Shown: piece by piece, positions 1-64,000 of the stretch
Layout: each line of letters starts with the position of its first letter
Numbering within the stretch: the first letter of the stretch is position 1
Origin: Paraphysomonas bandaiensis
Lineage: Eukaryota > Protista > Chrysophyceae
Direction: 5' to 3'
Length of the DNA stretch: 64,000 nt
Assembly: GCA_965644295.1 (NCBI GenBank)
Contig: CBFFRP010000370.1
Coordinates: 1-64,000 of the forward strand
The notes under the pieces: model-generated
Databases searched by the model: none
Told to the model about the DNA's origin: nothing
The model's input: only the letters and a program-made list of their open reading frames with translations
Program-made: the position numbers and the translations under genes

Positions 1-1140
1 CTTGGTAGGTGTTGACGCGAAGATCACCGTCGAGAGCAAGACGCTTCCTGCGTTCTGATTCAGCAAATGCGAGGATGTCCGCCCTGCTGAGTCGACCCCT
101 GTCGGCACTAACCATCAAAACAAACATTATGAAGGAGGAAATGTAGACAACTTACTCCTGATTCCGTGAAAATTCTTGTATTGCACAAAGCCACTTCTGC
201 ACATCTGCCTCATTATCTAGAACCCTCAAGGTGAACCAGAAGTTTCACCAAAAACTCAAATTGGTCAATGTCTTGTCCGGTGTAAAATGAAGAGTCGATT
301 GCCAGAGAGCTGCACATTGATATGAGTACAAGTAATCGCCACAGCAAAAGCGCACAGAACAACGTTGGATACCACTCCCAGTTAAAGATAACAAACGTGA
401 TGCGGTACAGCCATGGACATACCTTAAATTTTTGGACTTGTCCTCAATCGCTTGGATGCGGAGAAGTTCAAGAACTTCTATGCGCAATGCGCAAAGGTGA
501 CTAATGATGTTCATGACGGCCGTAATGAACGCCCATTGATACAGCAAAAGAAACACCTGTGAGCTAAACTTTTCCACCAGAGATCTGCCAAGATTTTAAA
601 ATCATCATGTATTAAATGAGTATGTCTTATACCTCTATCTGATGTGGAACTCTTAAGCGTCACACTGTAATAGAGTGCATCGGCAACTCTCCACTCCTCA
701 TTACCCATAAAAAAAAGTGTTCCGATACCCAATACAGAAATCATAGTAAGAGAAGGATAGATTAATCGATGTAAGTAAATAGATTGAAGTGATAGTGTAT
801 ATATTCCTTTATTATATCTATCAGTAGTAGCTCTCTTTGCTTTAGCACGAGCCATACCTACTTCAGTTATAATAAAACTACTTAATACATTAATTGTAAT
901 CATAATTCCAATAATTGTAAAGAAAGCAATAAATATCCGATAATTTGATGGTGTTTGACGGGCTGGTAGATGCCTCTCTTCCCACTGCAGTCATACATGC
1001 TGTAGTTAGTAAGAGAGACTCTATAAGTAACCAGTGTAGCTGATAATGAAAGAAATATATGCCTAATATGTTAGTAGATAATGATAGGACCTAAGATGAT
1101 TCGACGACGATTGATCCATGGGGTGTTTGATGATGTATAC
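1..1140 (-). pseudogene. Degenerate two-pore (TPK/K2P-like) potassium channel gene, partial and frameshifted
   Basis: ORF 511-903 has the TM plus pore-helix pattern 'GIGTLFFMGNEEWRVADALYYSV'. An upstream frame gives a second unit 'LGIYFFHYQLHWLLIESLLLTTACMTAVG', and downstream 'DIDQFEFLVKLLVHL' resembles the TPK C-terminus. No GYG filter is visible and the frames shift. Confidence 0.45.
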
Positions 1141-1570
1141 ATGGGGTATATGAGAGGATAGGAGGGGTTAGGTAGTACGAGACATTGAAGGGTTACTAAG
1201 AGGGAATAGAGGCTATAAAAGAGAAAAAGAAGATAAGAAATGAATAAAGAAAGTGTTCATTAGTAGAAGAGATTGTATAGAAGGTGTATTGGACTGATAT
1301 TATATCGAATGATAGAGTAATGAAGGAGTGTATGATTATATATGGAAATCTACGTAGAGGGAGACGGAGATGGGGTTGAACTGAATAAAATATAGGGATG
1401 TGTGTAGGGAATAGAACAATAGTGTGTGGGTGTATGGGAGAGAGGGATGTGGGGTGGAGGTGTGAGGAAAAAAGAGTGTATGTGATTCTATTCGTGTCCA
1501 TATAAGATACACGTATGTCTCAACAGAGACCCTTCAACCCTTTGTCCACGAATTCTCGTATGCGTTCATA

Positions 1571-2212
1571 TATACATACATACATACATACATACATACA
1601 TACATACATACATACATACATACATACATACATACATACATACATACATACATACATACATACATACATACATACATACATACATACATACATACATACA
1701 TACATACATACATACATACATACATACATACATACATACATACATACATACATACATACATACATACATACATACATACATACATACATACATACATACA
1801 TACATACATACATACATACATACATACATACATACATACATACATACATACATACATACATACATACATACATACATACATACATACATACATACATACA
1901 TACATACATACATACATACATACATACATACATGCATACATACATACATACATACATACATACATACATACATACATACATACATACATACATACATACA
2001 TACATACATACATACATACATACATACATACATACATACATACATACATACATACATACATACATACATACATACATACATACATACATACATACATACA
2101 TACATACATACATACATACATACATACATACATACATACATACATACATACATACATACATACATACATACATACATACATACATACATACATACATACA
2201 TACATACATACA
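1571..2212. repeat. (TACA)n microsatellite, ~640 bp
   Basis: Near-perfect tetranucleotide run with one TGCA variant; the YIHT/MYVC ORFs over it are artefacts. Confidence 0.99.
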
Positions 2213-2270
2213 GATCACTATTTCAGGATCTCTGATATGAATATATTCCGAAGTCATACTTATGTCGAGA

Positions 2271-2319
2271 GGTAGTGATCCCCCTGTATGTATCAACGTC
2301 ACACAGGGGGATCACTACC
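2271..2319. other. Perfect 17-bp inverted repeat (hairpin) followed by ATTTTT
   Basis: GGTAGTGATCCCCCTGT (2271-2287) and ACAGGGGGATCACTACC (2303-2319). Confidence 0.85.
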
Positions 2320-2408
2320 ATTTTTACAATACATGTGCTTAGATTTCAATTACATGATGAATAATCTGAAGCATGTTCGTCATCTATCATCGTAGATTCC
2401 CAACTATA

Positions 2409-5400
2409 GTGTTATACAACTGTGTAGATGTATATGTTGTGTATGTGTATGTTGTGTATTGCTTCTGTGATGACCTATAATAGCTTCCGCCGTTTCTGAT
2501 CTTTCATGAAAGACGCAGCTATATACATTGTCTGAGAAGTGTTATACAACTGTGTAGATGTATATGTTGTGTATGTGTATGTTGTGTTTTGATGAAAACT
2601 TTATTTATATAATGTGTATTGCTTCTGTGATGACCAATAATAGCTTCCGCCGTTTCTGATCTTTCATGAAAGACGCAGCTATATACATTGTCTGAGAAGT
2701 GTTATACAACTGTGTAGATGTATATGTTGTGTATGTGTATGTTGTGTTTTGATGAAAACTTTATTTATATAATGTGTATTGCTTCTGTGATGACCAATAA
2801 TAGCTTCCGCCGTTTCTGATCTTTCATGAAAGACGCAGCTATATACATTGTCTGAGAAGTGTTATACAACTGTGTAGATGTATATGTTGTGTATGTGTAT
2901 GTTGTGTTTTGATGAAAACTTTATTTATATAATGTGTATTGCTTCTGTGATGACCAATAATAGCTTCCGCCGTTTCTGATCTTTCATGAAAGACGCAGCT
3001 ATATACATTGTCTGAGAAGTGTTATACAACTGTGTAGATGTATATGTTGTGTATGTGTATGTTGTGTTTTGATGAAAACTTTATTTATATAATGTGTATT
3101 GCTTCTGTGATGACCAATAATAGCTTCCGCCGTTTCTGATCTTTCATGAAAGACGCAGCTATATACATTGTCTGAGAAGTGTTATACAACTGTGTAGATG
3201 TATATGTTGTGTATGTGTATGTTGTGTTTTGATGAAAACTTTATTTATATAATGTGTATTGCTTCTGTGATGACCAATAATAGCTTCCGCCGTTTCTGAT
3301 CTTTCATGAAAGACGCAGCTATATACATTGTCTGAGAAGTGTTATACAACTGTGTAGATGTATATGTTGTGTATGTGTATGTTGTGTTTTGATGAAAACT
3401 TTATTTATATAATGTGTATTGCTTCTGTGATGACCAATAATAGCTTCCGCCGTTTCTGATCTTTCATGAAAGACGCAGCTATATACATTGTCTGAGAAGT
3501 GTTATACAACTGTGTAGATGTATATGTTGTGTATGTGTATGTTGTGTTTTGATGAAAACTTTATTTATATAATGTGTATTGCTTCTGTGATGACCAATAA
3601 TAGCTTCCGCCGTTTCTGATCTTTCATGAAAGACGCAGCTATATACATTGTCTGAGAAGTGTTATACAACTGTGTAGATGTATATGTTGTGTATGTGTAT
3701 GTTGTGTTTTGATGAAAACTTTATTTATATAATGTGTATTGCTTCTGTGATGACCAATAATAGCTTCCGCCGTTTCTGATCTTTCATGAAAGACGCAGCT
3801 ATATACATTGTCTGAGAAGTGTTATACAACTGTGTAGATGTATATGTTGTGTATGTGTATGTTGTGTTTTGATGAAAACTTTATTTATATAATGTGTATT
3901 GCTTCTGTGATGACCAATAATAGCTTCCGCCGTTTCTGATCTTTCATGAAAGACGCAGCTATATACATTGTCTGAGAAGTGTTATACAACTGTGTAGATG
4001 TATATGTTGTGTATGTGTATGTTGTGTTTTGATGAAAACTTTATTTATATAATGTGTATTGCTTCTGTGATGACCAATAATAGCTTCCGCCGTTTCTGAT
4101 CTTTCATGAAAGACGCAGCTATATACATTGTCTGAGAAGTGTTATACAACTGTGTAGATGTATATGTTGTGTATGTGTATGTTGTGTTTTGATGAAAACT
4201 TTATTTATATAATGTGTATTGCTTCTGTGATGACCAATAATAGCTTCCGCCGTTTCTGATCTTTCATGAAAGACGCAGCTATATACATTGTCTGAGAAGT
4301 GTTATACAACTGTGTAGATGTATATGTTGTGTATGTGTATGTTGTGTTTTGATGAAAACTTTATTTATATAATGTGTATTGCTTCTGTGATGACCAATAA
4401 TAGCTTCCGCCGTTTCTGATCTTTCATGAAAGACGCAGCTATATACATTGTCTGAGAAGTGTTATACAACTGTGTAGATGTATATGTTGTGTATGTGTAT
4501 GTTGTGTTTTGATGAAAACTTTATTTATATAATGTGTATTGCTTCTGTGATGACCAATAATAGCTTCCGCCGTTTCTGATCTTTCATGAAAGACGCAGCT
4601 ATATACATTGTCTGAGAAGTGTTATACAACTGTGTAGATGTATATGTTGTGTATGTGTATGTTGTGTTTTGATGAAAACTTTATTTATATAATGTGTATT
4701 GCTTCTGTGATGACCAATAATAGCTTCCGCCGTTTCTGATCTTTCATGAAAGACGCAGCTATATACATTGTCTGAGAAGTGTTATACAACTGTGTAGATG
4801 TATATGTTGTGTATGTGTATGTTGTGTTTTGATGAAAACTTTATTTATATAATGTGTATTGCTTCTGTGATGACCAATAATAGCTTCCGCCGTTTCTGAT
4901 CTTTCATGAAAGACGCAGCTATATACATTGTCTGAGAAGTGTTATACAACTGTGTAGATGTATATGTTGTGTATGTGTATGTTGTGTTTTGATGAAAACT
5001 TTATTTATATAATGTGTATTGCTTCTGTGATGACCAATAATAGCTTCCGCCGTTTCTGATCTTTCATGAAAGACGCAGCTATATACATTGTCTGAGAAGT
5101 GTTATACAACTGTGTAGATGTATATGTTGTGTATGTGTATGTTGTGTTTTGATGAAAACTTTATTTATATAATGTGTATTGCTTCTGTGATGACCAATAA
5201 TAGCTTCCGCCGTTTCTGATCTTTCATGAAAGACGCAGCTATATACATTGTCTGAGAAGTGTTATACAACTGTGTAGATGTATATGTTGTGTATGTGTAT
5301 GTTGTGTTTTGATGAAAACTTTATTTATATAATGTGTATTGCTTCTGTGATGACCAATAATAGCTTCCGCCGTTTCTGATCTTTCATGAAAGACGCAGCT

Positions 5401-8400
5401 ATATACATTGTCTGAGAAGTGTTATACAACTGTGTAGATGTATATGTTGTGTATGTGTATGTTGTGTTTTGATGAAAACTTTATTTATATAATGTGTATT
5501 GCTTCTGTGATGACCAATAATAGCTTCCGCCGTTTCTGATCTTTCATGAAAGACGCAGCTATATACATTGTCTGAGAAGTGTTATACAACTGTGTAGATG
5601 TATATGTTGTGTATGTGTATGTTGTGTTTTGATGAAAACTTTATTTATATAATGTGTATTGCTTCTGTGATGACCAATAATAGCTTCCGCCGTTTCTGAT
5701 CTTTCATGAAAGACGCAGCTATATACATTGTCTGAGAAGTGTTATACAACTGTGTAGATGTATATGTTGTGTATGTGTATGTTGTGTTTTGATGAAAACT
5801 TTATTTATATAATGTGTATTGCTTCTGTGATGACCAATAATAGCTTCCGCCGTTTCTGATCTTTCATGAAAGACGCAGCTATATACATTGTCTGAGAAGT
5901 GTTATACAACTGTGTAGATGTATATGTTGTGTATGTGTATGTTGTGTTTTGATGAAAACTTTATTTATATAATGTGTATTGCTTCTGTGATGACCAATAA
6001 TAGCTTCCGCCGTTTCTGATCTTTCATGAAAGACGCAGCTATATACATTGTCTGAGAAGTGTTATACAACTGTGTAGATGTATATGTTGTGTATGTGTAT
6101 GTTGTGTTTTGATGAAAACTTTATTTATATAATGTGTATTGCTTCTGTGATGACCAATAATAGCTTCCGCCGTTTCTGATCTTTCATGAAAGACGCAGCT
6201 ATATACATTGTCTGAGAAGTGTTATACAACTGTGTAGATGTATATGTTGTGTATGTGTATGTTGTGTTTTGATGAAAACTTTATTTATATAATGTGTATT
6301 GCTTCTGTGATGACCAATAATAGCTTCCGCCGTTTCTGATCTTTCATGAAAGACGCAGCTATATACATTGTCTGAGAAGTGTTATACAACTGTGTAGATG
6401 TATATGTTGTGTATGTGTATGTTGTGTTTTGATGAAAACTTTATTTATATAATGTGTATTGCTTCTGTGATGACCAATAATAGCTTCCGCCGTTTCTGAT
6501 CTTTCATGAAAGACGCAGCTATATACATTGTCTGAGAAGTGTTATACAACTGTGTAGATGTATATGTTGTGTATGTGTATGTTGTGTTTTGATGAAAACT
6601 TTATTTATATAATGTGTATTGCTTCTGTGATGACCAATAATAGCTTCCGCCGTTTCTGATCTTTCATGAAAGACGCAGCTATATACATTGTCTGAGAAGT
6701 GTTATACAACTGTGTAGATGTATATGTTGTGTTTTGATGAAAACTTTATTTATATAATGTGTATTGCTTCTGTGATGACCAATAATAGCTTCCGCCGTTT
6801 CTGATCTTTCATGAAAGACGCAGCTATATACATTGTCTGAGAAGTGTTATACAACTGTGTAGATGTATATGTTGTGTATGTGTATGTTGTGTTTTGATGA
6901 AAACTTTGTTTATATAATGTGTATTGCTTCTGTGATGACCAATAATAGCTTCCGCCGTTTCTGATCTTTCATGAAAGACGCAGCTATATACATTGTCTGA
7001 GAAGTGTTATACAACTGTGTAGATGTATATGTTGTGTATGTGTATGTTGTGTTTTGATGAAAACTTTATTTATATAATGTGTATTGCTTCTGTGATGACC
7101 AATAATAGCTTCCGCCGTTTCTGATCTTTCATGAAAGACGCAGCTATATACATTGTCTGAGAAGTGTTATACAACTGTGTAGATGTATATGTTGTGTATG
7201 TGTATGTGTATGTTGTGTTTTGATGAAAACTTTATTTATATAAAGTGTATTGCTTCTGTGATGACCAATAATAGCTTCCGCCGTTTCTGATCTTTCATGA
7301 AAGACGCAGCTATATACATTGTCTGAGAAGTGTTATACAACTGTGTAGATGTATATGTTGTGTATGTGTATGTTGTGTTTTGATGAAAACTTTATTTATA
7401 TAATGTGTATTGCTTCTGTGATGACCAATAATAGCTTCCGCCGTTTCTGATCTTTCATGAAAGACGCAGCTATATACATTGTCTGAGAAGTGTTATACAA
7501 CTGTGTAGATGTATATGTTGTGTTTTGATGAAAACTTTATTTATATAATGTGTATTGCTTCTGTGATGACCAATAATAGCTTCCGCCGTTTCTGATCTTT
7601 CATGAAAGACGCAGCTATATACATTGTCTGAGAAGTGTTATACAACTGTGTAGATGTATATGTTGTGTATGTGTATGTTGTGTTTTGATGAAAACTTTAT
7701 TTATATAATGTGTATTGCTTCTGTGATGACCAATAATAGCTTCCGCCGTTTCTGATCTTTCATGAAAGACGCAGCTATATACATTGTCTGAGAAGTGTTA
7801 TACAACTGTGTAGATGTATATGTCGTGTATGTGTATGTTGTGTTTTGATGAAAACTTTATTTATATAATGTGTATTGCTTCTGTGATGACCAATAATAGC
7901 TTCCGCCGTTTCTGATCTTTCATGAAAGACGCAGCTATATACATTGTCTGAGAAGTGTTATACAACTGTGTAGATGTATATGTTGTGTTTTGATGAAAAC
8001 TTTATTTATATAATGTGTATTGCTTCTGTGATGACCAATAATAGCTTCCGCCGTTTCTGATCTTTCATGAGAGACGCAGCTATATACATTGTCTGAGAAG
8101 TGTTATACAACTGTGTAGATGTATATGTTGTGTATGTGTATGTTGTGTTTTGATGAAAACTTTATTTATATAATGTGTATTGCTTCTGTGATGACCAATA
8201 ATAGCTTCCGCCGTTTCTGATCTTTCATGAAAGACGCAGCTATATACATTGTCTGAGAAGTGTTATACAACTGTGTAGATGTATATGTTGTGTATGTGTA
8301 TGTTGTGTTTTGATGAAAACTTTATTTATATAATGTGTATTGCTTCTGTGATGACCAATAATAGCTTCCGCCGTTTCTGATCTTTCATGAAAGACGCAGC

Positions 8401-11335
8401 TATATACATTGTCTGAGAAGTGTTATACAACTGTGTAGATGTATATGTTGTGTATGTGTATGTGTATGTTGTGTTTTGATGAAAACTTTATTTATATAAT
8501 GTGTATTGCTTCTGTGATGACCAATAATAGCTTCCGCCGTTTCTGATCTTTCATGAAAGACGCAGCTATATACATTGTCTGAGAAGTGTTATACAACTGT
8601 GTAGATGTATATGTTGTGTATGTGTATGTTGTGTTTTGATGAAAACTTTATTTATATAATGTGTATTGCTTCTGTGATGACCAATAATAGCTTCCGCCGT
8701 TTCTGATCTTTCATGAAAGACGCAGCTATATACATTGTCTGAGAAGTGTTATACAACTGTGTAGATGTATATGTTGTGTATGTGTATGTGTATGTTGTGT
8801 TTTGATGAAAACTTTATTTATATAATGTGTATTGCTTCTGTGATGACCAATAATAGCTTCCGCCGTTTCTGATCTTTCATGAAAGACGCAGCTATATACA
8901 TTGTCTGAGAAGTGTTATACAACTGTGTAGATGTATATGTTGTGTATGTGTATGTTGTGTTTTGATGAAAACTTTATTTATATAATGTGTATTGCTTCTG
9001 TGATGACCAATAATAGCTTCCGCCGTTTCTGATCTTTCATGAAAGACGCAGCTATATACATTGTCTGAGAAGTGTTATACAACTGTGTAGATGTATATGT
9101 TGTGTATGTGTATGTTGTGTTTTGATGAAAACTTTATTTATATAATGTGTATTGCTTCTGTGATGACCAATAATAGCTTCCGCCGTTTCTGATCTTTCAT
9201 GAAAGACGCAGCTATATACATTGTCTGAGAAGTGTTATACAACTGTGTAGATGTATATCTTGTGTATGTGTATGTGTATGTTGTGTTTTGATGAAAACTT
9301 TATTTATATAATGTGTATTGCTTCTGTGATGACCAATAATAGCTTCCGCCGTTTCTGATCTTTCATGAAAGACGCAGCTATATACATTGTCTGAGAAGTG
9401 TTATACAACTGTGTAGATGTATATGTTGTGTATGTGTATGTGTATGTTGTGTTTTGATGAAAACTTTATTTATATAATGTGTATTGCTTCTGTGATGACC
9501 AATTCCACCGTTTCTGATCTTTCATGAAAGACGCAGCTATATACATTGTCTGAGAAGTGTTATACAACTGTGTAGATGTATATGTTGTGTATGTGTATGT
9601 TGTGTTTTGATGAAAACTTTATTTATATAATGTGTATTGCTTCTGTGATGACCAATAATAGCTTCCGCCGTTTCTGATCTTTCATGAAAGACGCAGCTAT
9701 ATACATTGTCTGAGAAGTGTTATACAACTGTGTAGATGTATATGTTGTGTATGTGTATGTGTATGTTGTGTTTTGATGAAAACTTTATTTATATAATGTG
9801 TATTGCTTCTGTGATGACCAATAATAGCTTCCGCCGTTTCTGATCTTTCATGAAAGACGCAGCTATATACATTGTCTGAGAAATGTTATACAACTGTGTA
9901 GATGTATATGTTGTGTATGTGTATGTTGTGTTTTGATGAAAACTTTATTTATATAATGTGTATTGCTTCTGTGATGACCAATAATAGCTTCCGCCGTTTC
10001 TGATCTTTCATGAAAGACGCAGCTATATACATTGTCTGAGAAGTGTTATACAACTGTGTAGATGTATATGTTGTGTATGTGTATGTTGTGTTTTGATGAA
10101 AACTTTATTTATATAATGTGTATTGCTTCTGTGATGACCAATAATAGCTTCCGCCGTTTCTGATCTTTCATGAAAGACGCAGCTATATACATTGTCTGAG
10201 AAGTGTTATACAACTGTGTAGATGTATATCTTGTGTATGTGTATGTGTATGTTGTGTTTTGATGAAAACTTTATTTATATAATGTGTATTGCTTCTGTGA
10301 TGACCAATAATAGCTTCCGCCGTTTCTGATCTTTCATGAAAGACGCAGCTATATACATTGTCTGAGAAGTGTTATACAACTGTGTAGATGTATATGTTGT
10401 GTATGTGTATGTGTATGTTGTGTTTTGATGAAAACTTTATTTATATAATGTGTATTGCTTCTGTGATGACCAATTCCACCGTTTCTGATCTTTCATGAAA
10501 GACGCAGCTATATACATTGTCTGAGAAGTGTTATACAACTGTGTAGATGTATATGTTGTGTATGTGTATGTTGTGTTTTGATGAAAACTTTATTTATATA
10601 ATGTGTATTGCTTCTGTGATGACCAATAATAGCTTCCGCCGTTTCTGATCTTTCATGAAAGACGCAGCTATATACATTGTCTGAGAAGTGTTATACAACT
10701 GTGTAGATGTATATGTTGTGTATGTGTATGTTGTGTTTTGATGAAAACTTTATTTATATAATGTGTATTGCTTCTGTGATGACCAATAATAGCTTCCGCC
10801 GTTTCTGATCTTTCATGAAAGACGCAGCTATATACATTGTCTGAGAAGTGTTATACAACTGTGTAGATGTATATCTTGTGTATGTGTATGTGTATGTTGT
10901 GTTTTGATGAAAACTTTATTTATATAATGTGTATTGCTTCTGTGATGACCAATAATAGCTTCCGCCGTTTCTGATCTTTCATGAAAGACGCAGCTATATA
11001 CATTGTCTGAGAAGTGTTATACAACTGTGTAGATGTATATGTTGTGTATGTGTATGTTGTGTTTTGATGAAAACTTTATTTATATAATGTGTATTGCTTC
11101 TGTGATGACCAATAATAGCTTCCGCCGTTTCTGATCTTTCATGAAAGACGCAGCTATATACATTGTCTGAGAAGTGTTATACAACTGTGTAGATGTATAT
11201 GTTGTGTATGTGTATGTTGTGTTTTGATGAAAACTTTATTTATATAATGTGTATTGCTTCTGTGATGACCAATAATAGCTTCCGCCGTTTCTGATCTTTC
11301 ATGAAAGACGCAGCTATATACATTGTCTGAGACGT
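2409..11335 (+). repeat. 160-bp tandem array, ~56 units, each containing a C/D snoRNA-like gene
   Basis: Exact 160-bp period from 2461 to 6621, then units of 145, 153, 160 and 166 bp. 56 copies of GCTTCTGTGATGACC counted by eye. Confidence 0.98.
2461..11335 (+). ncRNA. Tandem cluster of ~56 box C/D snoRNA genes (~80 nt each; first copy 2461-2540) with two LSU rRNA guides (U34/snR62-type site and a helix 68-69 region site)
   Basis: First unit: stem GCTTC 2461-2465 / GAAGT 2536-2540; box C GTGATGA 2467-2473; D' CTGA 2496-2499; degenerate C' in ATGAAAGA; box D CTGA 2532-2535. The D' guide GCTTCCGCCGTTT pairs with conserved LSU AAACGGCGGGAGU. The D guide TATATACATTGT pairs with LSU ACAAUGUAGAUA with one mismatch. 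Confidence 0.85.
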
Positions 11336-11733
11336 GTTTATGAAGTTGCCATACTTTGTTTAATTTTTTTTTTTGTTTCTGCTGTTGTGCTAATTAATGA
11401 TTTTGTTGTTATCTTGTGGGTTTGAGTTCAGATTAGATACATACTATATTATCCTAAAACACTCAGTTCTATGTATAGCAGTACTTGTTCTAATTCTGCA
11501 ACTTTTCTCCAGACAGACTTATCATAGGAATAGCTGTTTTAATACACCAAAGACTGTATACTATGGAAACAATGTAATGAAGTAAAAGATTATTACAGGA
11601 GCCATATGTAAATCGTAATTCTGATTTAGATATTACTTTATTTGTAATATTCAACCACTGTACAAAACGTATACAATACACCGTGATTATCTACCATATA
11701 CATAGCCCTGAGGCATAAGATTTTAAAAATAAT

Positions 11734-14700
11734 CTATTTAAAAAAGCCCGGGCGAAGTATCCTAACTGCTCCTGAGCACCCGGGATTGCATACCTTCGGG
11801 TCTCCTTGTCCACCTTGTCCACTGACCCCACCGATCTTGTCCCACTCCCCAACTCCCACGGCTTCTGGAGGTGAGTGCTGCAAGCCTCCAGGCATGTTTC
11901 CGTCGCCGTGAATAATAATATGATCTCGGCACACTGGCAAATAAATATATGACGACCCGCCGCCGCCCCCGCCTCCAATGCCAGGTGACGTTCCGCCACC
12001 ACCTCCTCCTGCATATCCTCCACCTCCACCTCCTCCAAACTGCGAACCATTACCTCCTTGCCACATCTCACCTGGAGTCGCAGGAAAATCCGCATTGTGG
12101 ATACTTCCTGAGTCACCTGCGACCCCTCCTCGGTCTCCAATACCACATCCTCCGTTACGAACATCTATACGTGCGCCTGCAAGAGTTAACACAGTTATAC
12201 CCAATGGATCATATGTTATACAGCAGTACCAGGAAGTGGACCGTCCATTCCGCACCCAGGCACTCCATCTTGTGACCCACCTCCACCGCCACCGCCAGCT
12301 ACGACAATAACCTACACTATATACATTAGAATCCAGGCGATATCATCATGGGAGCATAGCAGAGTACAGCGCAACATTGGAGAGGTAAGACTAACCTGGT
12401 TCCCCTCCTTCGATCGCTTTGACACAATGCTATAACCCCCACCACCCCCAGCTGCCCATCTCCCCCCTCCACCATATCCCTCACCTCCTCCGGGAAGACC
12501 TCCCAGTGCAACGCCATACGTCGCATCTATGACGTCAAAAGATTTCACCACCTACACACAAATATAAGGAGTGGCAGAGTTTGATCAACAGGAGGTCTGT
12601 GTGCACCTTTTCATCGCCCTCTTCATTCTCGTCCTTCCTCGATGTAGTGACAGCCTCTAGCTCAGTACCATAAACTCCGGCCTGACCTCCCGCTCCAACA
12701 ACAACCTCCAATATATCATACGGACTGCAATTAATAAGAGCCTCACAAAAGGCTCCTCCTCCGCCAGACCCGCCCCTACGATCAAGAAATTGACCCGAAC
12801 CACCACCAGCACCCCAGGCCTGGATTTTGAGTTTGTTACATCTGGCAGGAACCTACACACATAAATTTACAATGAGCTCAACTGATAGATGTGCATATTG
12901 CAAGGGATGAGTACAATATGCATGTGTGGAGCAATGTAAACACCTTGTACACGTAGGTGCCAGGGACCACGTAAGTGGATATGCCTAAGCGCTCAATATG
13001 ATAGTCACGGTGCGCATCACGTTCATTCGCTTGCATCTGCGCGGCGCATAGGGATCCGTCAGGGTTACGCCAATTGCAACGAACCTGTGTACGAACATCA
13101 ATTTACAAACACAACTCCAGAACGCCTCTTGTTAAGATGTAAAGGGAATAGAGTTGAAACCAAACAGACCAAGAACATTAAGGTACTTTCAGTTTACAGA
13201 CATACAAATTCATGAATCTTGATCTCACCTGGCGATACATACATATCTCTTGCTCATGTTCTATTCGCTCTTCTTCAGCCTTGATTAGAGTCTCAACTGT
13301 CCCCCCAAACACCTCGCCACCTGATATACGAGTTACCATTCAACAGCTATATGAGTATATGTTTAATAGCTTACATCCAAGGCGGCACTCTATTGGCTTC
13401 GCTTCTCTCTTGACACACAATTCCTCCATGTGGTAGTCCAAAGTTTCCGCCATAACCCATTCCAGACACTGTCTAGGGCATGGCACAAGGCGTTTTGGAC
13501 ATTCGAGAGTCTCGTGATATTCCTGGTACGTCATAGGACCGGTGGGCTCGGGGCTTACCCCCGGTACAGAATTCGTTTGACCAGGGCCATTTCCCTGCAG
13601 ATTAAGCGAGTTGGCTTCCTCTTCTGCTTCAATATTCCGTTCCTTAATATATACAGTTAAACATATATTCGATACGATCGCATTACATTACACGTATTAA
13701 TTCTACTATATTTATAAGTAGCCATCATTTCTATAATAAGTCAACTTACTGGCTCATATTGTTCCAACCATTCGTCTTCTGTCAGTCTCTTCTTACAATC
13801 CAAAGGACATGACACTATACGCTTACTGCAGTAGTTAAGCTGATGATCCTGCTGCTCTTGACCCAACTTCACCCAATCTCCACATCCCCACTCACATATC
13901 ACCAGACCTGCCGGAAGGATGAGAGATATATTAGACAACCGCATGAAGGTATGCTGCCACAATACAAAACGGCTGAAACACTCCACTTTAAGTCATGCAA
14001 CGGCCAGAAAGCCCATACCTTTCTGCTGTCTAAGCATCGCAAAGTGCAGTTGTCGGAGTAACCGACGCCGGATAGAAGATCTCGGTGTAGTCATCAAATC
14101 TTCTTGCGTCCGCAATGTAGTCTGTATGACACAAAGTACGTAAGGTATAGCATTTCGTACAGAACAGAATATATCAATATTATGTCGACAACTTGCGCAA
14201 TAGTGAAGCACAATCACACCTCCATTATTCTTTCTCGTTCCTTCGTCAACTTTCGCTTGTCCAAAAGTACCTGTTTCATACTAAGACATGTTTATATATA
14301 AACGAAAGCACTCACATTTTGTGCGGCAGTTCGCTTTTCCATCAACAACTCCACTTCAAGTTTCAGGGTTAGGGAGCGCTGTAGACTAATAAGTTCTGAC
14401 TTGCTGAGCTTGAGCTTCCCACTATCCATATCTTTCATCATCTCCTGTATTCCTTCTTCTCTCTTTTTCAACATCACTACGTACAGTACAAGGGGTCAAA
14501 TCTAGATCAGCACATCACACGCCAAATATCGTTACCTGCATCTTTCTCTTCCCTAAGTTGCTCCGCCTCTGCACGAGACCTCATTATTCGAGCCCGCTCT
14601 AATTCTTCAGCAGTTGATGCGGACGACATTACACTCATATTAGACCCCTTCGAGACCACAGTCTTTTGTCGTTTGGTCATCTCAGCTTCCTGGCGCTTAC

Positions 14701-17700
14701 GCCTAGCGAGAGCGCGCTGTCTATATAAATATCAGAAAAAGAAACTTATTACGGGCTACGTCGATAGAACATTTAACAACAATAAATATTCTGTGTTCAA
14801 TAGAAATAGAGTCGACCTTTTCTCTTTTTCTCGCTGTCGACGGATTTGTTTCTTCCATTGGGCTGCACTTAGAGCTAATTTCAATTCATCTCCTGATTTG
14901 GCAATTTTCTTTATCTTAAACCGATGATTCCACTTGACGACAAGCTTCTCATCATGATGATGTCTTATATCGTACATATCTTCGCCTGTCGAATCATCCT
15001 GCCTAATGCGAACTACAACACCCTCCTCGTCTAGATTCTTTCCAGGGAATCGGAAGGTAACTTTCTCTCCGACTTCCAATGGCTGGATTTTGTTGCCGTA
15101 CACTGTTTTGGGCACCTATGTATATACATTTGTATTATAAAATTATGCCCACAATATTTATTCAAACGAAAAATAAAATGGTAGTTGTATATGACGATAT
15201 CTGCCAGCACAGACCTCTGGTTTGTCCCAAGTATATATATCCATATCTTCTTGCCAATAAAAAAAATCAGCAGTTTCCTTGTCCATGAGTTCCTCCCATT
15301 CATAGTGGTCGACATCCATGAATTCCCCTATATTAGTAAATACAAGATAAACTGGCAGTACCCAAATTATGCACACAATGTACCTAAACACGTTGAACGT
15401 CGTCGGAGAAGTGCCCATCCTGCTTTTATTCTCTCTTCCTCATTCACACTTGCAGGCTTATTAAACGTAAACGCAGTAGATGTCCAGTACTTAGGACGGG
15501 GAATGCGTCGCTTCAATCTAAATAGAGATTATGAAACATTTCTATGCAATCGACAACTACCTGAAAAAATTCTGAAGTTTCAAAACGTGTGTTTCCAGAA
15601 AGAACTGGTCGTGATTGACGTAGAATATGACCTTAGATATAGGGTCTTCGAATTCTTCGTATTCCTTGAAAGTGCGCCTTTCTGAGGCCACAAGCTTCAT
15701 ATTGGTCCAGTCTTGACCTTCGGAACAACATGGGAAAAAATCAAACATGCAATGCACACAGTAAAATATGCAGATAATGACAGTGCACAGCAGCAGTATC
15801 TCAGCCGCACCAGATAATTCCATATGCTCAGAAGGAGGCAGGTCCGGGTAGTAATCAGCACCATTCTCATCGTACAGTGGCGGGAGTACCCACGTAGATC
15901 TGCCCAGGTCCCTATTAAAATAGAACACATTTCTGGAAATACACTCAATATATTCAGAAGATATGTTCTCTCGAGTCCCATCCGCAAACTCAACGAGGTA
16001 TATACCACTACGCTTGATCTCGACCACATCTCCATAACACTTTGGCACAACACCTTGCCGTTGGCAGAGAACACGGGCACCTGACTCAATACATAAGCAT
16101 AGCTATATAGGACACAGTGAATGTAACGCAACGACATGATTACTTTTCGACAACAACCTCCACTTCGCACGAGTAATTCTTAGTACACACATGTACACGA
16201 CATGAAAAATAGTGTAGTATAAATAATGCGACGTATCTTAAGACTATTTAAGAGAAATTCACCTATATCCAACTTATCAGGCTCCTCGGGATCCAGTACC
16301 TCCACCCATCCCCTCGCAGCATACTCCTCCATCCCCTTCCTCACTATGCCATCATACCTTTCCTCCGCCCGTTGTATAAAACTAAGCGTGACCTCGCCAT
16401 CTTCACCCGGCAAAACAGTTCCAACTATTGACGATTCTTGCGCATCCATAAATGGTCGACCCTCTGACATTAGACTACTGGACTGAAGGGTCATTATGGT
16501 TGATTCAGGCCCGATATCATCATACGAGTCCATTGTGGAAACGGTCTCAAAACTTTGAGCAGTCTCTAGCGTACTACTTTCTTCCTCACGGAGGGAAAAA
16601 TTTCCGGAAACTTCCACAAAGTCTCTGACATTGATGGGGGATCGACGGCAAACAGTCCATCCTGACTCCCTTTTAAGGCGACCGTATTTATCGTATTTTG
16701 GACAGAGAGCGAATATCGGGGGCATCAGGGCGTTGTGCATACGCACTCTATGGTCTTCGTAAGAATGATAAGTAGCATCCTGCATCGCTTGTAGCTGAGA
16801 GACACTGGTCTCAAGAGCCTTACATGGACAAAACTCAGCACATAGCGTGGAGCAAACGCAGCTAATTGGAGAAACACGAACTAAACGAGTTCCTTTGTGT
16901 CTACACAAACACGGTATGAACTCATAAACTAAAAGGTCGAACAAATTCAACAGATACAAGAATACAATTTTCTACTCACCCTTTGTGGCATCTATTTATG
17001 CATGGTTCACATATTTTGAGCATGATGAGCTTCTCCGACTCATCTTCCCTTCTTTCTTTCAGTTCTTTGTTACATTGGTCACACGTATACCATTTCTGAT
17101 CCAGACGCTTGTTCTTCCGCTGCAACAGTGATTTTAGAATACCAGCCCCAAACACATACTAATTACATCCTTGAAAATACACCAAACAAATACTCACCTT
17201 ATACCCAGTACAAAACCGCTCCATGGGGGTAACTGTGACAGCATCCACAGGTTTCGTCCAGCGATACTCATCTGTTACCTGCACACAGACATATTCACTC
17301 ATACTCAACGCAGACATATATAAGGTATTGGATATAACAAATCGTTCTATATTTGAAAATGAGAGTGTCGCCGCACCTTATTGTAATAGAACATTGATCC
17401 ATCTTTCTCGAACTCTTGCCACTCTTCTGCATATCCATATGTTTCCAAATATTTGGCTCCCTTAGTTATTTTCTTCCATTTAAGTTCCTTCGGTTGCTTG
17501 AAAGTATACTCTTTCTTTGCGGCATTGAAGTAATATGTAACTCCAAGAGGGACAGAATGCAGCGTAATCCAGTCTCCAATCTCCCGCACAAGTTCAGACT
17601 TAGCCTGGCGATGATACTCCCATGCAATATCTTTGTGTACGGTACTGCGTATCTCGTCGGGAATGGACCACGTAAACCCTGTATAATTATAACAATGAGG

Positions 17701-20700
17701 GCACATACAACGGTTTAAGTACTGCAGTGCCATGCCAAGAAACCCGACCACATACCTGTAAAGACATCACCGGCGGCCACATCATACGGTTGACAGCAAT
17801 AGAAAGTATTCTTCGTGTCCGGGTCACAATAGTAGTTCCATATGTTGCCCTGCTGGTTTCCATGTATCACAAGCAGTCGGCTGGCAAGGCGTGTGGCTTC
17901 CCATAAATCATAGCCCATTTTGTCAGCCCGTCTAATACAGTTGTCGAGAACCTATGGCGACGTATCAAAAAACTACCTTGTGCAGTAATACACGAGGAAA
18001 AGGAATCGTACCGACTGTCGTCTGTTCTCCAGTTGAATTCTGTCCTCTTCGTCAAACTTCTGTGTGACACTAGATATCTTCTCCTCTCTGAGCAGAATAA
18101 TTTCCATAAACTCAAATGTAAAGCGCAGGTTTACACGTCATTGACAAGCAGGTTTAATACCTCGTTTCATAGAGCATGTACTCTCTAACAGAAGTGGCAG
18201 TGGGGTTCTTTGGTGATGCTTTATCCATGACCAACAGATCATACGGTGTGCGTCCATGCATATCTTTTAGCATTACATTGCAGCCATGTTTATCTGCCAG
18301 TACCTAAACCAAATGTAGAAACAATTAAACCACGTGGCCTGTATAATATGAGCACTGCCAATAAAGTATCGCTTACCATAATAGTCTCCTTATGTGAAGC
18401 AATACAGTTCTCATCGCAGGCAAGATGCAAAGGGGTGCGGTTCCAATTATTGGTGTTGTCAAGGGCAGATTGGCGAAACATATAACGCAGCAATATCGCC
18501 AACTCATTGGATGAAGGAATAGTTGGGACAAAAAGCATTTCGCCTTCGCGGGCAGTAGATATGAAAATACCTATACAGTTCAATGTCACACTCATTGTTC
18601 TAGAATTAATGGAAATTGATACAAGTGGTGTGACCGCTGATCAGCAAAACACCACCCACTCTAGAATAGACCAATAACTCGCACCTGTTTCTGGTCTTGG
18701 ATCAAAGCGATGGAGTACATCGTCCATAATCTCTTTGCAAGTCGGAGCAAGCATGTGTTGCACACTTCGGCTCATGCGCTCACGAAACGCAACAGCTGTA
18801 TCGTGCAGCCATGTCTTCTGAAACCTGAATCATGCTATCACAAAATTGCATTTATTCACACGTACGTAAGCACCATAGATATATATGACATGATACATGC
18901 TGGCATCAACTATTGCAGCATACACATACAACACACCTCCTGGTCTCAATCGGCTTCAGCTTCATATCCTGCATCTCTTGAAATAATTCATGTGCTAGCT
19001 GGTTGAATGTTGTGTTAGACCGCACTGCAACCTTATCTGCTGTCACCGATCGAGTGAATTCCTGGCCTTTCTCGCAAAGGAAGTCCACCGTTGGAGGATG
19101 GTTCTGCCAGGTCGCAAGGTGCAAAGGAGTATTACCCTGATTATCACCAGCAAAAAGTGGTGCCCCTATTATGTAAGCGAAAATAAATAAGGCTTTTATT
19201 CAGGTACGACATTATATTACAGCACCTGCATCCATAAGCACATTACAGCACTCCATTGCGCCATGCATGGCGGCAAGATGCAGTGCCATTCGGCCTCTCC
19301 TATCTCTCGCCAATACATTGGCCTTTCGTTCAATCAACAGCTCACACACCTGACAGGATAGCGTTCATAACTTGAATGCACAATGGGACGACATGGATGC
19401 TATCGTAGAGAGTTGGTATAAGGGCATAAAATTCACCTTAACATGATTTCCCATGGCAGCAAGCATCAGAGGAGTCCGAACTACTGAGCCAAATCTACCC
19501 ATCTTCTCGATGTTCGGATCCATGTCACCTAGATTGAACATCGTTAAACCAATATGTAGTGTATATTTCGCAGTGCTGTATACCATACGGACGATATCAT
19601 ACATTGTCAGGTATAAGCACCATGTGAAATACACAAATGCGCAAACATTACGGCAGTAACGACAACACTTTCAGAGCCCAACCTCGAAGATACAACTCCA
19701 CAGCAGTATCATTTCCATCTGCACATGCCTGCCAGAAATCCATAAACTTCGGAGCTTTCCCATTGACATCCATTAGGCTACTGAATTCATTGTATCGAAT
19801 TTTATCTGCTAGAAATGGGTGAAAAGATCGCAGGCGAAAATCCCTGTCTTCCAAAGTCTGAAACAAGATTCCTCCATCGATACCTATATTATAACACAGA
19901 ATGGAACGATTAGGCACAATCTTGGAGGCCTCTACTGTCTCGGCACTAATCATATACACGGTTACTACATCATGTGAACTCACCCATGTTTCCAACTCTT
20001 TTAAGCCAGTTTACAAACCGCGTGTCGATAGTTGTCTTGGACATGTCATCTATATCGAAGTCTGGACACTTCGCTTGGAACTGGTCAAAGAAGGCAGATG
20101 CTACCAGTTTGTGCATGAGTTTGGTATTCAATGCTGGTTTGAAACCTTTTTGAACTAATACATCGATAATCTCCACAGGAGCAACACCGCGACACAGATT
20201 ATCGTTTACCCATTTATTCCACTCATCAGGAATTTCACCATCCTTGTAGTGACAGCCTGTAACCATTCACCTCCGACATTAGCAATGCGACAGAACTGTG
20301 TTATTTACGCACCTGGCATGTAATTTCTCAGTTTGACGAGGGCAGATTTTATTGCGGCATCTTTCGCATGTCTGGTGTCGGGTCCCATTCCTAAAACACA
20401 CATGGAACATTAATCTCTATAAAACTTTCTGTATCGCAATATACACGACACTACAACACAGCGACAGCTATATATGTCAAGCCCAACTTCCACCAGCAAC
20501 GATCCACCCAAACATATATGCCTATAATATACCTTGAAAGCGTTTTACTTCGTGCTTCTTCGTTATCTCACCACTATCTTGTCGTGTAAACCAGGTACCT
20601 TCCACATGCAGCTGAAAGATAGAAGCACATTACATTGGGGAACAAATGTATCTACATAAACATATCCTGCACGCACGAGTGTCGCATGGGATACAAAGAC

Positions 20701-21421
20701 TCAGTATGTACGTAACACAGAAATTATACGCCCAATCTACCACAGCACTGACCTCAATAACAACCAATGGGGGAGTAGTCGAAGTAGCCTCTCGTTCTTC
20801 TACAAGGAAGAAACGTGTACTGAAGTGTCGTGCTTTGGCTTGCTGTTCCAGTAGTCCCATTGGAGTGCTGCCAAGCTTATCTAACAGTTTACCGAACTTA
20901 GTGAACTTCTCATCCCCCCGTTTTGTCAGTGCCACAAAGCTAGAAATAGGAGTGTTAGTCAACAATAGTAAAATAACATAACAAATTCATAAAACAAACA
21001 CATGACGAAACAAATATACACTGTGCAGTCAAAAACATACCCGCAATACTCATCAAAGTCTATCTCACCACTACCATCAACATCTATTAAGTCCATCAAC
21101 TCCTGTGCATTCTCCTTCGACATATCCATATCCATATGATGTAATATCTTACGTATTTCATATATATCTATAGTCCCACTGCCATTTGCATCATATTCCA
21201 AAAACATATTCACCAACTAAACATATAATCTCTTATAACCAAAAAAATAGCTAATTGATTATAATAAATACCTCTTCAAACTCTAATGGTGTAAAGAATG
21301 TAATGAATTCTTCAGGACAAACAAATCCATTGACCTCCAATACATATTCTTCATCAGCTGTCACACGTATAGGGGGTTGATCAGTTCCCCCACTACGAGA
21401 AGTGTTTTCTATATTTTCCAT
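11734..21421 (-). CDS. Large multi-exon protein: EF-hands, ankyrin repeats, WW domains, Tudor-like segments, coiled coil, TRAF-type Zn fingers, C-terminal glycine-rich domain
   Basis: Exon ORFs show DANGSGTIDIYE and DVDGSGEIDFDE (EF-hand); TPLMLAAMGNH and TPLHLACDEN (ankyrin); WEELMDKETADFFYWQEDMDIYTWDKP (WW); CEWGCG..HQLNYCSKRIVSCPLDC (TRAF Zn); GGGGGGGYAGGGGGG..GGGGSSY (Gly-rich). GT-AG introns separate them; exact exon borders are not all resolved. Confidence 0.8.
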
Positions 21422-21716
21422 GGTCAATATCACTTGTATTAAACCTCCACTATGGAGGGAATGTTATGAATATTCATAGAGAAAAGTTTAAATTATCACA
21501 ACATTCAATCAACTCGTTTGTTTGTAGGTGATGGGGGAAATTTTCTTATTAGTGGGACAATTTTATGATATGAAATACAGTGGACTGGATTTTTCTATAA
21601 GTCAATATGATTGATATCATTATTACAATTTTTGTCTTTTTTGTAGATTTCACTTAATTTTGAGCCATATATATTCGTTTTACAGATTTTTTGTGCTCGT
21701 GTACCATACATGGTAC

Positions 21717-21976
21717 GTATGTATGTATGTATGTATGTATGTATGTATGTATGTATGTATGTATGTATGTATGTATGTATGTATGTATGTATGTATGTAT
21801 GTATGTATGTATGTATGTATGTATGTATGTATGTATGTATGTATGTATGTATGTATGTATGTATGTATGTATGTATGTATGTATGTATGTATGTATGTAT
21901 GTATGTATGTATGTATGTATGTATGTATGTATGTATGTATGTATGTATGTATGTATGTATGTATGTATGTATGTAC
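21717..21976. repeat. (TATG)n microsatellite in a divergent intergenic region
   Basis: Perfect run between ATG 21421 (-) and ATG 22138 (+). Confidence 0.99.
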
Positions 21977-22137
21977 GTACATAGAAGGCAGCATGTATAG
22001 ATATTACCAGTATGGGACATTGTCAACTGGATTGACAATTAAATGTCTCTATTGTACGTTTTTTACATACCAAAACGATGAATGACACCCAATAGAGTAC
22101 CCTGTGGGATAATTTACAAACAGGGTGCATTAGTATT

Positions 22138-23079
22138 ATGGCATCCAATGATAACGTTACATGGACTTTCATTGCCGCTGGAGTTGCAGCTGCAATTGAG
22201 TTAACCGTTATGCAGCCATTAGATGTTGTGAAAACAAGATTACATCTTAAGAGCACTACTATTCAGTGTTCAGATCGATTCAGTGGTACTTCGAGTGCTA
22301 TTTTAGGTATATATAAGTCAGAAGGGCTGAGGGGATTATGGCGTGGGTATTTCACAGGGCTTGCAATAGTAGTGCCTCGTCGGGGGTTTAAGTTTGCATT
22401 TAATTCATTTCTTAACAATCTAATTGGCGACCGGATATCTACTAGGTACAAAGCACTAATTGCTGGAGGCTTAACGGGGGCCTGCGAGGCTGTTTTAATC
22501 ACACCTGTAGAAGTAATGAAAGTGATTATGCAAAGCGAACGAACACCTCGTTCCTGTACAATGTCGTCTTTCCAGGAAGTTATGCGTTCCGTCTCGAGAG
22601 GTGGTGTTAGGATGCTTTTCCGAGGTCTTGGAGCAACTGTAGCAAAGCATTCCTTGCACACCTGTGTGTATTTTAGTGCTTATGCTGAGCTAAAGGCACT
22701 TCCGTGGGCACCTGGAGTCGGTGAACAAGAAATGGACAGCTTGTGGTTCTCTGCGGTTTCAGGATTTTTTGCCGGGGCAGCTGCAGGATTGTGCAATAAT
22801 CCATTCGATGTGTTGAAATCTCGCCAGCAGGTAGGGGCTGCTGCAAGCATGAAGACTCACTCACTAGCCCATCAGTATGCTTCTTTTCCTTGTGGTAGTG
22901 ATCATTACGAAGGGCTGTGGAGAAGTGCTGTCCATGTTGTTAAGACTGAGGGACCTTCGGTGCTATTTAGAGGCTTAGGCGCGAAACTAGCTAGACTTGG
23001 GCCTGGTAGTGCGATCATATTTTTTGTATATGAGACCATCATGAGAGAAGTTCGTGTATATAGCTACAGAAATATTTAG
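22138..23079 (+). CDS. Mitochondrial carrier, 2-oxodicarboxylate carrier (ODC/SLC25A21)-like
   Basis: 313 aa, intronless, with three PX[DE]XXK signatures (PLDVVK, PVEVMK, PFDVLK). PRRGFKF and RLGPG resemble ODC contact points. Confidence 0.88.
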   Translation: MASNDNVTWTFIAAGVAAAIELTVMQPLDVVKTRLHLKSTTIQCSDRFSGTSSAILGIYKSEGLRGLWRGYFTGLAIVVPRRGFKFAFNSFLNNLIGDRISTRYKALIAGGLTGACEAVLITPVEVMKVIMQSERTPRSCTMSSFQEVMRSVSRGGVRMLFRGLGATVAKHSLHTCVYFSAYAELKALPWAPGVGEQEMDSLWFSAVSGFFAGAAAGLCNNPFDVLKSRQQVGAAASMKTHSLAHQYASFPCGSDHYEGLWRSAVHVVKTEGPSVLFRGLGAKLARLGPGSAIIFFVYETIMREVRVYSYRNI

Positions 23080-24742
23080 AAAGAAAGCATATTACTATCT
23101 AATAAATTAACACACAACTGTTATGATTTGTATGAAAATATTGCGGAGAATGCATCACTGAATATGTTATCAGTTATCATTGCTGACCCAACCAGTGTAC
23201 TTGATATAATGCAGTAATTTAAAGCTTCAATACTTTCAATCGGTTTATTACTTAATTTGAAAAATACATAATAACAACATAACAGCGGCAAAGTACGAAT
23301 TCATTTGTGTTTCTTCTTTCTATTGGTTGTAGGAGTGTCAACAACTACAACGTTATAATAACACTAAAAAAAATTAGCACAAAAGAGAATACAATGTACA
23401 TAATAACATTGTAATTATTACAAATTTTAAAAATTCTAGTCCAGTCCACAAGACTTTCACTAACCTTTTCAAATTATAACCGTATCTAGAGTGACGATCA
23501 CAGGACAACAGGGTAGCATTGAAGAGGAAAGAAGGAAGGAGATAGGTTGCCACTGTTCAAGATAAGCAACATCGAAAAATGGAAAGAAGATTTCGAAATA
23601 AGTATCATGACAGAAGGCCAAAGCGAGCAGTTATTGATTCACTACCTCAAGAATTAGGAGAGCTACACGAGGAGGAGAAGAATGTACAAATGATGCCCAA
23701 GAAAATGAGACTACATGAAGGTCCTATAAAAAGTAAAACAAGTCGCTGAACGGAGTCCTGCATGTGTTATTGGGCGACTTGGCTTCCGATATGTTGTCGA
23801 CGAAGACTAAGCAATATGAGGAAACTATACATGGATGGATGGTCGCTGCAAGAAGAGTAAAAGAAGAGATGGCAACAAAAACAAGATAGTGTGAAAAAAG
23901 AATGTAACAAAACAAAAGCTAATAATAAAGTATCATATGAGAAAATATTGCATGAGAGGCTGTCTAAATAATTACACCACTGAGCAAATGTATGAGAAAG
24001 ACAATGCCCAGGAAATCATGATTATACGAGGTATCGAAACTGTGTATCAAAACACCACCGGCAATTTATATATACAGAGTATATGCATTCACAATATCTG
24101 TACTGCGTGCAGTATATATGCATACAGAGTACACATATTCACAGTATATCCCCCATTCATTTGTACAATCAATTGATAGAAGCGGATTGGATTATAATCC
24201 AATAGATATCATGCATGCCGAGGTTTATTCAGCTGTTCAATGGTCACATTGTGTGACCATAGCTGTCAATCTATAAGATACAAAGGATTTGGTGGGAAAA
24301 TAGAAAATTGGAGTATTTCGACTTGCTACAATACGAGTTTTCCAAGATCTTTCTATGTTGAAATCTAAAAAGCTTGTGTTTTCTGACATATTTGATGATT
24401 TTGTTGTTTCGAAACTTACTCCTTCGTAAGAATTCTAAAACTTAGAGTATTATTCATAAAATCTCCTATTTTATAACTTCATCATATATTATTCTTCTAC
24501 AGAAATTTGACAGAAATTAAGGCAAAATATTCTTTCGATTTCAACTGAGGTCATACATACATACATATATATATACTGCTGTACAATGTATACTCTGTAT
24601 ACTGGTATAGCTGTATAGAAGATTCTTATCTAGGAAATGATGTGTATGTATGTATGTTTTCTAGTAAACTTAAGAAGGAATATACATACATACATACATA
24701 CACACTCATTGACATATCGAATTAACTATAAGATTATATAAC

Positions 24743-25704
24743 ATGACAAATAAAACAAAGAAATGTGAATTTGGTGATGTGGGATATACAGGTAGTCAAT
24801 TAAAAGAAACTGTAAAGGATATTGTGGCTAGTGTATTCGGATCTATGGCATGTGTAGGTGCTGGTCAACCATTCGGTAAGTAACTGTCAATATGTATAGT
24901 AGTAGTTGTTGTAAGTTATTTCTATGTGTAGATACGGTGAAGGTGCATCTACAAGTGTCTCCTGGTAAGGCAAAGAAAGCGTATGCAGGACTGAAAGAAA
25001 CTGTTACTGAAGAAGGTATTCTCTCGCTATGGAAAGGTTCGTTTCCTGCACTTGTGGGTATGTGCATGGAAAATGCAACTGCATTTGCTTGTAACGGGTT
25101 TTTAAGTCGGATGTTTGCAAGCGACAATTCGCCTGCATATCAACCTTTCTTGATCGGGGGTGCAGCCGGGTTCTGCACTGCCTTCGTGTTATGCCCCCCT
25201 GATAATATGAAGTGTCGATTGCAAGTTCTGCAGTTGAATGGGTATGAAGCTAGCATGGGGTCAGTAATTTCTGAGATGATGAGTACTCAAGGTATCAGGG
25301 GTTTTTACACTGGTCTTGGTGTTCAGATAATGCGTGACACTCCATTTTTTGCCGTATTTTTCGGTAGCTACAGTGTGGTAGCAGGGGAGCTAAAGAAGCG
25401 TTTCAACGTGAATGAACATGTATCGGCCTTTGTGGCAGGGGGACTAGCAGGGCAGATTTCTTGGACTGTATGCGCCCCTATAGACACGGTTAAGTCTCGC
25501 ATGCAGACCCAGGGCTGTCGTACTGGTATAGAGGATTGCGGTGTGCCTGTCAAGTCTTCCATTCGAATAGCAAAGAGTATATACCAGAAGCAAGGAATCA
25601 GAGGATTTTACAAAGGGTTGGAGATGTTTCTACTCAGAGCATTTCCGGCCAATGGTGCTCTGTTTGTGACTTATCAACTCTCGAGGAACTTGATGAATTG
25701 GTAG
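24743..25704 (+). CDS. Mitochondrial carrier, ornithine/basic amino acid or carnitine carrier-like
   Basis: Exon 1 is 24743-24875 (..GAGQPF), the intron is 24876-24931 (GTAAG..TAG) and exon 2 begins DTVK. Motifs PFDTVK, PPDNMK, PIDTVK, ENATAF, RAFPANGALF. Confidence 0.88.
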
Positions 25705-26567
25705 CGTAATTTTTTTTGTCTACATGAAATGTTCCACATACTGTCATTATAGAATTTAGTACGCACTCATGTTTTTTGTTATTAAAGCTGAACGCTATTG
25801 TTGTGATACTTGTGCAACGTTCATCTTCTCGGCATTATTTGTGTAATGGAGACAAATGAACTAGCTAGCGTCTGGGTGTAACTAAACTGCCTTAAATTGT
25901 ATAGTGTCATATAAGATGGGATATGATCGTTGACATGACGAATAATAAAATACGAACAAAATAATAAATGTTAAAAAGGGCGAAAAGATATATATTGGGA
26001 GAACAGTTTATTGTGGTATATTATGGAAGTCATTCAATACTTTCACACTTTCACTACAAGTGACTAGACCAATATATGTTCTGACTGCGTATGAGTTGAA
26101 AGTGCTAGTTCTCAGTGCAACATCGTGTGTCACTTCCATATATATCTACGACAACTAGTTGTATCCAAGTCTCGTGAACAAGTGATGCAGCAGACGAATC
26201 ATAGATGGGTCCATATCAGTATCGTTTTACCATATAACCCCTCATATACCACGACATTGACGTGGGTATACATACACCCCACAGTATCTCTGATACCCGT
26301 GATATTCGCACTTGAGTGGTTCACGGGATCGCCATTACGATTCCTCATCACTACACCGTCAGTAGGAATATGCTACATGGCCCCTATATGTGGGTATACA
26401 GTGCATCAGACTGACAGTTGATTACTGGATAATATCTGATGTTAATGTTATGCACTGAGGTACAAATCCAATAGGCTGTATCTCTAGTGTGCATTATAAC
26501 TGATTCCATACAGGTTTTCTGATCTCATATCCAATGCAATGGATATGCAGCCAGCCAGATCTCATAG

Positions 26568-27158
26568 ATACATACATGCATACATACATACATGCATACA
26601 TACATACATACATACATACATACATACATACATACATACATACATACATACATACATACATACATACATACATACATACATACATACATACATACATACA
26701 TACATACATACATACATACATACATGCATACATACATACATACATACATACATACATACATACATACATACATACATACATACATACATACATACATACA
26801 TACATACATACATACATACATACATACATACATACATACATACATACATACATACATACATACATACATACATACATACATACATACATACATACATACA
26901 TACATGCATACATACATACATACATACATACATACATACATACATACATACATGCATACATACATACATACATACATACATACATACATACATACATACA
27001 TACATACATACATACATACATACATACATACATACATACATACATACATACATACATACATACATACATACATACATACATACATACATACATACATACA
27101 TACATACATACATACATACATACATACATACATACATACATACATACATACATACATA
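26568..27158. repeat. (TACA)n microsatellite with TGCA variants
   Basis: ~590-bp run ending ~80 bp before ATG 27241. Confidence 0.99.
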
Positions 27159-27240
27159 CGTTCATACATATATGCAGTATACAGCAGTATATTTCTATAT
27201 GGGAGTCACTCACTAACACTCTTAAGTAACAGTAACTATC

Positions 27241-30200
27241 ATGTACCATTATCACGACAAACGTTCATTATCCCGTCTTGATGGCGGCTCATCTATTGGT
27301 GGTTTATCACATATCAGCATAGATAAAGAGGATCACAGTTACAGTTACAGTGCTATGGATATGGACGGGGCGGGTGATCTGAAACAAAGACTCGACGAAC
27401 TTGAACAGATAACAATGTCATTCCTCGCAGAAAGACCATTAGAACTCACACAATCATCTGATTGTTTTGCTGATATTGATCCAAATAATACACAAGAATT
27501 TGAAATGTTTATATCTGAATTTAGTCATCATGATGTGATGTGTTTGGATGTTATGTGCATTCCTGATAGCTCCAGTGAATCAGATATACGACCGTCTCGT
27601 ATATATGCGAATAAGATGGATCATGAACCACTCGTAGCTACTTTGCGGCCGAAATCAGTGGATATTAACAACCCCGGTAATACAAGTTTCCGAGATCATA
27701 CCAATGCGTCTGGATATACCACTCCCTACCAACCGTCGTACTTTAACGGTGAGTACGAATTTGCTATCACGGCAGCCCATGGCATATCACCCGGTGGGTA
27801 TATTTTGTCGGTTACTAATACTGGCACGCATACACAGTCAGTGCGGGTACACCTTAGTATTAGGCCTTATGTAAATGCAATGCCGGTGCAAAATGGAGAG
27901 ACAGTTATAAAACGCGATGTTCGGTGCGAGTTTACCTACTTCAGATACGTGCTTAAGGAACCCAGTCATATGATTAGCATACGGGTTAAGCCACTGGGAG
28001 GTAATTGTACTATTATTGTCATCACTTTAGCCTTGCCATTACACATGCCCATATTACACGAATGACTGTTATACAATTTCACGATGTACAATGTACTATA
28101 GTGTAATGCATCGTGAAATTATTTAAGTGCATTTAATTATATTGAATATCTGGGTAAAGTTGTAAAACGCTTAATCTAGTTTAGTCTAAGCTAAGTTTTT
28201 TGTTAGACACTGGCAGCGCTAACTGTGACCCGGATTTATACGTGTCAAATAAATATTCTGGCCTGGTGTGCGTTGATACAGAGACGTACCTATGGAGGAG
28301 CACCAAGATTGGGGAAGATCAGGTGTTTTGTTTTGATGTGTGTGTAATGAGATTCTCGTCACAGTTTCTGTAGATTGACATCCATCCTACTCGCGATATC
28401 CTCTCTGGTCGCGGATCGGTCTACATAATTGGCGTCATGGGAGGCAAGGAAAAAACTACCGACTTTTCACTTACCGTGTCCTCGTGTGCCCCTGAAAATT
28501 TAATTGTTTGCTCACTGGACCGTAGCCCTACTGAAATTACAGTGTGGCGAGACAAATATCAGTACTTCGCTTTACCAGTAGACGCCAGTAAACAGGGAAA
28601 AGTAAGTTACTAAAATGTGTTTGGTTTTCCCTTAGATACATGTAATTAAAATATATTTTGCAGATCATAATGAAGCTCACTCCAATCGGTTCATGTGAGG
28701 GAGAGCCTATTGAAACAGGAAGTGAGCCGGAAATTGAGCAACAATTCGGGAGAGGAGTGTACACTGAAGACACTTTGGTTTCCACTGGTCTTTTTGCATC
28801 TTCTGACAGCTTAAGCGAGGGGGGAATTACAATGGCGCAAGCGATATCTAATCAAGTAGCTGAGTTAATTACTCCTAATTTATTGGATGACGTTTTGCTC
28901 TGATAGTTATCTGATATACCGGAGAAAAGCTCTGAGACCTGTGATTTAACGATTCGCAGCGTACCAGCATCTGTTTCTAAAGACACTGGCGTGTTTCCTG
29001 TGGTTTTACTGTCGTCAAGCTGCATGTTCCCCACCGTAAATACGGCAACCTGGAGGGTACGCATATTATGAACTATATGTGGAAATTGTTGGATACAAAT
29101 ATGCATTTATTCATTTATACTCACAGTGTCCATCGTTTTTTCTTTCTCTGTATTTTGGTCATGGTTATGGTGTTGGTACTGATGACACTATGTCTTTATA
29201 CTCACTCAGGCGTCTGCTCTTTCTGGCAACACTACGGTATACATCGAAACTGACGAGTGGAAATACTCGGATTCCGGCATGTGCTACTTCTCTATTATTG
29301 GTGTGACGCCCCCAGGACTATGTTCCCACCCTCAGCTTAGTATACAGTGCACTCTTACCTTCGAAGAGAGGTCCTTCCTGCCATTAGTTATATTGCTGCA
29401 ATACTTAGTCCTTTTTGTATCTATATATAAATATATTTTGTGATGAAATTCGTTCCAATTTCAACACAGCCGAAAGTTTTTCTGACGAGTGTATGCTGGA
29501 TAGGTTAGATGATGAGGAATTGGATGATGAAATGAAATATCGTTACCAGGTAGTAATACGATTGCCTAACGGTGTGTGGTTGGGATAACTCTGTTTTGTT
29601 AGTTGTACAAGGAGATATTTGCGGGAATTGACGGAAATAACATATCGCAGCGAGAAAGGTACAATCGTATTCACATATCCTTATCTCCATTGTTCTGTCT
29701 CTTTTATATCGTCGTATCGTAACAAGTCGCACCGTTTTTTTACAGATCCAAAATTTCGTCGGGAGATATTCAAGCTCTCACATACGGAGAGATTGAATTG
29801 CCAGCATTCACAAAGCTCCTTGATGCCGCTGGTGCTCGGGATGGACATCTATTTGTAGATTTGGTACGTCAGCAGTCGTGCATTATGACTTAGAACTATT
29901 GGTATTTATTATTGTTGTGTACGAGCCTGTTTTTTATGCCCACTGGTGCTGTTTGTGATATTAGATGCGAGTGTATGCTATTGACGTTATAATAAATGAA
30001 TTGACGGTGGACGGTAGGGTGGTGGTGTAGGCAAAACCCTAGTGGCTGCTGCATTTTCAGGAATCAAATTCTTACGGTGCATCGGTATGTATCGTGGCAA
30101 TAGTAATTGTGTGACGGTGTTTGTTGAGGGTTGAGTGTAGTGGTTAATGTAACTATTGGAGTGTGTTTCCATGGTGTTTTGGTGTCATATTTTCTTGTAG

Positions 30201-30888
30201 GGGTTGAAATCCTTCCTGGGTTATGTGAGGCGGCTAGAACTGTTATACAGAACACTAAAGATATTGTGAACATGGCGTCTAAAAAAGGTTTGAATATGAT
30301 TATGAACATGTTTATTTCGCCTTAACTGGCCATTGTGAATTGGTATATGTGTGGTTTTGGTAGAGTACTGTGAATTGCCTTGGTACCTATTGATAGCCGA
30401 TTTGCAGGATCGGAAACCCCGCGTTCTAACACGTACATAGCCTCTCTTGCTCCGAACTTTCCGCTGTTGGAGATTTGGTGAGTTGCGGTGTCGGTGTCGT
30501 GATGCGGTTGATTGATTTTGACGTCATGTATTAATACAGGGAAGGAGATGCCAGTGATGACACATCTCTCGGCATGACGGGTTGGACTGATGCAGACATT
30601 GTGTATGTATCATCAATATGCTTTCCCGATCCACTTTTGCAGGTATATTGTAACGTAAAGACATATTTCATCAATATGCTTGAAGTGAGATTATATATTT
30701 GTCCTCACTGTGTGATTCAGAAACTTGCAACGTTGGGGAGAGCACTGAAGCCTGGATCGAAGTTCATAACTCTCAAACTACCGGAGAATTACTCCCAGCA
30801 TTATGACATTACCCACCAAGGCTGGTATAAAATGAGTTGGGGACGAGTGCTGGTGTACGTGTTGACGAGAAACACAGTAGCAGCATGA
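27241..30888 (+). CDS. Multi-exon protein with C-terminal DOT1-like class I SAM methyltransferase domain
   Basis: Spliced reading gives HLFVDL|GGGVGKTLVAAAFSGIKFLRCI|GVEILPGL (motif I/post-I), EGDA..DADIVYVSSICF, and LKPGSKFITL..YKMSWG. The N-terminal exons are beta-rich (DPDLYVSNK). Start codon uncertain. Confidence 0.75.
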
Positions 30889-31059
30889 TTTATAGGTCAA
30901 TAGTTGTTTGTTTAGTTTGTGATTTGTATTTTCGTCACTTTGCTGGTTAATCCAATGAGGAATGAAAGTAAGTTATATTCTTGTCAAAATATTTAACAAT
31001 CCTGCCCTTCGAAAGTTTAATTGGAACTAACATTTCATTGATTACGCGTCAAACATCAC

Positions 31060-32300
31060 ATTGTATTTAACGTATTCTACAGTACTATCTTAGAGAAACA
31101 TACGTATTCCAACAGGATTGGTTTTAACCACACTCACCATCACAGCACAAAAAACACTGTTGTTATGTACGGAAAAAACGTAACAGTCAATTCGGACTGG
31201 ACTCAAAAGAAGTATGTGAATTCATATGACAGCAGCGGACAACACTCCCAGTGACCTAATCACAGGGCAAAATGATGTGCAGGTAACTTCATTATATCCG
31301 ACTCATTCTTATACTTAAAGATGTCTCCAAAGGAGAGCAGATCCAATACAAAAGAGCGCATAGAGAAGGCTGCACAACGAGCCTAAATAGGGGCTGAGTC
31401 GAAGAAGGTTCAAAAACAGTGGAAGCGGATTGGTTTGAGACATGAATCGTTTCATTTGCCAGATTCAGACCTTCGCAGTCAATATCCAACGTTAGAGCTG
31501 CGAAGGCTAACGCTCCTGAGCATATTTCTTTAGTTTATTACACCTGCACTTGTCACGACAATTGCCCGAGATATAGATCCTGAGCACCTCGTTTTCAACA
31601 AAGGAAACTCTGTGCTGTTCACTGTGAGTAAGATATAACAAGATGCGTGCTATTTGGATTCGTATGTATGGCGAACAATTCGTGTTTACTGGTGTCCAGA
31701 AGAAGGTCCGTCCACTGTGTTCAGGACTGGAATAATACCGAAAAGAGTTCAGAAGAAATTATCCTACGATTACGTCGTTTGGCATACTATTTGCGAAACA
31801 TTCACTGCCAACTTTACGTTTGACAAGCTCTACTCTGAAGATTGAAGTTTAAGAGTATTCGTTGAGGGATTATTAATCCGAAGCAATTCCTGCGTTGACA
31901 CGATTGGTGCAGCACGGAGTTGATATGTGGGGAAAATGGAAGGGGTATAGAACAAAAGAAAGAAGCAAATAGTTGTGCACGCTCATAGGAAAGATGGGAA
32001 GCAACACACAGTATTAAGTAATGCCTACACGAGGCGGACAACCAAGGTCTCGACATCATATATGTATTCCTGTGATTGATGACTATTACAAGCTGTTTTA
32101 TGCCTATGACAAATACAACAAGCAAATCAAACAGAGGGTATGACCACACAGGGATGGTGGCAATGGGCGTTTGGGTGAGGCGGGAGAGCATAATTCGTTT
32201 ATGTTTGGTTGTATAATAGAAAACACTGTCAACGCATATCGTCATATAATGAATGTCGATTCCGAAGATTTTGAGTACTTTGGTTATTGTCAAACTCTAG
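31060..32300 (+). mobile_element. Highly decayed copia-like retroelement remnant
   Basis: A 55-bp segment ending TTCCAACA (31060-31114) recurs at 61222-61276 and looks like an LTR end. Broken frames include 'ADNQG', resembling the copia RNase H DNQ motif. Confidence 0.35.
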
Positions 32301-34169
32301 CAAACGATTTGTATGTGTATGCAAGCACACTCTCTGATAGTACTATTTAGAAGAGTAATACAATAAATTTAATAGATTTGAACGTAAATATATTACTTCT
32401 TATAAGTGTGGTTACTGACTGTGGTTAATGAGTGTGGTTAAGACCAGATGATGGAAATAAAACAATTGAACTTTGCCCATTCCGATAGCATACCCTAGTG
32501 AAGTGCTAGTGTTGACTAAGCTAAGTAACGTATAGATTGTTAATAAAAATCTTAGCGTCTTCTTTGTTATTAGCACTAAAAAAGCTCTAGCTAGATCTAC
32601 ACTATACTTGGATAGCCTATATGAGATTACGAGAAACCCGGGGATTCTTGTCTTTTATAATAAGGAACAAATGCAACAATTGTTCTTCGTAGGTGTAGTG
32701 TACAACTACAAACGTTTCCTAAAGAATAGGAAAAATCTTAAGAAATATAATGACTTGTAGTATATATTATTATATATGATAGAAAACAAGACACTAAAGC
32801 CTACGACTCATTACTTCTCATTTACTAAATAAGTTTGTTAGCCTCTGACTGACTCAGAATATCCAGCATAGATGCTTTGATTTTTTAAAGTAAAATAACA
32901 TATGAACTAGTAGGCCATGCAATAAATAAAGACAAAGTAATTCAGCCGCGCTATCCAATTTTTTGTTAGCTATCCTGCTCCACATCAAGTTTATATTCTA
33001 CGACGTCATAGTTTAGCTGTATCTAGTTACGTTTACGCACTCTCTTGTTGTCTGCGTCGAAAATGGCCAATTACTAAGAGTTAAAGCATGTAAACGTTTA
33101 AAGGATATACTTTATAATATAAAATATATATAAAAGGAAACAAGAAGCCAGTGCGACACATCACCAACATTATTCGGACTTCCTGATAAGAGCAGATGGA
33201 ATTGCCGTCCACACTGTCACGTTTACTACGATGGTATAAACTCGGGCAACAATGTCGAGGTATTACTTCAAGAAACAGAAGGACAGTCATTGGAAGTCGC
33301 AGTTAAAAATAATTGTGGAGAAGTGAAGTCCTATATGTGTGTCCTGTATGTGTATAGTGTATGTGTGTCCTGTATATGTGTACTGTATAAGATACAATCG
33401 TATGTGAAGAACTAACTCATTCTCTTCTTTGGATCGCCTTGTAAGTGTTGTCTTCGTCTCTATCAAGTACTGCCAAGTAGTACCAGGACTCAGAGGCTTC
33501 TACGTGCTCCCATGAGCGGCATGGACGATCAACAAGCCGTCAAAACATTAATCAAGCTTGATGTTTATATCACTATCATTGACTATTCTTCTTATGTTCA
33601 TTGTGGTAATTGATTTCATATGATCTACTTGTATGTTATGGTCATGCTTAGCTTCATAGTGTGGGTATCGGCAGTCAGCATCTTAGTTTTCGGAAATATA
33701 TGGAGGCAAAAATACTCCACGTTACTGAGATATAACTACGGCTGGAATACAGATAATTGTTGTCTCAATATATGAGGCATTTTTGAACAAAAATATACGA
33801 AGGATACCTATACGCTGTGATCCCCTTGTATTTTTCTCTTTTGTCCCTTGTCTGTACTCCGGCTCCAAAAATAATTTTGCTACAAAAAATATTGTTTTGT
33901 CTCACTATAATTACAAAGTGGCCTGGCAAAAAAGACTAGTTTCAGCAAAAATGTCTTCCTGACATATGAAAAGCAAGAATTGGAAATAGTATAGAAGGAC
34001 AAAAAAAGACAGAAATTCAATCCACCATCATCACATTCAAACCTCATTCATTTGCACCACCAACACTCTTACGAACCAACACAACTTCATACCAACACAA
34101 CCAACTTCATACATACAAGCATAGTCTAGTACAGTGAGAAGAATCATCATTAATAAAACACTATAAAAT

Positions 34170-35642
34170 ATGGGGAAAAAATCTAAATCAAAAACTAAAA
34201 AACCCAAACTTATAAAAATTAATCATGAGTTCTTTAAAGCTGCTGAATGTGGGGATACCATCACAGTACAAGCACATATTCATGCTGGAACTGATATAGA
34301 AGCTCATGATGAACATGGTATAACTGTTTTGATTTGTGCTGCTAAAAATGGCCATCATAATATTGTAGAAATGCTTATTCAAGCTGGTGTTAGTGTAGAT
34401 GCTCATAGTAAAGATAAGAAGACTGCCTTAATGGTTGCTACCCAATACGGACATATTGAAACAACGCAAGCACTTCTTGATGCTGGTGCTAGTACAGAAG
34501 CTCAGAATAATCATGGATGGACTGCCTTAATGTTTGCTGCCCGATATAACCACTTAGATATTCTACAACTTCTTCTAGAAAGATCCAACTTAGAAGCTCG
34601 AGAAGAAACTAGCCTTTACCCCTTTGGTGGTATGACCGCATTAATGATTGCTTCCCGATGGGGTCATACAGAAACAGTGAGACTACTTCTACAAGCTGGA
34701 GCAGATATAGAGGCTAGAGACAACAAGGAAAGATTTGCTTTAAGCTATGCTGCCGAACGTGGTCATACAGAAACTGTCTTGGCTTTGCTTAAAGCTGGTG
34801 CTGATATAGATGCTCGAGACAGATGTTATTACAACGAAACCCCTTTAATAATTGCAATCCAAAAGGGACACGTTGATACAGCGAAAGCACTTCTTGCTGC
34901 TGGGGCTAATATAGAAGCTCAAGGCAACGAATTCAGCCAGGGAGTAAATGCGTTAAGGTGTGCAGCTGGCGCTGGCCATCTAGATATTGTACAAGCTCTT
35001 CTTGAGAAAAATGCCCAGATTGAAGCTCTCAGTAAATCTGGTCACAGTGCGTTGATGTTAGCTGCTAGTCGTGGCCATCTCAATGTAGTGCGAGCGCTTC
35101 TTAAGGCAGGAGCTAACGTAGAAACTCAAGGAGGAGCTAACTTTACTGCCTTGATGGAGGCTGCGGGAGAAGGTCACTTCGAGATAGTCGATGCTCTTTT
35201 GAAAGCTGGGGCTGACGTAAATGCTCAAACGACCTATGGTTGGACATCTTTAATGTCTGCGGTAATTCATGGCCACACTAAGACTGTACAGATACTTCTT
35301 GCCGCTGGTGCTGATGTAGAGGCTCAAGATCAGACTGAGCAGATGACTCCTTTGATGTTAGCCGTCAGCAATGGCAACAGTGCATCAATTGTACAAGCAC
35401 TTCTACAGGCCGGGGCTCGACTGGAAACTCAAAATAAATATGGTCAAACTCCCTTGATGCTAGCCCAACGTGCGGGACCGACTAAGATAATACCGCTAGG
35501 CGAGGGAATAGGAATGGCGTTCCCAAGAAAAGAATCTACAGCAATTTTGGATGCTCTTCTTCATGCCCAAGCTAATCCAGCTTCTAGCGCCACTTCTAGG
35601 CCTGCGACAAGTAAAGAGGAATATATGTGCACTATAAGTTAA
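34170..35642 (+). CDS. Ankyrin-repeat protein (~12 repeats) with basic N-terminus and C-terminal CaaX (CTIS)
   Basis: Intronless 490 aa with repeated G-T-A/P-L-M-x-A-A..GH..V..LL..GAD/N. Ends EEYMCTIS*. Confidence 0.93.
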   Translation: MGKKSKSKTKKPKLIKINHEFFKAAECGDTITVQAHIHAGTDIEAHDEHGITVLICAAKNGHHNIVEMLIQAGVSVDAHSKDKKTALMVATQYGHIETTQALLDAGASTEAQNNHGWTALMFAARYNHLDILQLLLERSNLEAREETSLYPFGGMTALMIASRWGHTETVRLLLQAGADIEARDNKERFALSYAAERGHTETVLALLKAGADIDARDRCYYNETPLIIAIQKGHVDTAKALLAAGANIEAQGNEFSQGVNALRCAAGAGHLDIVQALLEKNAQIEALSKSGHSALMLAASRGHLNVVRALLKAGANVETQGGANFTALMEAAGEGHFEIVDALLKAGADVNAQTTYGWTSLMSAVIHGHTKTVQILLAAGADVEAQDQTEQMTPLMLAVSNGNSASIVQALLQAGARLETQNKYGQTPLMLAQRAGPTKIIPLGEGIGMAFPRKESTAILDALLHAQANPASSATSRPATSKEEYMCTIS

Positions 35643-35988
35643 TAAGATAGGAAAAAATTGGGGTTTCGCTGTCTTTGTGTGTGGAATGATAAGTGACTAC
35701 GCTTAAACCTACGATCCTGAAATAGCTTTAATGATTTTCGTTGCCTTTTCATGAGACACCTCGCCTTCTTGTCCCTTCTCATATAACTCATCAAATCTAA
35801 CTAAAAAATGATCATACTGACGGTAACTTAGAACTTAGCGATGTGCTAATAACATCTTGCTCACTTCGGGACACCTTACCTAAGCAAAACATCACAGCCC
35901 CAGCTAAGAAAAGTGCTTTGAAAAAGCTCTATCAAGAGCTCTATCAATAGGAAAAAGAGAAAGAATATAGACCAGCAATCGTATCAAG

Positions 35989-36420
35989 ATGCGAAAGACA
36001 ATAATATACATCGCAGTTAAGATGAGATGGAAGGGGCTTCAGACAACATGGCAGCATCTGATGGGTTCTTGCTTAAGGATCCCTTCTTCGGAGCAGTCGA
36101 TACCTGGTTCTAACAGATTCTGCGGCATTCATGCTTTAAGAAGAGACAAGCACAGGCAAGAACTTTGTATCGCCTGTATATTATGTGAAGCTGTATGCCC
36201 TGCAGTCGCTATCACTGTTGAATCCCAGGAAAGAGAAGACGGATCTCGAGACGCTGTTCTTTATGGAATTGATCTTTTTAAAATTAAAGTTGCCCTGTTG
36301 ATGCTATTGTGCAAACAAAACGTGCTGCTTTTGTCCTTGATAAGCGAGATACCACATCTTAGACAGACCCCTGATTTTAGCTCTTGGTGATCGTTACAAG
36401 CAAGAAGTTCAAGAAGATAG
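35989..36420 (+). pseudogene. nuoI: Bacterial-type NADH:quinone oxidoreductase subunit I pseudogene
   Basis: [38 protein letters not shown]...IDLFK. The second Fe-S motif is deleted; shifted frames continue [10 protein letters not shown] and [11 protein letters not shown]. Confidence 0.9.
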
Positions 36421-36429
36421 AAAGGAGGT

Positions 36430-36850
36430 CGTCCGTGTGCAGAGCACGTCTTGCTTTTATTAGAAGCGCTCAGTGTGTGCTCTTCTATGCTAATGCGTTA
36501 TCAGCCCAACCCAGTGAAGTCAGTTTTTTTCTCATGGCGGTGTTTGTCTTAACAGCAAGTGTTTGGTTCGGCTTGCAGACACATAGTCTGGAAAAAAAAG
36601 CAAGTGGTGATAGCCTCAAGCTCCAGCGTTCTTGATCTAAGTTCTTTATACGCTCGCGACCAGAGTGTTGGCATACTTTAGTGTTGTCAAAGCGTTCCAA
36701 TGAAAGACCAAGCAAGTTCTTTAAAGAATATGCGATTCCTATAGAAATTTCAGGCGTTATTTTACTGCTAGCAATTTGAGTGGTCGTCCTTTCGAAGCAC
36801 CCAGTAAAAAAAGAAGTTTGCACAGAGTCTACAGTAGAGGCGGATCAATA
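36430..36850 (+). pseudogene. nuoJ: Decayed NADH:quinone oxidoreductase subunit J
   Basis: Fragments 'MLMRYQPNPVKSVF/FLMAVFVLTASVWFGLQ' (NPV motif) and 'FFKEYAIPIEISGVILLLAI'; lies directly after nuoI. Confidence 0.7.
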
Positions 36851-36879
36851 AGTAAAAAAAATAGCCTTACGCTTGTGAC

Positions 36880-37015
36880 TCATGTAGATAGAAACTTTGT
36901 GCACACCTAGTAGCAAGCGCTCTTTCTTTACTAGGCGTGATAGTGGTGATGCTAATGCTCTCTAGCCTTCTATTTCTCGTAATGTCTCTAGAGTTGGTGC
37001 TTTTAGTCAGCGCAC
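36880..37015 (+). pseudogene. nuoK: Truncated NADH:quinone oxidoreductase subunit K
   Basis: 'SALSLLGVIVVMLMLSSLLFLVMSLELVLL' matches the NuoK MS[IL]E[LI]ML motif; it breaks off at a T-run. Confidence 0.65.
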
Positions 37016-38581
37016 TTTTTTTTAATTTTATTTAATAATAATTCCAATACCAATAATAATTATCAAATTTATTGCAATATATTGATATATTGATATATAT
37101 TGGGCGCTAAGAAGAAGATATGAGCTCAATCGGTAGTAACTAGTTAGTTGAGGTTACAACCTAATGAAGCTGTGACAGGGAATTTGATTCTATGATATGT
37201 TTCGTTGAAAACGTACTTTATGTGCCACACCAAACTCATATTTGTTGTTGCCTTTTTGTTAAATACTTAATACTACACAATCAGATTAGCTCGTAAAACA
37301 TTTCTACATAAATACTGTATAAAACCCTAGTTTTCCCCAAAATTTCGTAAAATTTCACGTTTACAAATGTTACTTAATAAAACCAGAGGAATGAATCAGA
37401 GCAAAACATGTCATGAGCAGAGAATCAATCCACTGAACTATACTGTCAAAGTAATAATAGCAAAGTAGTTTTTGACTGGCCCTGCTTTACATACATTTAT
37501 CGGCACTTTATGGTAGATATATACATATATACTATGTGTTCTGTATCTAAATATGTTATATTCTACATTCATAGATCAGTATGATTAGTACTCAGGAATG
37601 TGCTGTCTAGAGTAGCAATCTACTGAGGATGGATAACAGGGGCTGGTAACAAGTAATGATACATAACAATTGCGGGGACATATTTGATTTATGGCCATTA
37701 ATTTTGAAGGAATAATATTGATGGATAGCATTGGGCACCCATTAATGGGACATTAACGGCTACCAGTCTATCTACTAAAGGTTATCACATCAGTCTAATA
37801 GTAGATTGCAGGGCTAGGAAACAATATATCGCAATACTATTGTTAGATAACGTTCCATTAATACTATTGATGGAGATTTTAAACAGCCCCCCCAATACTA
37901 TTGCAATACAATGTACTATATATTGCAATATATTAGTATAGCTAATCAGTAAATAAACACATCCGTAGAATCCATTTTTAGTATTAGTCATAAAGCTCAC
38001 ATGATATATAGCAATACAATATATTGGGTTTCCTAGCCCTGGTAGATTGGTATCAATTCTCCATGTGTTGCTGCATCTGTCAAAGTATAGTTTCTCCTAC
38101 CTCTATTAGACCTCAGACACAACTTCCGTATCATCATCCACTTCATCAGCCCATAAAATGGATCTTCCATATGGAAGGAATACTTCTTCATCGCAGACAC
38201 AAAAAGGAGGAACGGAAACACCTCCTTCTTGTGTGTATCGCTATCACTGCCAACGTCCTCCATCTCTCCATTTCATCCTTTCAGCTTCTTTACGATTCCA
38301 GGAGAACTCTAACGTCTTGATGAGCAACTCTCTCATCTGGTTTCGCTAATGTAGGTGTCGGTGCTTTCATTGTTGACCAGTGCTCGTCGTGGTCTTGACA
38401 CTAAGGGTCACCATGCCTGCCAAAGCAATGGCAAGGTTCTGCCAATGCTTGAGACTATAAATCATTGCAACAGGCGCTGTTTATCACGTATATACAGTAA
38501 CTATTTAAATGTGTTTTGCTTGTGGCTGCGATCTTTATATGTAGCTACCTCACACACGGGTTGTTATGTCTACGTACTATC

Positions 38582-38991
38582 TACATACATATACATACAT
38601 ACATACATACATACATACATACATACATACATACATACATACATACATACATACATACATACATACATACATACATACATACATACATACATACATACAT
38701 ACATACATACATACATACATACATACATACATACATACATACATACATACATACATACATACATACATACATACATACATACATACATACATACATACAT
38801 ACATACATACATACATACATACATACATACATACATACATACATACATACATACATACATACATACATACATACATACATACATACATACATACATACAT
38901 ACATACATACATACATACATACATACATACATACATACATACATACATACATACATACATACATACATACATACATACATACATACATACA

Positions 38992-39021
<30 letters not shown>
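38582..39021. repeat. (TACA)n microsatellite
   Basis: ~440-bp perfect run ending ~60 bp before ATG 39081. Confidence 0.99.
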
Positions 39022-39027
<6 letters not shown>

Positions 39028-39080
39028 CGTCTCTCTGGGGTCTCAGTGTCCATGTGTTTCTGGGATAATTCCACCTCAAG

Positions 39081-40346
39081 ATGCCTCTCTATCTCCTTCT
39101 CTTCATATTCCTCTCCTCTTCTCTCCCCCTCATATCTCCCTCCTCCCCACACTGTTCATCATGCAAGTGGCTCTCCTCTTCTCACTCATCTACCCCTCCA
39201 ACCACACACACATATCCCCATCTCGGTCTTATTTACATACATATGAGAAAATCAGGTGGAACAACCTTCTTACGTCTATTCAAGCAATGGATGATTGAAC
39301 ACTCATGTATTGATAGTGCCAATAGAGGCACAGGGTTCTTGGGGTACACGGAGGGTGTGATGCGATCAGATAAGGAGGGCTCATCCAACTGTACTGGTGT
39401 AGATATGAGACACGAAGAGTTTAAGTGTTTAGATCCTCATATATTAAAAGCTTTATTGAAACGAAATGATAGAGAGAATATTCCATTTTCATATTTTACG
39501 ATATTAAGAGATCCAATTGAGAGGATTGGTGGACAAGCTTTCTATGGGAATGCTGTTGGTCATATTGTAACCACTGATATTGCATTAAAGTGGTGTTATG
39601 ATGGCGATATGAGCTTACGAACAAGTATTTCTAGTAAAACCTATCATGATAAATGTCAGAATCCCAGGAAGGCCGACAAAACACTCTGTGAATGTCTGAA
39701 GAATGCATTTGCACATGGTATGAAGATAATGGCCACCAATTCCACTCTATGGTTTGACTGGTTCCGCACAAGTGTTGGATTTCAGGATAACTATATGCCA
39801 AATTATTATACGAGACGACTTGTCACAGGTCGTGCGACAAGTGATCAAATTTCCGCACTTAAGTCAGCTGCTGCATGTATCAAGGGTTCAACTTGTCGTA
39901 CGAATACGAATGTTCTCTCTGGTTTACTTCCGTCTGCCTCCTGCCCTGTACATGGAAGACGCTTGGATAGCAGTGACCTAGAGGCAGCTAAGCGGATTCT
40001 GAAGGAGCAGTTTGATTTCGTTTTTCTAGAGATGTTTCAAGATCCTATATCTGTTCGTATCATAGCGAAAGTGCTGCGAGAACCTTCGCTAGAGCTAGTA
40101 ACGAGATTAGTCTCCGGCCATGCTAACACTGGACTTATAGAAGCAACAATTCCATCTATTACCATTGGTGAAACTGCGAAATCGGGTACAAATAAAAGGA
40201 AGTCACGTCGTACCACTTCTACAATATATCAGCATTTTATGCCACAAGAAGTTGTGGACTTTTTGAGGAAAGATAATGCTGCTGATATTGAATTGTACAA
40301 CTATGCTAAAGAGCTGTTTGAACAGCGGCGAGAAGCTTATACGTAA
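39081..40346 (+). CDS. Golgi-type carbohydrate sulfotransferase (Sulfotransfer_2-like)
   Basis: N-terminal hydrophobic signal/anchor, 5'-PSB YIHMRKSGGTT, 3'-PB FTILRDPIER and C-terminal DNAADIELYNYA; intronless. Confidence 0.85.
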   Translation: MPLYLLLFIFLSSSLPLISPSSPHCSSCKWLSSSHSSTPPTTHTYPHLGLIYIHMRKSGGTTFLRLFKQWMIEHSCIDSANRGTGFLGYTEGVMRSDKEGSSNCTGVDMRHEEFKCLDPHILKALLKRNDRENIPFSYFTILRDPIERIGGQAFYGNAVGHIVTTDIALKWCYDGDMSLRTSISSKTYHDKCQNPRKADKTLCECLKNAFAHGMKIMATNSTLWFDWFRTSVGFQDNYMPNYYTRRLVTGRATSDQISALKSAAACIKGSTCRTNTNVLSGLLPSASCPVHGRRLDSSDLEAAKRILKEQFDFVFLEMFQDPISVRIIAKVLREPSLELVTRLVSGHANTGLIEATIPSITIGETAKSGTNKRKSRRTTSTIYQHFMPQEVVDFLRKDNAADIELYNYAKELFEQRREAYT

Positions 40347-42628
40347 ATATTTCCTATTTGTATGATTATTTATTATATTCCACTGCGAATTATTGTTAGT
40401 AGCTAAAGGAGTGTGGAGTTGTAGAATTTAAACAATGATGGTGTTAAGTAAGCCCACTTGACTGATTATAGATTGTCTACCGTTAATTATATTAAGGTAT
40501 CAGTGACTTTTTGCAATATAGAGCGTTTATCGATCCTGAATGTGTTCTAAATCATACCAGTCTAATTTATTCTAGACCCGAAGATTCTGATGAAGATTTA
40601 TGTTATGCTTCATGCTTCAAGTTCCGAAGCTAGTAAGGGACCTAAGGGATAAAGAATAAATGTTAGATATTTCTTGATAATAAGTTCATGCTTTTCTATT
40701 TCTTCTAAAAGCATATTGAAAAAAGCGACCTAAATTCAATTCTGCAGTAGTAATATAGTCACTAATGAATCGTCTAAGTCGCCTTCAGTCTTATCATGTA
40801 CTGCATACTATGTAGTGCACTAACCATTTCCACTTGTTGTGACCAGCAATATATACATACATACACAACGCTTTTGTCAATCATGGAGCATTAGACACGA
40901 ATATGCAACCAGATTTTACAACACGAACTGCTTCATTACAAGCTTTCATACAGCTTGCAAAAATTCCTACAGTACTCCTCACTCCTCACTCCTCACATCC
41001 GGCTCTACTGATTGACGCCCTTGCAGTGAAGTTGCAGTGAAGCCTCAAAGTAGTAGTATACAACTAGACTCTCACATATATGAGTACTGTGCATTTTATA
41101 CAACTAGTCTAATATTTTATACAACTAGTCTAATTTATAAAGTCTAATTTGTGCTCTTTCAGTGGATTTTTCAACGATTTCAAGAAAATATGGAAACCGA
41201 ATCGAAATGACATCAATGCAAGAAGGTCAGGGGGCAGCTATATAGGCACCAGTTCAGCCTAAAGACATTGACGGATCTGATGTTGACCTCAATAATAGCT
41301 TTAACTAGTGCTAAATTGTGTTCATTCTGGAAGGCAAGGCAATGAGGAATCTGTTTCTGTGCTCTCGTCCAATTCTGTGTCCGACAGGGAATACGCAGAG
41401 ACTGCAAGGAGTGTAAAGTGTAAAGAGTAAAGAGTAAAGACAACGCACACAAGCACAAGCTAGCACGTATTTGTTGCCGACTTCTCATTAATTAATGGTG
41501 AGTGAATCTAGTAATATAACTGCTGTAATTCATAACTTTCGTTTCTGCATGCCTATTCTCTTGAATTTATAGATGTATCTAGCTTGCTTAACTATATACT
41601 ATCAGCTATCAGCTATATGCGTACCATGCCTTACCTAATTAATTTTATGAGAGTAATATACAATAGTTATCGCGAATAGTTAGTGGCGTATAGAATAGTT
41701 TCTATACTACGACAAGAGAAGAGTTGATATAAATTAGCGGTATGAAGACAACACGGTGTCTGCGCATTATCTCTGCGCACTAGGAGGGTATATACTGAGC
41801 GTGTAAGAACCGTAGAATTTTACAAATATCAAAGAATTAATTTAATGTATATTGATGATATTCAGACAAAACAAGATTAGACTAAGATACTTTTCAATGA
41901 TGATAATATGTTTAAAGGAATACACAAGAATCAGCTAGCTCTCTCACGGCTGTCTTTTTGCACTGCTGTAATATGGGGGGGGGGCAGTCATGGCCACATA
42001 TGTATGGCCGGCCTTATGTATGTAATTCGTATAGATCAAAGCCTTACTGAAATAATCTATAATATACGCTGTATTTCTACTCAGTTATAAGAGGGTCTGT
42101 CTTAATACAGCAGCCTGTTAATGTGTACTGTCTACAACAAGCTTGATGATATAAGGGTTTTAACCGACTTATATTTTTATATTACGTGTAGTAAATTCTC
42201 CTAACTCCTAACAAACCTTCATACTTCATATATATGTATATATACACGTGCCTATGTATGTATGGATATAGAATCCGGGATTCTCCAGCCTTGTGGATCA
42301 TTATAATGCCCTATATCTATCATCAATCATTGTCCTCATCATTATTCTTCATTGCTAGTCTTCATAACCCGATAGCTGGTTACTGGTTATTACAAGTGTA
42401 TGTACGCACGAAAATTAAATACAAAGACATAACGTCAATATAAAAAAACTTATCTTGACATTGACAGTTCATATTACGTACTGTATAAGCACAAATATAC
42501 TCTTAGTCATATCAAATTCTAACACACACTTTAGCGATGTAAACGACAGGCCACAATTCATGCAGATTCATCTAGAGATATCACAGCAATACAAAGCGTT
42601 GACAAATGATAACTATCCACCTCTACCT

Positions 42629-43180
42629 TTAACAACAGTCTGGGTCTGCAGGAACAATTAAAAATATTCCTTTCACTGGTTTGTATTCCGGATTATTTCT
42701 TCCAAACACAAAATGATGCAATCTTTCCACTTGTGGTCCCACTTCACTGGCAACCCCTCTATCACCATACCTCCATATCTTTTTATGTGTTGTCACAATT
42801 ACAGGATCGTATATCGATTCTTTATGTCCGTCAGACCCTTGACTACCACCAGTTGGTTGCATTCCTATATTAGCAATCTCCATATATTCAATGAACGTAG
42901 ATGAGATAAATGGCGGAAAACAGAGATATCCCGACCAGTTATATATACTGACAGTCTGTGTGTGATCATTGAATGTGATGTTTGAACTAGATGTACAGCA
43001 ACAGCCTATAAAAAAGCATGGAGGGAACATTAAGCATGTGTCACATAGAGAGGGACGTCCCTTAATAAGTAAACAACCATCTTGATTAGTTTCATAAGGA
43101 ATGAATGATGGCGGATGAGTGGTGGATGGAGGGAAGAGTTCTGTTATAGGGGTGGGGGTGAGAGGTTCTCTTATGGCCAT
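42629..43180 (-). CDS. Hypothetical Cys-rich protein (~183 aa)
   Basis: Non-repetitive 3' part of ORF 42629-43606, starting MAIREPL. Protein-like composition with a CLMFPPCFFIGCCC hydrophobic segment. Confidence 0.6.
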   Translation of the reverse strand: MAIREPLTPTPITELFPPSTTHPPSFIPYETNQDGCLLIKGRPSLCDTCLMFPPCFFIGCCCTSSSNITFNDHTQTVSIYNWSGYLCFPPFISSTFIEYMEIANIGMQPTGGSQGSDGHKESIYDPVIVTTHKKIWRYGDRGVASEVGPQVERLHHFVFGRNNPEYKPVKGIFLIVPADPDCC

Positions 43181-43227
43181 TATGAGCAATTGGAATAAAA
43201 CATCTGAGTAACAAGATACCCCCAGAG

Positions 43228-43232
<5 letters not shown>

Positions 43233-43262
<30 letters not shown>

Positions 43263-43420
43263 TGTATGTATGTATGTATGTATGTATGTATGTATGTATG
43301 TATGTATGTATGTATGTATGTATGTATGTATGTATGTATGTATGTATGTATGTATGTATGTATGTATGTATGTATGTATGTATGTATGTATGTATGTATG
43401 TATGTATGTATGTATGTATG

Positions 43421-43451
<31 letters not shown>

Positions 43452-43556
43452 GTATGTATGTATGTATGTATGCATGTATGTATGTATGTATGTATGTATG
43501 TATGTATGTATGTATGTATGTATGTATGTATGTATGTATGTATGTATGTATGTATG
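43233..43556. repeat. (TATG)n microsatellite, left part of a tract split by transposons
   Basis: The tract resumes at 44581-44597, 49091-49126 and 57794-58223. Confidence 0.99.
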
Positions 43557-44580
43557 ACACACAGAGAGGCAGAGGGACCGGGGGGCGCTCTAAGCCGCTT
43601 AGGCATTCTTCCTGAGCCAGAAGGGCTCTCGTATCGTAATAAAACTTCGTTTTATTACTCTTTCCTTTTCACTCTATTACTCTTCCTTTCCACTCTATCT
43701 TTAAATATAATTATTATAGCTTATATAATTATATTAATAATACTATACTTTAAATAAAAATTAATTACTTTATATAATATTAAATAATTTTCTTATAATA
43801 TAATTAAAATTAATTACTTTATATAATATTAAATAATTATCTTATAATAAAATTAAAATATGATTTTGGCTTTTTGGCTTTCTGGCTTTTTGGCTTTTAT
43901 GAAAATTAGAAAAAGTTATAAAATAAAATTTATTATATAGTTTATGTTATAAAAAGCCAGTGCCATAATGCCAGTTGTGGTGGTGATGATGATGGTGGTG
44001 TTGTAACAGTGATGGTGATGATGATGGTGTTGTAACGGTGAATGGCACTGGATTTTTATAACATAACCATCACTGTTACAACACCACCATCATCATCACC
44101 GTTACAACACCATCATCATCACCATCACTGTTACAACACCACCATCATCATCACCACCACAACTGGCATTATGGCACTGGCTTTTTATAACATAAACTAT
44201 ATAATAAATTTTATTTTATAACTTTTTCTAATTTTCATAAAAGCCAAAAAGCCAGAAAGCCAAAAAGCCAAAATCATATTTTAATTATATTATAAGAAAA
44301 TTATTTAATATTATATAAAGTAATTAATTTTAATTATATTATAAGAAAATTATTTAATATTATATAAAGTAATTAATTTTTATTTAAAGTATAGTATTAT
44401 TAATATAATTATATAAGCTATAATAATTATATTTAAAGATAGAGTGGAAAGGAAGAGTAATAGAGTGAAAAGGAAAGAGTAATAAAACGAAGTTTTATTA
44501 CGATACGAGAGCCCTTCTGGCTCAGGAAGAATGCCTAAGCGGCTTAGAGCGCCCCCCGGTCCCTCTGCCTCTCTGTGTGT
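43557..44580. mobile_element. Non-autonomous foldback element (1024 bp, ~485-bp inverted arms)
   Basis: Termini ACACACAGAGAGGCAGAGGGACCGGGGGGCGC... and its exact reverse complement. The arms stay complementary through AT-rich and GATGATGGT sub-repeats. Both sides are flanked by GTATG. Confidence 0.88.
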
Positions 44581-44846
44581 GTATGTATGTATGTATGTGT
44601 TACGACCCGTGAGAAAAATGTGCCAGTCGATGAACTGGCAGTGCCAGTTCATCGACTGGCAGTTTTTGTCTATCACTCAAAAACCCACCAATGAAGTGAA
44701 CCCGTCAGTGAAGTGGCTTATCCAGCCGTGTTTTTTTTCGTTCCACCCACATAACCAGTGGATGAAATAGTTGATGATTATCGCTCAATGCAACAGCCTG
44801 ATAGTAATATAAGTGTAACATATATCATTGTATCAATCAAGAAGGA

Positions 44847-46622
44847 ATGACATCGGTGGTTGAAACTGTCTCGTCAGAGAGCACTGTACGACCAGAAGTT
44901 GCATCGTCAGTAGACGACAACACTAGATCTATCACTGATTCCATTGAAATTGAAGAACACAAACGACTGTTCTATCTGAATGCACGAAACGCTTTCGCAA
45001 ATTCAATTAAAATTTTCTCGCAGTCGAAATACCTTGAGATCGTCGAGTCGATGAAATCATTTGACTCCAAGCCTCATAGGAACCGCTCTTGTCTAGACTA
45101 CCGATGGCAGAGGTCATATATTCTGCTGCTGGTTCCTGATGATAAAGGTGAAAAAGCAATTTTGGTCCGAAGGAAAGATCACAGCGACGAAACTCAAGTG
45201 AAGGGAATGAGACGACTTGCTTATATTGAAGAGGTATTTGACATTATTCGGTATTGCCGTGTTGAAGAGGGAGGTCATACTGGACCTAGGGGAACCCACG
45301 AGGCTGTCGGCAGAAAGTATTCAAATATTTCTAGAGTTTTGTGTGAAATATTCTGCAAGTTGTGTACATGCGTTACTCAGAAGAAAATGTGTGCGAAACC
45401 GCAGGATCTGAAGCCTATAATTACTTCTTCGTACAATCAACGTGCCCAAGTTGACCTAATTGACATGCAAAGTCTTACATACGAAGGATACAAATGGATA
45501 TTGAATTACCAAGATCATCTCACAAAGTTTTGTTTACTGAGGCCTCTTAAATCAAAAGAAGCAGTACTTGTAGCAGATACTCTATACGATATCTTTATGA
45601 CTTTCGGTGCACCTATGATACTCCAGTCAGATAATGGTCGAGAGTTTGTCAATAAAGTTATAAAGGAACTGAAAGAAATCTGGCCTGCATTAGTTCTTGT
45701 TAATGGAAGGCCTCGGCATCCACAATCACAGGGTAGTGTGGAGCGCTCCAACCAGGATGTGAAAAAGCTAGTTCACAATTGGATGAGAGATAACAATTCC
45801 CAAGACTGGCCTCGTAGAGGACTATCTAAAGTACAGTTCCAAAAAAACAACAGATATCACTCCGGAATAAAATCTACTCCTTACATGCTGCTGTTTGGAC
45901 AACATCCTAGAAGAGGTCTTAGTGACCTACCATTCTCAGAAACGTTTCTAGCCAAAATCCAAACAGAAGAGGATCTAGAAGAGCTTGTAGCTAAGACACC
46001 TATGAATAATGTTATCGAGGGCCATGAACCAGAGGAATGTACAGTTGAGGCTTCAGCAAATGAGTCTGTTGCAGTATTGGTAAATGAGCACGGTGATACC
46101 CCATCAAGAGGGGCGAAACGTAAAGCAGCGAGTGCCGCACTAGCTGAACAAGGCGAAAGGATGAAAAGATTTTCCACATCTGGCACTCCAACCGATGAGG
46201 CGGAACTCCTACAGGTGGGTAGTGTTGTTTTAGTCAAACCACATCAGGTGGACCGAGGACAAGTTGATGCAATCAGGTTTCCAGCTGTTGTTGTTGAGGT
46301 TACCTCCAATGAATTACTTCGTCTGTACGCTCCCGGTGGGGTTCTAAACTCGTGTTATAACCGATCTGATCTGATTCACGAGCCGAATAAGACCCCTGCT
46401 TCATACCAACGTCATCTTGGAAACTATGAGAACTGGAGAAATTCGAAGACTATATCAGAGAGAGAAGCTGCAACTATGTTTTCTCCATCCCTCGGACAGG
46501 GGTTTAGTAAATGTAGTTGCAAGGGTAAGTGCAATAGTAATAAATGTGTGTGCAAGAAGAATGGATTTCTCTGTAACTCTAGGTGCCACAAAAGCAATTT
46601 GCTTGCGTGTTGTAACAAGTAG
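44847..46622 (+). CDS. DDE integrase-like transposase (591 aa) with H2C2-like region and C-terminal Cys-rich motif
   Basis: QVDLID, LQSDNGREF, PQSQGSVERSN; C-terminal CSCKGKCNSNKCVCKKNGFLCNSRCH. Confidence 0.93.
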   Translation: MTSVVETVSSESTVRPEVASSVDDNTRSITDSIEIEEHKRLFYLNARNAFANSIKIFSQSKYLEIVESMKSFDSKPHRNRSCLDYRWQRSYILLLVPDDKGEKAILVRRKDHSDETQVKGMRRLAYIEEVFDIIRYCRVEEGGHTGPRGTHEAVGRKYSNISRVLCEIFCKLCTCVTQKKMCAKPQDLKPIITSSYNQRAQVDLIDMQSLTYEGYKWILNYQDHLTKFCLLRPLKSKEAVLVADTLYDIFMTFGAPMILQSDNGREFVNKVIKELKEIWPALVLVNGRPRHPQSQGSVERSNQDVKKLVHNWMRDNNSQDWPRRGLSKVQFQKNNRYHSGIKSTPYMLLFGQHPRRGLSDLPFSETFLAKIQTEEDLEELVAKTPMNNVIEGHEPEECTVEASANESVAVLVNEHGDTPSRGAKRKAASAALAEQGERMKRFSTSGTPTDEAELLQVGSVVLVKPHQVDRGQVDAIRFPAVVVEVTSNELLRLYAPGGVLNSCYNRSDLIHEPNKTPASYQRHLGNYENWRNSKTISEREAATMFSPSLGQGFSKCSCKGKCNSNKCVCKKNGFLCNSRCHKSNLLACCNK

Positions 46623-47534
46623 TTGGTGCCATAGTAAACTACAAACTACTAATTAACCGAGTAGAATACAACCTTAACAAGTAACATGCATCTTATTTGC
46701 TACTGGTAGCATGAATCTTATTAGCAAGTAGTGATAAGCATCATCAGTACTTTAGCTCTAAGTACTTTAGTCGCTATTTACCTTAACATTGTGCCCACTG
46801 TCTGCAGATGATGATGATGATGTATGTCCTGCAGATGATATAAGTAATGAATAGAGTGTAAAAGGCCTATCACATAATAGTCATATTATTGAGTAGATCT
46901 TGATTCATAGAGCCGATATTCATAATAATACTATCCTTTCAAACATGGAATATGTAAAACCACAAGCATATACAATACAGAGCTCATAGTATAAAATAAC
47001 CCGATAGCTGGTTGCTACAAGTAACATGAATATTATTTGCTACTAGTGATATTACAGACCCCAACCACCAATGGGACCTACATCAATACATCCTCAGGCG
47101 AGACAGCACGTACGCTACACAAACGCAGCGAGACCCGCAGTATTGGACCCGCAGTGGAACGAGGCTCCCACGCAAACTCCATCGAATCCACACCCATAAC
47201 TCCCCTAACACTACATCTCTTTCCCAGACCGCATACGCGAAACGGTATGCGTCTGGAACAAATCCTATGTAATGGGAAGAAATCGATCCAAAGGCAAAAC
47301 CAGGAAAGACCAGACAAGAGCTGCCGCATGAACAGACTGTAGAATCACCAATCAGAGAATATGGCAAACCAAGTTAGTAAGACTATAGATATATACATAG
47401 ATTCTAGTCACAACCGTTCCCATGTAAAAATAAGATATTCTTATGTCTTATCCATGCTCTCATGAAGAAGGAAGTAGCACTGAAGAGGGATACAGATATC
47501 TATCTTGATACTGAAGGCTGGTATGTTGGAATAG

Positions 47535-48878
47535 TGTAAACCTGTGCAGGTTTAAAGCAGGTTTATCAGCACTATCCCCTATTCTATATGCTGGGCTGTG
47601 ATATATAATTCTTTTGAAGAGTTATTATTATTACAGTTTGGATGTATACATATATATATGCGTACATACTAACCTAGTTTCTCTCTTTCACCCACACATA
47701 TATGTATAGGTTGTGACCCTTCTACAGAATATATATATATGTTGTATCCTTACCCTAATATATGGTATATATGTGTACATGGCTCTATATTCAACCAGTG
47801 GCCTGTAAATGCACATATGTAGCTTCTACAATCACCTATAGTACGTAAACAGTGTATACGTGCTTTTCCTGCAGTCAGTGGATGCGTCTACGGCTTCTTT
47901 ACCGTTATTATGTGCCTCTGTGTGGTGCATATATCCAGTTCCAATTAATGGTGACTAAGGGTTTCCATAGACCGCCTCTGTCTGGAAGAAGGACCTGTAT
48001 ATCACCTGTCATGACTGTACGTACTGATTACATGATTTTACGGTACCTTCCATTTGATCATCACGCTGTGTGGACCCTCGTACTGATGCTGAACAGTCAA
48101 TATACTATATCGCTTCGTACTCTATATCGGCAATTGAAGAAGCAGTGGTCTTTAGCGAGTACAATGGTAATGCATCTCTGGACATATTGTTCAATTTTCA
48201 CGATAATCTGCTCGCTTATAAGTATGTTCGGTATGTGTGCTGCAATCACATTAAGGTGGCAGTTAGGAGCGACCTGCATCTCCTCTCAGCAACCGCACTG
48301 TATACCGTATATACTGTATATGATGTATTTGCAGTATTCCTCTATCGTATGTATGCGTCTATATCACTCGTAGGTATACAGTATCAGTATACTGTACCCT
48401 ACACTGTATAAATACAGGAAGCGAATACTGAACCAATGCTTTCCCTATTCTCAATGCTGATTGGTCGAGTGTCCATTATCGTTTAGATGAGCAGCAGTTG
48501 AGAGTGTATACGGCAGAGTCCATACATTAATGTGTAGAGTATGAAGAAGAAGAATTCTCCAAGAATATTCATAAATATCGTCACTCCTTCGCAGAAAATT
48601 TGGATTTAGTCACTGTGTGGCTGTCAACGCCCAAGCGCATCGTCATTCTTTTTAGTTAAGCTTGTTCTCTCTTTGTTGGTTGTTGTAGCTCGTCACTTTT
48701 CTGTTTAGTACTGAACTGCATAGCTGGTGAGTTGTGCTTTAGTTTCTTGGGGTGCCGAGAAGCATTTAGTACTGCAGAAGTAGTATAGGTTAATAATAAG
48801 CAACATTCTCTCTCTTAAAGCGAGTTTTAGCTTATTTAGAGTTTGGCTCTCAGGTCCCAACCCCTGAGTTCCATTGCA
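47535..48878. mobile_element. 1344-bp solo-LTR-like insertion in Ginger copy 1
   Basis: Absent from copy 2 (empty site GGAATAGCATC). Termini TGTAA...TTGCA, 4-bp TSD ATAG (47531-47534 and 48879-48882), no convincing ORF. Confidence 0.8.
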
Positions 48879-49089
48879 ATAGCATCTTGTGGGCTAATAA
48901 TCAGGAGCTCTTATGATTATAGTTATGAGATGCTGTCTGATGATATCATACGCTGGGAATCCGAGTGGACTTGCTGTATACTTGACTGTATTTCCCGTAT
49001 ATCGTTTCCTTTCAACATCATCAAACCAGTCGATGAACTGGCACCTGCCAGTTCATCGACTGGTTTATTTTTCTCACGGGTCGTAACAC

Positions 49090-49120
<31 letters not shown>

Positions 49121-50117
49121 TGTATGTGTTACGACCCGTGAGAAAAATGTGCCAGTCGATGAACTGGCAGTTTTTGTCTATCACTCAAAAACCCACCAAT
49201 GAAGTGAACCCGTCAGTGAAGTGGCTTATCCAGCCGTGTTTTTTTTCGTTCCACCCACATAACCAGTGGATGAAATAGTTGATGATTATCGCTCAATGCA
49301 ACAGCCTGATAGTAATATAAGTGTAACATATATCATTGTATCAATCAAGAAGGAATGACATCGGTGGTTGAAACTGTCTCGTCAGAGAGCACTGTACGAC
49401 CAGAAGTTGCATCGTCAGTAGACGACAACACTAGATCTATCACTGATTCCATTGAAATTGAAGAACACAAACGACTGTTCTATCTGAATGCACGAAACGC
49501 TTTCGCAAATTCAATTAAAATTTTCTCGCAGTCGAAATACCTTGAGATCGTCGAGTCGATGAAATCATTTGACTCCAAGCCTCATAGGAACCGCTCTTGT
49601 CTAGACTACCGATGGCAGAGGTCATATTGTAGGACTATCCACTTACATATAGAATATAATATATACGTGTACATGTCCTGTATTATATGATTAGTAGTAC
49701 AGTACTGTATTGTATACGTGTACCATGTAGTTAGGAATACAAACTGTAGGGAATGTGATTGTTGTTGGGATTAGCAATAGCCGTTGATATTGTAGACAGT
49801 ATAATTAGCCGTTGATATTGTAGACAGTATTATTCATGATTCATTATACGATAATAATCATTATTTTGTACTTCTGTACTTGGGTATTGCTTTGCACACA
49901 TACACATATGTATGCAAGCCCACAGTAATATTACTTAATAAGTAGTACTCAATCTCTGTGATATAACAATATTATGGGGGAAAGTAAGAGAAGCAAAATA
50001 AAAGCAGCTCCTCAAATAGAGGAATTGTTAGCTGCTTCGGGTTCTTCGTCTAAAAAGACGAAAAGAGAGAGAGAATCCTCTTGAAAACGAGCAAGAGATG
50101 CAACAACATCATCTCAA

Positions 50118-53100
50118 ATGCAATCTTCTCCTCAAACTGAAACATCAGTAGAGGCGGAAGGAGAATTGAGTGGAGTATCATTTCGTGAGCTCTCTTCTTC
50201 TCAACCAAAGAGAAAGAAGCAAAGGAGTGGAGATCCGCACCCCAACAGGAGTGAGCGCATTGACTTGAATGAAGTCATTGCAACGGAATCCACTCCACAT
50301 GAAGTAATCAATACCGACTCTATTCCCTACTTAGGTAGTGTGCAAGATGAGGATATCATCGAATTTTGTGAAAATCTCTCGAAAAGAGATCCTAAAGGGA
50401 CAAAATTCATAAGGTCAGAAATCATGGCACCAACAGTGCGTGATATGCTTCAGTTTCAGCGACAGCAGGATTTTGGAGATGAGTCTGACGAGGACTGGCT
50501 AGATCCTAACATTGTAACTACTGAGGAATTGATTCAGTGGTTAAAGCAAGCCTTTCTAGAGGAAGAGGAGCGATACTCTGATACATTGGAGCCTCTTCCT
50601 AGGTTCATAGATAATATCATTGGACCAAAAGTTAAGGTGGATATTCATGTTCCTAAAGTATTCTTAAAAGAATATGGACGTCTGAATGAGCTTTATAAGC
50701 TCATTCCGGAGGCAAGTCTCACAGAGGTAGCCTCGGATACCATAGTCAAAACCCTCAAGAAAAACATCAAACTTGTGGGCGGACATTCCTTCAGAAAGGA
50801 TGCCAAAGAGAAATTTATAGCGGATATAGGCCAAGGTCAATCTGCACCAAAAGATTTCGGAGCATTCTGTAGAAAGGTGCGAGAGCTTAACAATGACTAT
50901 AGTCAAGCTGTGAGAAAAGTAAAGAGGATGGAAACTAAATTGGATTCCAAAGAAACGTCTAAGTCTAACAAGTCTAAGACTACAAAAACTTCATCCTCCA
51001 GCTCATCCTCAAGTACTAAAGCAACAACTGATACTAAGGAAGCATGTTGGATATGCGGTAATCTTCATAAAGGTGACTGCACCCGCAAAACCTGTGCATG
51101 GGCTAACCATGAAAAGAAGCCATGGAAAGATTCCACACAGGGCAAAAAGTATGCGGCTATGGGTTGGAGTACCTGCCCTTATGTGGAGAATCCTGATGGT
51201 CCTCCGAGATCGAGAACAAGTAAGTTATCATGCCCTAAGTGTTTATATATAAATGCTATTGACATGAATAATGATATGCTCGATGTCTTTGTATGTCCTA
51301 AAGCTGATGTCAATGTACAACAGGTAAAGGAAAATCTAAGGGCTAAAGCCTTATTGGACACGGGGGCTACTGGGAATAATTTCATTAACCAAGAACTTGC
51401 TGATATGTTAGTTGCTAGGTATAATATTCCATTGCACGAGTGTAACATTAAAATTTGTAGTGCGCTTGATAATGCTTGTTGTAGTAGCAAGCAATATATG
51501 ATAATAACTATAAGATTAACTGATGAGTATAACAATACTCTTGATATTGAGTTGCAATGTTTGATAATAGATAGCACCTTTGATATCATAATTGGTAGAG
51601 AAACTATCAAGAAATATAGATTAGTTGATCATTTTCCATCTCACTTTATGGAAAGAGAGTTAGCAGGGAAAATGCTAGCTACGGCCGCGGGCCATGCTGA
51701 GAAGACTCAGCTTCTCTCGGAACATATTAGTGAGAGAGCCACATGTTATAATAACATGGAAACATTAAGGCGCCAAGCTAAGGAACACCTTAGTTATAAT
51801 AATAATTTACTTACAAGTAATAGCTTGGTTAGTACTATGTATTCACCTCCAATATCATCCATGCGTATAAGTGCATATGAAAAGGAAGATATAGGCGAGA
51901 TTAGAGATAACTATCTGGAGTCAATCCCAGAAGAAATAGTTACAAATACTCAGGAAAAAGTAGAAGGTACTACGTTACCAACTAAAATCTCTGGTCCCGA
52001 ATCTTTACAAAGGAGGGTGAGAGAAATCCATGAAATCTATAAGGATAGATTTAAAACCACAGTGTCGGAGATGCCAATGGATGTTCCACCTTTTGAATTA
52101 GAGGTAGATAGGGATGCCTGGGAACAACCAAAACATTGTGGTCCGCCACGAAAGATGGATCGAGTACGACAGTATGCTTGTAAAAAGCAAATCGATACAT
52201 TTGTGGAGCATGGAATAATACAACCAAGTACGGCTCCTTATTATAGCCAGGTATTATTAGTTCCCAAACCAAATGATAAATGGCGATTCTGTGTAGACTA
52301 TAAAGGTCTAAACAAGCACACACAGAGGGAACGTTGGCCAATACCTAACATCAAAGAAATGTTAGAACGTATTGGGTCTAAGAAACCCAAATACTTCATA
52401 ATTCTGGATTTAGTATCTGGTTATTACCAGGCTAAAATTTCAGAGTACTCGAGGAAGTGGACGGCATTTATAACCTTCTGGGGAGTATTCGAATGGCTCC
52501 GACTACCCATGGGTTTGAGTGGTGCTCCATCATACTTTCAACGAGTATTAACAACAATTGTGCTTGCCGGGTTGATTATGTTCATATGTGAATTATATCT
52601 AGATGACCTGATTATATATGCTTCTACAGAAGATGAACTAATTGAAAATTACGTTAAAGTTCTAGAACGCTTCAGGAAATACAATGTTTACATTAATCCT
52701 GAGAAAGTGAAAATAGGAGAGTCCGAAGTACAATATGTAGGACATACTCTAAATGAGGAAGGGTTACACTTTACTAGAGAACGTCTGGATAGTGTATTAA
52801 ATTTCCCAAAGCCTGAAACTATGAAGGGTCTAAAATCTTTCCTCGGATTGGCAAATTATTTTCGGGATCACGTGCACAACCACTCCTTAGTGGTGAGACC
52901 GTTAAATAAAATGCTTCTCAACTATCATAGACGTAAACGTCTACAATGGACAGAGGATGCCAATGAAGCATTTGAAAAGATCAAATTGATGATCCATGAA
53001 TGTCCAACATTATTTTTCATTGATGACGAGTCACCAATATATTTATTGACCGATGCATCTGATTATGGAATAGGAGCATACCTCTACCAAGTAGTAGATG

Positions 53101-53333
53101 GTGTAGAACGTCCAATAGGATTTCTCAGTAAAACATTCGATGAAAGAATGATGAATTGGGATACACCTCAGAAAGAAGGATATGCTATATACTATGCCTT
53201 AGATAAATGGGACTACCTATTAAGGTATAGATACTTTACGATCAAAACAGATCATAAAAATATTACTCAGTTGAGAACTGATTACGCTAAGGATAAGAAA
53301 GTTCAGCGATGGTTGAAATGTTTCCAAGCATAG
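50118..53333 (+). CDS. Gypsy gag-protease-RT-RNase H polyprotein, cut by an in-frame TAG
   Basis: CWICGNLHKGDC knuckle, LLDTGA protease, WRFCVDY / LDLVSGYYQ / YLDD RT and TDASDYGIGA RNase H. The frame continues past TAG (DYDLCDIKGSDNVVADAFSR) into the integrase. Confidence 0.93.
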   Translation: MQSSPQTETSVEAEGELSGVSFRELSSSQPKRKKQRSGDPHPNRSERIDLNEVIATESTPHEVINTDSIPYLGSVQDEDIIEFCENLSKRDPKGTKFIRSEIMAPTVRDMLQFQRQQDFGDESDEDWLDPNIVTTEELIQWLKQAFLEEEERYSDTLEPLPRFIDNIIGPKVKVDIHVPKVFLKEYGRLNELYKLIPEASLTEVASDTIVKTLKKNIKLVGGHSFRKDAKEKFIADIGQGQSAPKDFGAFCRKVRELNNDYSQAVRKVKRMETKLDSKETSKSNKSKTTKTSSSSSSSSTKATTDTKEACWICGNLHKGDCTRKTCAWANHEKKPWKDSTQGKKYAAMGWSTCPYVENPDGPPRSRTSKLSCPKCLYINAIDMNNDMLDVFVCPKADVNVQQVKENLRAKALLDTGATGNNFINQELADMLVARYNIPLHECNIKICSALDNACCSSKQYMIITIRLTDEYNNTLDIELQCLIIDSTFDIIIGRETIKKYRLVDHFPSHFMERELAGKMLATAAGHAEKTQLLSEHISERATCYNNMETLRRQAKEHLSYNNNLLTSNSLVSTMYSPPISSMRISAYEKEDIGEIRDNYLESIPEEIVTNTQEKVEGTTLPTKISGPESLQRRVREIHEIYKDRFKTTVSEMPMDVPPFELEVDRDAWEQPKHCGPPRKMDRVRQYACKKQIDTFVEHGIIQPSTAPYYSQVLLVPKPNDKWRFCVDYKGLNKHTQRERWPIPNIKEMLERIGSKKPKYFIILDLVSGYYQAKISEYSRKWTAFITFWGVFEWLRLPMGLSGAPSYFQRVLTTIVLAGLIMFICELYLDDLIIYASTEDELIENYVKVLERFRKYNVYINPEKVKIGESEVQYVGHTLNEEGLHFTRERLDSVLNFPKPETMKGLKSFLGLANYFRDHVHNHSLVVRPLNKMLLNYHRRKRLQWTEDANEAFEKIKLMIHECPTLFFIDDESPIYLLTDASDYGIGAYLYQVVDGVERPIGFLSKTFDERMMNWDTPQKEGYAIYYALDKWDYLLRYRYFTIKTDHKNITQLRTDYAKDKKVQRWLKCFQA

Positions 53334-53414
53334 GATTATGATCTATGTGATATTAAAGGATCTGATAATGTTGTTGCTGATGCATTTAGTAGACTATGTG
53401 CATTAGAATCTAAA

Positions 53415-54806
53415 ATGGAAACAAAATGTGCTTCCCTAATTCCCGATATTAAAGTTCCAAACAAGGAATGGGAAATTATTAAAAGATTTCATAACAATGT
53501 TACAGGTCATCATGGTATTGATCGTACAATACAAAAATTACGAGACAATGGTCATAAATGGTCAAAGCAAGGGGCACATGTGACAAAATTTATTAAAACT
53601 TGTCCTTGTTGTCAAAAGATGAGTAGAATTAAACCTATAATTAATGCTCATCCCTTTACTGTCTCAACATATGGCCCGATGCAAAGAATAGCAGTGGATT
53701 TTATTCAGAGTCTGCATCCAGATGAGGATGGATACACTAATATATTAGTGATTATCGATTCTTTTTCTAGGTGGGTAGAATTAATCCCTACTAAGAATCT
53801 CACTGCCATGGCGGCGGCAAAGGGATTGCTTCAACACCTGGGTAGATATGGAGCACCTATTGAGATTCATTCGGATCTTGGACCAGCATTTGTGGATGAT
53901 TTAACAAAATCATTGATAGAAATGGTTGGAAGTAATCAATCATTTTCGATGGCGTATTCTAAAGAAGAAAATGCTATAGTTGAACGTGCTAATAAAGAAA
54001 TTTTAAGGCACTTAAGGAATATTATATTTGATAAAAATGTACTAAATAATTGGTCAATGTATCTACCTTTAGTACAAAGAATTATGAATTCTTCTAAACA
54101 TAGAAGCACCGGCGTTACTCCCGCTAGTATTCTATTTGGGAATGCAGTAGATTTAGATAAAAGTTTATTCATTGAACACAATGAGTACTTGGACGGGAAT
54201 GAACAAAAGCTATCACATTGGATAGATAGAATACAAAAGGTTCAGTCCACTATTATGGATATTGCAAGACGAAATCTTCGCAAACATGATGAAATCCACA
54301 TGGCAACTGCACCAAATATACAAACAAAAGAATTTCCAATAAATTCTTATGTGTTAGTTGAGCATAGACAAAATGCTTTACGTCCTGGACCGGCAAGTAA
54401 GTTATTACCATACCTTAAAGGTCCAATGCGAGTAGTCAATGTTATTGGAGATAAATATACTCTTCAAGATATTGTTACTAAACGTAATAAAGACTATCAT
54501 ATAAAGAAATTAAGGGAATTTAATTACGATCCCTCTACTATTGACCCCTTACAAGTGGCATGTAAAGATGGTGGAAACTTTTATGCTATTGACCATATTT
54601 CAAAAATAAAAGGTCGAGCTAAAGGTCCGAAAAGTCAAATAAAATTTCTAGTACATTGGATAGGGTATGAAAAACCTACATGGGAACCATGGGCTAACGT
54701 TAGAAAAACGTATGCTCTACAAAATTTCCTAACTCAACATCCTGATGAAAATGTAAGAAATTTACTACCTCGAAATGTTGTTTATTCTTCTGATGAAGAA
54801 GATTAA
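53415..54806 (+). CDS. Gypsy integrase with C-terminal chromodomain (same frame as the polyprotein)
   Basis: HHCC (FHNNVTGHHG..CPCC), DDE (AVDF, HSDLG, VERAN), GPM motif and FLVHWIGYEKPTWEP chromodomain. Confidence 0.93.
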   Translation: METKCASLIPDIKVPNKEWEIIKRFHNNVTGHHGIDRTIQKLRDNGHKWSKQGAHVTKFIKTCPCCQKMSRIKPIINAHPFTVSTYGPMQRIAVDFIQSLHPDEDGYTNILVIIDSFSRWVELIPTKNLTAMAAAKGLLQHLGRYGAPIEIHSDLGPAFVDDLTKSLIEMVGSNQSFSMAYSKEENAIVERANKEILRHLRNIIFDKNVLNNWSMYLPLVQRIMNSSKHRSTGVTPASILFGNAVDLDKSLFIEHNEYLDGNEQKLSHWIDRIQKVQSTIMDIARRNLRKHDEIHMATAPNIQTKEFPINSYVLVEHRQNALRPGPASKLLPYLKGPMRVVNVIGDKYTLQDIVTKRNKDYHIKKLREFNYDPSTIDPLQVACKDGGNFYAIDHISKIKGRAKGPKSQIKFLVHWIGYEKPTWEPWANVRKTYALQNFLTQHPDENVRNLLPRNVVYSSDEED

Positions 54807-55079
54807 TAACAAAGTTTACAGAATTGAGTGTCAATATAACACATTAACACATCAATTATAAGGGGAGGTAGTGTAGGACTATCCACTTACATATAGAATA
54901 TAATATATACGTGTACATGTCCTGTATTATATGATTAGTAGTACAGTACTGTATTGTATACGTGTACCATGTAGTTAGGAATACAAACTGTAGGGAATGT
55001 GATTGTTGTTGGGATTAGCAATAGCCGTTGATATTGTAGACAGTATAATTAGCCGTTGATATTGTAGACAGTATTATTC

Positions 55080-56675
55080 ATGATTCATTATACGATAATA
55101 ATCATTATTTTGTACTTCTGTACTTGGGTATTGCTTTGCACACATACACATATGTATGCAAGCCCACAATATATTCTGCTGCTGGTTCCTGATGATAAAG
55201 GTGAAAAAGCAATTTTGGTCCGAAGGAAAGATCACAGCGACGAAACTCAAGTGAAGGGAATGAGACGACTTGCTTATATTGAAGAGGTATTTGACATTAT
55301 TCGGTATTGCCATGTTGAAGAGGGAGGTCATACTGGACCTAGGGGAACCCACGAGGCTGTCGGCAGAAAGTATTCAAATATTTCTAGAGTTTTGTGTGAA
55401 ATATTCTGCAAGTTGTGTACATGCGTTACTCAGAAGAAAATGTGTGCGAAACCGCAGGATCTGAAGCCTATAATTACTTCTTCGTACAATCAACGTGCCC
55501 AAGTTGACCTAATTGACATGCAAAGTCTTACATACGAAGGATACAAATGGATATTGAATTACCAAGATCATCTCACAAAGTTTTGTTTACTGAGGCCTCT
55601 TAAATCAAAAGAAGCAGTACTTGTAGCAGATACTCTATACGATATCTTTATGACTTTCGGTGCACCTATGATACTCCAGTCAGATAATGGTCGAGAGTTT
55701 GTCAATAAAGTTATAAAGGAACTGAAAGAAATCTGGCCTGCATTAGTTCTTGTTAATGGAAGGCCTCGGCATCCACAATCACAGGGTAGTGTGGAGCGCT
55801 CCAACCAGGATGTGAAAAAGCTAGTTCACAATTGGATGAGAGATAACAATTCCCAAGACTGGCCTCGTAGAGGACTATCTAAAGTACAGTTCCAAAAAAA
55901 CAACAGATATCACTCCGGAATAAAATCTACTCCTTACATGCTGCTGTTTGGACAACATCCTAGAAGAGGTCTTAGTGACCTACCATTCTCAGAAACGTTT
56001 CTAGCCAAAATCCAAACAGAAGAGGATCTAGAAGAGCTTGTAGCTAAGACACCTATGAATAATGTTATCGAGGGCCATGAACCAGAGGAATGTACAGTTG
56101 AGGCTTCAGCAAATGAGTCTGTTGCAGTATTGGTAAATGAGCACGGTGATACCCCATCAAGAGGGGCGAAACGTAAAGCAGCGAGTGCCGCACTAGCTGA
56201 ACAAGGCGAAAGGATGAAAAGATTTTCCACATCTGGCACTCCAACCGATGAGGCGGAACTCCTACAGGTGGGTAGTGTTGTTTTAGTCAAACCACATCAG
56301 GTGGACCGAGGACAAGTTGATGCAATCAGGTTTCCAGCTGTTGTTGTTGAGGTTACCTCCAATGAATTACTTCGTCTGTACGCTCCCGGTGGGGTTCTAA
56401 ACTCGTGTTATAACCGATCTGATCTGATTCACGAGCCGAATAAGACCCCTGCTTCATACCAACGTCATCTTGGAAACTATGAGAACTGGAGAAATTCGAA
56501 GACTATATCAGAGAGAGAAGCTGCAACTATGTTTTCTCCATCCCTCGGACAGGGGTTTAGTAAATGTAGTTGCAAGGGTAAGTGCAATAGTAATAAATGT
56601 GTGTGCAAGAAGAATGGATTTCTCTGTAACTCTAGGTGCCACAAAAGCAATTTGCTTGCGTGTTGTAACAAGTAG
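55080..56675 (+). CDS. 3' part of Ginger copy 2 transposase, in frame with ATGs in the Gypsy 3' LTR
   Basis: Matches the copy 1 protein from YILLLVPDD onward except H/R at YC[H/R]V; the first ~30 codons are LTR-derived. Confidence 0.75.
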   Translation: MIHYTIIIIILYFCTWVLLCTHTHMYASPQYILLLVPDDKGEKAILVRRKDHSDETQVKGMRRLAYIEEVFDIIRYCHVEEGGHTGPRGTHEAVGRKYSNISRVLCEIFCKLCTCVTQKKMCAKPQDLKPIITSSYNQRAQVDLIDMQSLTYEGYKWILNYQDHLTKFCLLRPLKSKEAVLVADTLYDIFMTFGAPMILQSDNGREFVNKVIKELKEIWPALVLVNGRPRHPQSQGSVERSNQDVKKLVHNWMRDNNSQDWPRRGLSKVQFQKNNRYHSGIKSTPYMLLFGQHPRRGLSDLPFSETFLAKIQTEEDLEELVAKTPMNNVIEGHEPEECTVEASANESVAVLVNEHGDTPSRGAKRKAASAALAEQGERMKRFSTSGTPTDEAELLQVGSVVLVKPHQVDRGQVDAIRFPAVVVEVTSNELLRLYAPGGVLNSCYNRSDLIHEPNKTPASYQRHLGNYENWRNSKTISEREAATMFSPSLGQGFSKCSCKGKCNSNKCVCKKNGFLCNSRCHKSNLLACCNK

Positions 56676-57792
56676 TTGGTGCCATAGTAAACTACAAACT
56701 ACTAATTAACCGAGTAGAATACAACCTTAACAAGTAACATGCATCTTATTTGCTACTGGTAGCATGAATCTTATTAGCAAGTAGTGATAAGCATCATCAG
56801 TACTTTAGCTCTAAGTACTTTAGTCGCTATTTACCTTAACATTGTGCCCACTGTCTGCAGATGATGATGATGATGTATGTCCTGCAGATGATATAAGTAA
56901 TGAATAGAGTGTAAAAGGCCTATCACATAATAGTCATATTATTGAGTAGATCTTGATTCATAGAGCCGATATTCATAATAATACTATCCTTTCAAACATG
57001 GAATATGTAAAACCACAAGCATATACAATACAGAGCTCATAGTATAAAATAACCCGATAGCTGGTTGCTACAAGTAACATGAATATTATTTGCTACTAGT
57101 GATATTACAGACCCCAACCACCAATGGGACCTACATCAATACATCCTCAGGCGAGACAGCACGTACGCTACACAAACGCAGCGAGACCCGCAGTATTGGA
57201 CCCGCAGTGGAACGAGGCTCCCACGCAAACTCCATCGAATCCACACCCATAACTCCCCTAACACTACATCTCTTTCCCAGACCGCATACGCGAAACGGTA
57301 TGCGTCTGGAACAAATCCTATGTAATGGGAAGAAATCGATCCAAAGGCAAAACCAGGAAAGACCAGACAAGAGCTGCCGCATGAACAGACTGTAGAATCA
57401 CCAATCAGAGAATATGGCAAACCAAGTTAGTAAGACTATAGATATATACATAGATTCTAGTCACAACCGTTCCCATGTAAAAATAAGATATTCTTATGTC
57501 TTATCCATGCTCTCATGAAGAAGGAAGTAGCACTGAAGAGGGATACAGATATCTATCCTGATACTGAAGGCTGGTATGTTGGAATAGCATCTTGTGGGCT
57601 AATAATCAGGAGCTCTTATGATTATAGTTATGAGATGCTGTCTGATGATATCATACGCTGGGAATCCGAGTGGACTTGCTGTATACTTGACTGTATTTCC
57701 CGTATATCGTTTCCTTTCAACATCATCAAACCAGTCGATGAACTGGCAGGTGCCAGTTCATCGACTGGTTTATTTTTCTCACGGGTCGTAAC

Positions 57793-57793
<1 letters not shown>

Positions 57794-57823
<30 letters not shown>

Positions 57824-58223
57824 TGTATGTATGTATGTATGTATGTATGTATGTATGTATGTATGTATGTATGTATGTATGTATGTATGTATGTATGTAT
57901 GTATGTATGTATGTATGTATGTATGTATGTATGTATGTATGTATGTATGTATGTATGTATGTATGTATGTATGTATGTATGTATGTATGTATGTATGTAT
58001 GTATGTATGTATGTATGTATGTATGTATGTATGTATGTATGTATGTATGTATGTATGTATGTATGTATGTATGTATGTATGTATGTATGTATGTATGTAT
58101 GTATGTATGTATGTATGTATGTATGTATGTATGTATGTATGTATGTATGTATGTATGTATGTATGTATGTATGTATGTATGTATGTATGTATGTATGTAT
58201 GTATGTATGTATGTATGTATGTA
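57794..58223. repeat. (TATG)n microsatellite, right part of the split tract
   Basis: ~430-bp perfect run ending ~60 bp before ATG 58286. Confidence 0.99.
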
Positions 58224-58285
58224 CCGCATAACTATCAGCCAGCAACCACAAGGAGCGACATCACTTAGTTATCACTGTATTTAAG

Positions 58286-59511
58286 ATGAGTGATATCGAT
58301 GATATCAATGCAGCAATAGACCGTGTTGAGACTGAATTAAACCAAATTAATGAACAGATTCGAAGCGTGGAATCTTCTGAAGTCGAAGCATTAGCCGACG
58401 ATGACAAACAATTTTGGAGGCGTAAACTTGAAGATTTATGCGAAGAGAAGAAGCAACTGCTCGAAGAGAAGAAGCAGCTGCGTCGAAAGGAGGAGCAGCT
58501 GCGCGAGGAGAGGATGTTGAGGGGTGAATTTGAACTGCGATCGACTTCAGGTAACTGAATTTTGAGTTTGTGTTCTGCTGCTGATGGCTCGTTCTTGTTT
58601 TAATTTCGATTGATGTTTGTTCATTTTGTTTTCCTGTAGGGTCAACACTGTCAGTGACTGAATTAGTAGCTCTGGCTTGCAAATTGAATGTTGCAGACGT
58701 GAATCCTAATGCGGTTTCTCGTATGGTTAGGAAGTTTGGACGGAGCGTGGACATAGCTATCAGAACTAATGATTCAGAACTCCTTGCAGGTGCCTACGAA
58801 GACGCTTTGAAGTTGCCTTCTGTTCAAACCACTGTAGAGCTGGAAAGGAATGGATTTGTTCTTGATGGAGTGTCGATCAATAGCAACGATAATTTGCAGA
58901 TTTGTTTCAAGCGCTCTGTTCCTTATGTTTTGAAGATATGCTCACCTCAGGAATACGAGCGCGCCAAGAACTTTGAGAATTCTTTGAAAGGCCAGCCGCC
59001 CTGTCAGTGGATCATTTCGTTTGAGCTTTATGAACGACAGCTCAAATTCTTCATGCTTATGCCTCTGCATCCTGTCACCCTCGAGCACCTTCCTTTTTTA
59101 GATTTGATCTCAGCACCCATGTTTTGGACTTGTCTTTCTGGTGCACTAGACTTCCTGCATCAGAATGGCTATGCTCACGATGATGTGAAGCCTCCGAATA
59201 TCCTCATCAACACATGCGGTGAGTTTATTCTGGCGGGTTTGGGTAGTTTGGTGCTGTTCAACTCACGCAGTGCTTCTACTCGGGCCTATATTCCATGGGA
59301 GTTGTGGGATCACGGGAATAGCAGACGTCCTGTTGCATCTATTAATGCAGACTTTTGGATGCTGGCAATGACCATCTTCGAGAAGGTGTGTGGAGGTAAC
59401 ATCAGTAGTGCTGAATCTCCTAAGCAATCAACAATAATTGGAGCAATTAAGGCCAACTCAATATGTGATGATTTTTGTCACGTGTTGCTTGATCGTCTTG
59501 GGATAGTGTAA
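58286..59511 (+). CDS. Coiled-coil header plus protein kinase-like domain (Crinkler-like architecture)
   Basis: Exon 1 58286-58550 (EEKKQL repeats) and intron 58551-58639 (GT..AG) join in frame to the kinase: YVLK, HDDVKPPNIL, DFWMLA. The DFG position reads GLG. Confidence 0.8.
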
Positions 59512-60310
59512 GTGTAAATAAGTTATGTATATGTGCGATCTTCTTGATTGTAAATAAGATTTAAGGCCGTGATTGTCTGTGATCATCCCAGAGAATGCAC
59601 TGTAGTCATTGTCATCGTTTGGCCCCTCATCGTCATAGTCTTCCAGTCTTAAGTTCGAATCCCGATGACTGTTTCTTGGGTGTCTTGATGATGTGTTCTT
59701 GGAGTGATGCCCTTTCCCTCTTTTGTCGTCGTTTCGTTTGTTTGTGGACTTCTGCATCTGTTGTATGTGTTCCCACGAGTGCTTGCACTCTGCTGCAATG
59801 TGGTTGGATCCATTGCATCTGAAACACTTAACTTCGCGCGACTTTGCACTTGTAGCTCTGCTGGACTTGTTGAATTTCTTGTGTATTGTTGGATTTCGCT
59901 GCCCGTTGTGCTTTTGCTTTTTCGATAGACGGGGGTTAAACGGCTGTTTGCCTGTTGAGCTGTAGTTTGCGCTATCCCGTTTAGTTTCTGTATTTTGTGA
60001 TAGTAGGGAGCCTACAGTGGAATGCTCGAATGCTCTCAATCTTCTTATCAGCGTTTTATAATAATCAATTGGGTTCATTTGGAGGTTGATTGCCAGGTCC
60101 TTATAGGTCTGGTTCTCATTTGAGACCATCCCTTGTCGTATTCTTGAAATGAGGTCTTACAAATACTGTCTTGGGCTTACGAAAGAACCAGACTCTACTT
60201 TTCGTCTGCCATTTTGAGAAGTTCTTGGCGTCGAAGGGTGGCATGGAATCCTTCCTCTTGTCCGATGAGTCGGAGTCGGAGTTATCGTAACTGTTGGTCT
60301 TAGAACTCAT
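59458..60310 (-). mobile_element. Truncated copia-like gag remnant
   Basis: MPPFDAKNFSKWQ (copia gag N-terminus), a frameshift near 60120 and the CCHC knuckle CFRCNGSNHIAAEC; no pol follows. Confidence 0.7.
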
Positions 60311-61403
60311 CCGCTGCCAAAATAAGATTTAAGGTTAGTCTTGATATTTAGTAAGGATATACTTGATATTATTAGAGATAAAGATTGAACGATAAGGCCT
60401 AATAGTATAATAGCAAGACACGTTTGAGCAGAGCGTTAGCACCACACATGTGCGTATCTTGTACAGTCGCGTATCATGTATAGTTTGGTAATTATTCAGT
60501 CTACTTGGTATTTCATTGTATACGTGTGTTGTATTCACGCGTTAAGAGATATACGTGAATCAATAACTCCTAATAATTGTGAGTGCGAAAAATATATAAG
60601 ATAACTTATTATTTAAAGTATAGTACTATTTATATTATATGTTTAAACACCTAGAGTAAGTTAATATACATGGTAGCGCTTGCTCGGCCTCACATACAAA
60701 AATACGCCGAGATTTAGTGAAAACGCACAATTTGAATAATAACCTTTTGACATACGATCACATTTAATTGTTAAATTATATGCAAAATATCAATTTCAAA
60801 TATTGCAGTCATTAACGTAATATTAATGCTTCGAGCTTGTTAAGCGGTGGAAGTTCGAAGTCCTCCTCTCTTGGTGGCCGTTCAAGTACGACCTCACTCT
60901 GCTTCTTACGCATCACGAAAGTCTCATTGATCAACATTGTTCTCGTCGAACCATGGCACATCGACTCTATCCTCCTTCTCTCCTCGCATCCGCTACGATA
61001 TTGACTATTGGTCATATTCACAACTAAGACAGTTAAGAGAAGTTTATTGTAATCAAACTAGATAAGCTCTTTTATTATATTGCATACACAATTGTGTGTG
61101 TTGTCAACAACATGATAATTTAATTCGTTCATGGCAACCACTGCTCAACTTCCATGATACAATACTTCAGTTTCACAGTTATAGCTATATAGTACTTTGA
61201 CTACGTATTGCTGTTTTTCATATTGTATTTAACGTATTATACAGTAGTAACTTAGAGAACCATACGTATTCCAACATGTTTACACAAGAACGCGCTCTCG
61301 AAATGGGGCATAATGTACATACCCTTTTGAATATAAGCTCTCTTAGTGAGAATGCACAATTTCAATAATAACCTTTTGACATACGATCACATTTAATTGT
61401 TAA

Positions 61404-61697
61404 TATTGATAATTGCTCATTTTAAGCTAGATCACAGAGAGAATTTGTCGTAAGACTAGATAGATTTATTAATATCGTTTACACGAAGTTGTGATAACCA
61501 ACACTAACTCATTATAATCCCTGCATAATATCCTACATATGCGAACCTCTCGTTACTGAACATATCTTGAAAGATCAAACTATTTCAGTTTCTTAATATC
61601 ATCACAGCATTTGTACATCACTATATTTCACTGTATTCTCGTACATTGTCTTCAAGTGACATACTGAATATACTAGAATAAGATCCATATTCTAATA
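61404..61697. mobile_element. 294-bp solo-LTR-like insertion with 5-bp TSD GTTAA
   Basis: Interrupts the second copy of a ~100-bp duplicated segment whose empty site is at 60725-60824. Termini TATTGA...TCTAATA. Confidence 0.55.
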
Positions 61698-61763
61698 GTT
61701 AAATAATATGCAAAATATCAATTTCAGATATTGCAGTCATTAACGTAATATTACAATTCTTTT

Positions 61764-62368
61764 TTATTTGCAGCGGTTGTATGTGGTAGTCATGACTGGA
61801 CGGTCTTCGACTTGAGGAACCCGCTTCCCATTTACACATACGTAAGTTAAAACTTCTTTTGTCGCATATTTAGCGGTTTTGGAATTAGGATTATTAGCAA
61901 GTGCCATTGCGTTTATATTACGCTCTTTCATGCGCTGCATAGCATGTTCAGTCACATGTATTCCCTTCAGTCCAAGAGCGTACACCCCTTTGCTGTGACT
62001 ATAAGTACCATAGTTACCGTTATAAGAACAAACTGCATGCACATACTCTCTTTCGAATTTGAATTCTTGTATTTCTCGATCTCTTTCGATGTCATTTATT
62101 TCTGGGTCACGGTATTCATTTTCTAATTCCAGTTGTTCATTCCATTCTTTACATCGCTCTGCAAATATTCGATTACGATACTGCTTATCCAAATCTTTAT
62201 ACTGCTGTTCATATTCACGTTGTTTCTGTAATCGAGCCTTTTCTTTTTCCTGTTATTGAATTCAATGAAAGTCAACATGAACATTGATGTGTTTACCTCG
62301 GCTGTCTGAGGTCTGGAAGCTGCTAGCTTCTTGAAAAACTCTTTCCTGTGAGACTTGTTTCGTTGCAT
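61764..62368 (-). pseudogene. Frameshifted ORF with C-terminal DUF4258-like motif
   Basis: ORFs 62123-62407 and 61764-62192 join across a frameshift in an A-rich run. Motif HVTEHAMQRMKERNI...VMTTTY. Confidence 0.45.
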
Positions 62369-62832
62369 TGTATGTGTATGTGTATGTGTATGCGTATTAT
62401 CAGCCAAATGCTGATACTATATCTACATTGGCCACACTGGTCCAGTTTTTGGCCGGCCTGTATACCGGTATACTGCTGTATGCAGATATTCCGGGATATG
62501 GATATTGGCAGAAAAAAATCTCTGTTTTGTCTTCTTGGAATTCCAGCATTTGCACCTGACAAAAAAAAATGTTTTTTTTGTGGTACCCTCCAGCTGTACA
62601 TCTGTATATATGTATATATATACGGCATGTATACTTGTATAGTTGGGTGCATAGTTCAGAGTTGTCTACCTCCACCTCCATATGATACTATAGTATAGGA
62701 GTACAGCAGTAGTGGAGGTGTGTAGGGTGTATGCATGTGCTGTTGTATGCATACACAACACTCATATATATATACATATAACTCAACTAACCTCACATCT
62801 CACATATAAGTTGCTTCATAAACACTCTTATA

Positions 62833-63777
62833 ATGATGCGACATGAAGATCAGATCAGATTAGGCACTTCTACTACATTAGATGAGCCTGTTAGTGAGAC
62901 TATTGTAAGTATATCACTATACACATATACACACATCTAGTTCTAATATATATGTATGTATATGTGTATATGCAACTATGGACGTAACGTATACAGTCTT
63001 ATATATAGCTATTACATGTAACGTTTATTAATATATATTTGTATCTTATGTATACATGTATATCTAATGTATGTATATCTGATGTATATATATATATACA
63101 GCTGAGAGATGTGCGACAAGTGGTAGCCAAGTTAAAAATTGTTTTATTACCTCTTGGTAAAGATAGCAATCAAAGTATTTTGCAAAAGTTAAGAGAATGT
63201 AAGTGTCATACGATATACCTCCATATAACTTATCATCTTTGTATTTAAAGGGGATCTTTGGGGTCCATTACTTGTGTGCTTGATGCTTTCGACTACACTC
63301 AGCTTCACGGCTCCTGGTAGTACCGCTTCAGTCGTATTTGCGGCTGTGTTTGTTATTGTGTGGTGTGGAGCCGCCATGGTCACTGTTAATGCACAGTTGC
63401 TTGGAGGCACGATATCATTTTTCCAAAGCGTCTGTATTCTTGGATATTGTGTTTTCCCACTCACCCTTTCGGCCATCGTGTGCCTCATTGTAGGACTGAT
63501 CTACAAGCAGGTGGTGTACAGTTGCTTTTTGTTTTTGTATTCTCTAATTGTTGCTTTGAATTAGATGGTGATAAAGGCCGTCATAGTTGCCATTGGTTTT
63601 ATTTGGAGCACTCGAGGTGGGATGCCATGTATTGATTGTGATGTAAAATATGATTTATTTTCTTCAGCTTCAGTTGTTTTCATGAGCGAGGTTATCAGTG
63701 ACCAACGGCGGGTTCTGGCTGTATATCCGGTGTTTTTCTTCTACACATTCATAGGGTGGATGATTCTTCTCCAGTAG
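62833..63777 (+). CDS. YIPF6: Yip1 domain family protein, YIPF6-like
   Basis: Spliced reading TLDEPVSETI|LRD..LRE|WDLWGPLLVCL..TVNAQLLGGTISFFQSVCILGYCVFP..RRVLAVYPVFFFY. Confidence 0.9.
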
Positions 63778-64000
63778 GTAGCAGCTAGTAGATATAGCGA
63801 GCTAAGCCCTTCTTTTTGTGTTGGCTGACGTGTATTAATATAAACGAGATATTTTTTATTGTGACAATCGCCTACGCACTTTTCGGTTTAAAGCTTTCCC
63901 TACCCTTTTTGTACTCCGTTAAATACCTTTCTTGAAATTCCACAGTTTTAACAAGGTCATTTTCTCCATCCTCCCTTTCCAAAAATACGCGGGATTTATC

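Follow-up and report, generated by a model that had tools for sequence, protein, structure and literature searches.

A 9-kb intergenic tandem array of a putative box C/D guide snoRNA gene in Paraphysomonas bandaiensis

The intergenic repeat at 2408-11338 (plus strand) of the Paraphysomonas bandaiensis DNA analysed here, a stretch of 64,000 nucleotides referred to as the window, is built from units with box C/D anatomy, and we infer that it represents one guide snoRNA gene amplified in place, head-to-tail. TRF called a period of 160 with 55.6 copies and 97% matches over 2453-11338, the onset of the repeat lying at 2408, and splitting at the stem plus box C anchor yielded 56 cores, the first beginning at 2461 and the last occupying 11256-11335. 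The tandem array of ~56 copies proposed in the preliminary description is thus borne out, and the depth of sequencing run X17 backs a high copy number. The near-identical, head-to-tail copies extend over ~9 kb and measure mostly ~160 bp (unit lengths of 145, 153, 160 and 166 nt occur). Fifty of the 56 cores are identical, four carry point changes and two, at 9486 and 10457, are damaged. No differences separate the 25 successive units from 2621 to 6620; the 3' half of the array is a mosaic in which one block of three variant units is present twice. Outwardly, the array of this marine protist is a 9-kb 'satellite'.

The first core (2461-2540, plus strand) comprises 80 nt including the terminal stem and is repeated 56 times. 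Box C (GUGAUGA, 2467-2473) follows the 5' stem strand at 2461-2465, and box D (CUGA, 2532-2535) forms with the 3' stem strand the segment 2532-2540; four Watson-Crick pairs of the terminal stem close the two boxes in the K-turn register. Internally, a perfect box D' (CUGA, 2496-2499) is followed 6 nt downstream by a degenerate AUGAAAG (2506-2512), assigned as box C' by its position. Every element of the canonical layout named previously is therefore present. Dinucleotide shuffling of the unit produced boxes C and D together with a 4-bp stem in the K-turn register 7 times in 20,000 (3.5e-4), and once in 20,000 if an internal CTGA was also required; the box C/D anatomy of the unit exceeds chance. 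The remainder of the unit is an 80-nt GU/AU-rich spacer (2541-2620, plus strand) with two GTATGT motifs and two predicted hairpins, both weak (z about -2), and most length variants are located there.

Box C/D guides are recognised by 10-21 nt of rRNA complementarity directly upstream of D or D'. The core combines the terminal boxes and stem of this class with an internal D'/C' pair and complementarity of the D' guide; the D guide alone, with just 8 contiguous pairs, falls below that range. At the gathering score, Rfam gave no match in the whole window. The Rfam search of the core placed only C/D snoRNA models at the top, all aligned full length on the plus strand, but none reached its cut-off. 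The best of these, SNORD53_SNORD92 (RF00325), scored 30 bits against a cut-off of 46 bits (E 5e-4). Its length and box spacing are similar to those of the core, but its guides have other sequences; the likeness is therefore confined to the scaffold, and membership in this family was rejected.

Host rRNA was located by pattern and read from fragments, and guide targets were sought in SSU, 5.8S and the recovered LSU (all but roughly LSU model positions 213-800). The D' guide (2483-2495, plus strand) pairs with the host LSU over 13 bp, 11 of them Watson-Crick and two G:U, with a duplex energy of -22.3 kcal/mol, and the site is the single clear best one in the sequences searched. Shuffled guides did as well in 0 of 300 and 6 of 1000 trials. 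The earlier reading of this guide, 13 bp with two G:U pairs in the right register, holds on the host's own LSU. The fifth nucleotide falls on the G equivalent to yeast G2246, a base that we take to lie at the H68/H69 junction. Under the fifth-nucleotide rule, in which methylation is set by the guide upstream of D or D' (bioRxiv 10.64898/2026.07.28.739784), the array guide is predicted from its pairing to methylate this LSU residue. The predicted site lies outside the tables checked: methylation of the G2246 equivalent is absent from those for Arabidopsis, other plants, human, yeast and Dictyostelium.

The D guide (2520-2531, plus strand) is marginal and redundant. It forms 8 Watson-Crick pairs with the host LSU, a G·A mismatch, in which an rRNA G faces the A at guide position -9, and 3 further Watson-Crick pairs; 29 of 300 shuffled guides do equally well (p≈0.1). 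A better D-guide target could lie in the rest of the LSU or among snRNAs and tRNAs. Its fifth nucleotide falls on the U equivalent to yeast Um1888 and human Um2837, a conserved site, and it points in the right register at the U guided by U34/snR62/SNORD34 (Um1888, Arabidopsis Um1892, human Um2837, Dictyostelium Um2170). The register claimed earlier for a U34/snR62 guide thus stands, but the duplex breaks after 8 pairs, and a separate single-copy gene (G000:C553:649-729, hereafter the C553 gene) carries a perfect D'-type guide for the U1888-equivalent site. In Neurospora the snR62/U34 orthologue CD22 likewise guides from D', with 14/0 pairing (PMC2780460). The C553 gene is consequently the likelier U34/snR62 orthologue, judged by guide sequence, and this identity was not supported for the array, whose guide lies at D rather than D', contains an internal mismatch and fits less well. 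The Rfam search returned no SNORD34 match for the array core at E<=10. Two guides for this site have a precedent in Dictyostelium CD17/32 (PMC8817022). Since the D guide is not significant alone and the C553 gene carries a perfect guide for its site, the argument that both guides hit conserved rRNA shrinks to one strong guide, whose pairing with host rRNA stood up over 13 bp, and one marginal, redundant guide. A 105-bp repeat at C370:94-98 kb that has 11 nt in common with the D guide proved to be a coding repeat.

Depth in X17, apparently a DNA run, indicates that the array is not an assembly artefact. Array words reach a depth of tens of thousands, compared with 85 on the flank; two rough estimates give ~90-120 copies with a floor of ~50, and a +6 variant is held at ~20 copies. 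The depth check of copy number therefore came out in favour of at least ~50 real copies. It is true that the 25 successive identical units could be produced by polishing, and that the start of the contig overlaps the end of contig C458, which breaks off within the array. However, a few true copies inflated by assembly would account neither for a depth that calls for ~50 copies or more, probably ~100, nor for the +6 variant, nor for the mosaic of distinct units in the 3' half, and a chance likeness to a snoRNA is opposed by the box statistics (3.5e-4) and by a D' guide matched in under 1/300. An origin in artefact or coincidence is thus extremely unlikely.

The variation within the array bears on whether the repeat is mainly passive DNA, a snoRNA-derived satellite amplified neutrally in which one, few or no copies mature. 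The core at 9486-9558 (plus strand) has a D' guide damaged by a 7-nt deletion and a substitution, its twin lies at 10457-10529, and the damaged D' duplex amounts to -12.4 kcal/mol compared with -22.3 kcal/mol for the intact guide. The persistence of such copies, variation that, spacer slippage aside, does not clearly spare the core, a D guide that appears decayed relative to the C553 gene, and a depth in the RNA runs of ~1x or less per copy, explicable by DNA carry-over, are what a passive satellite would display. Against this, 50 of the 56 cores are undamaged and share one sequence, the D' guide is intact, and the only other occurrence of the unit in the assembly is at the overlapping contig end. 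Moreover, a ~14-copy neighbouring element is invisible in the RNA runs, and snoRNA genes appear to have been chosen repeatedly as repeat units in this genome, which is hard to obtain by random satellite birth. A passive satellite is accordingly rather unlikely.

The array sits between two minus-strand genes. The divergent upstream gene (1-1140) encodes a membrane protein that by eye looks like a two-pore K+ channel, although it has no Pfam hit; the convergent downstream gene (3' end at 11679-12430) has a Gly-rich last exon and is spliced in the RNA runs. Between the upstream gene and the array lie a (CATA)n microsatellite called by TRF (1567-2212), one of several in the window, and, ~90 bp before the array, a single-copy perfect 17-bp inverted repeat (2271-2319; z -7.9). 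The 5' flank was rejected as a mobile element because it is single copy, and as an H/ACA gene by inspection, since its layout does not fit. Relatives of the neighbouring genes were sought exon by exon. In this synteny search, contigs with relatives of the downstream gene had no such snoRNA nearby, and the first exon of the upstream gene had no relatives, a result uninformative on longer kin. A metagenome pattern scan gave 29 matches, none with the terminal stem or the D guide and many in GC-rich coding sequence, which were read as chance. The pattern scan, synteny and the literature thus provided no homologue of the array snoRNA elsewhere, and the guide sequences were not found in the papers searched.

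RNA evidence consists of assembled contigs. Runs X1 and X3 each contain one 190-nt contig that spans the whole unit including the spacer, the one in X3 carrying the spacer G>A of 11027, and in both runs the introns of the neighbouring gene are spliced out; the unit is absent from run X4. These contigs fit an unspliced intergenic polycistron. The polycistron inferred in the preliminary description thereby gains continuous, unspliced unit sequence, but DNA carry-over of 0.3-1.4x per single copy would yield identical contigs at the observed depth of about 1x or less per copy; the sole counter-argument is the absence from the RNA runs of the ~14-copy element at 11441-11484. No splice joints occur within the array in any run, although contigs could fail to capture a rare spliced form. 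A unit composed of a micro-exon and a snoRNA-bearing intron, as in a SNORD115/116-like host, would draw on the TAG and the two GTATGT motifs of the spacer. Such an exon-intron organisation was rejected and is very unlikely, as contigs pass through the spacer, neither GTATGT motif is present in the 145-nt variants, and the acceptor would lie only ~22 nt past box D with no branch motif. Somewhat less improbable, but still quite unlikely, is an array contained in a single 9-kb intron of a non-coding plus-strand host and released from the debranched intron. GTATGT donors lie upstream, a branch-like CTAAT (11390), a pyrimidine/GT tract and AG dinucleotides (11425-11436) lie 3' of the array, and intronic arrays are known in the same genome. 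However, X17 has a C>G at 11390 that destroys the candidate branch motif, and 11185-11640 has no RNA contig in X1, X3 or X4, so that no downstream exon is seen, although unstable host exons could be missed. Likewise, X1 and X3 contain no contigs on the 3' intergenic flank.

The repeat is best explained, in a model that we regard as fairly probable as a whole, as one guide gene amplified in place and transcribed from the plus strand into an unspliced polycistron. No promoter for the array was identified in the sequence; Pol II is the probable polymerase, and would start in the 1.2 kb that the array shares with the divergent upstream gene. Cleavage in the GU/AU-rich spacers followed by exonucleolytic trimming would then release RNAs of ~75-80 nt, protected by Snu13, Nop56, Nop58 and fibrillarin; RNase III-domain proteins are encoded in the genome. 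The D' guide would direct 2'-O-methylation at the G2246 equivalent, whereas U1888 would have the C553 gene as its main guide and the D guide as a weak backup at best. Unequal crossing-over or gene conversion may both enlarge and homogenise the array, whose exact size is probably not under tight selection. The recurring variant blocks and the 11027 variant in X3 fit such concerted evolution. The two persisting copies with damaged D' guides, the weak spacer hairpins, the absence of the unit from X4, the unlisted target site and the failure to find a homologue or a promoter speak against the model, as does the possible DNA carry-over.

With the box C/D guide class the array shares the C, D', C' and D boxes, the terminal stem, a length of ~80 nt and the guide position; it differs by its ~56-110 copies, by reaching no Rfam family and by an unlisted main site. 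Mammalian SNORD arrays have kb-size units, and the SNORD115/116 and SNORD113/114 genes encode orphan guides that are imprinted, enriched in brain and carried singly in the introns of a spliced host. In contrast, the array has a predicted rRNA target and a 160-bp unit, and no splicing is seen. In those mammalian arrays dozens to hundreds of C/D genes lie in tandem and their number varies, whereas canonical rRNA-guiding C/D snoRNAs are single- or low-copy (bioRxiv 10.64898/2026.07.28.739784). Polycistronic intergenic clusters are a standard arrangement of snoRNA genes in plants, algae and trypanosomatids, and those of plants, Chlamydomonas, Ostreococcus, Euglena and trypanosomatids resemble the array in being intergenic with a presumed single precursor (PMC7671301, PMC6562600). 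They combine several distinct snoRNAs or a small number of isoforms, whereas the array repeats one sequence in 56 or more near-identical copies, much as a small rDNA or 5S array does.

One further such snoRNA array was found elsewhere in the genome, and the locus is not a one-off. Tentatively, and as a possibility we hold doubtful, this lineage may keep housekeeping rRNA guides as rDNA-like homogenised arrays in which copy number sets dosage. The present locus would then represent a form of this habit that is intergenic, unspliced and made of a single sequence, delivering a high dose of guide for a G at the H68/H69 junction whose methylation is so far unreported, and perhaps also acting there as a folding chaperone. 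A Leishmania C/D snoRNA is reported to bind and reshape H68 (PMC13487219). A compact array with a testable rRNA target would make it possible to ask directly whether RNA dose and methylation level follow from snoRNA copy number, since the array seems to vary between strains. Repeat masking can conceal small-RNA genes of this kind as 'satellite' DNA, and a genome-wide habit of forming such arrays, which seems to exist, would outweigh the single locus in importance.

TRF identifies a tandem repeat with a period of 160 bp and 55.6 copies at positions 2453-11338 of the first 64 kb of contig C370 (62.6 Mb eukaryotic assembly), the repeat itself starting at 2408. The 56 cores counted between 2461 and 11335 bear out the ~56-copy tandem array of the preliminary description. 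Fifty of the 56 share one sequence; another four differ by point changes, and in the remaining two the D' guide, the rRNA-pairing stretch upstream of box D', has lost 7 nt and carries a substitution. Between 2621 and 6620, 25 units exhibit no difference at all; the remaining array is a mosaic of unit lengths (145, 153, 160 and 166 nt) in which a three-unit block is found twice, at 9154-9638 and 10125-10609. The sole further match to the repeat in the assembly lies at the end of contig C458; where it overlaps the start of the window, this contig is 99.7% identical, and it ends within the array, so that the match is the same locus. The frame of the upstream gene (903-1140) is open in C458 and interrupted in C370, which suggests small sequencing errors near the start of C370.

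Box C, a D' of perfect sequence, a C' that is degenerate and box D all occur in every core, together with a terminal stem in K-turn register. Boxes C and D with the stem arose in 7 of 20,000 dinucleotide shuffles of the unit, and in 1 of 20,000 when an internal CTGA was added, in agreement with the canonical box C/D layout initially proposed. In the Rfam comparison proposed at the same time, no family reached its cut-off with the array unit; the top matches below cut-off were without exception C/D models, with full-length alignments to the + strand. The best-scoring model, SNORD53_SNORD92 (30 bits versus a cut-off of 46), has guides unlike those of the array snoRNA. Thus, judged by its anatomy, the array unit is a C/D guide outside the catalogued families. 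Neither a metagenome pattern scan nor contigs with relatives of the downstream gene yielded a homologue outside this genome.

Sequencing run X17 retains the neighboring gene's introns and covers the intergenic flank at a depth of 85, and was therefore taken as DNA. Because summed contig depth does not equal copy number, the X17 contig depth was corrected for 30-nt contig overlaps. The rough estimate is ~90-110 copies, assuming 72-92 main-path contigs, or ~50 in the most fragmented possible case; a +6 variant at ~20 copies implies a rough total of ~120. The twofold excess over the assembled copies could reflect ploidy, strain or collapse. A depth of ~90-120 copies, ~50 at the lowest, excludes the possibility of "only a few real copies", and an artefact is extremely improbable.

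Host SSU, 5.8S and most of the LSU rRNA were pieced together from assembly fragments. The rDNA on contigs C528, C545, C525, C196, C551 and C68 is fragmentary, often truncated, rearranged or adjoining retroelement-like sequence, and no complete rDNA unit was recovered from the assembly. The D' guide forms a 13-nt duplex with the host LSU (nine Watson-Crick pairs, a G:U, two Watson-Crick pairs and a G:U; -22.3 kcal/mol), equalled by 0 of 300 shuffled guides and 6 of 1,000 shuffled LSUs. The 13-bp pairing with two G:U described earlier is thus confirmed on the host's own LSU. By the fifth-nucleotide rule the predicted target is a G that lies ten bases ahead of the conserved Am2256 and that we take to be yeast G2246, counting from known yeast sites. 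This predicted site is unreported in the sets compared: Gm2237 and Am2257 are tabulated for Arabidopsis with 2247 empty, and the tables for other plants, human, yeast and Dictyostelium list no methylation at the G2246 equivalent (PMC8583080, PMC11542601, PMC8817022).

The D guide forms 8 Watson-Crick pairs, a G·A mismatch and 3 further pairs with the host LSU (-12.6 kcal/mol), a score equalled by 29 of 300 shuffled guides. Its register falls exactly on Um1888, a site common to yeast, human, plants and Dictyostelium (PMC8583080, PMC11542601, PMC8817022), and pure chance is an unlikely cause. Of the claim that both guides address rRNA, the D' half stands, while the D half survives in register but not as clean pairing. 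A search for a perfect Um1888 guide located a single-copy C/D snoRNA gene in a probable intron of another contig (G000:C553:649-729, minus strand). It has GUGAUGC as box C, a guide that pairs perfectly over 13-14 bp, CCGA as a variant D', a box D and a stem of 5 bp; its guide duplex has -19.1 kcal/mol versus -12.6 for the array D guide. The guide occupies the D' position, which the Neurospora snR62/U34 orthologue also uses (PMC2780460). Rfam gave this gene no score, so orthology rests on guide and layout, from which it is likely the true U34/snR62 orthologue; the preliminary description had linked the array D guide to the U34/snR62 site. Its own D guide has no clear target, and its host is apparently short and non-coding. 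The array D guide is most plausibly a second guide that is redundant or in decay.

The array is flanked by a divergent upstream gene (start near 1140) and a convergent downstream gene (end near 11679), both on the minus strand, and is therefore outside any coding intron; residence of the whole array in a single long intron is quite improbable. A single-copy perfect 17-bp inverted repeat (2271-2319; z -7.9) and, after it, a short T run separate a CATA microsatellite from the array, and an imperfect hairpin (2331-2376) holds closely spaced C-like and D-like motifs.

In runs X1 and X3, presumptively RNA, the neighbor's introns are spliced out. Each has one 190-nt contig on the array, a full unit plus 30 nt carrying no strand or ends, a length that we infer is as expected from a closed loop of 31-mers. 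Neither run covers 11185-11640, and none of the X4 contigs falls on the array. The X1 and X3 contigs fit, without proving, an unspliced precursor with spacers included. As they include spacers and have no splice joints within the array, per-unit splicing of a repeated exon and snoRNA-bearing intron is very improbable. Genomic DNA carry-over of 0.3-1.4x would produce identical contigs; however, a ~14-copy element is missing from both runs. This element, in the array 3' flank (11441-11484), is a 44-nt piece of a repeat, its copies counted by X17 depth.

Most likely, the array would be transcribed as a + strand polycistron that is cleaved within the GU/AU-rich spacers, the products then being trimmed to protein-protected ends, as in plant, algal and trypanosomatid snoRNA clusters (PMC7671301, PMC6562600). 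We regard this model as a whole as moderately probable, and a mostly silent snoRNA-derived satellite as unlikely. As evidence of processing, two weak predicted spacer hairpins (z about -2), one encoded protein that has two RNase III domains and a weak candidate with one such domain offer at most a lead. Since damaged copies persist, nothing indicates that every copy is required. Variant blocks that recur within the array, as well as a spacer G>A in the X3 contig, are consistent with unequal crossing-over and conversion.

Elsewhere in the window, a perfect 485-bp inverted repeat with a 54-nt loop (43557-44580) contains AT-rich repeats, adjoins a TATG tract and is foldback-like; a stretch of C458 has a comparable AT-rich palindromic element (~4190-4560 of that stretch). 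An integrase-type DNA transposon with 46-48 bp terminal inverted repeats is present twice (44594-57796), flanked by TATG tracts, with an LTR retroelement (ORFs 50118-54806) between or within them. An ORF at 35989-36390 is similar to NADH dehydrogenase subunit I.

A seven-copy C/D-like array with a 112-bp period occupies an intron on the minus strand of another contig (G000:C146, ~171,380-172,100). Its snoRNA differs from that of the window array, and its D' guide has a match in the LSU, in the region of the yeast U2189 equivalent; by eye, its host gene presumably resembles a TM9SF/endomembrane protein. Canonical guides are encoded in one or a few copies, and mammalian arrays of dozens to hundreds of copies consist of orphan, imprinted genes (bioRxiv 10.64898/2026.07.28.739784), whereas the present array is of a predicted rRNA-targeting guide. 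The polycistrons of algae and trypanosomatids combine different snoRNAs; in contrast, a single sequence is repeated here. Literature searches found no paper on stramenopile arrays of this kind. What is new is a 160-bp single-sequence array of a putative rRNA-targeting guide, a variation on known arrangements.
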